Shown one piece after another: positions 1-45,277 of a DNA stretch of 45,277 nucleotides. The notes beneath the pieces were generated by a model. The model did no database searches. It was not told the DNA's origin and saw only the letters and a program-made list of their open reading frames with translations. Source of the stretch: Minisyncoccota bacterium (GTDB lineage Bacteria > Patescibacteriota > Minisyncoccia > Minisyncoccales > JAQTVQ01); NCBI GenBank assembly GCA_041657565.1, contig JBBABQ010000002.1, positions 1 to 45,277 of the forward strand, in the 5' to 3' direction. Made by a program: the position numbers and the translations under genes. How positions within the stretch are numbered: position 1 is the stretch's first letter; each line of letters starts with the position of its first letter.

Positions 1-1
1 A

Positions 2-841
2 TTGGAAGTCGATTCTTTAATATATAACGATGATTGTACGATGAACGCGGAAAGGTCTTGCGCGAAAATTTTGGAAATAAAACCAAGATTTATAGTGATC
101 GGCGGTTCGGTGATCTTATTTCCGCAGCCGGTAAAAGAATTGCGCGAGGCGTGCGACAAGGTCGGCGCCAAAATAATTTATGATGCGGCCCATGTTTTAG
201 GATTGATCGCGGCGGGATCGTTCCAAGATCCGTTGCGCGAAGGGGCGGATATCATCACAACCTCGACGCATAAGACATTTCCCGGTCCGCAGGGGGGAAT
301 GATCTTGGGGAATGTCGACGAGGCGACGGCAAAAAAGATCCAATCGGCGGTATTCCCGCGATTTTCTTCCAATCATCATTTGCACCGCATGCCTGCCTTA
401 TACGGCGCCTTGCGCGAAATGCAAGAATTCGGGAAAGACTATGCCGCACAGATAGTAGGCAATGCTCAGGCGCTGGCCCAGGAGCTGCATAATTGCGGTT
501 TTAATGTCTTGGCCAAAGATATCGGTTTTACCCGGTCGCATCAGGTGCTGGTGAATTGCGGCGAACCGGGATCCGGAGGCATAGCCGCCGAAAAATTGGA
601 GCAAGCCAATATTATTTTGAATAAGAACATTATCCCGGGAGACGGCATCAACCCCAAGAATCCCCGAGGCATCCGCATCGGCGTCCAGGAGATGACGCGT
701 TTCGGGATGAAAGAACCGGAGATGAAGCAGATAGCGAAATTTATAAAAGAGGTCGTTCTTGACGGCCGCGATCCCAAGGAGGTAGGCAAAGAAGTTTCCG
801 ATTTCCGCAAGAACTACCAAACAGCGAGGTATTGTTTCTAA
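2..841 (+). CDS. glyA: serine hydroxymethyltransferase, C-terminal ~279 aa (5' end outside window)
   Basis: The ORF is open from the window edge. The translation has the SHMT PLP-lysine loop 'TSTHKTFPGPQGG' and an SHMT-like C-terminal domain. Confidence 0.9.
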   Translation: MEVDSLIYNDDCTMNAERSCAKILEIKPRFIVIGGSVILFPQPVKELREACDKVGAKIIYDAAHVLGLIAAGSFQDPLREGADIITTSTHKTFPGPQGGMILGNVDEATAKKIQSAVFPRFSSNHHLHRMPALYGALREMQEFGKDYAAQIVGNAQALAQELHNCGFNVLAKDIGFTRSHQVLVNCGEPGSGGIAAEKLEQANIILNKNIIPGDGINPKNPRGIRIGVQEMTRFGMKEPEMKQIAKFIKEVVLDGRDPKEVGKEVSDFRKNYQTARYCF

Positions 842-870
842 AATAGTCCATTAAGGATATTTCAAAAATC

Positions 871-898
871 GCCCCGCAAGCGTGCGGGGCGGTTTTTT
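871..898. terminator. bidirectional rho-independent terminator
   Basis: Perfect 8-bp stem GCCCCGCA/TGCGGGGC with an AGCG loop. A T-run follows on + and an A-run precedes it (a T-run on -). It lies between convergent genes. Confidence 0.8.
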
Positions 899-960
899 GT
901 TCGGATGGGTCCGGCTTCCTTTTTTACGCCGTCTTTTTTCAAAAAAAGAGGGCCAGTTTT

Positions 961-1158
961 TTAATGTTGCTGGCCCAGGAAGGCGGAAAATATTAGTAAA
1001 AGAGCGAATATCGCTGCCATCACGAAAGGCAGAGACAGGTCAAAATATTTCCAGTCCTTCCATTTTCTCAGATACTTCAAAACCTTTTCCAAGATAATGC
1101 TTTCTTGGATCTTTTTTACCATATCCGCCGCTATCCGTACGCTTTTCATTTCCGACAT
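961..1158 (-). CDS. small membrane protein, unknown function (65 aa)
   Basis: AGGAGG sits 8 nt upstream of the ATG (CCTCCT at 1167-1172 on +). The N-half is charged, followed by one hydrophobic helix 'LPFVMAAIFALLLIFSAFL'. Confidence 0.55.
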   Translation of the reverse strand: MSEMKSVRIAADMVKKIQESIILEKVLKYLRKWKDWKYFDLSLPFVMAAIFALLLIFSAFLGQQH

Positions 1159-1295
1159 TTTTTGAGCCTCCTGATGTTTTCCTTAGAATAATTTATTGCG
1201 GCCGGTTTTGTCAAATTTTGGCCCTTCAGCTTTTTAAGAGAGCCTTTTTATTGAAAAAGATATTTACTTAAAATCCCTGTTTTTTGCTATAATGG

Positions 1296-1304
1296 GGGCA
1301 GGTC
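1296..1304 (+). promoter_or_regulatory. candidate extended -10 promoter element (TGcTATAAT)
   Basis: TGCTATAAT lies 37 nt upstream of the 1341 ATG. No good -35 is present. Confidence 0.35.
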
Positions 1305-1340
1305 GGATAATCAGTAAATTTTAATATTTGAACAATAAAT

Positions 1341-2117
1341 ATGGAACAAGAGATCCAAGAAACAAAAAAAGCGGAATTCGCGCCGAAGATCTTTATCGCG
1401 ATCGTTGTTTTGGCGGGGATATTTTTGGCTATCAAGGCAGCGGATGTTTTCGTAGCTTACGAAGGGCTGGCGAAGAACGCCGCTAAAGAGATCGCGGTCA
1501 GCGCAAGCGGCCAAGCTTTCATCGTTCCCGATGTCGCGCTGGTCCGGTTGGGCGTAACGACGGAAGGAGACGACATAGCGAAGATCACTTCGGAGAACAC
1601 GGACAAAATGAACAAGATCATCGAAGAAGTGAAGGCGTCGGGAGTGGAAGAAAAAGATATAAAAACGGTGAATTACAGCCTGTCCCCCAGATACGATTAC
1701 GTCAGAGGGACGAGAGTATCCAAGGGCTATACTCTGAGCCAGCAAATATCCATAAAAGTGAGGGATTTTGGAAAGATAGGCGAGATCATGGGAAAGGGAA
1801 CTCAGAACGGAGCTAATCTGGTCGGCGATTTTCAATTTACGATAGAAGACCAGGACAGTGCCAGAAAGGCGGCCAGAGAAGATGCCATCCAAAAAGCCAA
1901 AGCTCAAGCCGAATCGATCGCCCAGCAGACCGGGATAAAATTAGGAAGGATCGTCAATGTCTATGACGGCGGATATTCTGCGGGCGTGAATTATTACAGC
2001 GCGGCCAAATACATGGAATCCAGCGCTATGGGAGCGGCCGATGTGCCCGTCCCGTCCATCGAGGCCGGCCAGCAGGAAGTGAATATTACTATAAATTTGG
2101 TTTACGAGATAAAGTAG
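1341..2117 (+). CDS. SIMPL/DUF541-family periplasmic protein
   Basis: N-terminal TM helix followed by SIMPL-like sequence ('GYTLSQQISIKVRDFGKIGEIM', 'EDAIQKAKAQAESIAQQTGIKLGRIVNV'). Confidence 0.75.
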   Translation: MEQEIQETKKAEFAPKIFIAIVVLAGIFLAIKAADVFVAYEGLAKNAAKEIAVSASGQAFIVPDVALVRLGVTTEGDDIAKITSENTDKMNKIIEEVKASGVEEKDIKTVNYSLSPRYDYVRGTRVSKGYTLSQQISIKVRDFGKIGEIMGKGTQNGANLVGDFQFTIEDQDSARKAAREDAIQKAKAQAESIAQQTGIKLGRIVNVYDGGYSAGVNYYSAAKYMESSAMGAADVPVPSIEAGQQEVNITINLVYEIK

Positions 2118-2136
2118 CCGGCGTCCCAAAAAAGCT

Positions 2137-3378
2137 ATGAACAAAAAGAGCGTTGTTCTTTTAGTATTACTATTAATGATGGCTTTTTCCGCGATCTTAT
2201 TTTTGGTTTCTCGCGATTCATCCATCAATAATATTTCTGCCGCCGACAATCCTTCCCTTTCTTTCCTTCAATACTATGCCAAGCCGGGATCGTTCAAAAT
2301 ATCGGGAATTCGCAGCATATGTTCGAACGGCGTTCCTCAAATAACCGTCAGCTGGTCCGCCTCGAAGGGATCGGTTTCCTATACCCTCCAGCGCAAAGAC
2401 CCATTGTCCTCTAGTTGGAAAGAGATGACGGAGACCGGGAATACCGGCTATACGGACCTTGCCTTTTTCCCCGGATATTCGGCGGGAAATTATGAATATC
2501 GGGTCCAAGCGAAAAATAAATACGGGACGCGCAATTCTTCTTCTTTGGAATTCGCCGTCACTCGATGCCCTGCGCCGGTCCCCGCTCCGTCCGAAGCATC
2601 TGTCAAATGGGGAGTTTATCTCCCCGGCAGTTTGAGCGAATTTGAGTCGCAAGTCGGGAAGGAAGCGGATATGCAGGCGGTTTTCGTCGGCTGGGGGGAT
2701 GACGGGGAATTCCCGTCCGAATACGAGGGAGAGCTGGCTCGAAAAGAAAAAACCTTGGTCGTTTTTTGGGAGCCGACCGTTAATTATGACGCCATAGTCT
2801 CCGGCAAATGGGACGGATATATCCGCTCCTTCTCTGATAGCGCCAAGAGCTACGGCGGCCCGGTGATCCTAGCGCCTTTCCACGAGATGAACGGGAATTG
2901 GGACGTTTGGGACGGGACGGTCAACGGAAACACTCCCCAGAAATTCATTGGCGGATGGAGATACGTGCATAAATTTTTCGACGGTGTCTCGAACGTAAAA
3001 TTCGGGTGGGCCGTCAATAACGAGTCTGTTCCGGATACCGCCGAGAACGCGATAGGAGCTTATTACCCGGGAGATGAATACGTCGATTATATCGGGGTGG
3101 ACGGTTTTAATTTCGGGGATCCATGGCAATCTTTTTCCGAGGTCTTCGACCGGGCTTTGTCCGATGTTTCTGCCTACCGAAAGCCGGTATATATTTTTTC
3201 AATGGCTTGCGCTTCGGGACCAAAAAAAGCGGATTGGATAAAGGATGCTTTTGCCGTCCAGGTCCCCAAGCACCCTGAAGTTGCCGGATGGATCTGGTTC
3301 AATGAGAACAAGGAGGAGAATTGGCTGGTTTCTTCGGATGAAGCGTCTTTATCAGCTTTTAAGGATATCCTTCCTTAG
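2137..3378 (+). CDS. secreted/membrane-anchored glycoside hydrolase, GH26-like, with FN3-like N-terminal module
   Basis: N-terminal hydrophobic anchor and an FN3-like segment ('ITVSWSASKGSVSYTLQRK...YEYRVQAKN'). The catalytic region is GH26-like ('APFHEMNGNWDVWDG', 'YYPGDEYVDYIGVDGFN'). Confidence 0.65.
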   Translation: MNKKSVVLLVLLLMMAFSAILFLVSRDSSINNISAADNPSLSFLQYYAKPGSFKISGIRSICSNGVPQITVSWSASKGSVSYTLQRKDPLSSSWKEMTETGNTGYTDLAFFPGYSAGNYEYRVQAKNKYGTRNSSSLEFAVTRCPAPVPAPSEASVKWGVYLPGSLSEFESQVGKEADMQAVFVGWGDDGEFPSEYEGELARKEKTLVVFWEPTVNYDAIVSGKWDGYIRSFSDSAKSYGGPVILAPFHEMNGNWDVWDGTVNGNTPQKFIGGWRYVHKFFDGVSNVKFGWAVNNESVPDTAENAIGAYYPGDEYVDYIGVDGFNFGDPWQSFSEVFDRALSDVSAYRKPVYIFSMACASGPKKADWIKDAFAVQVPKHPEVAGWIWFNENKEENWLVSSDEASLSAFKDILP

Positions 3379-3423
3379 AAGAAGGATCAAAAATGGTAAT
3401 TAATTTTTTTAGTCTGATCATAT

Positions 3424-3693
3424 ATGGCAAAGCAAAATTTTAATATGGAAGAGGCTAAGGGGGCCGGGGAAGCGCTTGGCATCTCTTGGGGAGAATTCAG
3501 CGTCGACCAGTTTTGCAACGGTATGAACGTCGAGCTTGAACACGGATTTCGCGATCCGGAAACAAACGTAAGCGACGACGATCCGCTTACGACCGGGAAA
3601 ATAGCTCTGGCCCACTTGAAAGAATTTCCCGATTATTACGAGCGGCTGGAGAAAATGGAAGAGGAGGCAAAAGACCATTGGAAAAACAAATAG
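3424..3693 (+). CDS. small acidic hypothetical protein (89 aa)
   Basis: Clean ORF followed by a strong terminator. 'VELEHG...IALAHLKEFPDYYERL' resembles a small conserved DUF found in bacteria and phages (recollection only). Confidence 0.6.
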   Translation: MAKQNFNMEEAKGAGEALGISWGEFSVDQFCNGMNVELEHGFRDPETNVSDDDPLTTGKIALAHLKEFPDYYERLEKMEEEAKDHWKNK

Positions 3694-3716
3694 GATATAT
3701 TGGCATTAAAGCCGAA

Positions 3717-3741
3717 ACAGCCCCGGAAGGGGCTGTTTTTT
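3717..3741 (+). terminator. rho-independent terminator
   Basis: Stem ACAGCCCC/GGGGCTGT with a GGAA loop, then a T-run. Confidence 0.85.
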
Positions 3742-3755
3742 ATTTTTTGCGGATC

Positions 3756-3784
3756 GGCTAAAGAGCTGGTATAATGGTAAAAAT
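3756..3784 (+). promoter_or_regulatory. sigma70-like promoter for the ThyX-like gene
   Basis: TTGCGG, a 17-nt spacer, then TGgTATAAT (extended -10). This places the TSS inside the ORF-track start at 3774 and supports the ATG at 3843. Confidence 0.55.
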
Positions 3785-3842
3785 CAAAGATAAAAAATTC
3801 CCGGCCTGCGATCTTTCGAGGCCGGATATTCGCGGAAAGAAT

Positions 3843-4766
3843 ATGGATATCAAAGAAATTGCGCCGAAGATCTGGAATTTCAAGATCATAGGCGGGCAGA
3901 ACGCCTGGGAAGAAGTGGCTTACTCGGCTCGAATGAGCGGAGTGCCTCCGATCATAACGGGCGAGAATATTTTTCGAATGATCGTCGAAAACGATTATGG
4001 ATCGGCTTTGGAGCATATTATCGTGAAGTTCGATATAAAAATAAGCAAAGGCAACGCCCCTGAACTTTTAGAGCATCGCATGGCCAGCCATAGCGGATTT
4101 TCGACCAGATATCTCGAGGCCAGCAAGGGGACGGAAGCCGGCCGGCAGGAACAAGAAAATTTGCCGATGTCGTTCAAAGAAGCGGAGGAGATATACGAGA
4201 TCATCGTTCCATGGCATCTTCTTACCGGCGATCCGAAGCAAGCGGAAGAGAAAAAGAAGCTTCTGCAGGCGATCGAACAGAGCATTAATTCTTATCAATC
4301 GATGATAGCGAACGGCATTCCCAGAGAGGTTGCCCGCTATTCTTTGCCTTTTTGCAAAGCCGTCGGGATATACCACTATACGATGAACCTGCGCTCTCTT
4401 TTGAATTTCCTGTCTTTGCGTTTATGCGTGCGTGCTTCGGCCGAAATGCGCTGTATCGCCAGCCAGTTATATCTGCTTTTGGAAAGGGAGATGCCTCTGA
4501 TAAAAGGTTTTGTCGGCTGCCGAGGATTCATGTCGGGAGTGTGCCCGGAAAGCGGAGTGACAGGCGTGAGGGTCGGAAAGCCTTTGAAGTTTTATCCTCC
4601 CTGCCCTTTCTGTCCGAAAGAAAGCAGCATCTATATACCTACCCGCAAAGAATTTGCCAAAGAAGGCCGCGCCCGGGGTTTCGACAAAGAGACCGCTTAT
4701 AAGGTCCAAAAAGAGATATATACCCGCTGGGCGCAATGGGGATCTCATGATGTTCGGGACCAATAA
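3843..4766 (+). CDS. thyX: flavin-dependent thymidylate synthase (ThyX)-like protein, divergent, with Cys-rich C-terminal extension
   Basis: 'EHRMASHSGFSTRY' aligns to the ThyX motif RHRxxSxxxxSxRY. 'GIPREVARYSLP...NLRSLLNFLSLR' matches the ThyX C-terminal helices. The start was moved to the ATG at 3843, downstream of the promoter. Confidence 0.7.
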   Translation: MDIKEIAPKIWNFKIIGGQNAWEEVAYSARMSGVPPIITGENIFRMIVENDYGSALEHIIVKFDIKISKGNAPELLEHRMASHSGFSTRYLEASKGTEAGRQEQENLPMSFKEAEEIYEIIVPWHLLTGDPKQAEEKKKLLQAIEQSINSYQSMIANGIPREVARYSLPFCKAVGIYHYTMNLRSLLNFLSLRLCVRASAEMRCIASQLYLLLEREMPLIKGFVGCRGFMSGVCPESGVTGVRVGKPLKFYPPCPFCPKESSIYIPTRKEFAKEGRARGFDKETAYKVQKEIYTRWAQWGSHDVRDQ

Positions 4767-4834
4767 AAAATGATATTCAGACAAGATCTGCTTTTTGCTT
4801 TTCGCGTTCTGATGGTAAAGATCCAGAAAAATCA

Positions 4835-5470
4835 ATGACGGAAAATTTTACAAGCAAAAATATAATTCTTTACAAGGGAGACATCCCCGAGGATTTTTTC
4901 GAATGGATATCGCAGGTAAAGATCGTCGGGTGGGACATCGAGACGTCCGGCCTTGATTGGAAAAAGGAAAAGATCGGCACTTGCCAGCTTTACGCGCCCA
5001 ATAAACCCCCGGTCATAGTCAAGATCGGGAAGACAAGGCCGAGGAATCTTTGCGAATTGCTGGCCGACGAATCGGTGAAAAAGATATTCCATTACGCTTT
5101 GTTCGATCTTCGTTTTATGGCGAGCCATTGGCAGGCGGAACCGAAGAACATCGCCTGCACGAAGGTGGCGATAAAACTTCTCGATCCGAAGCACTCCAAG
5201 AAGCACAGTCTTGCCAGCTTGCTCAAAGAAAGGATGGGAGTGATAATAGACAAAGGCGAACAATGTTCGAACTGGCTTTCGCCCAAATTGACCGAAAAAC
5301 AGAAAGAATACGCCGTGAAGGACACTATCTATCTTCCGGAACTTTTGAAAAAGCTTGAAGCGGACCTGAGGTCTCAAGGTCTGCTTGACCTTGCCCGCCA
5401 ATGCTGGGACCACATACCGGCGCAGGTTCAGCTGGAGATCAGAGGCATAAAAGACGTTTTCGATTATTGA
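4835..5470 (+). CDS. 3'-5' exonuclease domain protein (DEDD/RNase D-like)
   Basis: Exo motifs 'GWDIETSGL', 'HYALFDLRFM' and 'EYAVKDTIYL'. Confidence 0.8.
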   Translation: MTENFTSKNIILYKGDIPEDFFEWISQVKIVGWDIETSGLDWKKEKIGTCQLYAPNKPPVIVKIGKTRPRNLCELLADESVKKIFHYALFDLRFMASHWQAEPKNIACTKVAIKLLDPKHSKKHSLASLLKERMGVIIDKGEQCSNWLSPKLTEKQKEYAVKDTIYLPELLKKLEADLRSQGLLDLARQCWDHIPAQVQLEIRGIKDVFDY

Positions 5471-5492
5471 TAAGCAAAAATAGGACAAAAAA

Positions 5493-5690
5493 ATGCAGGG
5501 ACAAAACAGGTTGGAGATCAGAATAGGTTTGGAAGTGGAAGTGGTTTTGAAGGCCGATCAAAGAACGGGCAGGCTGACCCGCGGCATTGTTGCGGAAATC
5601 TTGACCAGCTCTCCGTTCCATCCGCACGGGATCAAGGTCCGGCTTCAGGACGGACAAGTGGGCCGGGTCCAAAACATCATTTCGAGATAA
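5493..5690 (+). CDS. YwbE-family small protein
   Basis: 65 aa. 'RTGRLTRGIVAEILTSSPFHPHGIKVRLQDGQVGRV' is typical of YwbE/DUF2196. Confidence 0.75.
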   Translation: MQGQNRLEIRIGLEVEVVLKADQRTGRLTRGIVAEILTSSPFHPHGIKVRLQDGQVGRVQNIISR

Positions 5691-5711
5691 ATTATTTTTT
5701 AGAAAAACTTA

Positions 5712-7118
5712 ATGAAGATCACTTTTTTCGGAGCGGCCAGGAATGTGACCGGCTCGAAGCATTTGATACAGACCCAAGGGTTCAATCTGCTTTTGGATTG
5801 CGGAATGTATCAAGGGAGAAGAGACCAGTCCAACCAGTCGAACAGGACCCTTCCTTTTTCAAGCAAGGATATAAATGCCGTCATCCTTTCGCACGGGCAT
5901 GTGGACCATAGCGGGCTGCTGCCAGTTTTGGTAAAGGAGGGATTTATGGGAAGGATCTATTGCACCGGCCCGACCGCCGAGATCACGAAGTATCTTTTAG
6001 AGGATTCCGCTTCCATCCAGGAGAAGGACTGCGATTATTTTAACAGCCACCTCAGAGAAGGAGAATCTCCGATATCTCCGATCTATACCAGCAACGAAGC
6101 GGAAAGAACTTTCGCTTATTTCGAGCCGGTCTCTTATTTCAACCGGAGCAGCGAATGGACGGAACTGAATAAAAATATCCGTTTCAAATTTTATGATGCG
6201 GGACATATACTCGGATCGGCGATAACTTTTTTGGAAATAAAGGAAGGGGGAGAGACAAAGACGCTGGTTTTTACGGGAGATCTCGGAAGAGAGAACCTTC
6301 CCATTTTGCGTTCGCCGGAAGCCGTGGAGGAAAAAGCCCAAACAATGATCATGGAATGCACTTACGGGGCAAGGGTCCATCGGCCGATCGGAGAGGTGGC
6401 GGAAAGCTTGAAAGAAGCCGTCCATTTTGCCATCCGGAAAAAAAGCAAGATAATCGTTCCGGCCTTCGCGCTCGGCAGGGCTCAGGAGCTTATTTACATA
6501 ATCCATAAGCTTATAGACGAAAAATGCATCCCGAAGATCCCGATCTATTTTGACAGCCCTCTTTCCCAAAATCTTACGGCGATCTTTGCCAGATCGGCCA
6601 AATATTTCGACGAGGAGTTTTGGGAAGATTTCGGAAATCGCAGGGAAAGCCCCTTTTCTTTTGAGAATCTTCATTACGTCAGCTCTCTCGAAGAATCAAA
6701 AGCCATAAACAGGAAGCAGGGCCCTCTTATGATCATTGCCGCTTCCGGGATGGCTGAAGGCGGCAGGATATTGCACCATCTTAAAAATAGCATTGGCGAT
6801 CCGAACAGCATGGTTCTTATTACCGGTTTTCAGGCCGAGAACACCCTCGGCCGAAAGATCCTTGAAGGGGTAAGTCCGGTCAGGATATTCGGCTGGAATT
6901 ACGACGTGAGAGCCAAAGTCGCCGTGCTCAACGAGCTTAGCGCCCATGCCGATCAAAAGGACCTTTTATCGCGCGTTGAAGAGACCAACGGGTTGGAAAG
7001 ATTGTTTCTGGTCCACGCAGAGATATCCCAAGCCATGGCTTTTAAGGATCTGGCAGGGAGTTCTTTCCCCGGGCTTCCGATAGAGATCCCGGAGCTTGGG
7101 CAGACGTTCGAAGTATGA
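5712..7118 (+). CDS. MBL-fold beta-CASP ribonuclease (RNase J/CPSF-like)
   Basis: 'ILSHGHVDHSG' metallo-beta-lactamase motif, a beta-CASP-like middle region and a C-terminal 'ELSAHAD' motif. Confidence 0.85.
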   Translation: MKITFFGAARNVTGSKHLIQTQGFNLLLDCGMYQGRRDQSNQSNRTLPFSSKDINAVILSHGHVDHSGLLPVLVKEGFMGRIYCTGPTAEITKYLLEDSASIQEKDCDYFNSHLREGESPISPIYTSNEAERTFAYFEPVSYFNRSSEWTELNKNIRFKFYDAGHILGSAITFLEIKEGGETKTLVFTGDLGRENLPILRSPEAVEEKAQTMIMECTYGARVHRPIGEVAESLKEAVHFAIRKKSKIIVPAFALGRAQELIYIIHKLIDEKCIPKIPIYFDSPLSQNLTAIFARSAKYFDEEFWEDFGNRRESPFSFENLHYVSSLEESKAINRKQGPLMIIAASGMAEGGRILHHLKNSIGDPNSMVLITGFQAENTLGRKILEGVSPVRIFGWNYDVRAKVAVLNELSAHADQKDLLSRVEETNGLERLFLVHAEISQAMAFKDLAGSSFPGLPIEIPELGQTFEV

Positions 7119-7296
7119 TCTTTTGCCGCTGGAAGCTTTTCCACAGTTGATCGTTTCTCTCTATGGCGAAAGGACGGCTTTCTGGTAAAATAAATGTAAG
7201 ATCGCCGGCCGAAAATAAATTGATCGGACAGGAAAGAGAGATCGGGTGCCGGCCGTATTCTTTATTTTAAAAATAATTTTTTAAGAGGATATTTTT

Positions 7297-9879
7297 ATGC
7301 AGAATAAAATAGCCAGATCTCTTTTCTTGCTGGCATTGGCCGGTTTCGGTTTTGTTTTGTTCAATGCCAAAGATCTTTCTCTGGCCAACTCGACCGCAGT
7401 TTCGGATATAAGCGTTTCCGTTTCCCCTTCTTCCGTCTACGTCGGAGGCATGGTGGAAGTGGCCGTATCGATGATCCCCGGAACCGTTTTTTCGGCGGAT
7501 TCCATATCCGTAAAATTGGCCAGCCCTTCGGCTTCCGATTATGTCCTTTTAAAAGATGTGAAAAAGGATTCTTCGGGAGTTTGGCGCGGGCAAATAACCA
7601 TCCCGTTGGAAGCCGAACTGGGAACGTGGAAAGTATATTTTGTCCAGGCGACGGATGCGGCGGGAGTTGTGAAGAATTATTATTACGACAGCATAAATGT
7701 TAATTTTTCCGTTGTCGGCCCTGATGGCAACGGCGGAGGCACGGTCTCTTCCTGCGATTTTGTTTATTCCGATTGGTCGGAATGCCAGAACGGTCTTCAG
7801 ACGAGAACGGTCCTCTCCACGTCGCCTTCCGGATGCAATGCGGGCACGGCTGTTTTGAGCCAGGCTTGCAGCGTCTGCACTATCACATACTCGAGCTGGA
7901 GCAATTGCGTAAACGGCCAGCAGAGCCGGACCATTGCCAGTAAAGAGCCGGCCGGATGCGTTGTGAGCGGGTTGGCCCCGGTCATGACAAGAGTTTGTAC
8001 GGTCTGTAATAGCTGGCAGTATTCGGATTGGGGCGTCTGCGCAGACGGCAGGCAGTCCAGGAAGATATTATATAGTTTTCCCGCCGGTTGCGTTGGGGGT
8101 AATCCGGAAATTTTAACTAGATCCTGTGAAAGCTCTTCTTGCCTGGATGAATGGACTTGCCATGCGTGGGGGGAGTGCGTGAACGGGGTTCAAAAAAGAG
8201 ATTGCAGTATTTCTTTTGATTGTTTAAGCTCGGAAGATAAAGCGCCCGAAATAGAGCAAGCTTGCATATCCAGTCCGACATCGACCGTGCCTTGCCAATA
8301 TGGATATTCCGAATGGGGCGTTTGCGATAACGGCAAGCAAAGGCGGACCATCGCAAGCAAGACTCCTGATGGATGCGTTGGGACGGTGGATAGCGCTTAT
8401 TTGGAAAGATATTGCACGGCAACTACGTCTTCTTTGCCGGCTTGCGTCTATACTTACGGCGCTTGGAGCGATTGTTCGAACGGGAAGAAAACGAGATCCG
8501 TGGTTTCGACCTATCCGGAGAAGTGTTTGTCCGGGAATGCGATCACTGAGGCGGAATGCGAAGACCTGCCGGACTGCACTTCGGAGGATTGGAAATGCGG
8601 AGAATGGAGCGTTTGTAATTCCGACCGAAGGCAGTACAGGAGGTGTTCATTGGATTCAAATTGCGTTTCCGCTTCTGCCGTAAAACCGGCTCTTGAGCAA
8701 ATTTGCGTTCAGCCGCAAGCTTCTTCAACGGCTGGCGGAGCGCAGGCCAGTGCAATAATCCCGGCGACAGGAACGACGGGAGAAGTTCAAGATGAATCTT
8801 GCGTCCGGGCCGAGCTGAAAGACCAGGGAGATTGCCAATGGTATTTGTATAAATTCAAAATAGCCGAAGAATGTTTGGGAAAAGGATTGGGCGATCAAAA
8901 TAAATGCCGGGAATATTTCTTGGCCAAATATGGAAAGCCTCTGAAGTGCCAGGGAATGAGCGATGAAAAATGCGATTCTTTGATCAACGAAATAATTTTA
9001 TCGGATCTGAAGAATGTTATCGTTCCGGAGATCAGGCAAACTTTAGCCGAGCTTTCCGGCAATACCGCTATGGCCGACGGAGAGAACAGGACGCTGGCCG
9101 TAAATATCGGGGATAAAGAAGGGGGGACGGTTTCCATCAGAGAAGTGAAGTTGGAGGGAATGCCTCTTTCCCGGTCGGGCGGCCGGGTTGCGGTTTCTTT
9201 GCTCCCCACGGTTGCCACCAGCCAGCAAGAAACCCTTTCGCCGGTAGCGATCGGTTTTGATTCTAACGGCAACGGCGTTCCGGATGACGCCGAAGGCCGC
9301 CTGGGTTCTTTGCCGTCGGCGGATCGGGATTCCATCACCAAAGAACAGCTGTCCGCCTTAAGCGGGATCGATCAAGCCTTGATCCGAGGAAAATCTCTGG
9401 AGCAGCCGAAATTCGGCAATGCCAGTTCGAGCGGATATTTAACGGTTTTATCTATAGGGAACGCGGTATCCGCAAGCGGCGGCGATACGGGAACTCTTAA
9501 GTTTCAGGGAAAAGCTTTGCCTGGACAGGTTGTCACTTTGTTCGTTTACAGCCCTATCCCGATAGTCTTGACCGTGAAGGCGGACCAAAACGGTAATTGG
9601 ATCTACGATCTTGATAAAACCTTGATCGACGGCACCCATGAGGTTTATGCCGTGATCAACGACGAAGAAGGGCGGATAGTGGAAGCCAGCTTGCCGGCCC
9701 CGTTCTTTATCCAAGAGGCTAAAGCCGTTACGGTCAATGATTTTGTGAAGACCCAGAGCGCTGCGGCGGTTCCCGACCAATCGGCCAATTTCATAACTTT
9801 TTATTTGCTTGGGGGAGGAGCGTTCATCCTTATAATCGTCGTAGCTTTCCTGCTCTTTAGGAAAAGAGCGACAGAATGA
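7297..9879 (+). CDS. large secreted, C-terminally membrane-anchored surface protein with Cys-rich repeats and Ig-like modules
   Basis: Signal-like N-terminus 'SLFLLALAGFGFVLF', seven ~40-aa Cys repeats, and a C-terminal TM 'FITFYLLGGGAFILIIVVAFLLF' followed by RKR. Confidence 0.85.
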   Translation: MQNKIARSLFLLALAGFGFVLFNAKDLSLANSTAVSDISVSVSPSSVYVGGMVEVAVSMIPGTVFSADSISVKLASPSASDYVLLKDVKKDSSGVWRGQITIPLEAELGTWKVYFVQATDAAGVVKNYYYDSINVNFSVVGPDGNGGGTVSSCDFVYSDWSECQNGLQTRTVLSTSPSGCNAGTAVLSQACSVCTITYSSWSNCVNGQQSRTIASKEPAGCVVSGLAPVMTRVCTVCNSWQYSDWGVCADGRQSRKILYSFPAGCVGGNPEILTRSCESSSCLDEWTCHAWGECVNGVQKRDCSISFDCLSSEDKAPEIEQACISSPTSTVPCQYGYSEWGVCDNGKQRRTIASKTPDGCVGTVDSAYLERYCTATTSSLPACVYTYGAWSDCSNGKKTRSVVSTYPEKCLSGNAITEAECEDLPDCTSEDWKCGEWSVCNSDRRQYRRCSLDSNCVSASAVKPALEQICVQPQASSTAGGAQASAIIPATGTTGEVQDESCVRAELKDQGDCQWYLYKFKIAEECLGKGLGDQNKCREYFLAKYGKPLKCQGMSDEKCDSLINEIILSDLKNVIVPEIRQTLAELSGNTAMADGENRTLAVNIGDKEGGTVSIREVKLEGMPLSRSGGRVAVSLLPTVATSQQETLSPVAIGFDSNGNGVPDDAEGRLGSLPSADRDSITKEQLSALSGIDQALIRGKSLEQPKFGNASSSGYLTVLSIGNAVSASGGDTGTLKFQGKALPGQVVTLFVYSPIPIVLTVKADQNGNWIYDLDKTLIDGTHEVYAVINDEEGRIVEASLPAPFFIQEAKAVTVNDFVKTQSAAAVPDQSANFITFYLLGGGAFILIIVVAFLLFRKRATE
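7753..8706 (+). repeat. seven tandem ~40-aa Cys-rich repeats (coding), thrombospondin type-1-like pattern
   Basis: Pattern C-x4-5-[YW][SG]xW[SG]xCxNGxQxR-x7-10-C-x10-14-C, e.g. 'CDFVYSDWSECQNGLQTRTV...GC...AC' and 'CQYGYSEWGVCDNGKQRRTI...GC...YC'. There are 5 copies of one subtype and 2 of a second ('DEWTCHAWGECVNGVQKRDC', 'EDWKCGEWSVCNSDRRQYRRC'). Confidence 0.85.
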
Positions 9880-11243
9880 TCATGGCTGGAAAAACCCATT
9901 CCAAAATAAAATTTTTACAGGATAACAAACAGGTTGTCTATTCTCTTATTTTGATGATCGTTATTCCGGGCGCGCTGATCTTCAATACGTGGCTTTTGTC
10001 CGGATATTTCAGGAACACGGTAGACCAGAGCATCCACGATAAGGCTATCGCCATAGGCCTGTCGATCAATACGTCTTTGGCCGACAAGCTGGATTCTCCC
10101 GAAGCCGTACAATCATTTATAGATAACTGGCAGAAATACAGCGAAGAAACGAAAATGCTGGATGTAATGTATTTGGAGAAAGACAGCTTTAAGCTGGTGG
10201 CCAGCATCGACAAGGAAAGGGTCGGGGAGATCGATAGCGATCTGCCGATCGATCCGGCGGCTTGCATGATCTCTTGGAAAAACGGCAGGCCGCTCGCGCA
10301 GAAAGTTTTTTCGCAGGGAAGCAACAATCCTTATTGGCTTGTGTTGATGCCGTTGACCGATCTTCAGGGAGAAAAGAAGGCCCTTTTGGCCATGGAATTT
10401 TCGACCGATTTTGTCAGCTTCAATCTGATGGGCGCCCTCGTCAAATCTTATCTTATTTTGATGCTTACGGTAGTTTTGATAATCCTCCTTTTGTACGTTA
10501 ACTCCCATCTTTTCGAGTATTCGATCCTTTACAACAAGATCAAAGAGATAGACGCGATGAAGGACGATTTTATCTCCATCGCTTCGCATGAGCTTAGGAC
10601 CCCGGTCGTCGCTATCAAAGGATTCGCTTCTATGATCATAGAAGAGTCTCAAAGTTTGGCGCTGAACGAAAAAATGAGGGAATATGTGGGGATAATCAGC
10701 GCCTCGGCCGATCGTTTGGCCATGCTGATAGAAGACCTCCTGAATGTCAGCCGCATCGATCAGGGGCGGTTTAAAATGGACCTTAAAGAAATAGATGCTT
10801 GGCCGGTCATAGAAGAAACATTAAAGGAATTTACGCCTCAGGCCAATGAGAAAAAATTGGCTTTATCTTGCGTTTTGGAGCCGGGTTCTAAAACTATCGT
10901 CTTGATAGACAGGGACCGTTTTAAGCAGTCCCTGATAAATGTCATTGGCAACGCCGTCAAGTATACACCTTCCGGCAGCGTTGAGGTTCGGGCCAGAAGC
11001 AAAGGGAAGAGCTTTACCGTTACCGTCAAAGATACGGGGATAGGAATGACGGCGAAAGAAAGGGAGCATTTGTTCGATAAATTTTATCGCATCAAGAAAA
11101 AAGAAACGGAGGATATTATCGGAACCGGCTTGGGCCTTTGGATAACCAGGCAAATGATCGGTCTGATGAAAGGGAGCATATCTGTCGATTCGATAGAGAG
11201 GGTCGGCAGCCAGGTAACCATAGAGCTGCCTTTGGCCGGCTGA
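9876..11243 (+). CDS. sensor histidine kinase (2 TM, extracytoplasmic domain, HisKA + HATPase_c)
   Basis: H-box 'SHELRTP', N-box 'NVIGNAVKYT' and G-boxes 'DTGIGM'/'GTGLGL'. The ATGA overlap with the upstream gene implies coupling. Confidence 0.9.
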   Translation: MIMAGKTHSKIKFLQDNKQVVYSLILMIVIPGALIFNTWLLSGYFRNTVDQSIHDKAIAIGLSINTSLADKLDSPEAVQSFIDNWQKYSEETKMLDVMYLEKDSFKLVASIDKERVGEIDSDLPIDPAACMISWKNGRPLAQKVFSQGSNNPYWLVLMPLTDLQGEKKALLAMEFSTDFVSFNLMGALVKSYLILMLTVVLIILLLYVNSHLFEYSILYNKIKEIDAMKDDFISIASHELRTPVVAIKGFASMIIEESQSLALNEKMREYVGIISASADRLAMLIEDLLNVSRIDQGRFKMDLKEIDAWPVIEETLKEFTPQANEKKLALSCVLEPGSKTIVLIDRDRFKQSLINVIGNAVKYTPSGSVEVRARSKGKSFTVTVKDTGIGMTAKEREHLFDKFYRIKKKETEDIIGTGLGLWITRQMIGLMKGSISVDSIERVGSQVTIELPLAG

Positions 11244-11468
11244 CCTTGACTTTATTGCTATTTTATTTTGAAATGCCGGTTTCGGGCCGAAGAATGGAAA
11301 AGTATTGACAGGAGCTTTTAAAAAGAATATCAGGTTTAATAAGGCAAATTTAAAAACACGGAAATCTCTTGATGTTTGTACGGCTGTTGATCTAGGGTCG
11401 GAGCTGGTTTTAAGCTTTTTAGGCTAAAGGTCGGACGTTTAATAAAAATTAATTCAGAACAATATCAA

Positions 11469-11546
11469 ATGAAATTTGTCTTCAAAAAGGTAAAGTTATC
11501 CGCTCTTTATGAGATCAAAGCGGCTTGTCAAGATTGTCATTTCTAG
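11469..11546 (+). CDS. unannotated 25-aa ORF 'MKFVFKKVKLSALYEIKAACQDCHF', candidate RiPP precursor peptide
   Basis: ATG ORF below the 60-aa track cutoff. The N-half is basic and helical and the C-terminus has a CxxC. A 15-bp-stem terminator follows 6 nt later, and the rSAM/PqqD operon is immediately downstream. There is no clear SD. Confidence 0.4.
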   Translation: MKFVFKKVKLSALYEIKAACQDCHF

Positions 11547-11552
11547 TGGATG

Positions 11553-11595
11553 ATGCAAGACAAGAGTGTTGGTACTCTTGTCTTGCATTTTTTTT
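11553..11595 (+). terminator. very strong rho-independent terminator/attenuator
   Basis: Perfect 15-bp stem ATGCAAGACAAGAGT/ACTCTTGTCTTGCAT with a GTTGGT loop, followed by T8. Confidence 0.9.
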
Positions 11596-11611
11596 ATATC
11601 TTGTTTTGAAT

Positions 11612-11983
11612 ATGTATTCCCTCTATCTCTTATCGGAGAACGTCGGTTTGCGCAAAGAAAAAAAAGGCGGAGTGCTTCTCCTGAGGAATAAAGAAGACAA
11701 TTCTTTATTTTTTTATATACCGGACGATTTTGGGATTTTTTTAGAAATGAAGGAAGGGGGCCGCTGTCTTGGCGTCGATCTTTGCAAATTCAAAGACGCG
11801 GGCCGGATCATTCTGTTTTTGTCTTATATGATCAAGAACGGCATATTGGTTCACAAAAAAGATTGCTCCAAAAAAAGCGGTTGCGGCGCCAAATTCGTCG
11901 AGCTCAAGTCTGCCCCCAAGATGATCAGCCTGTTCATAACTCCAACCGTCCATTTCAGAAGATATTACGGATATGGCAACTGA
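11612..11983 (+). CDS. hypothetical protein (123 aa from ATG 11612), first gene of the rSAM operon; coding status uncertain
   Basis: The ORF-track start at 11525 (TTG) runs through the terminator hairpin, so I moved it to the first ATG. It overlaps the rSAM start by 11 nt. It has 5 Cys and the C-terminus 'HFRRYYGYGN'. I recognise no family. Confidence 0.3.
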   Translation: MYSLYLLSENVGLRKEKKGGVLLLRNKEDNSLFFYIPDDFGIFLEMKEGGRCLGVDLCKFKDAGRIILFLSYMIKNGILVHKKDCSKKSGCGAKFVELKSAPKMISLFITPTVHFRRYYGYGN

Positions 11984-12998
11984 TAATTTTAAATTAAAGT
12001 CTCCTCTTAAGGTGACCTTGAACGTTACCAACAGGTGCAATTTCAAGTGCGTCCATTGTTATAACGGCTCTTCATCGGGATGGGAAGGAGAAGAGTTGGG
12101 TTTGGCGGAAATAAAATCCCTCTTGAAAGAGCTTAAAAAGATGGAAGTTTTTTTGATATCCGTGAACGGCGGCGAACCTTTTTTGAGGAAAGATATTTTT
12201 GAGATACTGGAAGAGATAAACCGCCTTGGTTTTGTTTCCAATATAAATACGAATGCCTCATTGGTCACGCCGGAGATCGCCAAGAGGATGTCGGAATTGG
12301 GTTTTAAAAGCGTAGACGTCTCTTTGCACGCCGATAACAGAAAGAATTTTTTACGGTTTACGGGGTCGGAATTATTCGACCAAACAGCCGCCGGGATCAA
12401 AAATCTGATCAAGGCGGGAGTTCCTCCGAGCATCGCTTTTGTAGCTACTTCCGTGAACATCAGCTGGGCGTCGGACGTTGTAAAAACGGCCGCGAACCTG
12501 GGAGTAAGATCCATGCACACAATAGTCCTGGTCGAAAGAGGCAGGGCGGCCGGGAGCGGCCTGACCGTGAAAATGGCGGACTTGAAAAAAGCTTACGACA
12601 AGCTCATCAAGCAAGGGGAAAAATATAAGGTCGATCTCTTTTTGGAATGTCCGTTCAACTTGCACGAAGGGATCGCTTCCTACGGGATGGAGGATATTGA
12701 GATGGATGGAGGCTGTTTCGGCGGAAGGTATTTAGCTTGCGTCCAGGCGAACGGAGACGTTACGCCTTGCGCCCTTTTTCCCGATTACGTGGTCGGGAAC
12801 ATCAAACAAAAAAAGTTTTTCGATATTTGGAATTCTTCGGAGATGTCCGCGTTGGAAGGAGGAAAGTATGAACTGCCGGAAGGATGCGGACGCTGCGAGA
12901 TATTGGCAAAATGCCATGGCGGATGTCCGACATCAAGCTATTCTCCGGAGGGGTTCGTTCCGGACCATTTCTGCGTAAAAAACAAAAATAATAATTAA
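11973..12998 (+). CDS. radical SAM enzyme with C-terminal SPASM domain (peptide-modifying type)
   Basis: 'CNFKCVHC' CxxxCxxC cluster and 'NGGEPFL'. C-terminal block 'GGCFGG...ANGDVTPC...GNI...IW...CGRCEILAKCHGGC'. Confidence 0.9.
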   Translation: MATDNFKLKSPLKVTLNVTNRCNFKCVHCYNGSSSGWEGEELGLAEIKSLLKELKKMEVFLISVNGGEPFLRKDIFEILEEINRLGFVSNINTNASLVTPEIAKRMSELGFKSVDVSLHADNRKNFLRFTGSELFDQTAAGIKNLIKAGVPPSIAFVATSVNISWASDVVKTAANLGVRSMHTIVLVERGRAAGSGLTVKMADLKKAYDKLIKQGEKYKVDLFLECPFNLHEGIASYGMEDIEMDGGCFGGRYLACVQANGDVTPCALFPDYVVGNIKQKKFFDIWNSSEMSALEGGKYELPEGCGRCEILAKCHGGCPTSSYSPEGFVPDHFCVKNKNNN

Positions 12999-13008
12999 TA
13001 TATCTGAT

Positions 13009-13281
13009 ATGGCAAAAATAACATTCAATGAAGATCTTTTTTCCTTGGTCCCCTCGCCGGAAGATCCGGGAGTGGCTTTCGTTTTTAATAAGAAGGACGG
13101 TTCCATCTTCCAGATCGAAGGGGTTACCAAAGAGATAATAACCGGGCTGAAAGGCAAGAAAAAGGAGGAAGAATCTCTTGTCGACGCTTATATAGCTAAA
13201 TATAAAATGGGCGCCAAGGATGTAAAAAGTTTCAGATCTTTTTTGGCTAAAGTTAAAAAAGCCAGAGTTATCATTAACTGA
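13009..13281 (+). CDS. PqqD-like peptide chaperone / RiPP recognition element
   Basis: 90 aa. 'GVAFVFNKKDGSIFQIEGVTKEIITGL...SLVDAYIAKY...DVKSFRSFLAKVKKARVI' follows the PqqD-family pattern. It sits between the two rSAM genes. Confidence 0.7.
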   Translation: MAKITFNEDLFSLVPSPEDPGVAFVFNKKDGSIFQIEGVTKEIITGLKGKKKEEESLVDAYIAKYKMGAKDVKSFRSFLAKVKKARVIIN

Positions 13282-13288
13282 AAAGACC

Positions 13289-14275
13289 ATGCCAGCCTCC
13301 AAGGAAAAAACGAAATTTTATATCCAATGGCATCTTTCCGACAGGTGCAATTTAAGATGCAAGCATTGCTACGTTTCGGAGAGGAAGACGCACCTGCCTT
13401 TACCCAAGTTAAAAGACGGCATCGACAACGTGTTAAGGCCTGTTTCCAATTGGGTTGACGAGATCAGCGTTTGTTTGTCGGGAGGGGAGCCGTTTTTATA
13501 TCCTGACCTGGCAGAGATAGTCCTTCATCTTAAAAAATGGAAAAAGGTCAAAAAAATAATGTTTACCTCCAACGGGACGCTGGCCGATAAAAAACTTTTA
13601 GGCAAGATAGGGAAGCATATCGATAATATCCAAATAAGCCTGGAAGGAGGAAAAGAGGCGAACGATCAAATAAGAGGAGGCGGAGTCTACGACCTCGTAA
13701 AGAAGAATATTCCCGTATATAGATCGTTGGGATGCAAGATCGCTGTTAACATGACGGTTCACAAACTCAACTATAAGGAGATCCCGGCGGTTATAAAGTT
13801 TTGCGAGGACAATAAAGTCGATATTTTCGCAATCTCCCGCCTTGTTCCCATCGGTAGCAACAATGAGGTGGCGAAATTAATGCTTTCCAAGAAACAAACA
13901 GAAGAGATATATTCCGGCCTGGTTTTTTTGTCGAAAAAAAAGAAGCTGAAATTTTCTTTTAACAGAACCTTATGGAACATCATCGACAAAAAGATCGGCC
14001 ATCCTTGTTCTGTCGGATTGAACGCGGTTGCGATATTGGCGGACGGGACGCTTTTGCCTTGCCGCAGGCTGGAAATACCGATAGGGAATTTTTTGAACGG
14101 TGATTTTGTCGACGTTTGGCTAAACTCCCCCGTTTTGAATAAATTGAGAGATCGGGGGAAAATAAAAAAATGCGGCTCTTGCGAACATTTGGAAAAATGC
14201 GGAGGATGCAGGGCCGTAGCTTACGGAAAAACCGGGGATCTTTTATCAGAAGATCCTCAGTGTTTTAAACTATGA
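13289..14275 (+). CDS. radical SAM enzyme with C-terminal SPASM domain (second maturase)
   Basis: 'CNLRCKHC' and 'SGGEPFL'. C-terminal block 'CSVGLN...ADGTLLPC...IGNF...VW...CGSCEHLEKCGGC'. Confidence 0.9.
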   Translation: MPASKEKTKFYIQWHLSDRCNLRCKHCYVSERKTHLPLPKLKDGIDNVLRPVSNWVDEISVCLSGGEPFLYPDLAEIVLHLKKWKKVKKIMFTSNGTLADKKLLGKIGKHIDNIQISLEGGKEANDQIRGGGVYDLVKKNIPVYRSLGCKIAVNMTVHKLNYKEIPAVIKFCEDNKVDIFAISRLVPIGSNNEVAKLMLSKKQTEEIYSGLVFLSKKKKLKFSFNRTLWNIIDKKIGHPCSVGLNAVAILADGTLLPCRRLEIPIGNFLNGDFVDVWLNSPVLNKLRDRGKIKKCGSCEHLEKCGGCRAVAYGKTGDLLSEDPQCFKL

Positions 14276-14784
14276 GCATCTTTCCCAGACATGTTTCTGC
14301 GGGAGACAACGTCATTATCCATGTGAAAATGATGAATCTTTCTTCCGTCTGCTTGCCGGTCAGTTTGGATACTTATATCCAGAATAAAGACAGAGGATCA
14401 AAAAAATGGATAGTACGTGAAGGCTTTTTCCTCCTCCCTCCGGCCGAAGACGGGAAAGAAGGGGTTGTTGAAAGGTATTTTTCCGTTGCTACCGACGGGA
14501 AGATGCCGCTTGGGAGGTACGATTGCTTCACCAGTATCAAATATCTGGACAGGAAAAGCATGTCTTTGACCAAAAAAGACGACCATTTTTTTCTTGAAGA
14601 GATAACCATTTCGGTGGAAGGAAGCTCGATCATATTAAAAAACAGTTCTCCGGTCGCCGCCGGCGTTAAAATATACCGTATTGGGGGGAGTGCCACAAAA
14701 AAAATAAGGGGGCTGGGGAAGATCAAATTTCCGAGGGTAGGGTTTCTTTATGCTGTCTACGCCAACAATAGCATATTGACCTGA
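14272..14784 (+). CDS. hypothetical protein (170 aa), translationally coupled to rSAM-2
   Basis: ATGA overlap with 13289..14275. No signal peptide. The sequence looks beta-rich ('VSAGDNVIIHVKMMNLSSVCLPVSLDTYI' is CARDB-like). No family recognised. Confidence 0.6.
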   Translation: MSIFPRHVSAGDNVIIHVKMMNLSSVCLPVSLDTYIQNKDRGSKKWIVREGFFLLPPAEDGKEGVVERYFSVATDGKMPLGRYDCFTSIKYLDRKSMSLTKKDDHFFLEEITISVEGSSIILKNSSPVAAGVKIYRIGGSATKKIRGLGKIKFPRVGFLYAVYANNSILT

Positions 14785-14812
14785 TATTGCGGCCGCATCT
14801 TCCCTCTCGGGC

Positions 14813-14838
14813 AACCGTTTCCTGCAGGGCGGTTTTTT
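14813..14838 (+). terminator. possible terminator of the rSAM operon
   Basis: Imperfect hairpin AACCG...CCTGCAGG...CGGTT followed by T6. Confidence 0.4.
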
Positions 14839-14894
14839 ATCCATAGAACAGAGCTGTTTGCTTTGAACGGGTTTTTTGAGCTATATTTAAATCA

Positions 14895-16181
14895 ATGGAA
14901 AATCACAGTTTGTTCGATAAGGAAGAGGTCGGCCAGGAGGTCGTTTTTTCGGTGTCGGAATACATCGAGTTTTTGAATTTGAAGATAAAGCCTTTCGAGG
15001 TGAAGATCGTCGGCGAGGTCGGCCAGGTGCAATTCGGTCCGACCGGCCATGTTTATTTTTCTCTCAAAGACGAAAAAGGAGGAGCGATGATCAATTGCAT
15101 AATTTGGAAATCGAGCTATCGGACTTACGGTATCGCGCTGAAGGAAGGGATGAAGATCGCGGCTGTCGGCCGGTCCGAGATATACGCGCCGTCGGGCCGG
15201 TTGTCGTTCGTCGCCCGGATGATCTCTTTGGCCGGAGAGGGGGCGTTAAAAAAGGAATACGACCGCATAAAAGCCCTGTTGGAAAAGGAGGGGATATTCG
15301 CCGAAGAAAAGAAGAGGCCTTTGCCCCGCTATCCCCACAAGATCGGCGTCATAACTTCCCGCCAGGGAGCGGTGATCGCTGATTTTTTGAACAATTTGGG
15401 AAAATTCGGCTTCAACGTGAGGATGATCGATTCGAGGGTCGAAGGCCAGGAGGCGGTGTCGGACCTGCTGGCGTCCATCAAGTCTTTCCGAAAAAAAGAC
15501 ATAGAGGTTCTGGTCGTGATGCGCGGCGGCGGTTCGATGGAGTCGATGATGGCTTTCAACAATGAATTATTGGTCCGCGAGATAGCTACCTTTCCTTGTC
15601 CGGTGATAGCCGGGATCGGCCACCATAAAGATGTCCCCTTGGCCGCTTTGGCCGCGGACGCGATGGTCTCTACCCCGACGGCGGCAGCCAATTTGCTTGG
15701 CGAATCCTGGCAGAAGGCGGCGCTTCTTTTGGAACGCAGCCAGCGTCAGATAATTTCCAGCTACGAAAGGACCCTAAACAGTTCCAATATGCTTTTGCAA
15801 AGATCTTTGTCGAAGATAAAGGAATTGCATAGCCGCATTATTGGCCAGTACAGGGAGATGGAAAACAACTTGAGGCTGTTCCTTCAAAAGATCGACCAGG
15901 GTTTGGCAGCGGCCAGGATCGAGATAAAAAATAATTTTGGCAGATCTTGCAGTTCCTTTTCTTCGATGTTGAAGGCCGCGGTCCGGCAGCTGGAGTACGC
16001 CCAAAAAACAACAGCCCTTAATGATCCAGAAAGGCAGTTGAAGCTGGGCTATAGCATCGCTTCTTGCAAGGGAAAGATATTGCGAAGCGTTGCCGGAGCC
16101 AGCGAGGGAGAAGAAATGGACCTGAGGCTGTCGGACGGGGCCATCTCTTCGGAAATAAAAAAGGTTAAAAAGGATGTTTAA
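14895..16181 (+). CDS. xseA: exodeoxyribonuclease VII large subunit
   Basis: N-terminal OB fold ('FSVSEYIEFLN...VKIVGEVGQV...GHVYFSLKD'), 'ITSRQGAVIADF', and a coiled-coil C-terminus. Confidence 0.9.
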   Translation: MENHSLFDKEEVGQEVVFSVSEYIEFLNLKIKPFEVKIVGEVGQVQFGPTGHVYFSLKDEKGGAMINCIIWKSSYRTYGIALKEGMKIAAVGRSEIYAPSGRLSFVARMISLAGEGALKKEYDRIKALLEKEGIFAEEKKRPLPRYPHKIGVITSRQGAVIADFLNNLGKFGFNVRMIDSRVEGQEAVSDLLASIKSFRKKDIEVLVVMRGGGSMESMMAFNNELLVREIATFPCPVIAGIGHHKDVPLAALAADAMVSTPTAAANLLGESWQKAALLLERSQRQIISSYERTLNSSNMLLQRSLSKIKELHSRIIGQYREMENNLRLFLQKIDQGLAAARIEIKNNFGRSCSSFSSMLKAAVRQLEYAQKTTALNDPERQLKLGYSIASCKGKILRSVAGASEGEEMDLRLSDGAISSEIKKVKKDV

Positions 16182-16277
16182 TTTCTTTAAAAGCTATGGT
16201 GTGGCAAGCCAATTTTTAGCTCGGTGAGCTATGGTGCGGCAAAGCCAGCCTTCGCTGAAGCTACGGCTTGGCAAAGT

Positions 16278-16529
16278 ATGGAAACAAAAAAAGAAACAAA
16301 AAATAATTTGAACGGTAATTTAAAAAAATTAGCCGAGATCACGGCCTGGTTCGACGACCAGAAAGAAGTTGACGTAGAAGAAGGATTGAAGAAGGTCAAA
16401 GAAGCGGTTTCCTTGATCAAGTCCAGCAGGGAAAGGCTTAAGGAGGTGGAGAACGAATTTGAAGAGATCAAAAAAGAGATAGACCTTGATGAAGGGAAAG
16501 AATCGGAAGAGAAGGAGGTCGAATTTTAA
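16278..16529 (+). CDS. xseB: exodeoxyribonuclease VII small subunit
   Basis: 'LKKLAEITAWFDDQKEVDVEEGLKKVKEAVSLIKSSRERLKEVENEF' is XseB-like. The ATG at 16278 is preferred over the GTG at 16224. Confidence 0.8.
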   Translation: METKKETKNNLNGNLKKLAEITAWFDDQKEVDVEEGLKKVKEAVSLIKSSRERLKEVENEFEEIKKEIDLDEGKESEEKEVEF

Positions 16530-16540
16530 AAAACAAAAAA

Positions 16541-16571
16541 CCGCTCCGCAAAATTGCGGGGCGGTTTTTTT
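16541..16571. terminator. bidirectional terminator shared by xseB (+) and metK (-)
   Basis: Stem CCGCTCCGCA/TGCGGGGCGG (one G-U pair), flanked by an A-run and a T-run. Confidence 0.8.
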
Positions 16572-16578
16572 GTTGAAT

Positions 16579-17520
16579 CTATCCCCACGGGAATTCCCTT
16601 CCGAAATGGCCCCAAGCCGATGTCCGGCGGAATTTTATTTTTCCCAGGCTGAGGAACTCGTAAATTGCTTTAGGAGACAGATCATAGCCGATTATCTTTT
16701 CTTCTTTGCCGTCTATCTCGGCGACAGCCATTACCGGTTCTTTTTTTCCGATGGCGTAGGCAAGTTTGGTCCTGACGGTTTTCGCGCCACTTTTTTTCAA
16801 CAGATCGACGGCGATGCGGCGGGCCATATAGGCCCCGCTGCGGTCGACCTTGGTCCAGTCCTTGCCGGAAAAAGAGCCTCCTCCAACGCCGATCTCCGGG
16901 CCGTAGTTATCTATCATTATTTTTCTCCCGGAAAGGCCGGAATCCGCGTCAAACCCTCCCATCTCCCATTCGCCGGCCGGGTTGATCAGATATTCTTCGG
17001 ATTTTATCAAAGCGCAGACCGCTTTTTTGAGATCTTCCGTTTTTGTTTTTTGGAAGCTGGCGACGACGGTTTTTATCCGGCCGTCTTCGATCGTCACCTG
17101 CGTTTTCCCGTCGTAGGGAAACTGGCTGTAGAGTTTGTTGCAAAGCTTGCGGGCAAGCTCATATTCGAGGGGCATGAAATTATTGGTCTCGCTGGTGGCG
17201 TAGCCGATCATTATTCCCTGGTCGCCGGCGCCTCCGTTATTAACGCCTTTGGAAATGAAAGGGCTCTGCTGAGAAACGTAGATCTTCACGTTGTATTTTT
17301 GGCCGAGGATCTTTTTGATCGTGTCCTCGATGTTCAGTCTTGCTTCGCTGGTCACCTCGCCGGAAACGGAAATATTGTCATGGCCGCCCATGATCTCTAT
17401 CGCTACCCGGCTTTTCGGGTCGAGTTCCAGAAAAGCGTCCAGCAATATGTCGGCCAGGTAATCGCATAGCTTGTCGGGATGCCTTGGAGAAACGAATTCG
17501 CACGTTTTTGTGTTTGCCAT
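16579..17520 (-). CDS. metK: S-adenosylmethionine synthetase, compact 313-aa form
   Basis: 'GAGDQGIMIGYA', 'GGGSFSGKDWTKVDRSGAYMAR' and N-terminal 'SPRHPDKLCD'. It is preceded by a SAM-I riboswitch. Confidence 0.9.
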   Translation of the reverse strand: MANTKTCEFVSPRHPDKLCDYLADILLDAFLELDPKSRVAIEIMGGHDNISVSGEVTSEARLNIEDTIKKILGQKYNVKIYVSQQSPFISKGVNNGGAGDQGIMIGYATSETNNFMPLEYELARKLCNKLYSQFPYDGKTQVTIEDGRIKTVVASFQKTKTEDLKKAVCALIKSEEYLINPAGEWEMGGFDADSGLSGRKIMIDNYGPEIGVGGGSFSGKDWTKVDRSGAYMARRIAVDLLKKSGAKTVRTKLAYAIGKKEPVMAVAEIDGKEEKIIGYDLSPKAIYEFLSLGKIKFRRTSAWGHFGREFPWG

Positions 17521-17555
17521 AAGTAAGACGGATATTTAACTTTTATTATTTTTTT

Positions 17556-17581
17556 AAAAAAAATCTTCCGGCAGGGAAGAA
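17556..17581 (-). terminator. riboswitch expression-platform terminator
   Basis: On the minus strand: UCUUCC-CUGCC-GGAAGA followed by U8, between the aptamer and the metK ATG. Confidence 0.6.
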
Positions 17582-17600
17582 TTTCAGCTTTTAAGCTAAT

Positions 17601-17700
17601 TTATCTTTCCCCGCGCGGGGGTTGGAGTTGGCACCTTTCGGAGGATTCCGATGGTTGCCAGCGGGTCGCAGAGCCAAATCTCTCGCCGCCTTCAAGATAA
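17601..17700 (-). promoter_or_regulatory. SAM-I (S-box) riboswitch aptamer
   Basis: The minus strand reads UUAUCUUGAAGGCGGCGAGAGAUUUGGCUCUGCGACCCGCUGGCAACC...AAGGUGCCAACUCC...CCCCGCGCGGGG AAAGAUAA. It has the P1 pair UUAUCUU/AAGAUAA and the conserved GGCAACC and GGUGCCAA-UCC blocks. It lies upstream of metK. Confidence 0.85.
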
Positions 17701-18036
17701 CTTATTCAATTTTGTTTTTTTATTATATTATATTTTTTCTTTTTTGGAAAGTTCTTGAATATTCGGGATATAAAACGAAACACCGGGGGTTAACCAGGTG
17801 TTATCGCAAGGGAGGCAGAAGATGAGGGTTTTGAGGGAGGGGATCAATTATGAAAATTGAAATAAAGTAAAAAAAAACGATAAGGCCTCTTAATATGAGA
17901 AACCTAAAAGAACATGCTGATATCCAGCTCGTGCCGTTGGGCAACAGTGTTGCAATAGGCAGGCGCGATATCAGGTAAATTTATTTTAACATCAGAGAAA
18001 TTGGTGTCAAGCCTTTTTGAGAAGGCGCCAGAGCAA

Positions 18037-18066
18037 AGAAAAAACCGGCTGGTTTGCCGGTTTTTG
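18037..18066. terminator. terminator downstream of the tRNA-binding protein gene (bidirectional shape)
   Basis: AAAACCGGC-TGGTTT-GCCGGTTTTT. Confidence 0.7.
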
Positions 18067-18072
18067 TTGGCC

Positions 18073-18423
18073 CTATCTTAACCCAGAGCCTTCCTTGATA
18101 TCATCGGACACCGCGGTCAAAGACAGCTTCTCTCCGCCTTCGGCCAAAGCTTCCACTGCCACCAGCATCATTCCTTGGCTGATGCCTTGGCCCATTTTGC
18201 GTTCGGCCAGATTGACCACGAAGACGCATTTTTTGCCGGCAAGCTGTTGCGGCTGGAAATGCTTTCTTATCCCGGCGAAGATCGTTTTCTGTCCGATCTC
18301 GGCGCCGAAGTCCACTTTGAGCTCGACGAGCTTTTCGCTCCATTCGGGAACAAGGCATTCCAGGATCTTTCCGATCCTCAAATCCGTTTTATCGAAATCC
18401 GCGTATTCGATGGTTGGTTTCAT
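18073..18423 (-). CDS. tRNA-binding domain protein (CsaA/YtpR/EMAP-like)
   Basis: 'DLRIGKILECLVPEWSEKLVELKVDFG...VFVVNLAERKMGQGISQGMMLA' is a typical tRNA_bind OB fold. Confidence 0.8.
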   Translation of the reverse strand: MKPTIEYADFDKTDLRIGKILECLVPEWSEKLVELKVDFGAEIGQKTIFAGIRKHFQPQQLAGKKCVFVVNLAERKMGQGISQGMMLVAVEALAEGGEKLSLTAVSDDIKEGSGLR

Positions 18424-18676
18424 AAAATTTAACGGTCAATTCCTCCCTGCAGAGAGGGGCGATGGTTATTCATTATTAATACAACAAATGAAAATTATTT
18501 TAAATAGGAGGCCGTATTTTGCTTTTACCGGCTGATTTTCGTAAAATGAAATGCAGAGACCGCCGAGCGGCGGAAAGCGGATATCTCTCAGGAGCAGTCC
18601 GGTTGACGAGATCGTAATGCTTTTGTATGTATAGTTTGCGGCAATAATTATCAATTTAATTTTTTTAAAGAAAGCT

Positions 18677-18946
18677 ATGTCAATGTTCGATCAATTGAAG
18701 CAGTTAAAACAGCTTAAAGATCTTCAGGATCAGATGAAGAAAGAAAAGATGGAGATGGAAAAGAACGGCGTCAGGGTCGTGGTCAACGGCAAAATGGAAA
18801 TAGAGGAAATAAATTTGAACCCGGACCTGGACATAGAGCATCAGGAAAAAGCCCTTAAAGACTGCATCAACGACGCGATGCACAAAGTCCAGATGGAGAT
18901 GGCCCAAAAGATGTCAAAGATGGGGATGGGAAATTTTGGCCTTTAG
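18677..18946 (+). CDS. ybaB: YbaB/EbfC-family nucleoid-associated protein
   Basis: 89 aa with the 'QLKQLKDLQDQMKK...VVVNGKMEIEEINLNPDL...DAMHKVQ' pattern. Confidence 0.8.
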   Translation: MSMFDQLKQLKQLKDLQDQMKKEKMEMEKNGVRVVVNGKMEIEEINLNPDLDIEHQEKALKDCINDAMHKVQMEMAQKMSKMGMGNFGL

Positions 18947-19026
18947 CCTGAAACCTGTAACTTGGAACTTGAAACCTTTTTTCTATTATCCCGCGTTTTC
19001 AATTCCAACAAAGTAATATCTAAACC

Positions 19027-19560
19027 ATGGAAATAAGGCAAATAACGGTGGGGAAATTGCAAACCAACTGTTTTTTGCTTGTTTCCGATGGCGAAGCCGC
19101 CGTTATCGATCCGGGAGGAGAACCGCAAAAGATCCTTTCGGAATTGGAAAGAACCAAGGCGAAGTTGAAATATATCATCAACACCCACTATCATTTCGAT
19201 CATACTTTTGCGGACAGGGAGATAAAAGAGGCGACCGGCGCCGAGATACTGATCCATCGGTCGGAAAAAGATTTTTTAGTGTTTGAGATGGACAGGTTCT
19301 TAGACGATGGCGAGGAAATAAAAATAGGAAAGGAGTCTCTCAAGGTTGTACATACGCCCGGTCATTCCAAGGGAGGCATCTGTTTGTTCGGAGAAGGCTT
19401 CGTTCTTTCCGGGGACACTCTTTTTAAGGGCTCTTACGGCCGGGTCGATCTTCCCGGCGGTTCTGCTGAAGAGATGGCCGCCTCACTCGAAAAACTGGCG
19501 AAGATGATCCAGCCCGGAACGGCGGTCTATCCGGGGCACGGCCAGAATTTCAAAGCCTAG
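19027..19560 (+). CDS. MBL-fold metallo-hydrolase (glyoxalase II-like)
   Basis: 'NTHYHFDH' and 'HTPGHSKG' metal-binding motifs. Confidence 0.85.
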   Translation: MEIRQITVGKLQTNCFLLVSDGEAAVIDPGGEPQKILSELERTKAKLKYIINTHYHFDHTFADREIKEATGAEILIHRSEKDFLVFEMDRFLDDGEEIKIGKESLKVVHTPGHSKGGICLFGEGFVLSGDTLFKGSYGRVDLPGGSAEEMAASLEKLAKMIQPGTAVYPGHGQNFKA

Positions 19561-19617
19561 CTGGCAATTTTGAGGTTTTGCCGTTGGCCGCGATATGGTA
19601 ATATGTAATAGATATAT

Positions 19618-20643
19618 ATGGTATCTCTAAGCCCATACTCGATCCCTCCGCTGGCAATTTCCATTCTGTTCCTGTTTTTGGGATCGGCAATTTATTTTAA
19701 GAACAAAAGATCGGCCGCCAATACTATTTTTGCCTTGCTTTCTCTCGTCACTTTTTGGTGGCAGTTTTCCTGGTTTGTGCTTTTCAATGTCCAAGATCCG
19801 GCCTTGGCTTCGATCCTTGTCAAGGTCGGTTACATGGGAATAATATTTATTCCCGTTTTTTTCTACCATTTTTTTCTTGCGTTCATGGGAAGGGTCAAGG
19901 GGCTAGATAAATACGCGCTGTATTTTATGTACGCAGCCAGCCTTTTTTTCGAGATATCTTTGTTTTCCACGAATTTTTTTATCCAAGGATATTACGAGTA
20001 TTTTTGGGGATTTTACCCCAAGGCCGGTATTCTGCATCCGGTATATCTGTTTTTTCTGACAGCCGTTTCGCTTAGGTCTGTTTTTCTTCTCTACAAGAGC
20101 TACCTCGAAGAGAAAGGCGGAGGTACCATAAAATCCAAGCAGACCAAGAATCTGCTGATCGGTCTTCTCATTTATTTCTCGGCTTCCACGGACTTTTTGG
20201 TGAATTACGGGATCGAATTCTACCCGCTCGGATTTATTTTTGTTTTCATCTGTTTGTCCATCATCGCTTACTCGATCTCCAAATATCATATGTTCGACAT
20301 AAGGGTCATTTTGACCGAAATGCTTGTCGGCATTATGGCGGTCGCTTCTTTTGTTGAGGCGCTTCTTTTTCAGGATCTTTGGACCAGGATCTTCGGCTTT
20401 GGTATTTTTGCCCTGCTGTGCGTTATAGGCTATTTGCTGACCAGGTATACCTATCGGGAAGTGCGCGCCAAGGAAAATTTCGAACAAATGGTCCAAGAGC
20501 GCACTAAAGAACTGGAACAGAGCAAGAAGGTCTCCGAGGACCGCGCCGCCGAGCTGGAGAAATGGTACAAGCTCACCATCGGCCGGGAACTCCGCATGGC
20601 CGAGCTCAAGGATAAAATAAAGGAGATGGAGGATAAGAAGTAA
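19618..20643 (+). CDS. multi-TM receptor-like protein (histidine-kinase N-terminal 7TM-like region) with conserved coiled-coil tail, no output domain; paralog 1 of 7
   Basis: About 9 hydrophobic helices, then the tail 'ERTKELEQSKKVSEDRAAELEKWYKLTIGRELRMAELKDKIKEMEDKK'. Confidence 0.8.
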   Translation: MVSLSPYSIPPLAISILFLFLGSAIYFKNKRSAANTIFALLSLVTFWWQFSWFVLFNVQDPALASILVKVGYMGIIFIPVFFYHFFLAFMGRVKGLDKYALYFMYAASLFFEISLFSTNFFIQGYYEYFWGFYPKAGILHPVYLFFLTAVSLRSVFLLYKSYLEEKGGGTIKSKQTKNLLIGLLIYFSASTDFLVNYGIEFYPLGFIFVFICLSIIAYSISKYHMFDIRVILTEMLVGIMAVASFVEALLFQDLWTRIFGFGIFALLCVIGYLLTRYTYREVRAKENFEQMVQERTKELEQSKKVSEDRAAELEKWYKLTIGRELRMAELKDKIKEMEDKK

Positions 20644-20654
20644 ATTTTAAAAAT

Positions 20655-21689
20655 ATGAATTTTTTCGCGATAATTTGTTTTATATGCGCTTCATTGGCTT
20701 TTTTTGCCGGTTATTCGGTTTGGATGTCCGGGTTCAGAAAAAAACTTAACCAATCTTGGGCGCTTTTTAATTTTTCCATAGCTATTTGGATGATCGGCTT
20801 GGGAGAAACAATGAACGTTGACAACGAACTCTCAGCTTTGGTGGCCCAGAAGATCCTTTATATAGGCACGATAATGATCCCTCTCTCTTTCTCTTATTTC
20901 GCCGCCTTGCTGTCCAAAAAAGAAGAAAACGCGGAGAAGCTTCTTTACATAAATTCTTCAGCAGCCGCCTTTTTCCTGGCAACGCTTTTTTTGGGAAGGT
21001 TTTTTATAGAAAAAATATTAGAAAGGACCGATTTCGGTTATTTTCCCATACAGGCCGGAACGCTTTATTATCCTTTTCTTGCTTGGTTCGCGGTGATGGT
21101 CATCTATGGTTTTGTCCTTTTGAGGGGCGGGTTGAGAAACAAGGCCGCTAGCGCGGTCGAGAAGCAGCAGATCAGCTTTATGATGTGGGGGGCGATGGTG
21201 GGATTTATCGCCGGTTCCGTTAATTTTTTGCTCGACTTCGGGATAGTTATCCCTCCGTTCTATAATCTTTTGGTCCCTTCCTATCTTTTGTTCGTCGGAT
21301 ACGCGATAGCGACCAAGCAATTTTTCGGGATCAAGGTGATCTTTACGGAAATGCTGGTGGTCGGGATGGGAATGATATTGATGGTTTTGCCGTTCTTCAT
21401 GCCGAATTTTATTTTGCAGGTTGTAATGGTGATGGTTTTCGTTGTTTTCTGCCTGTTCGGCTATATGCTGATAAGGTCAATGTTGAAAGAGGTCAGACAG
21501 AAAGATATTCTCGCCGGGATGGTCCAGGAGCGGACCAAAGAGCTCGAAGCGAGCAAAAAGGTTGCCGAAGAAAGGGCGGCCGAACTGGAGAAATGGTATA
21601 ATCTTACCATCGGCCGGGAGCTCCGTATGGCCGAATTGAAAGGCAAGATCAAAGAGATAGAGGATAAAAATAATCAGGCCAATAATTAA
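20655..21689 (+). CDS. same family, paralog 2
   Basis: Tail 'ERTKELEASKKVAEERAAELEKWYNLTIGRELRMAELKGKIKEIEDKN'. An 11-nt gap separates it from paralog 1. Confidence 0.8.
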   Translation: MNFFAIICFICASLAFFAGYSVWMSGFRKKLNQSWALFNFSIAIWMIGLGETMNVDNELSALVAQKILYIGTIMIPLSFSYFAALLSKKEENAEKLLYINSSAAAFFLATLFLGRFFIEKILERTDFGYFPIQAGTLYYPFLAWFAVMVIYGFVLLRGGLRNKAASAVEKQQISFMMWGAMVGFIAGSVNFLLDFGIVIPPFYNLLVPSYLLFVGYAIATKQFFGIKVIFTEMLVVGMGMILMVLPFFMPNFILQVVMVMVFVVFCLFGYMLIRSMLKEVRQKDILAGMVQERTKELEASKKVAEERAAELEKWYNLTIGRELRMAELKGKIKEIEDKNNQANN

Positions 21690-21696
21690 AATATTT

Positions 21697-22713
21697 ATGG
21701 ACCTTTATCCGGCAATTTTTTTCGTATCGGGAATATTAGCCGGTTTTGCCGGATTTTTGATCCTGGCCGCCAATATTAAAAGCCTCTTGAACCGATCTTG
21801 GTTCCTTTTCAATCTGTCCTTAATGGCTTGGCTTTTGGGTTTTGGTCTAGGTTTTACCTCCGATCCCGGGACAGCCGTTCTGGCGGAAAGGATTATGGAC
21901 GGAGGGACGATCTTTATACCCGTCTCCCTTCTTTATTTTGTTCTGATCCTGACTGGCCATTATGAAAAACGGAAATTATTCGTTGCGGCCAACGCTGCCA
22001 TCACGGCGGTTTTTCTGGCTTTGATGCTGTTCACAAACTTTTTTTTCGCGGGGTTGGGGGAGTTCGTGAAAGAAATGAATTATTACGTTTTTGATTATGG
22101 CTGGGCGTATTATCTTTTCTTGGTTTGGTTTGCCGCTCTCGCCGCCTACAATTTTTATTTTTTATTTTCGGAAGCGAAGAAAGAAAAGTCCGATCCGGTA
22201 AGAAAGCAACAGCTCAATTTCGTATTTTGGGGGATATTGATAACTTTCTTTTCCGGCTCTATCAATTTTTTGGTCGATTCCATCACCATACCGCTTTACT
22301 ACAATCTTCTGGTTCCTTTTTATTTGGTATTTGTCGGCTATGCTATTATCAGAAATCAACTTTTTGATATAAAGGTCATTGCCACGGAGATACTGGTCGG
22401 AGCCATGGGCTTTATACTTTTGGTCTTTCCGTTTTTAATGCCAAATAACAGCCTTAGGATATCGGCGGCGATCGTTTTTGCGGTTTTTTGCCTTATAGGC
22501 TACCTGCTTGTCAAAACGACCATGGAGGAGGTTAACGCCAAGGAATCTTTAGAGTTAAAGGTGAAAGAGCGCACAAAAGAGCTGGCCCAGGCCAATAAAG
22601 GATTACTGGAGAGGCAGGCGGAAGTCGAGAAATGGTACAAACTTACCATCGGACGCGAGCTGCGCATGGCCGAGTTGAAGGATAAAATAAAAGAGTTGGG
22701 CGGAACTAAATAG
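21697..22713 (+). CDS. same family, paralog 3
   Basis: Tail 'ERTKELAQANKGLLERQAEVEKWYKLTIGRELRMAELKDKIKELGG'. Confidence 0.8.
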   Translation: MDLYPAIFFVSGILAGFAGFLILAANIKSLLNRSWFLFNLSLMAWLLGFGLGFTSDPGTAVLAERIMDGGTIFIPVSLLYFVLILTGHYEKRKLFVAANAAITAVFLALMLFTNFFFAGLGEFVKEMNYYVFDYGWAYYLFLVWFAALAAYNFYFLFSEAKKEKSDPVRKQQLNFVFWGILITFFSGSINFLVDSITIPLYYNLLVPFYLVFVGYAIIRNQLFDIKVIATEILVGAMGFILLVFPFLMPNNSLRISAAIVFAVFCLIGYLLVKTTMEEVNAKESLELKVKERTKELAQANKGLLERQAEVEKWYKLTIGRELRMAELKDKIKELGGTK

Positions 22714-22716
22714 AAT

Positions 22717-23739
22717 ATGATAATAGAATCGATATTGGTACTCATTTTAATAGCTGCCTACAGCCTCATGGCTGTTTTGACCTTGTTTTCGAACCCAAAG
22801 AACAGAACCAACCAATCGTTCGCCTTGATGATGCTTTTTTTAATGCTTTGGAGCGCCAGCAATTATTACGAGAACGAACCGGTGGCGCGTTCTTTCGCTC
22901 CCTTGCTCCTTCGTTTTGATTTCGCTTTCGCGATCATGCTGGGCTTTTTTTTCTTCTTTTTCTGCCTCAATTTCCCCAAGCCGGGAAGCACTAGCCTCAA
23001 AAAGAAAATAGCGGCATTATTGCCGGCGTTAGCTCTCGCCGTCCTTTCTTTTGGGGATCTGGTCATAACAAATATCCGTTTTGACGAAGGGACGATAAAC
23101 AACGATGAAGGACCGCTTGGCCTTGTTTATTTCTTTTTTCTAGCTTTTTATATATTCGCCGGATGTTTGAAACTGGCCATGAGCCGCAGGAAGGCGACCG
23201 AGACCGAAAAGGTCCAGATATTTTATATCCTTTCCGGATTTTTCGTTTCGGGAACCATCGCTCTTATTTTCAATCAGCTTCTTCCGCTTTTTATGTTCGT
23301 TCCGATGGATATAGCGAGGATCGGTTTGTACGGAACCCTGATATTTTGCATTTCCGCTTCCGTTGCGATCTTGGAATACCACTTGTTCGAGATCAAACTT
23401 TTTTTAACTGAATTGTTGGTCGGGGGGATGGGGATAGCCCTCCTTCTTCTGCCTTTTTTGACAAACGATCCCAGTCTAAAGTTTTTAACTTCTTTGATAT
23501 TCCTTTTCCATTGTTTCTCCGGCTATCTTTTGATCAGGGCCACAAGAAAGGAAGTGAACGAGAAGCTTTATTTAGAGGAGAAGGTCCGCGAGCGTACAGA
23601 AGAGCTTGAACAGAGCAAGAAGGTCGCCGAGGACCGCGCCGCCGAGCTGGAGAAATGGTACAAGCTCACCATCGGCCGCGAGATGCGCATGGCCGAGTTG
23701 AAGGATAAAATAAAGGAAATGGAGGACAAAAAACTATGA
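22717..23739 (+). CDS. same family, paralog 4
   Basis: Tail 'ERTEELEQSKKVAEDRAAELEKWYKLTIGREMRMAELKDKIKEMEDKK'. Confidence 0.8.
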   Translation: MIIESILVLILIAAYSLMAVLTLFSNPKNRTNQSFALMMLFLMLWSASNYYENEPVARSFAPLLLRFDFAFAIMLGFFFFFFCLNFPKPGSTSLKKKIAALLPALALAVLSFGDLVITNIRFDEGTINNDEGPLGLVYFFFLAFYIFAGCLKLAMSRRKATETEKVQIFYILSGFFVSGTIALIFNQLLPLFMFVPMDIARIGLYGTLIFCISASVAILEYHLFEIKLFLTELLVGGMGIALLLLPFLTNDPSLKFLTSLIFLFHCFSGYLLIRATRKEVNEKLYLEEKVRERTEELEQSKKVAEDRAAELEKWYKLTIGREMRMAELKDKIKEMEDKKL

Positions 23740-24776
23740 TCAGCTATTTTGCTTTATCGGGCTTAATAAACGCCATATCGACGATTGTACTTGGCTCTTT
23801 TGTCTATCTAAAGAACAAAAGATCCCCAGTCTCCAAGACCTTCGCGGCTTTTTGTCTTAGCGTGGCCTCTTGGTCTTTCTTTTATTTCCTTTGGCTTTTC
23901 ATCGGGACAACCAAAGAATCGGCCCTTTTTTACTCCACTGCCTTAAACATGGGGGCGATATTCACTCCTTCGACCTTCCTCCATTTCGTAGTTGTCTTCT
24001 TGGGGATATACGAAAAAAAGAAGCCGATCATCATTTTCGGATACCTTTTCTCTTTTGTTATTTTCCTGACGGGTTTTTTCTCTTTGTTCGTAACCGGGGT
24101 CAGAACGCAAGGATCCATCGAATGGTATCCGATACCCGGACCGTCTTATCATCCTTTCCTTGTAATGTTTGCCGGTTATGTTATATACGGCTGGTATTTG
24201 ATGATAAAAACCCTCGATAAGGCCGCAGGCAAAAAAAATCTTCCGGTAATTTATATTTTGATCGGTTCGTTTGTCGGTTTTGCCGGAGGCTCAACGAATT
24301 TTTTAAATCTATATAATATTCCCATTCCGCCATACGGGAACGGCCTGGTTATTTTTATAGCCATTTTTACTTTCTTGGCGATTTCCAAATATCATCTCTT
24401 TGAGATCGGGGCCATATTAACGGAACTCCTGGTTATCATTATGGCCGGAGTTTCCCTTGTGGAGGCCTTGCTTTTCCAGGATCCCGGAAATAGGCTTTTT
24501 GGCTTGGGGGTTTTTGTTTTATTCTGTTTTTTAGGATATCTTTTGATAAGAAGCATGCAGAAAGAATTAGAAGCCAAAGACCTCCTGGAGCAGAAGGTCC
24601 AGGAGCGCACCAAAGAGCTCCAGGGTTCGAACGAAAAGCTGACAAAAACCTATGAAGAGCTTCAGGAGAGGCAAAAAGAGCTTGAAAAATGGTATAATCT
24701 TACCATTGGCCGGGAACTCCGCATGGCCGAGCTTAAAGAGAAAATAAAAGAGATAGAGGGGAAGGGCGGGAAATAG
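23736..24776 (+). CDS. same family, paralog 5
   Basis: ATGA overlap with paralog 4. Tail '...ERQKELEKWYNLTIGRELRMAELKEKIKEIEGK'. Confidence 0.8.
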   Translation: MISYFALSGLINAISTIVLGSFVYLKNKRSPVSKTFAAFCLSVASWSFFYFLWLFIGTTKESALFYSTALNMGAIFTPSTFLHFVVVFLGIYEKKKPIIIFGYLFSFVIFLTGFFSLFVTGVRTQGSIEWYPIPGPSYHPFLVMFAGYVIYGWYLMIKTLDKAAGKKNLPVIYILIGSFVGFAGGSTNFLNLYNIPIPPYGNGLVIFIAIFTFLAISKYHLFEIGAILTELLVIIMAGVSLVEALLFQDPGNRLFGLGVFVLFCFLGYLLIRSMQKELEAKDLLEQKVQERTKELQGSNEKLTKTYEELQERQKELEKWYNLTIGRELRMAELKEKIKEIEGKGGK

Positions 24777-24845
24777 GTTTTTGCTATTTTTAAGAATTGG
24801 CCTAATTCATAAGCCGGAATATAATAATAAAATATCAATATCAAT

Positions 24846-25118
24846 ATGAAAACAATAGCCGCAATGATCATTTTTTTAAGCTCGTTCTTCTTGCTTAAAA
24901 ATCTCGGCATAATACAAGTCGATTTTGATTTTTGGGGAGTGTTCTGGCCGTTGATCTTCCTAACCATCGGTTTGAAGATCCTTTTTAGCTCAAAGCCGGA
25001 GAGGAAATATACCGCTTGGGGATGGGGAGCCGGTCCCAGGTTCGACCAGAGAGATCAGGGTTGCGACTGCGAAAAACCCGATTGCAGCTGCAAGAATAGC
25101 GGAGATGATCATTCTTAA
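24846..25118 (+). CDS. small 2-TM membrane protein (LiaF/LiaI-like TM region) with Cys-rich acidic tail
   Basis: 'FFLLKNLGII...FWGVFWPLIFLTIGLKILF', then 'DQGCDCEKPDCSCKNSGDD'. Confidence 0.6.
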   Translation: MKTIAAMIIFLSSFFLLKNLGIIQVDFDFWGVFWPLIFLTIGLKILFSSKPERKYTAWGWGAGPRFDQRDQGCDCEKPDCSCKNSGDDHS

Positions 25119-25150
25119 TAGCCGCATGCTTGCGGTATGTTCAAACATAT

Positions 25151-25402
25151 ATGGAAGAGGAAAAATTCAATAGAGAAGAGTTTAAAGTTTCCGGGGACCA
25201 GCTGGTCGCCAAGATCAAACAGCTGGTCAACGAAGGAAACGTCCGCCGGATCATAATAAAAAAGGAGGGCGGGGAGACCTTGATGGAGCTTCCTTTGACC
25301 GTGGCGGTTGTCGGTACGGTTTTTGCTCCCATACTGGCAGCTGTCGGCGCGCTGGCGGCTTTGGTCGCGAATTGTACGATCATAGTCGAAAGGAAGAAGT
25401 AA
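25151..25402 (+). CDS. DUF4342-like small membrane-associated protein
   Basis: 'FKVSGDQLVAKIKQLVNEGNVRRIIIKKEGGETLMELPLTVAVVGTVFAPILAAVGALAAL'. The ATG at 25151 is preferred over the TTG at 25130. Confidence 0.7.
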   Translation: MEEEKFNREEFKVSGDQLVAKIKQLVNEGNVRRIIIKKEGGETLMELPLTVAVVGTVFAPILAAVGALAALVANCTIIVERKK

Positions 25403-25427
25403 AGCTTTGGCAGCTTTTTAGCATTCG

Positions 25428-25457
25428 CCCCCTGCTTCAACGGCAGGGGGTTTTGTT
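25428..25457 (+). terminator. rho-independent terminator
   Basis: Stem CCCCCTGC/GCAGGGGG with a 7-nt loop, then a T-rich tract. Confidence 0.8.
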
Positions 25458-25465
25458 TGAGGATT

Positions 25466-25494
25466 TTACTTGGAAATAAAAAAAATGTTATAAT
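25466..25494 (+). promoter_or_regulatory. promoter of the HIT gene (TTACTT-17-TGtTATAAT); implies a leaderless mRNA
   Basis: The -10 element ends 6 nt before the ATG at 25501. Confidence 0.45.
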
Positions 25495-25500
25495 CCCATT

Positions 25501-25917
25501 ATGGAAAATTGCACTTTTTGCAAAATAATCAATGGAGAGATCCCGGTCGCTAAAATTTACGAGGATGAAAAGGTTTTCGCTTTTTTAGAGCTGAACCCTT
25601 TGGCCAAAGGGCATACGCTTTTAATACCCAAAAAACACGCCCGGGATATTTTTGATATCGACCAGGAAGACCTGATGAGCATTGCTTTGGCGGCGCAAAA
25701 AATATCTTTGAGGCTGACAGAGGTTTTGGGAGCGGAAGGCGTCAATTTGGTGCAGAGAAGCGGAAAGGCGGCGGAACAGGGCGTTTTTCATTTTCATTTG
25801 CATATCATCCCGCGGAAAAAGAACGACATGATAAATATGGACGGATGGTGGTTCGAAAAGGCCGAACCGGCTTCTTTTGAAGACCTGCAAGCGGCGGCCG
25901 AGAAGATCCGCTGGTAA
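25501..25917 (+). CDS. HIT-family (histidine triad) nucleotide hydrolase
   Basis: 'HFHLHIIP' histidine triad and an N-terminal 'CTFCKI' zinc-like motif. Confidence 0.9.
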   Translation: MENCTFCKIINGEIPVAKIYEDEKVFAFLELNPLAKGHTLLIPKKHARDIFDIDQEDLMSIALAAQKISLRLTEVLGAEGVNLVQRSGKAAEQGVFHFHLHIIPRKKNDMINMDGWWFEKAEPASFEDLQAAAEKIRW

Positions 25918-25951
25918 AAATTGTTGATTTGGTATATTTTATATAAAAAAT

Positions 25952-27454
25952 ATGAAGATCATCCTAAAGAAGCCGGCAAAAAAAATCGAAAGTATCAAGA
26001 AAGGAAAAGCCTCGCCGAAAGGATCGGCCGGGAAAGTTAGAATTGCAGCCAAAACGATCGTTAAAGAAAAGAAAAAAGAGGCCAAGGAGAAGGCGAGAAT
26101 AAAGAAGACCGTCGAGCGGAAAGCCCCCCAGCCGAAAGTCCAGCCCGTTAGAATCGCAGTCAAAAATGCGGCTGTTAAAATTCCGACCAGCCAAGCAGTA
26201 GAGGGAAAAGAAGGGGATGTCGATGTAAAAAAGGTAGAGGTCAGGGTCATAGGAATAGGCGGCGGCGGAGGAAATATAGTTTCCGAACTGTCCCAGAGAC
26301 TGGACGGTTTTTCTTTGAAAAAGATAGATTTTATCGCTGCCAATACCGACATGCAAGCCCTTGAAGCGATAAATAAAAGAGCCGAGACATTTGCTTTTGG
26401 CAAGGAATTTACCAGGGGTCTTGGTACGGGCCGTAATTTTTCGATGGGAGAGGCGGCAGCCAGAAAGGAAGAAGAAAGGATAAAAGAGCTGTTTTTGGAA
26501 AAGAAAGATATGTTCATCCTCGTGTCCTCTTTGGGCGGAGGCACCGGTACGGGAGCCACTCCTGTTTTTGCCAAGATCGCCAGCGATACCAGCGCGAAAA
26601 CTTTGGGGATATTTACTTTGCCATTCGCGTTCGAGGGCAAAGAGAAATTAAAAACAGCTCAAGAGGCGCTGGAGAAGATCCAAGCCAGCATGAACGCCGT
26701 TTTGGTCATTCCTAATGATAAAATATTCAAAATAACCAAAGAAGACACGCCCTTCCATTCCGCTCTTTCCCTTTTGAACAAACATATCGCCAGCTCGCTT
26801 GAAGGGCTTTTGAAAATAATTTATTTGCCCGGCCTTATCAATATCGATTGGGCCGATGTCAAGGCGACCTTGGAGGGCAAGGGCAAGTCCGCTTATCTTA
26901 ACGTCGCTCAGCTTTCCGGGAAGGACAATCTGGATGAATTTTCGAAGAACCTTTTAGCCGATCCTATTTTGGATTATAATTTTTCCCAAGCGGAGAGCAT
27001 TCTTTTCAATATAGAAAGTTCTAAAAATATTTCGCTGGAGCAAATGATGGCCGTCAGCGAAAGAATACATTCGGCCGCTCCGCAGGCGAAGATAATCTTC
27101 GGCCTTTCCCAGTCTCCGGCGATGAAGGGGGCTATCAAAGCGACGATCTTGGCCACAGGCAACAGCAGCACCCGGAGCCAAAGGGCTGCACCTCAAAGAT
27201 CGCCATCCCGCAAAAAGAACCGGAAGATCCCGGCGGACGCTTTTGGGCCAAAACAAAAGATCGGCCAGCCTGGGACGGAGGGAACCGGCCAGGTCCAAGC
27301 GGATGCTGGTCCGGAGATCAAAGCGCAATTAAGGAGAAATGCCATTGAAGTGAAAAAAGCAGAGAAGGAACAGACGGAGAGAGAAGAAGAGAAGGAGAAG
27401 ATATTTGAGATACCGGCTTTTTTGCGAAGAGGCCCGAAATCGGACGATAGATGA
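25952..27454 (+). CDS. ftsZ: cell division GTPase FtsZ with ~95-aa Lys-rich N-terminal extension
   Basis: 'GIGGGGGNIV', 'ANTDMQAL', 'GLGTG', 'GGGTGTGATPV' and the C-terminal peptide 'IFEIPAFLRR'. Confidence 0.9.
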   Translation: MKIILKKPAKKIESIKKGKASPKGSAGKVRIAAKTIVKEKKKEAKEKARIKKTVERKAPQPKVQPVRIAVKNAAVKIPTSQAVEGKEGDVDVKKVEVRVIGIGGGGGNIVSELSQRLDGFSLKKIDFIAANTDMQALEAINKRAETFAFGKEFTRGLGTGRNFSMGEAAARKEEERIKELFLEKKDMFILVSSLGGGTGTGATPVFAKIASDTSAKTLGIFTLPFAFEGKEKLKTAQEALEKIQASMNAVLVIPNDKIFKITKEDTPFHSALSLLNKHIASSLEGLLKIIYLPGLINIDWADVKATLEGKGKSAYLNVAQLSGKDNLDEFSKNLLADPILDYNFSQAESILFNIESSKNISLEQMMAVSERIHSAAPQAKIIFGLSQSPAMKGAIKATILATGNSSTRSQRAAPQRSPSRKKNRKIPADAFGPKQKIGQPGTEGTGQVQADAGPEIKAQLRRNAIEVKKAEKEQTEREEEKEKIFEIPAFLRRGPKSDDR

Positions 27455-27556
27455 TCTTCACAGCATCCGGGAAATATTTAAAATCTTAAAAGCCATCCCG
27501 ATCTTTCAAGGGAAGGCAGTCTCAATAATCAGTCAGAATCAGACAATCAAAGACCT

Positions 27557-28447
27557 ATGCAAAAACAAACAGTAAAAAAAGCGGTTTTTCCCATAGCCGG
27601 GCTGGCGACAAGATTCTTGCCATTGTCCAAGGTCGTTTCCAAGGAATTGATCCCTTTGGTCGATAAGCCGCTGATCCATTATACGGTAAAAGAAGCGGTG
27701 GATGCCGGGATAAAAGAGATAATCTTTGTGACCCGTCCCAAGCAGAAAGATGTTTTGCAGTATTTCCAGCCGGACCCGAAACTTGAGAAGATACTTGAGG
27801 ACAAGAAAAAGATCGAAGAGCTGGAAGCCCTGAAAGAGATAAGAGAGATGGCCAGGGGAGTTACTTTTTCTTTTGCCATCCAAAAGGGTCCGTTCGGCGA
27901 CGGCGATGCCATCTATCAGGCAAAAAATCTTGTCGGGGATGAGCCTTTCGCAGTTTTCTTTTGTGACGATATGATAGATTCAGAAGTTCCCGCCATATCG
28001 CAGATGATGGAGGTTTTCCAAACCTGCCAGCGTCCCGTGATAGCGCTCAATAAGCTCCCGCCGGAAAAACTTTATCATTACGGGGTCGCTGATGTGGAAA
28101 AAATAGCCAATTGCTTTTATAAGATAAAAAATATAGTCGAAAAACCCAAAGAAGGGCAGGCTCCTTCCGACCTGGCGATCGTTGGCCGCTTGATCTTGAC
28201 CCCTGATGTTTTTGCTTACCTTAAACCGAATAAAAAAGTTCAAAAAGGCCATGATGTCTCTTTGTTGATCCCCACTCTGGGAAAAATGGCGATGGATGGA
28301 AAAGGGGTCTATGGCTATGAGTTCAAAGGAGAGTGGCTTGAGTGCGGGGATAAGCTTAGGTGGATATATTCTTTTCTTCATTTTGCGATCAAACATCCGA
28401 GCTTGGGCGAGGATGTCAAAGCTTGTTTAAGAAAGCTGAGACCGTAA
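27557..28447 (+). CDS. galU: UTP--glucose-1-phosphate uridylyltransferase
   Basis: 'AVFPIAGLATRFLPLSKVVSKELIPLVDKPLIHY' N-terminal signature. Confidence 0.85.
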   Translation: MQKQTVKKAVFPIAGLATRFLPLSKVVSKELIPLVDKPLIHYTVKEAVDAGIKEIIFVTRPKQKDVLQYFQPDPKLEKILEDKKKIEELEALKEIREMARGVTFSFAIQKGPFGDGDAIYQAKNLVGDEPFAVFFCDDMIDSEVPAISQMMEVFQTCQRPVIALNKLPPEKLYHYGVADVEKIANCFYKIKNIVEKPKEGQAPSDLAIVGRLILTPDVFAYLKPNKKVQKGHDVSLLIPTLGKMAMDGKGVYGYEFKGEWLECGDKLRWIYSFLHFAIKHPSLGEDVKACLRKLRP

Positions 28448-28450
28448 ATA

Positions 28451-29392
28451 ATGGAAATCCGAGATCTTATTATCATCGGCGGCGGCCCGGCCGGGATAAC
28501 CGCCGGGATCTATTCCGCAAGGCAGAAGATGAATGTTCTTTTGGTGGCTAAAAATTTTGGCGGCCAGATAATGCGTAAAGCGGTAGGGATAGAAAATTAT
28601 CCGGGATTTCCGCAGATATCAAGCTTGGATCTGATACAAAAACTTGAAGAGCATTTGGAGCAATATAAAATTCCCGTTGAATTCGAAGAAGTAGCCGAAC
28701 TGACGAAGTCAGACGGCTATTTTTTTATTAAGACCAAGGACCAAAATGAATTTCGGTCCAAAGCTGTAATAGTAGCTTCCGGCGCGATCCCGAGGTCGTT
28801 GAACGTTCCGGGAGAAAAAGAATTCGTTGGCAGGGGAGTAAGCTATTGCACGGCCTGCGACGGGCCGATTTTTAACAATAAAAACGTAGCGGTCGTCGGC
28901 GGCGGCAACGCGGGATTTGAAACGGCTATTTTTATGACCGGCTACGCGTCAAAGGTTTATATATTGGAGAATGGGCCAGCGGCGCGGGCGGACGCCTTCA
29001 ACCAAGAAAAAGTCCGGGCGTCGGAAAAAATAGAGCTGATAATGAACGCCGAGATCAAAGAGATCGCCGGCGGGAAGATGGTGGATAAATTGGTCTACAA
29101 AGATAAAACGGACGGCGAAGAAAAGAGTATCAGCGTGGAAGGGATATTTATGGAGGTAGGTTATCAGCCCGCTTCGGCGTTTTTAGGAGGAGATCTGGCC
29201 GATTTTAACGAGAGAAGGGAGATCGAGGTCGATTTTGAGACATTCGCGACCAAGACGCCGGGATTGTTCGCGGCCGGAGATGTTAATTCCGGAAAACACA
29301 AACAGATAATAATCGCTTCCGGCCAGGGAGCGAAAGCGGCTTTGGAAGCCTATAAATATTTGCAAGAGAAGGAAAAAGAAAATAAAATATAA
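28451..29392 (+). CDS. trxB: thioredoxin-disulfide reductase
   Basis: 'IIIGGGPAGITAG', redox-active 'CTACDG', 'VVGGGNAG' and 'GLFAAGD'. Confidence 0.9.
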   Translation: MEIRDLIIIGGGPAGITAGIYSARQKMNVLLVAKNFGGQIMRKAVGIENYPGFPQISSLDLIQKLEEHLEQYKIPVEFEEVAELTKSDGYFFIKTKDQNEFRSKAVIVASGAIPRSLNVPGEKEFVGRGVSYCTACDGPIFNNKNVAVVGGGNAGFETAIFMTGYASKVYILENGPAARADAFNQEKVRASEKIELIMNAEIKEIAGGKMVDKLVYKDKTDGEEKSISVEGIFMEVGYQPASAFLGGDLADFNERREIEVDFETFATKTPGLFAAGDVNSGKHKQIIIASGQGAKAALEAYKYLQEKEKENKI

Positions 29393-29418
29393 GCATGAGC
29401 TGTTTTATTTTTAAAATT

Positions 29419-29535
29419 TCCAATGCCCAAATCCCAATGCCCAATAAAATTCCAAGCCCCAATGACCAATTATCCCGTTTGGGATTTTGGATATTGGGAT
29501 TTGATTGGTCATTGGATATTGGGATTTAGGATTTA
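29419..29535 (+). repeat. long imperfect hairpin built from CCAATG(A/C)CCAA-type words (element A)
   Basis: The left arm is C/A-rich ('CCAATGCCCAAATCCCAATGCCCAATAAAAT..CCCCAATGACCAAT'). The right arm is its G/T-rich approximate complement ('GGGATTTTGGATATTGGGATTTGATTGGTCATTGG...'). It ends 15 nt before the eno ATG. Confidence 0.75.
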
Positions 29536-29550
29536 ATTAAGTTAATTATC

Positions 29551-30795
29551 ATGAAAATACTATCTTTAACAGCTAGAGAAATTTTAGACTCCAGGGCTAA
29601 TCCCACAGTTGAGGTCGAACTTAAAACGGAAAAAGGCGTATTTGTCGCCGGCGCCCCTTCCGGCGCTTCGACCGGAGAACACGAGGCGTGTGAGCTAAGG
29701 GACGGAGGCGTCGGCCGCGGCGGTTTGGGAGTTTTGAACGCCGTAAAAAATGTCGAGGATATAATCGCTCCGAAAATTTTAGGCCAGGCCATCGAATCCC
29801 AAAACCAGGCTGACCGCATCATGCTAGATCTTGATGGTACCGAGAACAAGTCGAAATTGGGAGCCAACGCCATAGTCGCCGTGTCTATGGCTGTCTCCCG
29901 GGCTCTAGCCGCGGAGAACGGAGTTCCGCTTTATCGATATCTTAATACGGTTTTTAATCAAAAAAGAAAGCAAACGCTGTCTTTGCCCAGGCCCTGCTTC
30001 AACGTGATAAACGGAGGGGCGCATGCGGGGAACGATCTGGACGTTCAGGAATTTATGCTGGTCCCGCAAGCCGGTTCTTTCGCGGAGAATTTGGAAATAG
30101 GCGCCGAAGTTTACAGAAGTTTGAAAATGGCCCTTAAGGAAAAGATAGGACCCGCGGCTACGAACGTCGGCGATGAAGGGGGGTTTGCCCCGTCTTTGCG
30201 CTATCCGGAACAGGCGCTGGATTTTATTTCCGATGCCGTTCAAAAATCAGGGATGCAGGAAAAGGTCAAATTCATTTTGGATGTGGCGGCTTCGCAGTTT
30301 TTCAAGGAAGATATGTACAAGACCCAAATGGATACGTTCACCAGAGAGGGACTGGCCAATTATTATTTGGACCTCATTTCCAAATATCCGATCATCGGAT
30401 TGGAAGATCCTTTTGCTGAAGATGATTTCGAGGGCTGGCAGATGATCAAATCAAAAGTGGACGAAAGGGGCCTCAAAGTAACGATCGTTGGGGATGACCT
30501 GACGGTGACCAATCCGAAAAGAATAGTTCTTGCCCAAGAGAGAAAAGCTTGCGACGGGATGATAATCAAGGTCAATCAGATCGGGACCGTTTCTGAGGCG
30601 ATGGAAGCGGTAGATCTGGCTAAGGAATTCGGCTGGAAAGTAATGATCTCCCATAGGTCCGGAGAGACGTGCGACGATTTCATCGCCGATCTTGCTGTCG
30701 GCGTAGGCGCTGATCTTATCAAATCGGGCGCTCCGGCCAGGGGCGAAAGGGGCGCTAAATACAACCGTTTGGCAAAGATAGAAAAAGAGCTTTAA
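29551..30795 (+). CDS. eno: enolase
   Basis: 'REILDSRANPTVEVEL' and 'SHRSGETCDDFIADLAVG'. Confidence 0.95.
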   Translation: MKILSLTAREILDSRANPTVEVELKTEKGVFVAGAPSGASTGEHEACELRDGGVGRGGLGVLNAVKNVEDIIAPKILGQAIESQNQADRIMLDLDGTENKSKLGANAIVAVSMAVSRALAAENGVPLYRYLNTVFNQKRKQTLSLPRPCFNVINGGAHAGNDLDVQEFMLVPQAGSFAENLEIGAEVYRSLKMALKEKIGPAATNVGDEGGFAPSLRYPEQALDFISDAVQKSGMQEKVKFILDVAASQFFKEDMYKTQMDTFTREGLANYYLDLISKYPIIGLEDPFAEDDFEGWQMIKSKVDERGLKVTIVGDDLTVTNPKRIVLAQERKACDGMIIKVNQIGTVSEAMEAVDLAKEFGWKVMISHRSGETCDDFIADLAVGVGADLIKSGAPARGERGAKYNRLAKIEKEL

Positions 30796-30813
30796 AAAAA
30801 ATAACAGAACATA

Positions 30814-31851
30814 ATGCTCGGAATAGACCCGTCGCTCGTTCTTCAAGTTCTTACTATTTTCCTTTGGTCGGGAGCGGTTTTGAGTTTGTTTTTCGGGATG
30901 TTCACCTGGCTGCAGGATAAAAGATCTCCCATTAACATTCTTTTTGTTCTGGTCACCGCGTCTGTTTCCATTTGGCTCGGCGCAAGCGTTCCAATGCTTA
31001 ACAGTTGTAAGGCAGCGGAAGCAGCCGCTTATTTTTGGGATAAAGTGGTCTATTGCGGAGTGGTTTTCATCCCTATATTTCTTCTCCATTTTTCTTTGAT
31101 AATGTCGAAAGAGAAAAGGAAAATATACAAAGTCCTCTTGCCCATCGGTTATGTTCTGGCGACCGTCTTTTTGATCTCGATCTGGTTCTTCCCGCAATTT
31201 TTCATACAGGGCCTTTTCAAGTACGACTGGGGCTGCCACAGCATCGCCCAGCCCGGCCATAATCTTTTTCTGGCTTACTTTGTCGGCTATCTGCTCTTGT
31301 TCTTTTATAAGATGTTCAAGCTTTGGAGGGGTTCAAAAGATCCGGTTTTGAAAATACAAAGCAAATACATTTTTTATTCTTTCATGTTTCTGTTTGCCAG
31401 CTCCTTGGCCTTTTTGCCAGGGTATAAAATACCGGTTTTTCCCATCGCTTATATTTTCCCCTTGATCTGGGTGCTTATCCTGACCTATGCCATTACCCAG
31501 CACAGCCTTTTGAACGCCAAAGTGATTTTCGTCGACGTCCTGGCCGCCTTGGTGGTCTTTACCGTTTTGGTTTACGCTTTGCTTTCCAAGGGAACCAATG
31601 ACGTTGTTATCAGAATTTCTTTTTTCGCCCTCATTCTTGTTTTTGCCTGGCTGGCCGTCAGGGGCGTGCATCGCGAGATCAATGAAAAACAGCGTTTGGA
31701 AAAATTGGTGGCGGAAAGGACAAAAGAGGTTATGGAGAGATCGGCGGAATTGGAGAAATGGTACAAACTTACCGTCGGCCGCGAGATAAGGATGGCCGAG
31801 CTTAAGAAGCAGATACAAGGGATGGAAGAAGAAGCGAAAACAAAACAATGA
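30814..31851 (+). CDS. multi-TM receptor-like protein with conserved coiled-coil tail, paralog 6
   Basis: Tail 'ERTKEVMERSAELEKWYKLTVGREIRMAELKKQIQGMEEE'. Confidence 0.8.
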   Translation: MLGIDPSLVLQVLTIFLWSGAVLSLFFGMFTWLQDKRSPINILFVLVTASVSIWLGASVPMLNSCKAAEAAAYFWDKVVYCGVVFIPIFLLHFSLIMSKEKRKIYKVLLPIGYVLATVFLISIWFFPQFFIQGLFKYDWGCHSIAQPGHNLFLAYFVGYLLLFFYKMFKLWRGSKDPVLKIQSKYIFYSFMFLFASSLAFLPGYKIPVFPIAYIFPLIWVLILTYAITQHSLLNAKVIFVDVLAALVVFTVLVYALLSKGTNDVVIRISFFALILVFAWLAVRGVHREINEKQRLEKLVAERTKEVMERSAELEKWYKLTVGREIRMAELKKQIQGMEEEAKTKQ

Positions 31852-32936
31852 TCGATATATCCGCCAACATCGATCCGGACCTGTTTCTTCAAATTCTCAC
31901 GATCTTCCTTTGGTCAGGAGCCGCTTTGAGCGTATTTTTTGGGATATTCACCTGGTTACAAGGCAAAAGATCCCCGATCAACATTCTTTTTGCCTTGGCT
32001 GCTGTTTGCGTAGCTCTTTTTATGGGTGCTAGCGCGGGGATGCTTAATAATTGCGGGACGGAGTGGAAGGCATATTTTTGGGACAAAATAGTTTACTGCC
32101 AGGCGGTTTTCATTCCGATCCTTCTTTTGCATTTTTCAATGGTTTTTTCCAAAGAAAAGAATAGAATTTTAAGAGCTTTGGTCCCTTTGGGGTATTTTTT
32201 TGCTTTTTCCTTTCTCTCTATTGTATTTTTTTTCCCTCAATTTTTAATTCAAGGACTTTTTAATTATACGTGGGGCTGCCACAGCATCGCCCAGCCCGGC
32301 CATAATTATCTTTTGGTTTATTTTATTTCTTTCCTCTCTCTATTTTTTGGCAAGACTTTTGTCCTGTGGAGAAAAACCCAAGATCCGGTCTTGAAGGTCC
32401 AAAGCAAATATATTTTTATTTCTTTTTTATTTCTTTTTTGCTGCTCTTTAGCTTTTTTGCCCGGATATAAAATACCTATCTGGCCTATCGTGTATGTTTC
32501 TCCTTTGATATGGCTGCTCATTCTGACCTATGTGATCACCAAGCACAGCCTTTTGAACGCTAAAGTGATCATCGTCGATGTCCTCGCCGCCTTAGTTGTT
32601 TTTACCGCTTTTGTTTACGCGGTCGTTTCGAAAGATTCCACAGACAGGGTCATAAGAATAATATTTTTCTTTTTGATATTGGTGTTCGGCTGGCTGGCCG
32701 CCAGGGGCGTGCATCGCGAGATAGACGAAAACGACCGGCTGGAAGCCATTGTCGCGGACAGGACAAAAGAGCTTGAGCAGTCAAAACAAGTAGCCGAAGA
32801 AAGAGCAAAGGAGCTGGAAAAATGGTATAATCTGACCGTCGGCAGGGAACTTAGGATGGCCGAGCTTAAGAAGCAGATACAAGGGTTGGAGGGAGAGTTG
32901 AAAACAAAAGATGATAAGCCAAGAAATAATCAATAA
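31848..32936 (+). CDS. same family, paralog 7 (close duplicate of paralog 6)
   Basis: ATGA overlap with paralog 6. Tail 'DRTKELEQSKQVAEERAKELEKWYNLTVGRELRMAELKKQIQGLEGE'. Confidence 0.8.
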   Translation: MIDISANIDPDLFLQILTIFLWSGAALSVFFGIFTWLQGKRSPINILFALAAVCVALFMGASAGMLNNCGTEWKAYFWDKIVYCQAVFIPILLLHFSMVFSKEKNRILRALVPLGYFFAFSFLSIVFFFPQFLIQGLFNYTWGCHSIAQPGHNYLLVYFISFLSLFFGKTFVLWRKTQDPVLKVQSKYIFISFLFLFCCSLAFLPGYKIPIWPIVYVSPLIWLLILTYVITKHSLLNAKVIIVDVLAALVVFTAFVYAVVSKDSTDRVIRIIFFFLILVFGWLAARGVHREIDENDRLEAIVADRTKELEQSKQVAEERAKELEKWYNLTVGRELRMAELKKQIQGLEGELKTKDDKPRNNQ

Positions 32937-32953
32937 ATTTGATATAAAAGCAT

Positions 32954-33322
32954 ATGACACAGAAAGTTTTATTGGCGGAAGATGACCCGTTTCTTATCGA
33001 TATTTATACAACCAAGCTGGCGAACAGCGGATTCGACATGGCCGTGGCAAAGACGGGAGATGAAGTCCTGTCCGGCCTGAGAGAGCGGATGCCGGACATA
33101 TTGCTTTTGGATATAGTGCTGCCGGGAATGTCCGGATGGGAGGTCCTCTCCGAGATCAGGAAGGATCCGAAATTCAACGATCTGAAAATAATAATTCTTT
33201 CCAATCTTGGCCAGAAGAACGAAGTGGAAAAGGGGCTGGAAATGGGGGCTGTCGGTTATTTGGTCAAAGCTCATTACACTCCGACCCAGATAGTCGAAGA
33301 GATAAGAAAGATATTGGGATAA
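32954..33322 (+). CDS. stand-alone response-regulator receiver domain (CheY-like)
   Basis: 'LLAEDDPF', phospho-Asp context 'ILLLDIVLPGMSG', 'IIILSNL' and 'GYLVKA'. There is no output domain. Confidence 0.85.
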   Translation: MTQKVLLAEDDPFLIDIYTTKLANSGFDMAVAKTGDEVLSGLRERMPDILLLDIVLPGMSGWEVLSEIRKDPKFNDLKIIILSNLGQKNEVEKGLEMGAVGYLVKAHYTPTQIVEEIRKILG

Positions 33323-33344
33323 AAGACCTTAAATTATAGACCTT

Positions 33345-34088
33345 ATGTATAAAATAGTTTTTCTCAGGCACGGCGAAAGCCTTTGGAACAAAGAGAACCG
33401 TTTTACCGGCTGGACGGATATCGATCTTTCTCCGGAAGGGATAGTTCAGGCCGAAGAGGCCGGCAGGGTATTGAGGGAAGGGGGTTATACTTTTGATGTT
33501 GTCTATACCTCTTTATTAAAAAGAGCCATAAGGACCTCATGGATAGTCCTCGACAAAATGAACCTCATGTGGCTGCCGGTCGTGAATTCCTGGAAGCTCA
33601 ATGAAAGGCATTATGGCGATCTGCAAGGATTGAACAAGGGCGAGATGGCAAAAAAATACGGTGAAGAGCAGGTTTTTATATGGAGAAGGAGCTATGATAT
33701 AAGGCCGCCCGAACTTGCTTTGGACGACAAGCGCCATCCGGCGAACGATCCGAGATATAAAGGGTTGGAAAAGGCCGGCCAGCCTTCTTGCGAATCGCTT
33801 CAGGACACTTATAACAGGAGCGTTCCTTATTGGGAGTCCGAAATAGTTCCCGCTTTGAAAGAAGACAAAAAGATCTTGGTCTCCGCCCACGGGAACAGCC
33901 TGCGCGCGATAGTCAAACATCTTGATAAAATATCGGATGAGGATATATCCAAGATCAATATACCCACCGGGATGCCTTTGGTTTATGAATTTGACGAAGA
34001 ATTGAAGCCCTTGAAGCATTATTATCTGGGCAATCCCGAGGAGGTAGAGAAGCAGATAAACAAAATGAAGGACCAGGGCAAGGCGTGA
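33345..34088 (+). CDS. gpmA: 2,3-bisphosphoglycerate-dependent phosphoglycerate mutase
   Basis: '[18 protein letters not shown]' and 'SAHGNSLRA'. Confidence 0.95.
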
Positions 34089-34137
34089 CCGGGAACGGTC
34101 TTCTTGCGATGGGGCCAAATTGATCTATAATAGATAT

Positions 34138-34380
34138 ATGGATACGCTAAAAGTCAGGATCTTTTCAACTCCAACCTGCCCATATTGCTATACCTTGAAG
34201 CAGTTTTTGAAGAATAAAGGAGTGGAATTCGAGGATATCGATGTCGGCAAGGACGAAAGCGCCGCCAGTCTTTTAGTGGAAAAGACCGGCCAGATGGGGG
34301 TCCCGGTGATCGCCATCGGAGAGGAATTCATAGTTGGGTTCGAGAAAAAGAAAATTTGCGCGTTGTTGGATATTAAATAA
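34138..34380 (+). CDS. glutaredoxin/NrdH-like small redox protein
   Basis: 'CPYC' active site and 'GQMGVPVI'. The ATG at 34138 is preferred over the TTG at 34120. Confidence 0.8.
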   Translation: MDTLKVRIFSTPTCPYCYTLKQFLKNKGVEFEDIDVGKDESAASLLVEKTGQMGVPVIAIGEEFIVGFEKKKICALLDIK

Positions 34381-34393
34381 ATAATTAAACGAA

Positions 34394-34511
34394 ATGCCAA
34401 TGACCAAATTCCAATGACCAATAAAGCCCTAAGCCCCAATGCCCAATAAAATATTTTGGGATTTCGGGAATTAGGATTTAATTGGACATTGGACATTGAG
34501 GCTTGGGATTT
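34394..34511 (+). repeat. long imperfect hairpin of the same word family (element B)
   Basis: 'GCCAATGACCAAATTCCAATGACCAATAAAGCCCTAAGCCCCAATGCCCAATAAAAT', then 'TTTGGGATTTCGGGAATTAGGATTTAATTGGACATTGGACATTGAGGCTTGGGATTT'. It shares 'AGCCCCAATG(A/C)CCAAT' and 'CCCAATAAAAT' with element A and ends 12 nt before the gap ATG. Confidence 0.75.
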
Positions 34512-34523
34512 AAATTTACAGTT

Positions 34524-35537
34524 ATGGCAGTAAAAGTTGCTATCAACGGATTTGGCCGGATCGGCCGCGCGGTTTTAAGAATAATTTCGGACAGCCATCC
34601 CGATGTACAGGTTGTGGCGATCAATGATCTGACGGAATGCAACGTCTTGGCTCATTTGATAAAGTTCGATTCGGTTTACGGAAAATGTTCCAAATCGGTC
34701 GAGGTCAAAGGCACTTCGATCATCCTTGGCGGTTCGGAGATCAAAACCTTTACCGAGAGCGATCCCACAAAACTTCCCTGGAAAGACCTTGGGATCGATA
34801 TTGTTTTGGAGTGCACCGGAAAATTCACCAAATACGAGGACCTGATGAAGCACATTGAGGCTGGCGCGAAAAAAGCTATCGCTTCGGCTCCTTCCAAAAC
34901 CCCGGACAAAGTTCCTTCTTTTCTGTTGGGAATAAACGCCGATCAGTATGACCCGGAGAAAGACCATGTTATGGATATGGGGTCCTGCACCACCAATTGT
35001 CTTGCTCCTGTTGCCAAAGTTTTGGATGAGAATTTCAAGATCGTCAGAGGTTTTATGACAACCGTCCATGCTTATACCAATGATCAGAAGCTTTTGGACG
35101 TGGCCCACAAAGATCTGAGAAGGGCGAGAGCCGCGGCGATGAATATCATCCCGACAACTACCGGTGCGGCGAAAACCATCGGAAAAGTAATCCCGACTTT
35201 GAAAGGAAAGCTTGACGGTATAGCTTTGCGCGTTCCGGTCCCGACGGTTTCCGTCGTCGATCTGGTCTGCGAGGTTGAAAAATCGACAACGATAGAAGAG
35301 GTGAACTATGCTTTAAAAAAGGCTTCTCAGACAAGCAATTTCCAAGGGATATTCGGCGTTGAAGACGCTCCGGTCGTTTCTTCGGATTACATCGGGAGTT
35401 CCTTTTCGTCCATAGTCGATTCTCCTTTGACAATGGTCAACGAAAAATTGGTCAAAGTGATAGCTTGGTACGACAACGAATGGGGATATGCCTGCCGCTT
35501 GGCCGACTTTGCGGAATACGTAGGGAAGAAAAAATAA
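34524..35537 (+). CDS. gap: glyceraldehyde-3-phosphate dehydrogenase, type I
   Basis: 'VAINGFGRIGR', active site 'SCTTNCLAP' and 'WYDNEWGY'. The start is the ATG at 34524. Confidence 0.95.
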   Translation: MAVKVAINGFGRIGRAVLRIISDSHPDVQVVAINDLTECNVLAHLIKFDSVYGKCSKSVEVKGTSIILGGSEIKTFTESDPTKLPWKDLGIDIVLECTGKFTKYEDLMKHIEAGAKKAIASAPSKTPDKVPSFLLGINADQYDPEKDHVMDMGSCTTNCLAPVAKVLDENFKIVRGFMTTVHAYTNDQKLLDVAHKDLRRARAAAMNIIPTTTGAAKTIGKVIPTLKGKLDGIALRVPVPTVSVVDLVCEVEKSTTIEEVNYALKKASQTSNFQGIFGVEDAPVVSSDYIGSSFSSIVDSPLTMVNEKLVKVIAWYDNEWGYACRLADFAEYVGKKK

Positions 35538-35548
35538 CATTTTTAAAA

Positions 35549-35578
35549 ACCGGCGCTTTACAGGGCGCCGGTTTTTTT
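35549..35578 (+). terminator. rho-independent terminator
   Basis: Stem ACCGGCGC/GCGCCGGT with an 8-nt loop, then T7. Confidence 0.85.
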
Positions 35579-35653
35579 ATGAATATTTTAAATTTTGATA
35601 AGAAGATAGACTCAACCCGCTTGTTTAAGGTATAATTGATCCTAAAGAAATCT

Positions 35654-37582
35654 ATGAAAAAGATAGGAGATTACTATTTCCCTGAAAATACGGGAAAGGA
35701 AACAGAAACTGCAGACAGATCCGCATACGAACGGGCGGTTGAGGACCCGGTCAAATTTTGGGAGGAGATAGCGGGAGAGATTTTTTGGTTTAAAAAATGG
35801 GACAAGGCTTTTACCCATAATCCTCCCCGTTTCGAGTGGTTTTCCGGCGGGGAGATGAATATCACATCGGATATTTTCGAAAACAATCATCTGGGTTTTG
35901 AGAATATAAAGGAAAAGACCGCTTTGATCTGGGAACCTGAGGTTATCGGGGAAGAAGGGAAAAAATTCACTTACGGCGATCTGCTCGAGCGGACCAACCG
36001 GCTGGCGAACGCTTTAAAGAAACTGGGGGTCAAAAAGGGAGACCGGGTCGGGATATATTTGCCGATGGTGCCGGAAGCCATAATATCGATGCTGGCTTGC
36101 AGCCGCATCGGGGCGGTGCACAGCGTGGTTTTTTCCGCTTTTTCCCCGGAATCCTTGAAATTAAGGCTTCAGGACGCCGGAGCCAAAATATTGATCACCG
36201 CCGACGGTTATTATCGCCGCGGCCAGATCAAAAATTTGAAACAAAATGCCGATAAGGCAAGAGAGGGAACGAAGATAGAGAAGGTCATTGTGGTAAAAAG
36301 GGCGGGGAATGAAGTGCCGTGGGATAAAGACTCGGATTTTTGGTACGAAGACCTGGTCAGCCGGGAAAGCGATATCTGCCCGGCGGAAAGGATGGGAAGC
36401 GAAGACATGCATTTCATTCTTTACACCAGCGGCAGTACCGGAAAGCCGAAAGGCTGCATCCACCATTGCGGGGGATATGCGGTACAGGCTTTTTATACCG
36501 GAAGGCGGATCTTTAAACTCGGGCAAGACAGCGTTTTTTGGTCCACCGCCGATGTCGGCTGGGTGACCGGCCATACTTATTCCTGTTACAGTCCTTTGAT
36601 CTGCGGGTCTACCTTTGTCATTTTTGAGGGAGCGCTTGATTTCCCCGAACCTGACCGCTGGGTGGGCATAATTGAAAAATACGGAGTGACCGCTTTTTAT
36701 ACCGCTCCGACCGCGATAAGGATGTTCGAGCAGGCGAGGATGGAAGACAGATTGGCCGAATCCAGATTAAAGACATTAAAGATCCTTGGCTCGGTCGGAG
36801 AACCGATAGACCGGTCGGCTTGGGAATGGTATTTTAAAGAAGTAGGGAAAGAAAAATGTCCTTTGCTTGATACTTGGTGGCAAACGGAAACAGGAGGGAT
36901 ATTGATAACCTCTTTGCCCGATATCGGGCCCCTCAGGCCCTCTTTTATCGGCCTTCCTTTACCGGGCGTGAGTGCGGAGATATTAGATGAAGAAGGGAAG
37001 CCTTGTCTTCCGGGAAAAACAGGCAACCTTGTTTTGCTTCCCCCTTTTCCGCCCTCTCTTTCGCGCGGGATATATAACGACGAGGAAAAATATATCGAAA
37101 CTTATTGGAGCAAATATGGTAATGGCGTCTATTTTTCCTCGGACGCGGCTTACAGGGACGATGAGGGGATGATAAGGGTAGTGGGAAGAGTGGACGACGT
37201 CATCAAGGTGGCCGGACACAGGGTGTCCACCGGCGAAATGGAAGCGGCGATAAATTTTCATCCTTTGATAACTGAGTGCGCGGTGATCGGCGTTCCCGAT
37301 CCGGTAAAAGGAGAAGTTCCCATGGCTTTCGTCGTTTACAGAGGTGCTTCAGGCCGGGAAGAAATAAAAAAACAATTAGCGGACCAGATAAAAAAAGATA
37401 TCGGCCCGATAGCCTTGCCCAAAAAGATCTATTTAGTGGATGATCTTCCCAAAACCAGATCGGGCAAGATCATGAGGAGAATATTAAGAAATATGATCGC
37501 CGGAGAAGATATCGGCGACCTCTCCACTCTTTCCGACCCGGAAAGCGTGGATAAGATAAAAGAACAGATCAACCATGGATAA
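35654..37582 (+). CDS. acs: acetyl-CoA synthetase (AMP-forming)
   Basis: 'YTSGSTGKPKG', 'WWQTETGG', 'SGKIMRR' and an Acs-like N-terminus. The start is the ATG at 35654. Confidence 0.9.
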   Translation: MKKIGDYYFPENTGKETETADRSAYERAVEDPVKFWEEIAGEIFWFKKWDKAFTHNPPRFEWFSGGEMNITSDIFENNHLGFENIKEKTALIWEPEVIGEEGKKFTYGDLLERTNRLANALKKLGVKKGDRVGIYLPMVPEAIISMLACSRIGAVHSVVFSAFSPESLKLRLQDAGAKILITADGYYRRGQIKNLKQNADKAREGTKIEKVIVVKRAGNEVPWDKDSDFWYEDLVSRESDICPAERMGSEDMHFILYTSGSTGKPKGCIHHCGGYAVQAFYTGRRIFKLGQDSVFWSTADVGWVTGHTYSCYSPLICGSTFVIFEGALDFPEPDRWVGIIEKYGVTAFYTAPTAIRMFEQARMEDRLAESRLKTLKILGSVGEPIDRSAWEWYFKEVGKEKCPLLDTWWQTETGGILITSLPDIGPLRPSFIGLPLPGVSAEILDEEGKPCLPGKTGNLVLLPPFPPSLSRGIYNDEEKYIETYWSKYGNGVYFSSDAAYRDDEGMIRVVGRVDDVIKVAGHRVSTGEMEAAINFHPLITECAVIGVPDPVKGEVPMAFVVYRGASGREEIKKQLADQIKKDIGPIALPKKIYLVDDLPKTRSGKIMRRILRNMIAGEDIGDLSTLSDPESVDKIKEQINHG

Positions 37583-37730
37583 AAATATTTTTAAAAGCCA
37601 AAGAGGTTCGGTCAACGGCTTTTTGGATTTTATTTTTGTGGTCGTCGTCGTTTTTTTGGCGATAATCCTTTTTACGCAGTATGATTATGTAGCAGGCGTT
37701 TTTCAGAAAATATTTTCGCAAAGTTTTTAA
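37575..37730 (+). CDS. possible 51-aa single-TM protein overlapping the acs stop
   Basis: The ATG lies within '...AACCATGGATAA'. Translation is 'MDKNIFKSQRGSVNGFLDFIFVVVVVFLAIILFTQYDYVAGVFQKIFSQSF'. It is below the ORF-track cutoff. Confidence 0.35.
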   Translation: MDKNIFKSQRGSVNGFLDFIFVVVVVFLAIILFTQYDYVAGVFQKIFSQSF

Positions 37731-37762
37731 TATCAAACAATTAAATTTAAGCAAAAAATCTT

Positions 37763-40153
37763 ATGGATAAAGCATTAGATAGAGACAAAAAAAATATTTT
37801 GTGGTTCGAAGAGATAGAAAAGAAAGACGTCCCGCTGGTCGGCGGTAAAAACTCGTCGCTGGGAGAGATGTTCTCCAAACTTACTTCGCTCGGAATAAAT
37901 ATCCCGAACGGATTCGCCTTGACGTCGGCCGCCTTCTGGCATTATTTGCGATACAACGGGATAGACGGAGAGCTGGCCGATCTTTTTAAGAAGCTCGACC
38001 ACAAAGATCTTGCGTCCCTCAAAGAGACCAGCCGGAAGGCCAGGGCCCTTGTTCTAAAGGGGAAATTCCCCGAAGATCTCGAGCAGGAGATCATAAGCGG
38101 CTATCAAAAACTTTGCGACTATTATAAGCAAAAGAATCTCCGCGTGGCTGTCCGTTCTTCGGCCACGGCCGAGGATCTTGCGGACGCTTCTTTTGCCGGC
38201 CAGCACGAAACTTATTTGAATATTTCCGGCAAGGAAGACCTGCTGGGCGCCGTAAAGAAATGCCTTTCCTCCCTTTATTTGGAACGCGCTTTCGTGTATC
38301 GGGCGGAAAAAGGATTCGACCACTCGAAGGTTGCATTATCGGTCTGTGTTCAGAAGATGATACGCTCCGAGATAGCTTCGGCCGGGATCATGTTCACCCT
38401 GGACACGGAGAGCGGTTTCAGGGATGTTGTTTCGATAAGTTCGATCTACGGAGTAGGAGAATTGATAGTAAAGGGGCGGATCACATCAGATCAGTTTTAT
38501 GTTTTCAAGCCGACCCTGAAACAGGGCCTCAAATCTATCATTGTAAAAAATCTCGGGCGGAAAGAGAGAAAATATGTTTACGCTAAAACAACGGGATTGA
38601 AAGAAGTGCCGGTTTCGCCGAAAGACCAGGCCAATTTTTCTTTATCCGACGACGAGATACTCAAATTGGCCAATTGGGCTTGCCAGATAGAAGAGCATTA
38701 TCAAAACCCGCAGGATATAGAGTGGGCGAAAGACGGAACGACGAAGGAGCTTTTTATCGTCCAATCCAGACCGGAAACTATCCATTCTCAGAAGGATCAG
38801 GGCCGAGTTTATCAGGAATACGAGATCAATCCCAAGACCGGTCCGATAATAACCGGTACTGCCGTAGGAAACAAGATAGGGCAAGGCAAAATAAGAGTTA
38901 TTCCTACCGTTTCCCAGATCAGCCAATTCAAGCCGGGAGAAGTTTTGGTCGCCAATATGACCGATCCGGATTGGATGCCGGTCATGAGGATAGCTTCGGC
39001 GATCGTTACGAACGAAGGGTCAAAAACCTGCCACGCGGCCATCGTTTCCAGGGAGCTTGGAGTTCCCTGCATAGTGGGAGCAAAGAACGCGACCAAGATA
39101 TTGAAAACAGGACAAGAGGTCACTGTTGATTGCAGCCAAGGAACAGGCCGCGTATTGCCGGGCAAGGTGCCTTTTGCGATCAAGACCTATGACCTGAAAG
39201 AACTGCCGGAGCTTCCTACCAAGATCATGCTTAACGTTGGTTCGCCGGATGCGGCTTTCAGGGCTTCTTTCCTGCCGAACTCAGGAGTGGGCTTGGCCAG
39301 GATAGAATTTGTTTTTGCCGATAAAATAAAGGTGCATCCTTTGGCTCTGTATAATTTCGAGAAGATCAAGGATAAAAAGTTGAAAGGCCAGATCGAGGCT
39401 TTAACGATCGGCTATAAAGACAAAAAACAATTTTTTATCAGCAAGCTGGCCGAAGGCGTTGCCCAGATAGGCGCGGCCTTTTATCCAAAACCGGTGATCG
39501 TCCGTTTTTCCGACTTCAAGACCAATGAGTATAAGGCTTTGGTCGGAGGGGCAGCTTATGAGCCGGAAGAATCCAATCCGATGATAGGCTGGAGAGGAGC
39601 TTCCCGCTATTATGACGAGAATTTCCGGCCCGCTTTTGAGATGGAATGCCAGGCGATAAAGAAAGTGCGCGAAGAGTTCGGACTTACGAACGTTTGGACG
39701 ATGATCCCGTTTTGCAGAACGGTCGAAGAAGGAAAGAAGGTCGTTGAATTAATGGCGAAGAACGGGCTTAAAAGAGGGGAAAATGGATTAAAAATAATGG
39801 TCATGTGCGAGATCCCGTCCAACGTGATCTTGGCCGAAGAGTTTTTGGAGGTGTTCGACGGCATGAGCATCGGTTCGAACGATCTGACGCAATTGACCTT
39901 GGGCTTGGACAGGGATGCGTCTTTTATCTCCAGGATAGGAGATGAAAGGAACGAAGCGGTGAAAAAACTTATCAGGATGGCGATCCGTTCTTGCAAAGAG
40001 AAAGGCAAATATTGCGGCATTTGCGGCCAAGCGCCGTCGGATTACGTCGATTTTGCCGAATTTTTGATAGGCGAAGGAATAGAAAGCATGTCTCTTAATC
40101 CGGATTCAGTGATGAGGACCATCTTTCAACTTTCCAAAAAAGAAAACAACTGA
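37763..40153 (+). CDS. ppsA: phosphoenolpyruvate synthase (pyruvate, water dikinase)
   Basis: 'VPLVGGKNSSLGEM', phospho-His loop 'TNEGSKTCHAAIVSRELGVPCIVG' and a C-terminal PEP-utilising TIM domain ('GSNDLTQL'). Confidence 0.9.
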   Translation: MDKALDRDKKNILWFEEIEKKDVPLVGGKNSSLGEMFSKLTSLGINIPNGFALTSAAFWHYLRYNGIDGELADLFKKLDHKDLASLKETSRKARALVLKGKFPEDLEQEIISGYQKLCDYYKQKNLRVAVRSSATAEDLADASFAGQHETYLNISGKEDLLGAVKKCLSSLYLERAFVYRAEKGFDHSKVALSVCVQKMIRSEIASAGIMFTLDTESGFRDVVSISSIYGVGELIVKGRITSDQFYVFKPTLKQGLKSIIVKNLGRKERKYVYAKTTGLKEVPVSPKDQANFSLSDDEILKLANWACQIEEHYQNPQDIEWAKDGTTKELFIVQSRPETIHSQKDQGRVYQEYEINPKTGPIITGTAVGNKIGQGKIRVIPTVSQISQFKPGEVLVANMTDPDWMPVMRIASAIVTNEGSKTCHAAIVSRELGVPCIVGAKNATKILKTGQEVTVDCSQGTGRVLPGKVPFAIKTYDLKELPELPTKIMLNVGSPDAAFRASFLPNSGVGLARIEFVFADKIKVHPLALYNFEKIKDKKLKGQIEALTIGYKDKKQFFISKLAEGVAQIGAAFYPKPVIVRFSDFKTNEYKALVGGAAYEPEESNPMIGWRGASRYYDENFRPAFEMECQAIKKVREEFGLTNVWTMIPFCRTVEEGKKVVELMAKNGLKRGENGLKIMVMCEIPSNVILAEEFLEVFDGMSIGSNDLTQLTLGLDRDASFISRIGDERNEAVKKLIRMAIRSCKEKGKYCGICGQAPSDYVDFAEFLIGEGIESMSLNPDSVMRTIFQLSKKENN

Positions 40154-40262
40154 TAAAATACAGTAGAGCTAAATAATAAAATAAATAATAAAAATTCGTT
40201 GGTCCAGCTTCAGGCGTTGGTTTTCCAACCAGCCGCCATTAAGCTCCCGGCGCAGATCTCTT

Positions 40263-41363
40263 ATGAAGATTACACTAAGCGTCATCAAAGCCGACATCGG
40301 CAGCATCGGCGGGCACATTAAGCCCTCCAAAGATTTGATGGCTTCGGTCGAGGATTACCTTAAAGCGAAAAGCAAGGGGATCCTTATAGATTATAAGGTC
40401 ACTCATACGGGAGACGACATTGCTATTTTGTCGACCCATACGGGCGGGACTCTTAATGAAAAGGTCCATAAGCTTTGCTGGGACACTTTATTAGCCGGGA
40501 CAAAAACGGCCAGAGCTCAAGGGCTTTACGGCGCCGGACAGGATCTTTTGAAAGACAGTTTTTCCGGCAATGTAAAAGGGATGGGTCCCGCGATCGCCGA
40601 ATTGGAATTTGAAGAAAGGCCAGCCGAGCCGTTTTTATTCTTTGCCGCCGATAAGACCGATCCGGGAGCGTTCAATTTGCCGGCTTATCTGACCTTCTGC
40701 GATCCGATGCATAATGCCGGATTGCTGCTTTCTTCGAAATTGAAGAAAGGGTTCACTTTCCGCATTATGGACGTGAACTATACGGAAGCCGACAGAATAA
40801 TAGAACTTAGCACTCCGGAGGAAATTTACGATATAGCGACATTATTGAGGGATACAGAAAGGTATATAGTCGAGGGAGTTTACTCAAGGGTGACCGGAGA
40901 GCAGGTTGCCGCCGTCAGCACCACCCGCTTGCATAATATTGCTGGAACTTATACCGGAAAAGACGATCCGGTGATGCTGGTAAGGACTCAAAAGGATTTC
41001 CCGGCTACCGGAGAGTTTCTATCTCCTTACACCATCGGTGCGTTTGTCGCTGGATTCATGAGGGGGTCGCATAACGGTCCTTTGATGCCGGTCAAACAGA
41101 ATTCGGATATATCGTTTTTCGACGGACCGCCCGTTGTCAGCGCCGCCGCTTATTGCGTGCATGACGGAAAATTGACCGAGGCCGCGGATGCGTTCGACCA
41201 TCCTTACTGGGATTATGTCAGGACTCAAGTTTCTCGCAAAGCAGAAGAGATCAGGAGGCAAGGATTCTTCGGCCCGGCTATGTTGCCGATGTCGGAGCTG
41301 GAATACGGCGGAGTTGTAGAAGTATTGCAAGAATTAGATAAAAGGTTTATAATCAAAAAATAA
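40263..41363 (+). CDS. fbp: fructose-1,6-bisphosphate aldolase/phosphatase (class V, archaeal-type FBPase)
   Basis: 'MKITLSVIKADIGSIGGH' N-terminus and overall FBP aldolase/phosphatase-like sequence ('GMGPAIAELEF', 'GSHNGPLMPV'). Confidence 0.85.
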   Translation: MKITLSVIKADIGSIGGHIKPSKDLMASVEDYLKAKSKGILIDYKVTHTGDDIAILSTHTGGTLNEKVHKLCWDTLLAGTKTARAQGLYGAGQDLLKDSFSGNVKGMGPAIAELEFEERPAEPFLFFAADKTDPGAFNLPAYLTFCDPMHNAGLLLSSKLKKGFTFRIMDVNYTEADRIIELSTPEEIYDIATLLRDTERYIVEGVYSRVTGEQVAAVSTTRLHNIAGTYTGKDDPVMLVRTQKDFPATGEFLSPYTIGAFVAGFMRGSHNGPLMPVKQNSDISFFDGPPVVSAAAYCVHDGKLTEAADAFDHPYWDYVRTQVSRKAEEIRRQGFFGPAMLPMSELEYGGVVEVLQELDKRFIIKK

Positions 41364-41418
41364 TTTGCGGAACAGCGTTTTTCGGCTTAAACCCGGATTC
41401 GAATCCGTATAAATTATT

Positions 41419-41889
41419 ATGGACCAGCCAAATAAGTCTTTTTTAAGCAGAAAGAAAGAGATGATATATTTGGTTGTCGGTCTCTTGATAATCGCATTAG
41501 GGGCGGCAGGATGGTTCTTTTGGGGAGATCAGTTGGACGTTGTCACCCAGAAGACAGAGTATACTTTTCATGACGGCATGATCATGCTGAACATAAAAAG
41601 CTATGCTCCGGAGAAAATTTGTTTCTCTTCCTGCCATCCTTATTCTATCCAGAGAAAAGACGGAATATGGGAAGACTATCCGTCAGCCGACTGTTTGCAG
41701 CAAAATTTGGTGGCGGAATGCGTTGATGCTTTTGGCCTGATAGGCAGGGGTATAGAATTGGATCAGTGGCAGTCTTTTCTGAGTTCCGATCTTCATCGCT
41801 TGGCCTTGCCGGCTTGCATCGGTTGCAAAGAAGGAGAACCTTTCCGAGCAGATAAAACCTTTTATTCTAATGAATTCCAGATAAAGTGA
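41419..41889 (+). CDS. membrane-anchored Cys-containing hypothetical protein
   Basis: N-terminal TM 'MIYLVVGLLIIALGAAGWFFW' and an extracytoplasmic part with 7 Cys. No family recognised. Confidence 0.6.
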   Translation: MDQPNKSFLSRKKEMIYLVVGLLIIALGAAGWFFWGDQLDVVTQKTEYTFHDGMIMLNIKSYAPEKICFSSCHPYSIQRKDGIWEDYPSADCLQQNLVAECVDAFGLIGRGIELDQWQSFLSSDLHRLALPACIGCKEGEPFRADKTFYSNEFQIK

Positions 41890-41931
41890 TCCTGTTGCAG
41901 GGGTCAATAGTCTGATTCAGCGAAATTTTTT

Positions 41932-42588
41932 ATGATCTCACTTGAAGCAAAAATAAGAAATATCCAGGGGAAAAAGACAAAAGAATTGAAAAGATCCGGG
42001 GTCATTCCGGCGATCTTATACGGGCCGGAGATCAGCAATGCTTTGCTGGAAGTCGATCTGAAAAATTTCAAAAAAGTTTTTAAAGAGGCCGGAGAGAATA
42101 CGATGATCAGCTTAAAAACCGATGGTTCGGGCAAAAAAGATTACGCGGTATTGATCAAACAGGTCGTGAACGATCCTATTTCTTCGGAGCCCATCCACAT
42201 AGATTTTTATCAGCCCAATTTAAGCAAAGAGTTGGAAGCGGACATTCCTTTGGAATTTATCGGCGCCGCTCCGGCTTTGCAATTAGGCGGAACGCTGGTC
42301 AAGAACATGCACGAGTTAAAAGTTAAATCTCTTCCTCAAAACCTTCCTCACAGCATCAAAATCGATGTTAGCGGCTTGAACACTTTCGAGGATTCCATCT
42401 TGGTAAAAGACGTCCATTTGCCGGAAAATGTTAAGATCATGGATAACTTGGAAGAAACGGTTGTCAAAGTGATGGAACCTGAAAAAGTAGAAGAAGAATT
42501 GGCCAAGCCGGCGGAAGAAGGAGTGGAAAACATCGAAAAAGTGGAAAAGAAGAAGAAAGAGGAGGCTGGAGAGGAGGAATCCAAGTAA
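41932..42588 (+). CDS. rplY: 50S ribosomal protein L25/general stress protein Ctc
   Basis: 'GKKTKELKRSGVIPAILYG', two-domain Ctc length and an acidic tail. Confidence 0.9.
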   Translation: MISLEAKIRNIQGKKTKELKRSGVIPAILYGPEISNALLEVDLKNFKKVFKEAGENTMISLKTDGSGKKDYAVLIKQVVNDPISSEPIHIDFYQPNLSKELEADIPLEFIGAAPALQLGGTLVKNMHELKVKSLPQNLPHSIKIDVSGLNTFEDSILVKDVHLPENVKIMDNLEETVVKVMEPEKVEEELAKPAEEGVENIEKVEKKKKEEAGEEESK

Positions 42589-44013
42589 ATGCGTTTTATA
42601 AATTTCGAAACATCCAGTTTAAAGTTGATCGCTTTAGCAACAGGGACCGGTTTTTTATTGCCGGTCTTTTTTGCTTTTGCTCTGGCCCAGGAAGCCGGTC
42701 CTGACCTGGCCAGCATCTGCGTGGACGATGCGAAACTTGAGGCCGAGTGTGACAGCGCTTCGAAAGACGAATGCCGAAAGCTGCTCGAAAGCTGCCAGAA
42801 TTATTTCGAGACGAAGAAAGCGGAAGTAGAGAAGGAGGTGGCTCAAACGGCCCAAGAGAAAAAGACCTTGTCAAACCAGGTCAGCAGCCTTGAAAAAAAA
42901 ATAACCAATTTGAGCTACCAAATAAATCAATCTAATTTGGCCATAAAAGACCTTAATTTCCAAATAGAGGATACTAGCGGATCGATAGACAAAACCTCTC
43001 AAGATATAGAAGACGAGAAAAAGAAAATAGCGCTGGTTTTGCAGGCCGCTTACGAGGAGGATGAAAAGTCGGCGGTGGAGATAATCCTTGCCAACGAAAC
43101 TATCTCTGATTTTTATGACAATCTGGTCTACTTGGAGAATTTAAGCAACAAGAACCGCGATCTTTTGAAAAATATCCAAGATATGAAAGCCTACCTCGAA
43201 GGCCAAAAGACCGCGCTGGAGGGAGAAACGGAAGATCTGAAAAATACCGTAGCTGTGAGGGAAATACAAAAAATACAGAGTGCCGAGACCAAAAAAACCC
43301 AGCAGTATTATCTTAATTTGACCGAGAAACAATATAAGGAAAAGCTCAAAGAGCAGCAGGACCTGGCCAAAAAAGCGGCCGAGATCAGGGCCAGAATATT
43401 CGAATTGGCCGGTGTTTCCAATGCCCCCACTTTTGGAGAGGCTTATCAGATAGCTAAATACGTCCAAGGCGTGACCGGTCTGCGGGCGGCTTTCCTGCTT
43501 GCTATTCTGAATCAGGAAAGTTCGATAGGAAAGAACGTCGGCCAATGCTATGTCACTAATTTTACGACCGGGGCCGGAGTGCGTTCCAACGGACAGAGCA
43601 TAAACAAGGTCATGCATCCCACCAGAGACATCGCCAAGTTCAAAAGCATTTGCGCGGGCGTCGGCCGCGATCCTACGAAAACTTTGGTTTCTTGTCCGAT
43701 AGCCAGCGTCGGCGGATACGGCGGCGCGATGGGGCCGGCTCAGTTCATTCCGAGCACTTGGTCGCAGATATCTTCGCAATTGGAAGGGATCACCGGCCAA
43801 GCTTCCGATCCGTGGAATATAAAAGACGCTTTCCTGGCATCAGGGCTTTATCTTAAAAGCTTGGGAGGGGCGACCAACGAATTTTCGGCCGCAATGCATT
43901 ATTTTTCCGGAGCCAGCTGGACCAAGAACGAAGAATTTTACGGCCGTTCGGTCCTGAGCATGGCCGCCGGATTCCAAGAGGACATCGACGCGCTGGAAGA
44001 AGCGGGCCAGTAG
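42589..44013 (+). CDS. secreted coiled-coil protein with C-terminal lytic transglycosylase (MltB/SLT-like) domain
   Basis: N-terminal hydrophobic segment and a ~230-aa heptad-rich region. The C-terminus has 'LLAILNQESSIG' (catalytic Glu context) and 'GGAMGPAQFIPSTW'. Confidence 0.7.
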   Translation: MRFINFETSSLKLIALATGTGFLLPVFFAFALAQEAGPDLASICVDDAKLEAECDSASKDECRKLLESCQNYFETKKAEVEKEVAQTAQEKKTLSNQVSSLEKKITNLSYQINQSNLAIKDLNFQIEDTSGSIDKTSQDIEDEKKKIALVLQAAYEEDEKSAVEIILANETISDFYDNLVYLENLSNKNRDLLKNIQDMKAYLEGQKTALEGETEDLKNTVAVREIQKIQSAETKKTQQYYLNLTEKQYKEKLKEQQDLAKKAAEIRARIFELAGVSNAPTFGEAYQIAKYVQGVTGLRAAFLLAILNQESSIGKNVGQCYVTNFTTGAGVRSNGQSINKVMHPTRDIAKFKSICAGVGRDPTKTLVSCPIASVGGYGGAMGPAQFIPSTWSQISSQLEGITGQASDPWNIKDAFLASGLYLKSLGGATNEFSAAMHYFSGASWTKNEEFYGRSVLSMAAGFQEDIDALEEAGQ

Positions 44014-44024
44014 GCGAGGAGTTA

Positions 44025-44164
44025 GGAATTAGCTTGTAGCTTGTAGTAGTCTTGCTTCGCAAGAAAGGAATAATATATTTAAAACCACGGCATGCCGTGG
44101 TTTTAAATATATTATTTTTTTCATTTCGCCAAAGGCGAAATCCTACAAGCTACAAGCTAATTCC
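44025..44164. repeat. nested palindromic element / bidirectional terminator between convergent genes
   Basis: A 22-bp perfect outer stem GGAATTAGCTTGTAGCTTGTAG (44025-44046) / CTACAAGCTACAAGCTAATTCC (44143-44164). It encloses a small hairpin (TCTTGC..GCAAGA), a perfect 48-nt palindrome (44069-44116) and TTTCGCC-AAA-GGCGAAA. Confidence 0.85.
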
Positions 44165-44173
44165 TACAAGCTG

Positions 44174-44920
44174 TCACACTCCCGATTTCTTCATTGTTTC
44201 CACTACCTTTTCCATTCTTCCTTCCATTATCTTTTCTATATCGTGGAAATTTTTGTTGATGCGGTGGTCGGTTAGGCGGTCTTGCGGAAAATTATAGGTT
44301 CTTATTTTTTCCTCGCGGGAGCCCGTTCCGATCTGGCTGTTGCGGGCATCTCCGAACTTGGCGCTGGCGTCTCTTTCCTGCTTCTCCAGCAATCTGGCCT
44401 GCAAAAGGCTCATCGCGCTTTCTTTGTTCTGGATAAGGCTGCGTTCGGTCTGAGAATACACCACCAGTCCCGAGGGAATATGGGTCAAGCGAACGGCTGA
44501 CATTCTTTTGTTCACGTATTGGCCGCCCGGTCCGGAAGCCTTGCAATAATCAACCCTTAGGTCGGCGGGGCGTATGTTCATTTGGGCCGCGTCGGGCTTG
44601 GCCAGAACGGCTACCGTAGCAGTTGAAGTGTGGACCCTTCCGGCTTTCTCGGTCTTTGGGATCCTTTGGATGCGATGCACGCCTCCTTCGTATTTCAAAC
44701 TGTTGTAAGCCTCGGATCCTTTTATTTCTAGAATGATCTCCTTGATTCCGCCCAGTTCAGTTGGGTTGGAATGAAGGACGGTCACGCCCCATCCTTGGTT
44801 TTGGGAGTAGCGGGTATACATTCTTAAAAGGTCTGACGCAAAAAGAGCCGCTTCGTCTCCTCCGACGCCGGCTCTGATCTCTAAAATGATAGCATTGATC
44901 GTCTTTGCCTCTTCTGTCAT
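44174..44920 (-). CDS. prfA: peptide chain release factor 1-like, lacking N-terminal domain 1 (248 aa)
   Basis: 'RAGVGGDEAALFA', 'RIPKTEKAGRVHTSTATVAVL' (PxT-type anticodon loop), 'GPGGQYVNK' and 'YNFPQDRLTDHR'. The start is the ATG at 44920, 10 nt after the rpmE stop. Confidence 0.8.
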   Translation of the reverse strand: MTEEAKTINAIILEIRAGVGGDEAALFASDLLRMYTRYSQNQGWGVTVLHSNPTELGGIKEIILEIKGSEAYNSLKYEGGVHRIQRIPKTEKAGRVHTSTATVAVLAKPDAAQMNIRPADLRVDYCKASGPGGQYVNKRMSAVRLTHIPSGLVVYSQTERSLIQNKESAMSLLQARLLEKQERDASAKFGDARNSQIGTGSREEKIRTYNFPQDRLTDHRINKNFHDIEKIMEGRMEKVVETMKKSGV

Positions 44921-44930
44921 AGACAACTGG

Positions 44931-45152
44931 CTATTTTGTTTTTTTCGCGCCTTTTTTCTCCATTCTGTCCTTGAACTTCTGGACCTGTCCGACCTTGGAA
45001 ACGGCTCTGCGTTCGCCGGTAAAGAAAGGATGGCATTTCGAGCAAGTTTCAACCTCGGTAAATTCCTTGGTGGAGCCCACTACAAAATCTTGTCCGCAAG
45101 AACAGCGGATATGGGCGTTTGGATAATAAGTTGGATGCGTGTCTTTTTTCAT
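44931..45152 (-). CDS. rpmE: 50S ribosomal protein L31 (Zn-ribbon type)
   Basis: 'MKKDTHPTYY...CSCG...CSKCHPFFTG'. Confidence 0.9.
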   Translation of the reverse strand: MKKDTHPTYYPNAHIRCSCGQDFVVGSTKEFTEVETCSKCHPFFTGERRAVSKVGQVQKFKDRMEKKGAKKTK

Positions 45153-45277
45153 AAATTTTTGAATGTCGAATATCGAGGGTCGAATTCTTAACGACTTTCG
45201 ACCTTCTACGATCGGCTTCCTAAACTCGATTTACAATTGTTAATACTAGCAAATTTACCGAAAATTGCAAGGATATT

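Follow-up and report, generated by a model that had tools for sequence, protein, structure and literature searches.

We found a compact operon on the forward strand of the window, a 45,277-nucleotide stretch of DNA from a Minisyncoccota bacterium. It begins with the gene for a 25-aa precursor peptide (11469..11546, +; MKFVFKKVKLSALYEIKAACQDCHF), which is separated from orf1 by a 17-bp hairpin and a T-run (11552..11597, +), identified as terminator- or attenuator-like by a terminator scan. On the same strand follow orf1 (11612..11983), which encodes a small partner protein of 123 aa counted from its ATG; rSAM-A (11973..12998; 341 aa), a radical SAM/SPASM gene; orf3 (13009..13281; 90 aa), which encodes a second small partner directly 5' of rSAM-B; rSAM-B itself (13289..14275; 328 aa), the second radical SAM/SPASM gene; and orf5 (14272..14784; 170 aa), whose AF2 fold is that of a tandem Ig-like β-sandwich protein. 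There is an 11-nt overlap between orf1 and rSAM-A, a 10-nt gap between rSAM-A and orf3, a 7-nt gap between orf3 and rSAM-B, and an ATGA overlap between rSAM-B and orf5. The scan also found a terminator-like hairpin and T-run 3' of orf5 (14813..14834, +), which is the probable end of the operon. The next gene downstream is xseA (14895-16181; Exonuc_VII_L in the Pfam search), which is unrelated.

An ORF check agreed with an earlier note on this DNA in all coordinates and spacings of the five ORFs. That note had placed the operon start at 11305, which we found to be a 40-aa TTG ORF that is not conserved, and it had overlooked the conserved 25-aa gene. The hairpin 3' of this gene and the sister clusters described below were also absent from it.

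Recurrence of the operon and its precursor gene

At least six independent CPR/Patescibacteria contigs carry the cassette (L001, L002, L004, L005, L012, and, in part, L026). The flanks differ among copies and include ThrRS, a pilin-like gene, and other genes; the recurrent gene order is more than chance. A histidine kinase and a surface protein lie upstream in the window and had prompted the idea of a signaling role; the histidine kinase neighborhood is not conserved among the copies, and the idea has no support. As first noted for this operon, the CPR cassettes contain no protease, exporter, or immunity gene. L001 carries an additional methyltransferase, whose best match (65 bits) is the daptide RiPP methyltransferase; RiPP clusters typically vary in their tailoring genes in this way.

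Through orf5 homologues we found a distant sister cluster, itself uncharacterized, in low-GC human-gut contigs (L015, L017, L018, L021, and L023). Its order is peptide, ~180-aa protein, rSAM, ~74-aa protein, rSAM, rSAM, orf5-like protein, M3/PepF-like peptidase, Amidohydro_2, and GNAT. The gut-type cluster thus shares with the CPR cassette the succession of peptide, partner, rSAM, small partner, rSAM, and, further on, an orf5 homologue, as well as the conserved orf5 N terminus (MSIFPKKIT.GEN.IIH) and a C-x-x-C peptide ending, here C-x-x-C-[D/S]-[I/V]-N. In contrast to the CPR cassette, it has a third rSAM, the PepF-like peptidase, Amidohydro_2, and GNAT, and its proteins are only 24-31% identical to those of the window.

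The precursor ends in C20-x-D-C23-H-F, and its putative leader covers approximately residues 1-18. The gene lies at the equivalent position in L001, L002, L004, L005, L012, L026, and L027, with a leader close to FVFKKVxLxAxYEIKA and a core of x-C-x-[D/N]-C-H-[F/E]; C-x-x-C-H is present in all 7 CPR peptides. A conserved 25-aa, Cys-containing ORF precedes every copy; the earlier note had named the lack of a conserved substrate ORF in homologous loci as grounds for giving up its reading. The peptides are 22-33 aa long, and their C-terminal core is almost invariant across phylum-level distances. With 64-88% identity, against 24-67% for the other products, the precursor is more strongly conserved than anything else the cassette encodes. 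Third codon positions vary in 21 of 25 codons and second positions in 7 of 25, and there are 139 synonymous codon differences, a coding-type substitution pattern. Nucleotide identity is 73% within the ORF versus 34% upstream of it. The precursor occurs once in the window, where 0 matches are expected by chance. We saw no evident Shine-Dalgarno sequence upstream of the 25-aa ORF, and the peptide matched no NCBIfam precursor model and belongs to no Pfam or NCBIfam family.

The hairpin after the precursor gene has a predicted RNA fold of -25.9 kcal/mol (z = -6.0), and none of 200 shuffled sequences was equally stable. Hairpins of different sequence occupy the equivalent position in L002, L004, L005, and L012 (z, -3.9 to -5.5), as they do in the gut-type L017 and L023. 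The hairpin may act as a leaky terminator between the precursor and the maturation genes, so that the precursor would be transcribed in excess.

The two radical SAM/SPASM enzymes

Both enzymes have the complete cluster motifs that had been described for them. In rSAM-A these are CNFKCVHC at residue 22, CFGG..GDVTPC at 248, CGRCEILAKCHGGC at 305, and Cys334; in rSAM-B they are CNLRCKHC at residue 20, CSVG..GTLLPC at 240, CGSCEHLEKCGGC at 295, and Cys325. The Pfam Radical_SAM model scored 90.1 bits for rSAM-A and 74.4 bits for rSAM-B (gathering cutoff, 29.5), and the SPASM model scored 49.8 and 34.5 bits (gathering cutoff, 21.5). Among solved structures, rSAM-A is closest to SkfB, PqqE, and CteB, and rSAM-B to PqqE (top PDB match), SuiB, SkfB, and CteB. 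Only six close homologues of rSAM-A were found (48-57% identity), and the next, at ~31%, are GeoRSP-named proteins.

No NCBIfam equivalog model reached its cutoff for either enzyme. The best match of rSAM-A was NirJ2 (159 bits; cutoff, 500), followed by the Lys-Trp cross-linking WgkB (148 bits); that of rSAM-B was rSAM_ACGX, which aligned end to end with 177 bits (cutoff, 400). Neither Pfam nor NCBIfam has a family for the precursor, orf1, orf3, or orf5, and the earlier statement that the operon matches no named pathway stands.

For rSAM-A and all three gut-type rSAMs, the top NCBIfam matches included NirJ2, AhbD, and NirJ, and C-x-x-C-H is the canonical heme-c attachment motif. The enzymes could be tetrapyrrole or other cofactor enzymes of the AhbD/NirJ type, with the peptide as a heme- or metal-binding microprotein. 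However, the scores were 3- to 4-fold below the equivalog cutoffs, AhbD for rSAM-A among them, and peptide maturases scored similarly. The window contains no other tetrapyrrole gene, the gut-type peptides lack the His, and the precursor has no signal sequence, yet heme-c attachment is extracytoplasmic. We consider this explanation very improbable.

Partner proteins and orf5

Among 5.8 billion proteins, orf1 falls into 7 clusters, all unnamed. Its AF2 model (pLDDT, 80.3; pTM, 0.74) has a β-rich/helical N-terminal domain, approximately residues 1-81, that is possibly RRE-like. Foldseek returned nothing significant for this model; its weak matches include the RREs of TbiB1 (5v1u_C; TMt, 0.53) and ThcOx. 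A strict RRE is βββ-ααα (PMC12710340), and the orf1 model does not have this arrangement. Judging by the gene arrangement, orf1 is translationally coupled to rSAM-A.

The orf1 C-terminal tail, P-x-L-I-x-LFITPTxHFRRYY, is the most conserved stretch of the protein, with L107, F108, I109, P111, T112, H114, R116, and Y119 invariant in 7 sequences, and it comes after a low-confidence linker (residues 86-92; pLDDT, <50). The tail could itself be the substrate, alone or beside the 25-aa peptide, and orf1 a long-leader precursor; rSAM-A, whose start orf1 overlaps and whose second-best match is WgkB, might then form, for example, aromatic-to-Arg/His C-C cross-links of the ryptide or cyclophane type. 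In contrast, the ~180-aa gut-type counterpart lacks the tail. In the AF2 model the tail contains strands and a helix, which would also suit a mere docking element. The role of substrate is already well filled by a separate small peptide that is better conserved and has a hairpin of its own, and we regard modification of the tail as improbable.

The 90-aa orf3 had been called PqqD-like, which sequence models did not confirm: PF05402 matched with E=0.064 and 14 bits (cutoff, 23.4) over positions 4-66 of its 67, and this subthreshold match appeared in 1 of 10 orf3 family members and in neither of the 2 family consensus sequences scanned. Neither partner passed the PqqD/RRE models, and we detected no relationship between orf1 and orf3 or of either to a PqqD-bearing rSAM protein. 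A search of 1.84 billion representatives found only orf3's own small family. It is conserved in all cassettes, with a 69- to 74-aa counterpart in the gut-type clusters, and is a candidate RRE.

The orf5 family has 36 clusters, with no names, no Pfam domain, and an invariant MSIFP[K/R] N terminus. AF2 gave a confident all-β model of two Ig-like β-sandwiches (pLDDT, 94.9; pTM, 0.86), for which the best Foldseek matches were RbmA, transglutaminase β-barrel domains, and chaperone-usher chaperones (E, 1e-6 to 1e-4; TM, 0.3-0.48). With the exception of L025, orf5 homologues always accompany rSAM/SPASM genes and a Cys peptide, and longer homologues are extended at the C terminus by a segment whose sequence pattern is RRE-like. 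We propose that orf5 is a peptide-binding accessory or scaffold.

Proposed pathway and named systems

This compact operon of an ultra-small (CPR-type) bacterium very probably makes a small, Cys-containing modified peptide. We think it likely that it is a self-contained RiPP-type operon with a 25-aa precursor, two rSAM/SPASM maturases, small partners, and an orf5 scaffold. The RiPP reading is supported because the nearest solved relatives of the enzymes are peptide-modifying enzymes and because the gut sister cluster follows the same logic. The RiPP-like peptide-maturation operon of the earlier note gains a precursor and keeps its enzymes, and its PqqD/RRE call and signaling idea find no support. 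We see it as a real, uncharacterized RiPP-type system, with a gene set outside every named pathway.

According to this model, the maturases lack N-terminal recognition domains of their own, and the small, translationally coupled protein encoded ahead of each (orf1 for rSAM-A and orf3 for rSAM-B) would present the leader peptide like a discrete RRE. Each enzyme would generate a 5'-deoxyadenosyl radical and modify the C-terminal core, and orf5 would serve as a nonenzymatic peptide-binding scaffold or chaperone. The most likely outcome would be intramolecular thioether cross-links of the sacti or ranthi type, a leading guess taken only from the two invariant Cys residues and analogy. The strongly conserved core and the absent exporter speak for a small, conserved product resembling a cofactor or signal rather than for a diversifying bacteriocin. 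The two chemically distinct modifications suggested in the earlier note remain conjecture, as does its retained cofactor-like product, with which the extreme conservation of the core would be compatible.

Mycofactocin (MftA/MftB/MftC) and PQQ (PqqA/PqqD/PqqE) systems resemble this operon in that the precursor has 22-30 aa and its C-terminal core is highly conserved, a small partner is encoded separately beside the rSAM/SPASM enzyme, and there is no exporter. These known cofactor pathways include MftE and PqqF, to which the PepF-like peptidase and Amidohydro_2 of the gut-type clusters would be a parallel. The product could be a peptide-derived small molecule or cofactor for intracellular use, its C-terminal residues reworked by the rSAMs and not cross-linked, and its core cut out by a protease from another locus of the CPR genomes or, in the gut type, by the M3 peptidase and amidohydrolase. 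Both enzymes align over the full length of the MftC and PqqE models, but below cutoff (137 and 93 bits versus 265 for MftC; 98 and 79 versus 381 for PqqE). These pathways differ in having a GVY or E-x3-Y core where the peptide here has C-x-x-C-H-F/E, and a single rSAM where there are two or three here. The partner fails PF05402, and the CPR cassettes have no MftD/E/F or PqqB/C/F genes. Analogues of MftD or PqqC, the redox enzymes that act downstream, are absent. The very sparse distribution (7 orf1 and 36 orf5 clusters) would also be odd for an essential cofactor, and we find this product rather unlikely.

The Haft-type orphan rSAM/SPASM systems ACGX-repeat (TIGR04340) and GeoRSP (TIGR04303) are best or near-best HMM neighbors; however, the scores fall well short of the cutoff, which is 400 in both models, and our peptide is neither an ACGX-repeat peptide nor a selenoprotein.

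Sacti- and ranthipeptide systems with two rSAM/SPASM maturases (thuricin CD TrnC/TrnD and ruminococcin C RumMC1/MC2; PapB, SkfB, and CteB) are a close parallel as well. No equivalog model is reached (PapB, 103 bits versus 340; SkfB, 67 versus 300; StsB, 126 versus 625), and the fused N-terminal RRE of SkfB, CteB, and AlbA is missing from both enzymes. The core here is only ~6-8 residues, with its two Cys at the extreme C terminus, and the operon has a tandem-Ig protein in addition but no protease or ABC exporter. Like this operon, these systems place a small Cys precursor beside rSAM/SPASM enzymes with two auxiliary-cluster motifs, and two of their enzymes, SkfB and CteB, belong to the best matches among solved structures. 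Two maturases per operon also occur among them (PMC12093266, PMC8188230).

The radical SAM cassette and its 25-codon gene

An earlier note, made from the sequence alone, had described five packed ORFs, and we reproduced their coordinates and spacings in the window. All five lie on the plus strand. orf1 (11612-11983; 123 aa) overlaps rSAM-A (11973-12998; 341 aa) by 11 nt, a 10-nt gap precedes orf3 (13009-13281; 90 aa), and a 7-nt gap precedes rSAM-B (13289-14275; 328 aa), which shares an ATGA overlap with orf5 (14272-14784; 170 aa), the last gene of the operon.

We defined radical SAM (rSAM)/SPASM enzymes by a CxxxCxxC motif and a C-terminal seven-Cys pattern (Cx9-15Gx4C ... Cx2Cx5Cx2-3C ... 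C), together with PF04055 and PF13186 scores above the gathering score. We found that rSAM-A and rSAM-B both carry the full Cys motifs and exceed the gathering scores of Pfam Radical_SAM and SPASM, which places them in the SPASM subgroup of the rSAM superfamily, as had been proposed. The SAM-cluster motif begins at residue 20-22 in both proteins, and thus a recognition domain is fused to the N terminus of neither. Close homologues of rSAM-A number only six in 5.8 billion clustered proteins (48-57% identity; one annotated Candidatus Absconditabacteria), and beyond these identity falls to ~31%.

The contigs bearing these homologues (L001, L002, L004, L005, L012, and L026, with L012 a Parcubacteria MAG) have the identical five-gene order. 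Their flanks vary and include a ThrRS gene, an opposite-strand pilin-like gene, or, in the window, a histidine kinase. Because the flanks differ, we consider the cassette to be the conserved unit, and the kinase and surface-protein neighborhood to which the earlier note had drawn attention is not part of it. Its observation that the operon lacks a protease and an exporter extends to the CPR cassettes. L001 has an additional class-I methyltransferase gene between orf3 and rSAM-B (6280-7047), with a daptide RiPP methyltransferase as its top NCBIfam match (65 bits, below the cutoff). We also noted a 472-aa ORF with no function assigned after orf5 in L001 (8537-9955). In the Absconditabacteria copy (L004 1919-2869, code 25), rSAM-B is 316 aa long and its SPASM motif Cx2Cx5Cx2C seems to be missing the initial portion, perhaps through true degeneration, perhaps as an artefact of assembly or gene calling.

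The gene content of the window is CPR-like, with housekeeping genes, a short MetK, and ThyX. The short S-adenosylmethionine synthetase gene (313 aa; 16579-17520, minus strand) is 1.8 kb downstream of the operon; other cassette loci lack this neighborhood, which we saw in same-organism contigs (L008) alone. The predicted surface protein (7297-9879) has 860 aa, one Big_13 domain, a C-terminal membrane anchor, and at least six copies of a ~35-aa Cys-rich module (C..Y.YS.WS.C.NG.Q.R....S.P.GC) for which we found no Pfam match. Seven paralogous genes, encoding ~340 aa each, form a tandem group of five and a later group of two (19618-24776 and 30814-32936); their sole match is the HisKA_7TM membrane region, and we detected no kinase domain in them. 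A stand-alone response-regulator receiver gene (32954-33322) follows the second group.

We found a 25-codon ORF ~65 to 140 nt upstream of orf1. The earlier RiPP-like call depended on a conserved substrate ORF in homologous loci, and this ORF is present in every CPR copy. The predicted peptides are MKFVFKKVKLSALYEIKAACQDCHF in the window (11469-11546), MTFVFKKVDLNAIYEIKANCTNCHE in L001, MKFVFKKVDLNAFYEIKAACQDCHF in L002, MQFVFEKVDLNAIYEVKASCADCHE in L004, MNFIFKKVDFDAFYEIKAACQDCHF in L005, MKFIFKRVNLDALYEIKATCSDCHF in L012, and MKFIFKRVNLDVLYEIKATCSDCHF in L026 and L027. The third codon position varies in 21 of the 25 codons and the second position in 7, and nucleotide identity is 73% within the ORF versus 34% just upstream. 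At every locus the peptide is the most conserved product, with 64-88% identity to the window copy compared to 24-67% for the other five proteins. Judged by these three measures, the 25-codon ORF is a real coding gene. An NCBIfam and Pfam scan of the peptides matched no family and no NCBIfam precursor model.

We read this ORF as the substrate gene; the precursor core is C-x-[D/N]-C-H-[F/E], with two invariant Cys. Codons 20 to 24 (11526-11540) encode C-x-x-C-H in 7/7 CPR precursors, and the peptides of the gut-type cluster described below have C-x-x-C-[D/S]. C-x-x-C-H is the canonical heme-c attachment motif.

Directly 3' of the precursor stop is a 17-bp hairpin with a T-run (11552-11597; -25.9 kcal/mol, z = -6). 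Other loci have hairpins of unrelated sequence at the same position. A precursor gene, an attenuating hairpin, and then maturases make up the classic RiPP operon layout. A second terminator-like site (14813-14834) closes the operon. No Rfam families were found in 10800-15200, and the spacer at 11244-11468 showed no conservation. The 40-aa TTG ORF at 11305, where the earlier note had started the operon, is not conserved and was ruled out as a part of it.

Small partner proteins and the orf5 family

The 90-aa ORF had been called PqqD-like. As an RiPP recognition element (RRE), we accepted either PF05402 above the gathering score or the βββ-ααα winged-helix fold, following the strict βββ-ααα definition of PMC12710340. 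orf3 scored 14 bits against the 23.4-bit PF05402 cutoff, so the PqqD-family call did not hold at the level of this model. Across 10 orf3-family members, the only PF05402 match was this one, and there was no match for the family consensus of orf3, of orf1, of the C-terminal domain of the gut 180-aa protein, or of the C-terminal extensions of long orf5 homologues. Since 26% of proteins from a PqqD-seeded Foldseek search lack Pfam annotation (PMC12710340), this failure is not decisive. We found that hhalign placed orf3 in register with P0083, a PqqD-bearing protein, but not significantly (E=0.078); orf1 against P0083 and orf1 against orf3 gave nothing significant. An exhaustive HMMER search of 1.84 billion representatives with orf3 returned its own family only and no bridge to PqqD, and the orf3 and orf1 profiles found nothing meaningful among PDB sequences.

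The orf1 family is tiny (7 clusters). For its N-terminal domain we looked for the βββ-ααα order and for structural resemblance to known RREs. The AlphaFold2 model of orf1 (pLDDT 80) has the order ββββ-α-β-(short α)-α-β; a flexible linker joins this part to the tail, whose sequence LFITPTxHFRRYY is conserved. Foldseek gave no match at E < 0.1 with this model; the only functionally coherent weak matches were the RREs of TbiB1 (TMt 0.53, probability 0.28) and ThcOx (TMq 0.35). An RRE role for orf1 and orf3 is thus plausible but unproven. We also weighed a reading in which the orf1 tail serves as another substrate. The idea that it is a vestigial rSAM N-terminus (β1 strand and cluster loop) was dropped when hhalign of orf1 against rSAM-A was not significant.

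orf5 is a member of a 36-cluster family that has neither annotation nor a Pfam domain. The N terminus is an invariant M-S-(I)-F-P, with K or R as the next residue in the sequences that we read, and H17, Y69, G81, Y83, S98, F106, N124, and S126 are invariant. The AlphaFold2 model is confidently all-β (pLDDT 94.9, pTM 0.86). Its top PDB matches, at E values of 1e-6 to 1e-4 and with modest TM-scores, are two-domain Ig/FnIII-like proteins: RbmA, transglutaminase C-terminal barrels, and chaperone-usher chaperones. From this resemblance we read orf5 as a probable non-enzymatic binding module. That orf5 is itself a Cys-cross-linked protein substrate is unlikely, since it has no invariant Cys. Longer homologues (253-297 aa) have an extra C-terminal stretch with an RRE-like sequence pattern undetected by Pfam. 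No relatives were found among viral contigs.

The most distant orf5-like protein, P0156 (297 aa), lies on L025 (6290-8502), a 44% GC contig that also encodes a TonB-dependent receptor. Upstream of it are a small ORF, MQNSSNKQALIAAILAAKAVGGTHCSNCGHCTATL, and the gene for a protein of 163 aa; an ABC ATPase gene follows it, and no rSAM gene is visible on this contig. The locus may be a third cluster type using the tandem-Ig module.

A gut sister cluster and its ThrRS neighbors

Searching with orf5, we found a distantly related cluster in low-GC (24-26%) human-gut contigs. In gene order, it comprises a small peptide ending in ...EEVVSVSCGTCDIN, ...SVSCGTCSIN, or ...ICTVKCMSCDVN; a protein of ~180 aa; an rSAM/SPASM enzyme; a protein of 69-74 aa; two more rSAM/SPASM enzymes; an orf5 homologue; a PepF/M3-like peptidase; an Amidohydro_2 protein; and a GNAT protein. 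None of its proteins reached an NCBIfam equivalog cutoff. It shares with the CPR cassette a peptide that has C-x-x-C at its C terminus, an orf5-like protein, and a small partner ahead of both the first and the second enzyme. This common logic supports the substrate assignment and shows orf5 to be a hallmark of the group.

ThrRS genes adjoin the cassette in two unrelated lineages. Among the CPR loci, ThrRS is the immediate upstream neighbor of the precursor gene in L001 (2538-4307), L012, and L026 (2259-4013), and L012 also has TyrRS downstream (synthetase genes at 738-2483 and 6340-7545). The adjacency is absent from the other cassette copies, including the window. Among the gut contigs, L017 (ThrRS genes at 368-2122, the paralogue, and 9237-10982) and L015 (107-1864 and 8975-10720) have, besides the canonical ThrRS, a divergent one immediately 5' of the precursor gene, and L021 (11284-14662) has ThrRS and TyrRS downstream. 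The gut paralogue has lost the editing-site HxxxH and CRGPH motifs and has intact zinc ligands. Co-transfer of ThrRS with the cassette was rejected, because the paralogue shares 33% identity with the CPR ThrRSs and 42% with the canonical copy on its own contig. The paralogue is therefore not CPR derived, and the adjacency arose independently. Together with the GNAT gene, it could hint at a product that targets an aminoacyl-tRNA synthetase and is paired with a resistance copy. Chance synteny would account for it equally well.

Proposed product and comparison with named families

Most likely, the small partners would bind the 25-aa peptide through its leader, and the two rSAM/SPASM enzymes would then modify the C-terminal C-x-[D/N]-C-H-[F/E] core. 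The solved structures nearest to the two enzymes are SkfB, PqqE, CteB, and SuiB; by analogy with these, and with two invariant Cys in the core, two thioether cross-links would be the leading guess. A small conserved product, cofactor- or signal-like, fits better than a bacteriocin, given the extreme conservation of the core, the CPR cassettes without exporter or protease, and the gut peptidase and amidohydrolase. A core better conserved than its enzymes suggests that the precise structure of the product is important.

We think it rather unlikely that the CPR two-rSAM cassette and the gut three-rSAM cluster jointly form a new class of RiPP or peptide-derived metabolite. Such a class would be marked by the "MSIFPK" tandem-Ig protein, in the role of a novel type of leader-peptide chaperone, and would yield a very small, highly conserved molecule derived from the C-terminal C-x-x-C, perhaps a cofactor-like compound or one that binds metal or heme (CXXCH). 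In view of the repeated ThrRS adjacency and of the editing-defective paralogue and GNAT in gut clusters, the product could instead be an antimetabolite against threonyl-tRNA synthetase, with the ThrRS paralogue as its immunity gene.

CPR/Patescibacteria genomes are tiny, and to our knowledge secondary metabolism is generally thought to be almost absent from them. A six-part cassette found from Parcubacteria to Absconditabacteria is thus a notable investment. The link to a three-rSAM cluster common in human-gut metagenomes provides a tractable entry point, since the index of the contig collection places one orf5 homologue in 112 blocks; our reading covered the 24 whose contigs are longest. The unannotated tandem-Ig family may give RiPP genome mining a novel kind of accessory protein, and with a candidate substrate in hand the chemistry is directly testable.

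The cassette belongs to none of the named families tested by NCBIfam. Consistently with the earlier statement that it matches no named pathway, no NCBIfam equivalog cutoff was reached, and no curated family includes the precursor, either partner, or orf5. A literature search found no paper describing this system.

A heme-enzyme clade or the anaerobic sulfatase maturases (anSMEs) had been named as placements that would contradict the RiPP-like call. For heme and heme d1 enzymes (AhbC, AhbD, NirJ, NirJ1, and NirJ2), we looked for NCBIfam equivalog scores at or above the cutoff (500-650 bits) with tetrapyrrole neighbors. The best scores were 159 bits (rSAM-A, NirJ2) and 137 bits (rSAM-B, AhbD), and the window has no tetrapyrrole genes. 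These sub-cutoff matches and a CPR core that is literally CXXCH led us to consider a non-peptide, tetrapyrrole role for the enzymes, but the scores are 3- to 4-fold below the cutoff and the gut peptides have no His, and we give this role a low probability. For anSMEs, which we defined by a model score above the cutoff and a C/S-x-P-x-R substrate motif in a sulfatase, no model was among the best 25 NCBIfam matches of either enzyme, and the cassette has no sulfatase gene or CxPxR motif.

The peptide pathways were compared likewise. Mycofactocin (MftC equivalog of at least 265 bits, MftA ending ...GVY, MftB, and MftD/E/F) was rejected on MftC scores of 137 and 93 bits for rSAM-A and rSAM-B, a precursor ending in CHF or CHE, and no MftD/E/F genes. 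PQQ (PqqE equivalog of at least 381 bits, PqqA with E-x3-Y, and PqqB/C) was rejected on PqqE scores of 98 and 79 bits and a peptide without E-x3-Y. An ACGX-repeat system (rSAM_ACGX of at least 400 bits and an ACGX-repeat precursor) was rejected at 177 bits, with peptides matching no NCBIfam precursor model. Sactipeptides have Cys-S to Cα thioethers and ranthipeptides Cβ/Cγ linkages, classes defined by product chemistry; in comparison, the cassette core has two invariant Cys, and similarity to PapB, SkfB, and StsB is below the cutoff. Overall, the cassette would work in the manner of the discrete-RRE rSAM/SPASM pathways to RiPPs or cofactors, namely those for sacti- and ranthipeptides, mycofactocin, and PQQ.

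Follow-up and report, generated by a model that had tools for sequence, protein, structure and literature searches.

What is the function of the 25-codon ORF that lies between a histidine-kinase gene and a run of radical SAM (rSAM) genes in a Minisyncoccota genome? The window analyzed is the whole stretch of 45,277 nt (contig JBBABQ010000002.1 of assembly GCA_041657565.1, positions 1 to 45,277 of the forward strand). The original prediction took the ORF for a precursor peptide gene and its product for the substrate of the enzymes encoded downstream. The ORF, the hairpins, the candidate promoter, and the five downstream genes discussed below are all on the plus strand.

RESULTS

A conserved gene for a 25-residue peptide

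The ORF (11469–11546) starts with ATG, stops with TAG, and encodes MKFVFKKVKLSALYEIKAACQDCHF, as originally read. It was predicted to be conserved 5′ of homologous operons, and it is intact, with 25 codons and at the same location, in all seven cassette-bearing lineages found; in none of them is the operon kept with the ORF absent or interrupted. It always occurs 43–68 nt 5′ of a gene for a protein of ~115 aa, in the same orientation as the cassette. Frame +0 is the sole frame that is free of stops across the seven lineages and, in their alignment, the variable columns at codon positions 1, 2, and 3 number 13, 7, and 21 of 25. By the Nei–Gojobori method, pN is 0.06–0.24 vs. a pS of 0.42–1.0. 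The mean nucleotide identity is 0.73 within the ORF vs. 0.34–0.37 in the 75 nt on each side, and the flanks cannot be aligned between lineages. Judged from these alignments, the ORF is under purifying selection at the protein level; the peptide family is tiny (~7 lineages), so that the statistics rest on few sequences.

Close to the C-terminus of the peptide, a C-x-x-C-H motif is invariant in the seven lineages, and C20, C23, and H24 are unchanged in every orthologous cassette recovered. In the first five lineages, the fixed positions are M1, F3, F5, K7, V8, A12, Y14, E15, K17, A18, C20, C23, and H24. The expectation of a C-terminal CxxC core with synonymous variation is thus borne out (C20 and C23 invariant, synonymous change saturated). 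The conservation is roughly even over the entire peptide and does not single out the core, which we count against the precursor reading. The CXXCH of the seven peptides resembles the heme-attachment site of c-type cytochromes, a likeness that we note as a lead only; a signal peptide would not fit within the 25 aa, and there is no cytochrome-c maturation gene in the cassette.

There is no Shine–Dalgarno at the ORF, and 16 of the 18 confident genes in the 4.8–22.7 kb region are likewise without one, in agreement with the original prediction. Gene finders call the ORF in none of the contigs. Prodigal-type gene callers have a minimum gene length of ~90 nt, and the 78 nt of the ORF, being below that minimum, would explain its absence from the gene calls. 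A search of all loci for a second peptide copy came out negative, and the NCBIfam models match neither the peptide nor the small cassette proteins. On the minus strand, a 30-aa ORF (11496–11588) was considered as a gene and rejected, since its frame contains stops in four of the seven lineages. A search of genome and metagenome contigs with the peptide alignment gave no loci beyond those already known; either the peptide family is rare or the search is insensitive.

The hairpin after the peptide and the promoter region

A hairpin with a T-run (11552–11595), starting 2–6 nt past the stop codon, has the form of an intrinsic terminator, a G+C-containing stem–loop with a U-tract immediately after it on the transcribed strand. 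The inverted repeat ATGCAAGACAAGAGT/ACTCTTGTCTTGCAT (11553–11567 and 11574–11588) has 15 nt on each side with 100% complementarity and a 6-nt loop; a terminator scan lengthens the hairpin to 17 pairs (11552–11589). The perfect 15-bp stem described originally stands, but not all eight Ts follow it: in the T8 at 11588–11595, the first T closes the stem and seven lie beyond. The free energy of the hairpin is −25.1 kcal/mol vs. −8.8 ± 2.5 in shuffled sequences (z = −6.6), and the 181-nt region around it folds with z = −5.0. No other perfect stem in the window is as long, but the claim that this hairpin is the strongest does not hold: by free energy, those at 864–897, 16535–16570, and 44063–44122 equal or exceed it.

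A strong hairpin is kept in six of the seven lineages, 1–7 nt past the stop and with T-rich tails (z from −4.6 to −7.5). The exception is L072, with no convincing hairpin (z = 0.6). The stem sequences are unrelated among lineages: the structure is conserved and the sequence is not. Such a recurrence of ORF and hairpin in independent lineages goes beyond chance. Because there are at most 24 nt between the hairpin and the next ATG, no separate promoter fits there. The conserved hairpin and the lack of space for a promoter would agree with a precursor transcript made in excess.

Upstream of the ORF, the TTGACA (11305–11310) and the weak TATCAG pointed out originally are both present, 17 nt apart (11305–11333); this weak candidate promoter fails a standard sigma-70 scan. 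In L066, L068, and L072, promoters with 11–12 of 12 consensus positions occur 39–68 nt 5′ of the peptide ATG. In the window, an AGGTCG at 11428, 41 nt before the ATG, has the spacing of the position just past the −10 box in L066 and L068, and this placement suggests that the actual start site may be nearer to the ATG. A promoter within the ORF (TTGTCA–18 nt–GATGAT, 11525–11554) was considered for the downstream transcripts and rejected, being weak and not shared by the orthologs.

The five genes of the cassette

The order in the cassette is peptide, ~115-aa protein, rSAM/SPASM enzyme, 90-aa protein, rSAM/SPASM enzyme, and ~170-aa protein. The rSAM genes, therefore, do not follow the hairpin immediately, as first thought: a gene for a 123-aa protein (11612–11983) intervenes, and it overlaps the start of the first rSAM gene by 11 nt. 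This gene is conserved in all orthologous cassettes and belongs to a family, called here A115, with eight members among 5.8 billion proteins. The C-terminal tail, LFITPT[VIM]H[FY]R[RK] (LFITPTVHFRRYYGYGN in the 123-aa protein), is highly conserved and Tyr/His-rich, with fixed P102, L107, F108, I109, P111, T112, H114, R116, and Y119. There is no Pfam or NCBIfam match for the 123-aa protein. In the AF2 model (pLDDT 79.7), the tail is modeled at low confidence, and Foldseek searches with the full model give weak matches only, to proteins that contain an RRE (ThcOx, MccB, TbiB1; best TM to target 0.49). The modeled N-terminal β/α domain may be RRE-like.

The first radical SAM/SPASM enzyme (rSAM1, 341 aa, 11973–12998; Pfam Radical_SAM 2.3e-25, SPASM 4.3e-13) has CX3CX2C at residues 22–29, the full SPASM Cys motif, and no fused RRE. 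The nearest solved structures are those of the peptide maturases SkfB, PqqE, and CteB. It reaches no NCBIfam equivalog cut-off.

The 90-aa protein (B90, 13009–13281) is, by its structure model, a discrete PqqD-like RiPP recognition element (RRE). The AF2 model (pLDDT 90.7) has as top Foldseek match TbiB1 with its leader peptide (TM 0.77–0.79, rmsd 2.2 Å over 90 columns), and the further matches are all to RRE-bearing proteins (McbB, ThcOx, LynD/TruD, MccB, lasso B1). A PqqD-like RRE fold is thus supported by modeling. By sequence, the likeness is below threshold (E = 0.064 with Pfam PqqD, 63 of the 67 model positions being covered), so that the original label "PqqD-like" holds at the level of the fold and not at that of the sequence. 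The 90-aa and 123-aa families are without detectable relation in hhalign (prob 0.2) and, therefore, cannot be called paralogs.

The second radical SAM/SPASM enzyme (rSAM2, 328 aa, 13289–14275) has rSAM_ACGX as its best NCBIfam match and the peptide maturases PqqE, SuiB, SkfB, and CteB as nearest solved structures. The last gene (14272–14784) encodes an uncharacterized 170-aa protein with an invariant N-terminus, MS[ILV][FY]P[KR], and no Pfam match. An exhaustive phmmer search gives 16 relatives of this C170 family, and distant ones are found directly 3′ of rSAM genes in three unrelated clusters. On this gene-context evidence, C170 is a new rSAM-associated family and a recurrent partner of rSAM genes. 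Another C170-type context is present in L122, a locus truncated on its upstream side, where a peptide gene would be expected. Searched against PDB sequences, the profiles of the three small-protein families give noise only.

A terminator-like hairpin with a T-run (14813–14840) closes the cassette, with eight pairs at 14813–14834 and the tail TTTTATCCAT. There is no protease, exporter, or immunity gene in the cassette. A secreted RiPP would normally come with such genes, and we count their absence, too, against the precursor reading.

Distribution of the cassette

The cassette is spread from Paceibacterota through the code-25 Absconditabacteria; one of the seven lineages uses genetic code 25. 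The identity of rSAM1 between lineages is 48–57%, where compared. The neighbors of the cassette vary: the histidine-kinase gene and xseA in the window, thrS in L072, L075, and L079, and others in L066 and L068. In a close Paceibacterota relative (L118), the histidine-kinase gene and xseA are just 174 nt apart, the whole unit is absent, and the homology restarts ~20 nt before the ATG of xseA. From this comparison, the peptide and cassette together are an insertion relative to L118. A distant cassette with a C170-type protein (L084) opens with a 24-aa ORF that ends in CGTCDSN and is followed by a hairpin. An initial scan of GTDB representatives with rSAM1 gave distant SPASM enzymes only (at most 37% identity), and these were not used.

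DISCUSSION

Likeness to known systems

The features by which precursors of rSAM/SPASM RiPPs are generally recognized are found here: a short, co-oriented, and co-inherited ORF, selection at the protein level, and an RRE in the cluster. With PqqA/PqqD/PqqE, the cassette would share a precursor of ~23–30 aa whose reactive residues are found toward the C-terminal end; also common to both are a discrete peptide chaperone of the PqqD fold and an rSAM/SPASM enzyme of ~340–380 aa to which no RRE is fused. Both cassette enzymes have PqqE among their nearest solved structures, and the PQQ product, likewise, needs no exporter. On the other hand, the E-x-x-x-Y of PqqA is absent (Y14 and E15 are adjacent instead), the core is of the Cys/His type, a second rSAM enzyme is encoded where PQQ has a single one, and the cassette contains no equivalents of pqqB, pqqC, or pqqF. 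The PqqE model (TIGR02109) gives 98.4 and 79.1 bits with the two enzymes vs. a cut-off of 381. With MftA/MftB/MftC, the common points are the short precursor with a C-terminal core, the stand-alone RRE (MftB), and the rSAM/SPASM enzyme; rSAM1 matches the MftC model at 7.5e-40. The differences are again clear: the scores with TIGR03962 are 137 and 93 bits (cut-off 265), homologs of MftD, MftE, and MftF are absent from the cassette, and the cassette peptide ends in C-H-[FE], and not in Gly-Val-Tyr as MftA does.

In the sactipeptides and ranthipeptides (SkfA/SkfB, SboA/AlbA, CteA/CteB, PapA/PapB), short cores also contain Cys residues, here the likely thioether donors, and the maturases are SPASM/twitch rSAM enzymes, with SkfB and CteB among the nearest solved structures. 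PapB makes Cys–Asp links, which the Asp/Asn beside the Cys of the cassette peptide recalls. In those systems, however, the maturase carries the RRE as an N-terminal fusion, whereas the RRE is a separate protein in the cassette, which has neither protease nor ABC transporter and a peptide with two Cys only. The two enzymes stay far below the family cut-offs for PapB (66.6 and 103.4 bits vs. 340), StsB (125.6 and 66.7 vs. 625), SkfB (67.4 and 59.4 vs. 300), and also AlbA. The best NCBIfam model for rSAM2 is that of the ACGX-repeat system (TIGR04340; 4.6e-52, 177 bits, below the cut-off of 400), where a short Cys-containing peptide is similarly paired with a SPASM enzyme; the cassette peptide has a single A-A-C-Q and no ACGX repeats.

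The microcin C operon presents the architecture predicted here, a tiny precursor ORF directly followed by an intrinsic terminator within the operon. Between mccA and mccB, the terminator yields a short, abundant precursor transcript together with read-through into the maturase gene (PMC6495379). The enzymology is unrelated (MccB is an adenylyltransferase).

Alternative explanations

The ORF could be a chance frame or part of a noncoding RNA, with the hairpin as terminator of the upstream histidine-kinase gene. The frame is short, without a Shine–Dalgarno and missed by the gene finders, but the Shine–Dalgarno is rare in this region anyway, and the variation is codon-periodic in a single open frame common to the seven lineages. 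The hairpin is 309 nt past the stop of the kinase gene, the ORF is not 3′ of a histidine kinase in the other lineages, and L118 has the kinase gene with neither ORF nor hairpin. Saturated synonymous sites exclude seven recent copies, and this explanation, hardly credible by now, is effectively refuted. A regulatory leader, in which translation beside the terminator controls read-through into the rSAM genes and the product itself has no role, has more in its favor. In six lineages, the hairpin is so close to the stop (1–7 nt) that its 5′ arm would be covered by a terminating ribosome; no promoter fits before the next gene; and mccA offers a known case of ribosome-controlled termination beside a tiny ORF (PMC6495379). 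If translation alone mattered, however, one would not expect nearly every residue to be under strong purifying selection. The peptide contains no run of codons of the regulatory kind, and the MFE and centroid folds show no competing helix of the trpL type, nor any other antiterminator pairing. A conserved antiterminator is, indeed, impossible, given stems that vary from lineage to lineage and an ORF whose 3′ end is constant. We consider a purely regulatory ORF quite improbable; control of this sort is, besides, compatible with a substrate role and does not exclude it.

There is also the possibility that the peptide is genuine without being the substrate, or the only one. It could be, for example, a Cys/His helper that binds a metal or cluster, the true target being the tail of the 123-aa protein or the 170-aa protein. 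C-x-x-C-H is a classic metal- or heme-ligand motif and the peptide is conserved over its full length; the tail is strikingly conserved; the N-terminus of the 170-aa family is invariant, always in a gene 3′ of the rSAM genes; and there are two rSAM enzymes for two small partner proteins. Yet the peptide has the standard marks of a rSAM/SPASM precursor in its size, position, and orientation, in its C-terminal Cys core, and in the terminator that follows; an RRE-fold protein implies a peptide substrate with a leader, and the distant L084 cassette opens likewise with a short CxxC peptide. The tail, modeled at low confidence, may be a mere docking element. On balance, we regard such a role as unlikely.

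A proposed scheme for the cassette

It is probable, in our view, that the ORF at 11469–11546 is a real translated gene and that its product is the precursor of a self-contained rSAM peptide-modification cassette of Patescibacteria. With ORF and terminator conserved before the same five-gene cassette across seven lineages, the conserved gene context makes it very probable that an undescribed pathway has the 25-aa peptide as its substrate. We classify the cassette as a new family of a known kind, the RiPP type.

In the precursor reading, a single promoter 5′ of the peptide would drive the entire unit. The majority of transcripts would stop at the hairpin and T-run, giving a short and abundant precursor mRNA, and some would read through into the five downstream genes, which would be translationally coupled. 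The leader would comprise the conserved N-terminal and central residues, xF[VI]F[KE][KR]V...YE[IV]KA, gripped by the discrete PqqD-like 90-aa protein, perhaps together with the N-terminal domain of the 123-aa protein. The RRE would then offer the core C-x-[DN]-C-H-[FE] to both SPASM-type enzymes. In the likeliest chemistry, each enzyme would form one radical cross-link, with Cys20 and Cys23 as donors (thioethers of the sacti-/ranthipeptide type) and Asp/Asn22 or neighboring residues as plausible acceptors; since neither enzyme matches a curated RiPP family model above cut-off, this chemistry is drawn by analogy only. The 170-aa protein would be an accessory partner.

As the cassette lacks genes for a protease, an exporter, and immunity, its product may remain intracellular. 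It is conceivable, if somewhat doubtful, that this undescribed and mostly Patescibacteria (CPR) peptide-maturation system makes an intracellular peptide-derived redox or metal/heme-binding cofactor, of the PQQ or mycofactocin kind, and not a secreted antibiotic. In a cofactor reading, each SPASM rSAM enzyme would have its own small stand-alone partner protein.

Implications for Patescibacteria

No description was found in the literature on RiPP, radical SAM, or SPASM work in CPR, Patescibacteria, Parcubacteria, or Absconditabacteria, on CxxCH with PqqD, or on the peptide strings, and no curated family or Pfam model was found to cover the peptide cassette as a system. To our knowledge, Patescibacteria, which are ultra-small bacteria, have genomes of ~1 Mb with almost no known specialized metabolism, and they cannot be cultured alone. 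A five-gene rSAM cassette with its own precursor offers a concrete and testable pathway in these organisms. The peptide gene is missed by standard callers, and consequently all database records examined show the cassette as orphan "radical SAM proteins"; with a substrate named, heterologous reconstitution from six small genes becomes feasible. Three unannotated protein families are defined, the ~115-aa family, the ~90-aa RRE, and the ~170-aa family, the last of which recurs beside rSAM genes in unrelated bacteria. Should the product turn out to be an intracellular cofactor and not a toxin, the cassette would provide a third example for the class of PQQ and mycofactocin.

Conservation of the peptide ORF

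An ATG open reading frame at 11469–11546 (+ strand) encodes MKFVFKKVKLSALYEIKAACQDCHF and ends at a TAG stop, as originally predicted; the absence of an obvious Shine–Dalgarno sequence is uninformative, since 16 of 18 confident genes nearby lack one as well. The rSAM operon was said to start immediately after the ORF and its hairpin. Instead, a gene for a 123-aa protein (11612–11983, no family match) intervenes. Five genes follow the peptide on the same strand, closely packed or overlapping: the 123-aa gene, which overlaps the start of rSAM1, then those for rSAM/SPASM enzyme 1 (rSAM1, 341 aa, 11973–12998), a 90-aa protein (13009–13281), rSAM/SPASM enzyme 2 (rSAM2, 328 aa, 13289–14275), and a 170-aa protein (14272–14784, no family match). 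A terminator-like hairpin (14813–14834) ends the cassette.

With rSAM1 as query against 5.8 billion proteins, only six orthologs are found (48%–57% identity), and below them the scores fall sharply, down to 31% identity. Two further lineages come from queries with the families of the 90-aa and 123-aa proteins. The contigs recovered represent seven lineages: the window, L066, L068, L071 (a Candidatus Absconditabacteria MAG, JAZHDC010000118.1), L072, L075–L078 (a Candidatus Parcubacteria MAG), and L079/L080. Genetic code 25 is used in L071 (21 in-frame TGA codons per rSAM gene); in the organism of the window, TGA is a stop codon. The five-gene order is retained in all seven lineages, with, in L072, an additional class I methyltransferase (6280–7047) between the 90-aa gene and rSAM2. 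The L072 lineage also has an additional 472-aa gene (8537–9955) downstream of the cassette.

In each of the seven lineages, a 25-codon ATG ORF, reported by no gene caller, occurs 43–68 nt 5′ of the gene of the ∼115-aa family (123 aa in the window). Besides the peptide of the window, the products are MKFVFKKVDLNAFYEIKAACQDCHF (L066), MNFIFKKVDFDAFYEIKAACQDCHF (L068), MQFVFEKVDLNAIYEVKASCADCHE (L071), MTFVFKKVDLNAIYEIKANCTNCHE (L072), MKFIFKRVNLDALYEIKATCSDCHF (L075), and MKFIFKRVNLDVLYEIKATCSDCHF (L079). Every peptide has Cys20, Cys23, and His24, with Asp or Asn at position 22 and Phe or Glu as the final residue. Over the 25 codons, variable columns number 13, 7, and 21 at codon positions 1, 2, and 3, respectively; of the six frames, frame +0 alone is open in all lineages; and nucleotide identity averages 0.73 within the ORF versus 0.34–0.37 in the adjacent 75 nt. 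Pairwise pN is 0.06–0.24 versus a saturated pS of 0.42–1.0. The codon-position pattern, the sole shared open frame, and the low pN against saturated pS indicate, at the level of sequence comparison, that the ORF is under purifying selection as a protein. The original prediction expected a conserved C-terminal CxxC core with synonymous variation ahead of homologous operons, and this is borne out: In none of the seven recovered lineages, all of which keep the operon, is the ORF absent or interrupted.

The hairpin and transcription of the cassette

Past the peptide stop, a perfect 15-nt inverted repeat (11553–11567/11574–11588) encloses a loop of 6 nt, and the terminator scan lengthens the same hairpin to 17 pairs. 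The perfect stem described before is thus present, but the first T of the T8 run (11588–11595) still belongs to the stem, as its final base. The free energy is −25.1 kcal/mol versus −8.8 ± 2.5 for shuffles (z = −6.6), and the surrounding 181-nt region folds with z = −5.0. The hairpin has the longest perfect stem of the window but is not its strongest, as had been claimed, since those at 864–897, 16535–16570, and 44063–44122 are equal or stronger by free energy. The last of these is a near-perfect, loop-free 60-nt palindrome (30-nt arms, 93% complementary, about −30 kcal/mol).

A strongly nonrandom hairpin (z = −4.6 to −7.5) is present in six of the seven lineages, starting 1–7 nt past the peptide stop, with a T-rich tail after it and its end at most 24 nt from the next ATG; in L072, no comparable hairpin follows the peptide (z = 0.6). 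The stems are unrelated in sequence across lineages and the 3′ end of the ORF is constant, so that the conserved feature is the structure.

The TTGACA at 11305 and its weak −10 box (TATCAG) do occur, but the pair fails a standard promoter scan. Near-consensus promoters (11–12 of 12 matches) are found 39–68 nt 5′ of the peptide ATG in L066, L068, and L072, and no σ70 promoter fits between the hairpin and the next gene. Thus, the cassette genes after the hairpin must, on these predictions, be expressed via read-through, a layout that would give a surplus of precursor mRNA. For such a layout, mccA–terminator–mccB is a documented precedent (PMC6495379). Because a terminating ribosome would mask the 5′ arm of the hairpin, translation of the peptide could modulate termination; the predicted fold of the 181-nt region contains no competing antiterminator helix. 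An AGGTC[GT] motif, which may be a transcription-start-proximal element, occurs in five lineages (window, 11428–11433; L066, 2345; L068, 369; L072, 4385; L075, 6799), 7–10 nt past the −10 box and 32–67 nt 5′ of the peptide ATG.

The partner proteins

The model of the 90-aa protein (six sequences, pLDDT 90.7) matches best, over its full length, leader-bound TbiB1 (TM 0.77/0.79, rmsd 2.2 Å) and subsequently McbB, ThcOx, LynD/TruD, MccB, and a lasso B1 protein, all RRE-bearing. Pfam PqqD aligns at 63 of 67 positions, but with a sub-threshold E value (0.064). The protein is taken as a discrete PqqD-like RRE. The model of the 123-aa protein (pLDDT 79.7) has an N-terminal domain of four strands and two helices with weak matches to RRE proteins, and profile comparison with the 90-aa family gives no similarity. 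Its most conserved region is the His/Tyr-rich tail (residues 102–123), P..I.LFITPT[VIM]H[FY]R[RK].Y. The protein could serve as a further RRE, as a docking element, or as another substrate.

The 170-aa family, with an invariant N terminus MS[ILV][FY]P[KR], has 16 relatives in an exhaustive search. Three distant ones have a readable context, and all three come after rSAM genes: at 6001–6735 of L082, in a GC-rich cluster that also encodes a Nif11-like protein; at 6001–6714 of L084, in a three-SPASM cassette; and at 1853–2443 of L122, after a 558-aa SPASM enzyme. With the window, the family is directly 3′ of an rSAM gene in four unrelated clusters. Two members of ∼240 aa (P0141 and P0144) carry a C-terminal extension. 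The L084 cassette opens with a 24-aa ORF (2144–2218, MKENENQVELEEIVSVSCGTCDSN) with a good Shine–Dalgarno sequence and a hairpin extending to ∼2250; the precursor–terminator layout and the CxxC core are as in the window, but the His is missing.

Both rSAM enzymes of the window have CX3CX2C around residue 20 and full SPASM cysteine motifs, and neither has an N-terminal RRE extension. In rSAM2 of L071, part of the SPASM CX2CX5CX2C motif is missing. No NCBIfam cut-off is reached by rSAM1 (NirJ2, 159 bits, cut-off 500; MftC, 137, cut-off 265; PqqE, 98, cut-off 381) or by rSAM2 (ACGX system, 177, cut-off 400; PapB, 103, cut-off 340). The closest solved structures are those of the peptide maturases SkfB, PqqE, CteB, and SuiB.

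Genomic neighborhood

In the window, a histidine kinase gene is upstream of the cassette, and xseA, xseB, and a SAM-riboswitch-controlled metK are downstream (metK, 16579–17520, − strand; riboswitch RF00162, 64 bits, 17598–17703, − strand). MetK and XseA share 71%–86% identity with their counterparts in ‘Candidatus Paceibacterota’ MAGs, which places the organism in the Patescibacteria (CPR). The flanks vary by lineage, with histidine kinase/xseA in the window, thrS in three lineages, and other genes elsewhere. In L118, a close Paceibacterota relative, only 174 nt (gap 6826–7001) separate the same histidine kinase gene (68% identity) from xseA (71%), a stretch that contains neither the peptide, the hairpins, nor any of the five genes, and homology with the window restarts ∼20 nt 5′ of the xseA start. 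In this sequence comparison, the segment from ∼11244 to ∼14870 (peptide, both hairpins, and five genes) therefore behaves as an inserted module relative to L118. Among the strain-level contigs L060–L063, the kinase and xseA flanks have many SNPs versus only one in the 3.6-kb module, which suggests that the module was recently acquired or swept.

An 860-aa protein (7297–9879), 42% conserved in L118, where it is beside the same histidine kinase, carries roughly eight Cys-rich repeats (C.Y.YS.WS.C.NG.Q.R......P.GC), after which come a Big_13 Ig-like domain and, at the C terminus, a membrane anchor. Three tandem paralogs at 19618–22713 encode polytopic membrane proteins of ∼340 aa with near-identical charged ends (...ERTKEL...KWY.LTIGRELRMAELK.KIKE...).

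Proposed pathway

The best-supported reading makes the 25-aa peptide the precursor in a RiPP-type pathway that uses radical SAM enzymes. The discrete RRE would hold its conserved N-terminal and middle segment, and the two SPASM enzymes would cross-link the C-terminal C-x-[DN]-C-H-[FE]; by analogy with sacti- and ranthipeptides, the chemistry is most likely thioether formation from both Cys. A chance open frame is excluded. A purely regulatory leader, for which ribosome masking of the hairpin could provide the means, is argued against by the selection, which acts at the level of residues. We also considered that the peptide is an accessory of the enzymes and not their substrate.

Systems in which rSAM/SPASM enzymes and an RRE accompany a short precursor, with a terminator inside the operon, are well known. 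As a precursor pathway, the cassette is nearest in architecture to those of PQQ and mycofactocin, in which a short precursor is likewise accompanied by a stand-alone PqqD-type chaperone and by a SPASM enzyme with no fused RRE. Neither the peptide, nor the small proteins, nor the cassette is described in the curated families, Pfam, or the literature searched. Not known from such systems are the peptide family, the two small-protein/rSAM pairs (RRE-type, one of them only a candidate), the accessory protein, and the restriction to the CPR. The CXXCH of the peptide is invariant, a notable feature. The cassette contains no protease, exporter, or immunity gene, which leaves room for a product that stays in the cell, which may be a cofactor or a metal/haem ligand.

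What the first reader, a model, noticed from the sequence alone, without database searches (positions are those of the whole stretch)
19618..24776. Five-gene tandem array of output-less multi-TM receptor-like proteins that all end in the same coiled-coil tail
What the sequence shows:
- Five consecutive ORFs of 338-346 aa are separated by 11, 7 and 3 nt and an ATGA overlap, so this is one operon.
- Each has about 9 hydrophobic helices. The first seven have the look of the N-terminal 7TM region found on many histidine kinases (N-terminal '..KN(K/R)RS..N..FAL...W', a loop motif G(F/Y)(Y/F)P..G..(H/Y)P, and 'KYH(L/M)F(D/E)I').
- Each then has a ~60-aa cytoplasmic helix ending the protein: 'ERTKELE..KKVAE(D/E)RAAELEKWY(K/N)LTIGRELRMAELK(D/E)KIKE(M/I)E'.
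- No DHp/HisKA, ATPase, GGDEF, PAS or other output domain follows.
- The TM regions are strongly diverged between copies (roughly a quarter identity by eye between copies 1 and 4), while the tails are nearly invariant.
- Two more copies lie at 30814-32936.

Inference: this looks like a family of sensors with diversified input modules that converge, through a common docking or oligomerisation helix, on one shared partner. The partner could be a kinase, the orphan receiver domain, or each other as hetero-oligomers. I know of no described signalling system with this architecture.
Basis: partly seen in the sequence, partly recalled or inferred. Interest (0 to 1): 0.82.

Follow-up and report, generated by a model that had tools for sequence, protein, structure and literature searches.

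The report
Kinase-less membrane sensors with a shared docking tail
Seven neighbouring genes encode membrane sensors that have lost their kinase and end instead in a short, highly conserved helix; that same helix turns out to cap thousands of otherwise output-less sensor proteins across bacteria and archaea, usually right next to a separately encoded kinase.

Summary
There are five tandem genes (19618-24776) and two more (30814-32936). Each encodes a 9-TM protein: Pfam HisKA_7TM, two further TM helices, then one unbroken cytoplasmic helix. That helix carries an S-helix 'ERT' signature and ends in ELEKWYxLT(I/V)GRExRMAELK. No output domain follows, and there is no room for kinase remnants.

The tail is not specific to this family. 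A tail-only profile finds 1,451 protein clusters (50% identity). The motif lies 8-56 residues from the C-terminus (mostly 9-25) of 7TM, PAS, GAF, HAMP, Cache, propeller and REC-PAS proteins in Bacteria and Archaea. None of 91 scanned carries a catalytic domain. Neither Pfam nor NCBIfam models it.

Outside the 7TM class, tail genes are typically followed immediately by a short histidine kinase whose N-terminus carries 'RALLNILED' repeats (26/28, against 9/47 for other kinases in the same loci). The reverse search gives 56/70. No convincing fused form was found.

I read the tail as the coupling helix of sensors that signal in trans to a separately encoded kinase and a REC-only regulator. One caveat matters: no 7TM-type tail gene sits beside a NILED kinase. 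Their recurrent neighbours are REC-only genes (7/18 arrays) and full-length 7TM kinases (5/18). The partner of the window's seven copies is therefore inferred, not shown.

The parts
19618..20643 (+). Copy 1: 341-aa 9-TM sensor (HisKA_7TM + 2 TM + tail)
   Evidence: One search gives the ORF. PF16927, E 1.1e-17. AF2 model with pLDDT 89.9 and nine TM helices; 48-51% identical to full-length 7TM kinases such as P0010 and P0012.
20655..21689 (+). Copy 2: 344-aa paralog
   Evidence: (PF16927, E 1.8e-10).
21697..22713 (+). Copy 3: 338-aa paralog
   Evidence: (E 2.7e-12).
22717..23739 (+). Copy 4: 340-aa paralog
   Evidence: (E 2.5e-11). One search adds a sub-threshold NCBIfam LIC10906-family hit.
23736..24776 (+). 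Copy 5: 346-aa paralog, with a linker one heptad longer
   Evidence: E 8.9e-15; TM9-to-GRE distance 53 instead of 46.
30814..31851 (+). Copy 6: 345-aa paralog, with a linker one heptad shorter
   Evidence: E 2.3e-10; distance 39.
31848..32936 (+). Copy 7: 362-aa paralog
   Evidence: (E 1.5e-08). It is 69% identical to copy 6 in the TM region.
32954..33322 (+). REC-only response regulator (122 aa), 17 nt downstream of copy 7
   Evidence: Response_reg, E 8e-23. The acidic pocket, the LLLD phospho-acceptor Asp, the Ser and the Lys are all visible in the sequence; its closest relatives are the syntenic REC (74%) and the second REC of [tail][NILED-PAS-kinase][REC][REC] operons (44-51%).
20497..20643 (+). 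Tail of copy 1: S-helix ERT signature (20497-20514) through the core ELEKWYKLTIGRELRMAELKDKI (20551-20619) to the stop
21528..21689 (+). Tail of copy 2 (core 21582-21650)
22567..22713 (+). Tail of copy 3 (core 22621-22689)
23590..23739 (+). Tail of copy 4 (core 23644-23712)
24603..24776 (+). Tail of copy 5 (core 24678-24746)
31714..31851 (+). Tail of copy 6 (core 31747-31815)
32757..32936 (+). Tail of copy 7 (core 32811-32879)

Best explanation
The seven genes encode the sensor halves of two-component sensor kinases, with the kinase half encoded elsewhere.

Anatomy (shown). Each protein is a 9-TM receptor whose last TM helix runs straight on into a cytoplasmic coiled-coil helix. That helix contains the S-helix 'ERT' switch and ends in a roughly 30-residue cap, ELE(K/R)(W/F)(Y/H/Q)xLT(I/V)GRExRMxELK. 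In full-length paralogs the DHp-CA kinase core begins directly after TM9.

Mechanism (inferred). A ligand or membrane signal sensed by the diversified TM bundle, probably through the outside loop-4 beta-hairpin, changes the register or rotation of the dimeric helix. The cap passes that change in trans to a separately encoded histidine kinase, which phosphorylates the REC-only regulator encoded after copy 7. Several sensors with different inputs and the same cap would then feed one phosphorylation pathway.

Shown: the anatomy, the heptad-locked linker, the purifying selection, the wide occurrence of the cap on output-less sensors, and its reciprocal gene adjacency with NILED-headed kinases in other sensor families.

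Inferred: physical docking, and the identity of the kinase for this 7TM subclass. The candidates are a NILED-headed kinase elsewhere in the genome or a full-length 7TM kinase paralog.
For: 1. Sensor identity. All seven proteins hit HisKA_7TM above threshold. The AF2 model has nine TM helices and a continuous TM9-tail helix. The only fold matches are weak GPCR-like 7TM bundles, with no transporter or enzyme.
2. Same sensor, fused or capped. Copy 1 is 48-51% identical to full-length 7TM-HisKA-HATPase kinases such as P0010 and P0012. In those kinases TM9 leads straight to the H-box and the cap is absent.
3. Phase-locked linker. The TM9-to-GRE distances are 39, 46, 53 and 60 residues in 52 of 60 proteins. 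The other eight values (18-42) include the 7TM-GAF protein P0040, and at least some of them (e.g. the 42s) look like TM-end miscalls. In three kinases counted by hand, the TM9-to-His distances are 33, 40 and 47.
4. Portable terminal module. A 7TM-GAF protein ends in the same cap. The cap also sits near the C-terminus of multi-PAS, GAF, Reg_prop/Y_Y_Y and REC-PAS proteins from Actinomycetes, Planctomycetota, Methanosarcinales, Woesearchaeota and others. A tail-only profile finds 1,451 clusters at E<=1e-3. In three samples the motif ends 9-37, 8-50 and 11-56 residues from the C-terminus.
5. No catalytic output. The 91 tail-bearing representatives carry only sensor or transducer domains and no HisKA, HATPase, GGDEF, EAL or HD.
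6. Forward adjacency. Of the 28 kinases immediately downstream of tail genes, 26 carry NILED-like motifs before the H-box. Only 9 of 47 other kinases in the same loci do (Fisher p 2e-10).
7. Reverse adjacency. Of 70 kinase ORFs with RALLNILED in the first 110 aa, 56 have a tail-ending ORF that stops within 200 nt upstream. That ORF is mostly in another frame, 56 against 7.
8. Position of the break. In unsplit Patescibacteria kinases the ERT helix runs directly into LLNILED, so the cap sits exactly at the break point.
9. Link to the window. The window's REC is most similar to the second REC of such operons. One Paceibacterota genome (JBAZHV01) holds 7TM-tail genes (L018), a 7TM-GAF-tail gene (L020) and a tail gene followed by a NILED-PAS-kinase and two RECs (L034).
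Against: - None of 66 7TM-type tail ORFs is directly followed by a NILED kinase.
- No NILED motif occurs in any frame of the 45-kb window.
- The only kinases within 10 kb of 7TM-tail arrays are full-length 7TM kinases without NILED, plus the window's unrelated periplasmic-sensor kinase.
- The 7TM subclass has its own tail flavour (EKWY...RMAELK). NILED-adjacent tails read ERF(Q/H)...RM(I/V)ELK.
- No convincing natural fusion of tail and NILED was found, so there is no Rosetta stone. The one apparent fusion, P0272, looks like a frameshift artefact.
- Physical contact was not tested, because no multimer modelling was available.
- Many of the metagenome pairs are close relatives, so the counts are not independent events.
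Confidence: 0.55

Rival explanations
1. The 7TM-tail proteins act on their full-length 7TM kinase paralogs. They hetero-oligomerise through the conserved TM8-TM9 and juxtamembrane region and modulate or poison the kinase, as co-sensors or dominant-negative subunits. The tail lies alongside the kinase's DHp.
For: A full-length 7TM-HisKA-HATPase gene lies within 2.5 kb of 5 of 18 7TM-tail arrays, often only 1-20 nt away and followed by a REC-only gene (L004, L005, L007, L018). TM8-TM9 and the juxtamembrane segment are the best-conserved part between the kinase and tail forms.
Against: The adjacent kinase and tail protein are only 31% identical over 178 residues, so they are not recent duplicates. 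The window and its syntenic relatives have arrays of 5-8 copies with no 7TM kinase within 10 kb. This model does not explain why the same cap sits on soluble PAS, GAF and REC proteins across phyla and pairs with NILED kinases. Profile comparison finds no similarity between the tail and the paralogs' DHp.
Confidence: 0.2
2. The tail binds the REC-only regulator directly. The sensors then recruit, sequester or release the regulator at the membrane without controlling a kinase.
For: A REC-only gene follows 7 of 18 7TM-tail arrays by 16-101 nt, including the window's copies 6 and 7.
Against: The five-copy array and its 6-8-copy syntenic relatives have no REC gene nearby. In the other sensor families the tightly coupled neighbour (overlap or a gap of at most 6 nt) is the kinase, not the REC. 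There is no known precedent for REC binding in this motif; that is from my own knowledge, not tested.
Confidence: 0.1
3. The tail is only a generic coiled-coil oligomerisation or stability cap. The proteins have a non-signalling membrane function (transport, enzyme or structural).
For: No function has been shown experimentally. Foldseek matches are weak (E >= 3.5e-3).
Against: R323, E324, M327, E329, L330 and K331 are invariant across 73 proteins, against a mean column identity of 29%. The core is conserved between Archaea and Actinomycetes. The link to NILED kinases is specific and reciprocal. Every accompanying domain is a sensor or transducer domain. No transporter or enzyme family hit was found.
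Confidence: 0.08
4. The genes are decaying, truncated histidine-kinase pseudogenes.
For: Full-length kinase paralogs exist.
Against: Gaps of 3-11 nt or overlaps leave no room for kinase remnants. All seven ORFs are intact. The tail is under purifying selection with many synonymous differences. The same architecture recurs in dozens of genomes, with 5-8 copies at the syntenic site.
Confidence: 0.02

Closest known systems
Full-length HisKA_7TM histidine kinases of Patescibacteria (e.g. P0010, P0012, P0026; the 512-aa kinases in L004/L005)
   Same: They share the 9-TM sensor (up to about 50% identity to copy 1), the conserved KYHLF.IK..LTE motif at TM7-TM8, and a heptad-periodic helix leaving TM9. 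They are sometimes encoded next to the tail forms and a REC-only gene.
   Different: In the kinases TM9 leads directly to the H-box, DHp and HATPase_c (33-47 residues to the His). The window proteins have ERT plus the cap and stop there, with no His and no ATPase.
S-helix (signaling helix) of sensor kinases, cyclases and phosphatases (Anantharaman, Balaji & Aravind 2006, PMC1592074)
   Same: The tail has a parallel coiled-coil segment with the ERT signature immediately after the sensor or TM module. R295 and T296 are nearly invariant.
   Different: [quoted passage not shown] Here it is followed only by a roughly 30-residue cap and the C-terminus.
Chemoreceptor (MCP)-CheW-CheA arrays
   Same: This is a working analogy only. 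Many receptors with divergent inputs have no catalytic domain and share one highly conserved helical element that controls a separately encoded histidine kinase and a CheY-like REC-only regulator. This comparison rests on my own knowledge.
   Different: There is no MCPsignal domain, no hairpin tip, no CheW/CheA and no methylation sites. The kinase partner is a class I HisKA kinase.
Docking domains of modular polyketide/non-ribosomal peptide synthases
   Same: This is an analogy. A short C-terminal helix on one polypeptide is matched to an N-terminal coiled-coil head on the protein encoded immediately downstream (my own knowledge). The same gene order and end-to-end logic are seen for tail and NILED.
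   Different: The sequences and the pathway are unrelated, and interaction here is inferred only.
Known split or modulated kinases: CheA3/CheA4 (PMC3591291), and RetS-GacS and DivL-CckA (the last two from my own knowledge)
   Same: A kinase function is distributed over, or controlled by, a second sensor-like polypeptide.
   Different: CheA3/CheA4 split the phospho-acceptor from the catalytic domain. RetS and DivL keep a DHp-like domain. Here the break lies between the sensor/S-helix and the kinase, and it is marked by two dedicated terminal motifs.

Membership tests
HisKA_7TM (Pfam PF16927) sensor domain family | Match to the Pfam model above its gathering score | tested here: met
   All seven proteins score 35.2-65.1 bits against a cut-off of 28.6, covering about 220 of the 224 model positions.
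Histidine kinase (class I, HisKA/HATPase_c) | DHp domain with a phospho-acceptor His (H-box) | tested here: not met
   There is no HisKA hit at E<=1 and none at E<=5 on two tails scanned alone. No His occurs from ERT to the stop in any copy. hhalign of the tail against the paralogs' DHp gives probability 1%.
Histidine kinase (class I, HisKA/HATPase_c) | HATPase_c catalytic domain | tested here: not met
   No hit was found. The proteins end 10-18 residues after the GRExRMAELK motif (7-15 after the defined core), and gaps of 3-11 nt leave no downstream remnant.
S-helix-containing signalling proteins (PMC1592074) | Conserved ERT signature in a heptad-periodic helix | tested here: met
   (E/D)RT is present in all seven copies. 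R295 and T296 are at least 90% conserved in 73 homologs. The linker is heptad-periodic.
S-helix-containing signalling proteins (PMC1592074) | Located between two signalling domains, with an output domain downstream | tested here: not met
   Nothing follows except the cap and the C-terminus.
Tail-capped ('GRELRM') output-less sensors, the class defined here | Core motif LT(I/V)GRExRMxELK within about 10-40 residues of the C-terminus, after a sensor/transducer module and with no catalytic domain | tested here: met
   All seven copies meet it. The class comprises 1,451 clusters, with sensor-only domain content.
Tail-capped sensors paired with a NILED-headed kinase | Gene immediately downstream encodes a kinase with (R)ALLNILED repeat(s) before the H-box | tested here: not met
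   The window has no NILED motif in six frames. None of 66 7TM-type tail ORFs has such a neighbour, against 83 of the 148 other tail ORFs.
Methyl-accepting chemotaxis proteins | MCPsignal domain | tested here: not met
   No Pfam or NCBIfam hit.
7TMR-DISM receptors | Match to 7TMR-DISM_7TM above threshold | tested here: not met
   Only copy 7 gives a sub-threshold hit (13.8 bits against 29).
Transporter or enzyme families | Sequence or fold match to a known transporter or enzyme | tested here: not met
   No significant match in Pfam, NCBIfam or PDB sequences. Foldseek against PDB returns only weak GPCR-like bundles.

The most novel reading that the evidence does not exclude
The C-terminal 'GRELRM' cap and the N-terminal 'NILED' head form a universal, portable plug-and-socket pair. 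It would let independently evolving sensor proteins (7TM, PAS, GAF, HAMP, Cache, REC) attach non-covalently to a histidine kinase in Bacteria and Archaea. On this reading, the arrays of 5-12 capped 7TM receptors per roughly 1-Mb Patescibacteria genome are a fast-evolving receptor repertoire that feeds one kinase and one REC-only regulator. That would be a chemoreceptor-like many-to-one design in classical two-component signalling.
Probability: 0.35. Interest if true: 0.88.

Novelty: new variant of a known kind. Interest (0 to 1): 0.74.

Why it matters
Sensor proteins annotated only as 'PAS domain S-box protein' or 'histidine kinase N-terminal 7TM domain-containing protein' are usually treated as orphans without an output. 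This work shows that a large class of them (at least 1,451 clusters) shares one unannotated terminal motif. Outside the 7TM class, that motif predicts the partner gene, a kinase with a matching unannotated head.

If the two motifs dock, three things follow. Thousands of orphan sensors gain an output. Sensor-kinase wiring could be predicted from sequence. Synthetic biology would gain a natural, compact (about 30 aa) connector for re-wiring sensors to kinases.

For Patescibacteria, whose genomes are tiny, seven copies in 13 kb (12 in a relative) mark this as a major investment in sensing. The targets could be host or community cues.

Tried and rejected
1. Tail as a degenerate H-box. By eye, GRELRMA resembles SHELRTP. 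hhalign of the tail alignment against the DHp of 31 paralogous kinases gave probability 1%. Pfam HisKA did not hit the tails even at E<=5. BLAST of an adjacent kinase/tail pair aligned the tail to a non-H-box region. The register also differs. I dropped this as unsupported.

2. Rosetta-stone search. I queried with an artificial tail+NILED sequence to find natural fusions. No convincing fusion appeared among 120 hits. P0272 looks like a frameshifted read-through.

3. Read-through or recoding between the tail ORF and the kinase ORF. I rejected this because most pairs are in different frames (56 against 7) and many overlap as ATGA.

4. Gene conversion as the cause of tail identity. I rejected this on the synonymous differences.

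5. Conserved neighbour families, by all-against-all clustering of flanking ORFs. Nothing was universal beyond REC and kinase genes.

6. Encapsulin-type cargo peptide (LTVG resemblance). I rejected this on reasoning alone: the tail is a helical coiled coil attached to polytopic membrane proteins.

7. Literature. Searches for HisKA_7TM, the motif strings and split or bipartite kinases found no description of this module. The search covers open-access text only.

8. A related-loci run with the NILED alignment failed because no stretch was conserved enough. I replaced it with a DNA pattern scan.

Full report
OBSERVATION. The ORF list confirms five co-directional genes at 19618-24776, encoding proteins of 341, 344, 338, 340 and 346 aa. 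They are separated by 11, 7 and 3 nt and then overlap by 4 nt. Two more genes lie at 30814-32936 (345 and 362 aa, overlapping by 4 nt). A 122-aa receiver-only gene starts 17 nt after the last copy. All seven proteins match Pfam HisKA_7TM above its gathering score. None matches HisKA, HATPase_c, PAS, GGDEF or any other output family, and NCBIfam adds nothing significant. The alignment shows the invariant tail E.EKWY.LT.GRE.RMAELK..I. Mean pairwise identity is 28% over residues 1-283 and 64% in the tail. In 19 of 21 pairs, about 30-55% of codons for identical core residues differ synonymously; the two closest pairs differ in 3/23 and 3/18. The tail is therefore held by purifying selection, not by gene conversion. 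The AlphaFold2 model of copy 1 (pLDDT 89.9) has nine TM helices and a beta-hairpin (122-136) in the fourth loop. By the positive-inside rule that loop faces outward. TM9 continues as a single helix through 254-340. The scan shows no strong GC-rich hairpin inside the array; the best candidate terminator is at 25427-25451.

CONTEXT. The window looks like a Patescibacteria (Paceibacterota) genome, because its closest homologs carry that name. It is syntenic with contigs L001-L003. In those contigs the same site, between an MBL-fold gene and DUF4342/HIT/FtsZ, holds 6 to 8 copies instead of 5. The reference contig JBBABZ010000006.1 carries 11 tail genes and another contig of that genome carries one more. 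The window also encodes a conventional periplasmic-sensor kinase (9876-11243), which shows no link to the array.

WHAT THE FAMILY IS. A search with copy 1 returned two kinds of relatives. About 60 are proteins of 330-365 aa with the same tail, and the motif always ends 9-15 residues from the C-terminus. About 45 are full-length 7TM-HisKA-HATPase kinases of 520-560 aa, up to 51% identical to copy 1. That is closer than copy 1 is to its own neighbours (24-35%). In the kinases TM9 leads straight to the H-box and the tail motif is absent. The same sensor therefore exists either fused to a kinase core or capped by the tail.

The distance from TM9 to GRE is 39, 46, 53 or 60 residues in 52 of 60 proteins. 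The other eight values (18-42) include the 7TM-GAF protein P0040, and at least some of them (e.g. the 42s) look like TM-end miscalls. In three kinases counted by hand, the TM9-to-His distance is 33, 40 or 47. Strict heptad periodicity is the mark of a phase-sensitive coiled coil. The first half of the tail carries the 'ERT' signature of the S-helix (PMC1592074). That element is described as lying almost always between two signalling domains, whereas here it is terminal. A 518-aa 7TM-GAF protein (P0040) ends in the same cap, which shows that the cap is a portable module.

THE CAP IS WIDESPREAD. A scan of one genome per species, with patterns taken from the cap, found it at the C-terminus of proteins of 94-914 aa. 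The hosts include Actinomycetes, Planctomycetota, Alphaproteobacteria, Neomarinimicrobiota, Saccharibacteria, Methanosarcinales, Thermoplasmatales, Woesearchaeota and others. Ten of these proteins are multi-PAS, GAF, Reg_prop/Y_Y_Y or REC-PAS proteins without any output domain. A 35-column tail profile searched against 1.84 billion representatives found 1,451 clusters at E<=1e-3, and the match almost always ends at the protein's end. Among 91 representatives of at least 150 aa, the only Pfam families are sensor or transducer domains: HisKA_7TM 42, GAF 12, PAS 11, HAMP 6, dCache 2, 7TMR-DISM 2, and Reg_prop, REC and Cache_3-Cache_2 once each. None has HisKA, HATPase_c, GGDEF, EAL or HD. Pfam has no model for the cap.

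THE PARTNER IN OTHER FAMILIES. Of the 74 tail genes with a downstream ORF on the same strand, 28 are followed by a histidine kinase. The start usually lies between -3 and +6 nt of the stop, and most of these kinases are 300-440 aa. The N-termini of these kinases carry one to four 'xRALLNILEDxxxE' units, about 21 residues apart, before the H-box. Among kinases immediately downstream of tail genes, 26 of 28 have such a motif, against 9 of 47 other kinases in the same loci (Fisher p 2e-10). Most of those nine lie one gene further along in the same operon.

The reverse test started from an independent metagenome scan for RALLNILED. Of 70 kinase ORFs with the motif in the first 110 residues, 56 have a cap-ending ORF that stops within 200 nt upstream. 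Five of the 13 with no upstream tail ORF run off the contig. The two ORFs are mostly in different frames (56 against 7), so these are separate, translationally coupled genes rather than read-through. In unsplit Patescibacteria kinases of about 520 aa the order is PAS-ERT-LLNILED-PAS-DHp. The cap therefore sits exactly where the polypeptide is broken. No convincing natural protein with both motifs was found.

MECHANISM. The best-supported reading is that the cap is the coupling element of a sensor that works in trans on a separately encoded kinase. The sensor dimer's coiled coil ends in the cap. The kinase dimer's coiled coil begins with the NILED head. Docking of the two would restore the signalling helix. 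What is shown is the architecture and the reciprocal adjacency. What is inferred is the contact.

For the window's own subclass the chain is weaker. None of 66 7TM-type cap genes is next to a NILED kinase, and the window has no NILED motif. The subclass also has its own flavour of the cap (EKWY...RMAELK). Its recurrent neighbours are REC-only genes (7 of 18 arrays) and full-length 7TM kinases (5 of 18), as in [7TM kinase][7TM-cap x1-6][REC] in L004, L005, L007 and L018.

Two observations still tie the window to the general system. Its REC is most similar (44-51%) to the second REC of [cap][NILED-PAS-kinase][REC][REC] operons of other Patescibacteria. One Paceibacterota genome also contains both 7TM-cap genes and a cap/NILED-kinase operon (L018, L020 and L034).

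I therefore commit to 'trans-acting sensor subunits of a kinase to REC-only pathway, coupled through the cap' at 0.55. The main rival, at 0.2, is hetero-oligomerisation with 7TM kinase paralogs. Direct REC binding stands at 0.1.

COMPARISON AND NOVELTY. The proteins are members of the HisKA_7TM family and carry an S-helix. They are not histidine kinases, since both the H-box and the ATPase were tested and found absent. They are not chemoreceptors either. Functionally they resemble chemoreceptors, which are many catalytic-domain-less receptors sharing one conserved kinase-control element. The end-to-end gene logic resembles PKS/NRPS docking domains. Known split kinases (CheA3/CheA4, PMC3591291) are split at a different point. 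I found no description of the cap or the NILED head in Pfam, NCBIfam or the searchable literature. That search is limited to open-access text, so prior description cannot be excluded. I rate the finding as a new variant of a known kind, namely two-component signalling with sensor and kinase on separate, motif-matched polypeptides.

LIMITS. No multimer modelling or whole-genome census was possible. The metagenome pairs include many close relatives. The motif regexes miss divergent variants, for example the KEWFLSDVN(R/K)ELE class seen.

Noticed in passing
window 17598-17703 (-), upstream of 16579-17520 (-): A SAM riboswitch (Rfam RF00162, 64 bits) lies in the leader of the S-adenosylmethionine synthetase gene. 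This is an ordinary arrangement.
   Followed up: partly
window 7297-14784; compare L001-L003 and L007 1803-3804: A block holds an 860-aa Big_13 protein, a periplasmic-sensor histidine kinase (9876-11243), two radical-SAM/SPASM genes (11973-14275) and three ORFs with no confident family hit (11525-11983, 14272-14784, and the 860-aa ORF beyond its Big_13 domain). It is inserted between the beta-CASP and ExoVII genes relative to the syntenic contigs. A radical-SAM/SPASM pair also sits directly upstream of a 7TM-tail array in L007. A modified peptide could be a ligand for these receptors, but this is pure speculation.
   Followed up: no
window 19618-24776 versus L002 8943-15227 and L001/L011 8943-17390: The array at the same syntenic site has 5, 6 or 8 copies in related genomes. 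This indicates rapid gain and loss of receptor paralogs.
   Followed up: partly
P0007, P0009, P0015, P0017, P0018: A second class of ~349-aa 7TM proteins ends in a different but alignable tail...LLKEWFLSDVN(R/K)ELE.N.LK..I.ELE. It may be a diverged cap with another partner.
   Followed up: no
L027, L028, L035, L041, L063, L070, L075, L084 kinase N-termini: The 'RALLNILED' units recur one to four times, about 21 residues (three heptads) apart. The number of units might set how many sensors can dock.
   Followed up: no
P0272: This is the single protein in which the cap is followed by a NILED-like segment in one chain. The intervening sequence looks like an out-of-frame translation of the intergenic region, so it is probably an assembly frameshift.
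   Followed up: partly
window 24846-25118 and 25130-25402: Two 90-aa ORFs follow the array here, and small ORFs (one annotated DUF4342) follow it in L001/L002. The first is a 2-TM protein with a Cys-rich tail. The strongest terminator-like hairpin (25427-25451) comes after them, so they may belong to the same transcript.
   Followed up: no
window 40263-41363: A fructose-1,6-bisphosphatase of the PF01950 family (E 4e-158) sits in this Patescibacteria-like window, next to PPDK, acetyl-CoA synthetase and GAPDH. From my own knowledge this is the archaeal-type FBP aldolase/phosphatase.
   Followed up: no
L019 10196-11587 and L055 3577-4917: A ~450-aa protein beginning MxxxxVGxGIS sits between a capped sensor and the NILED-PAS kinase in two Patescibacteria operons. 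By eye it looks FIST-like; this was not tested. It may be an additional sensor component.
   Followed up: no
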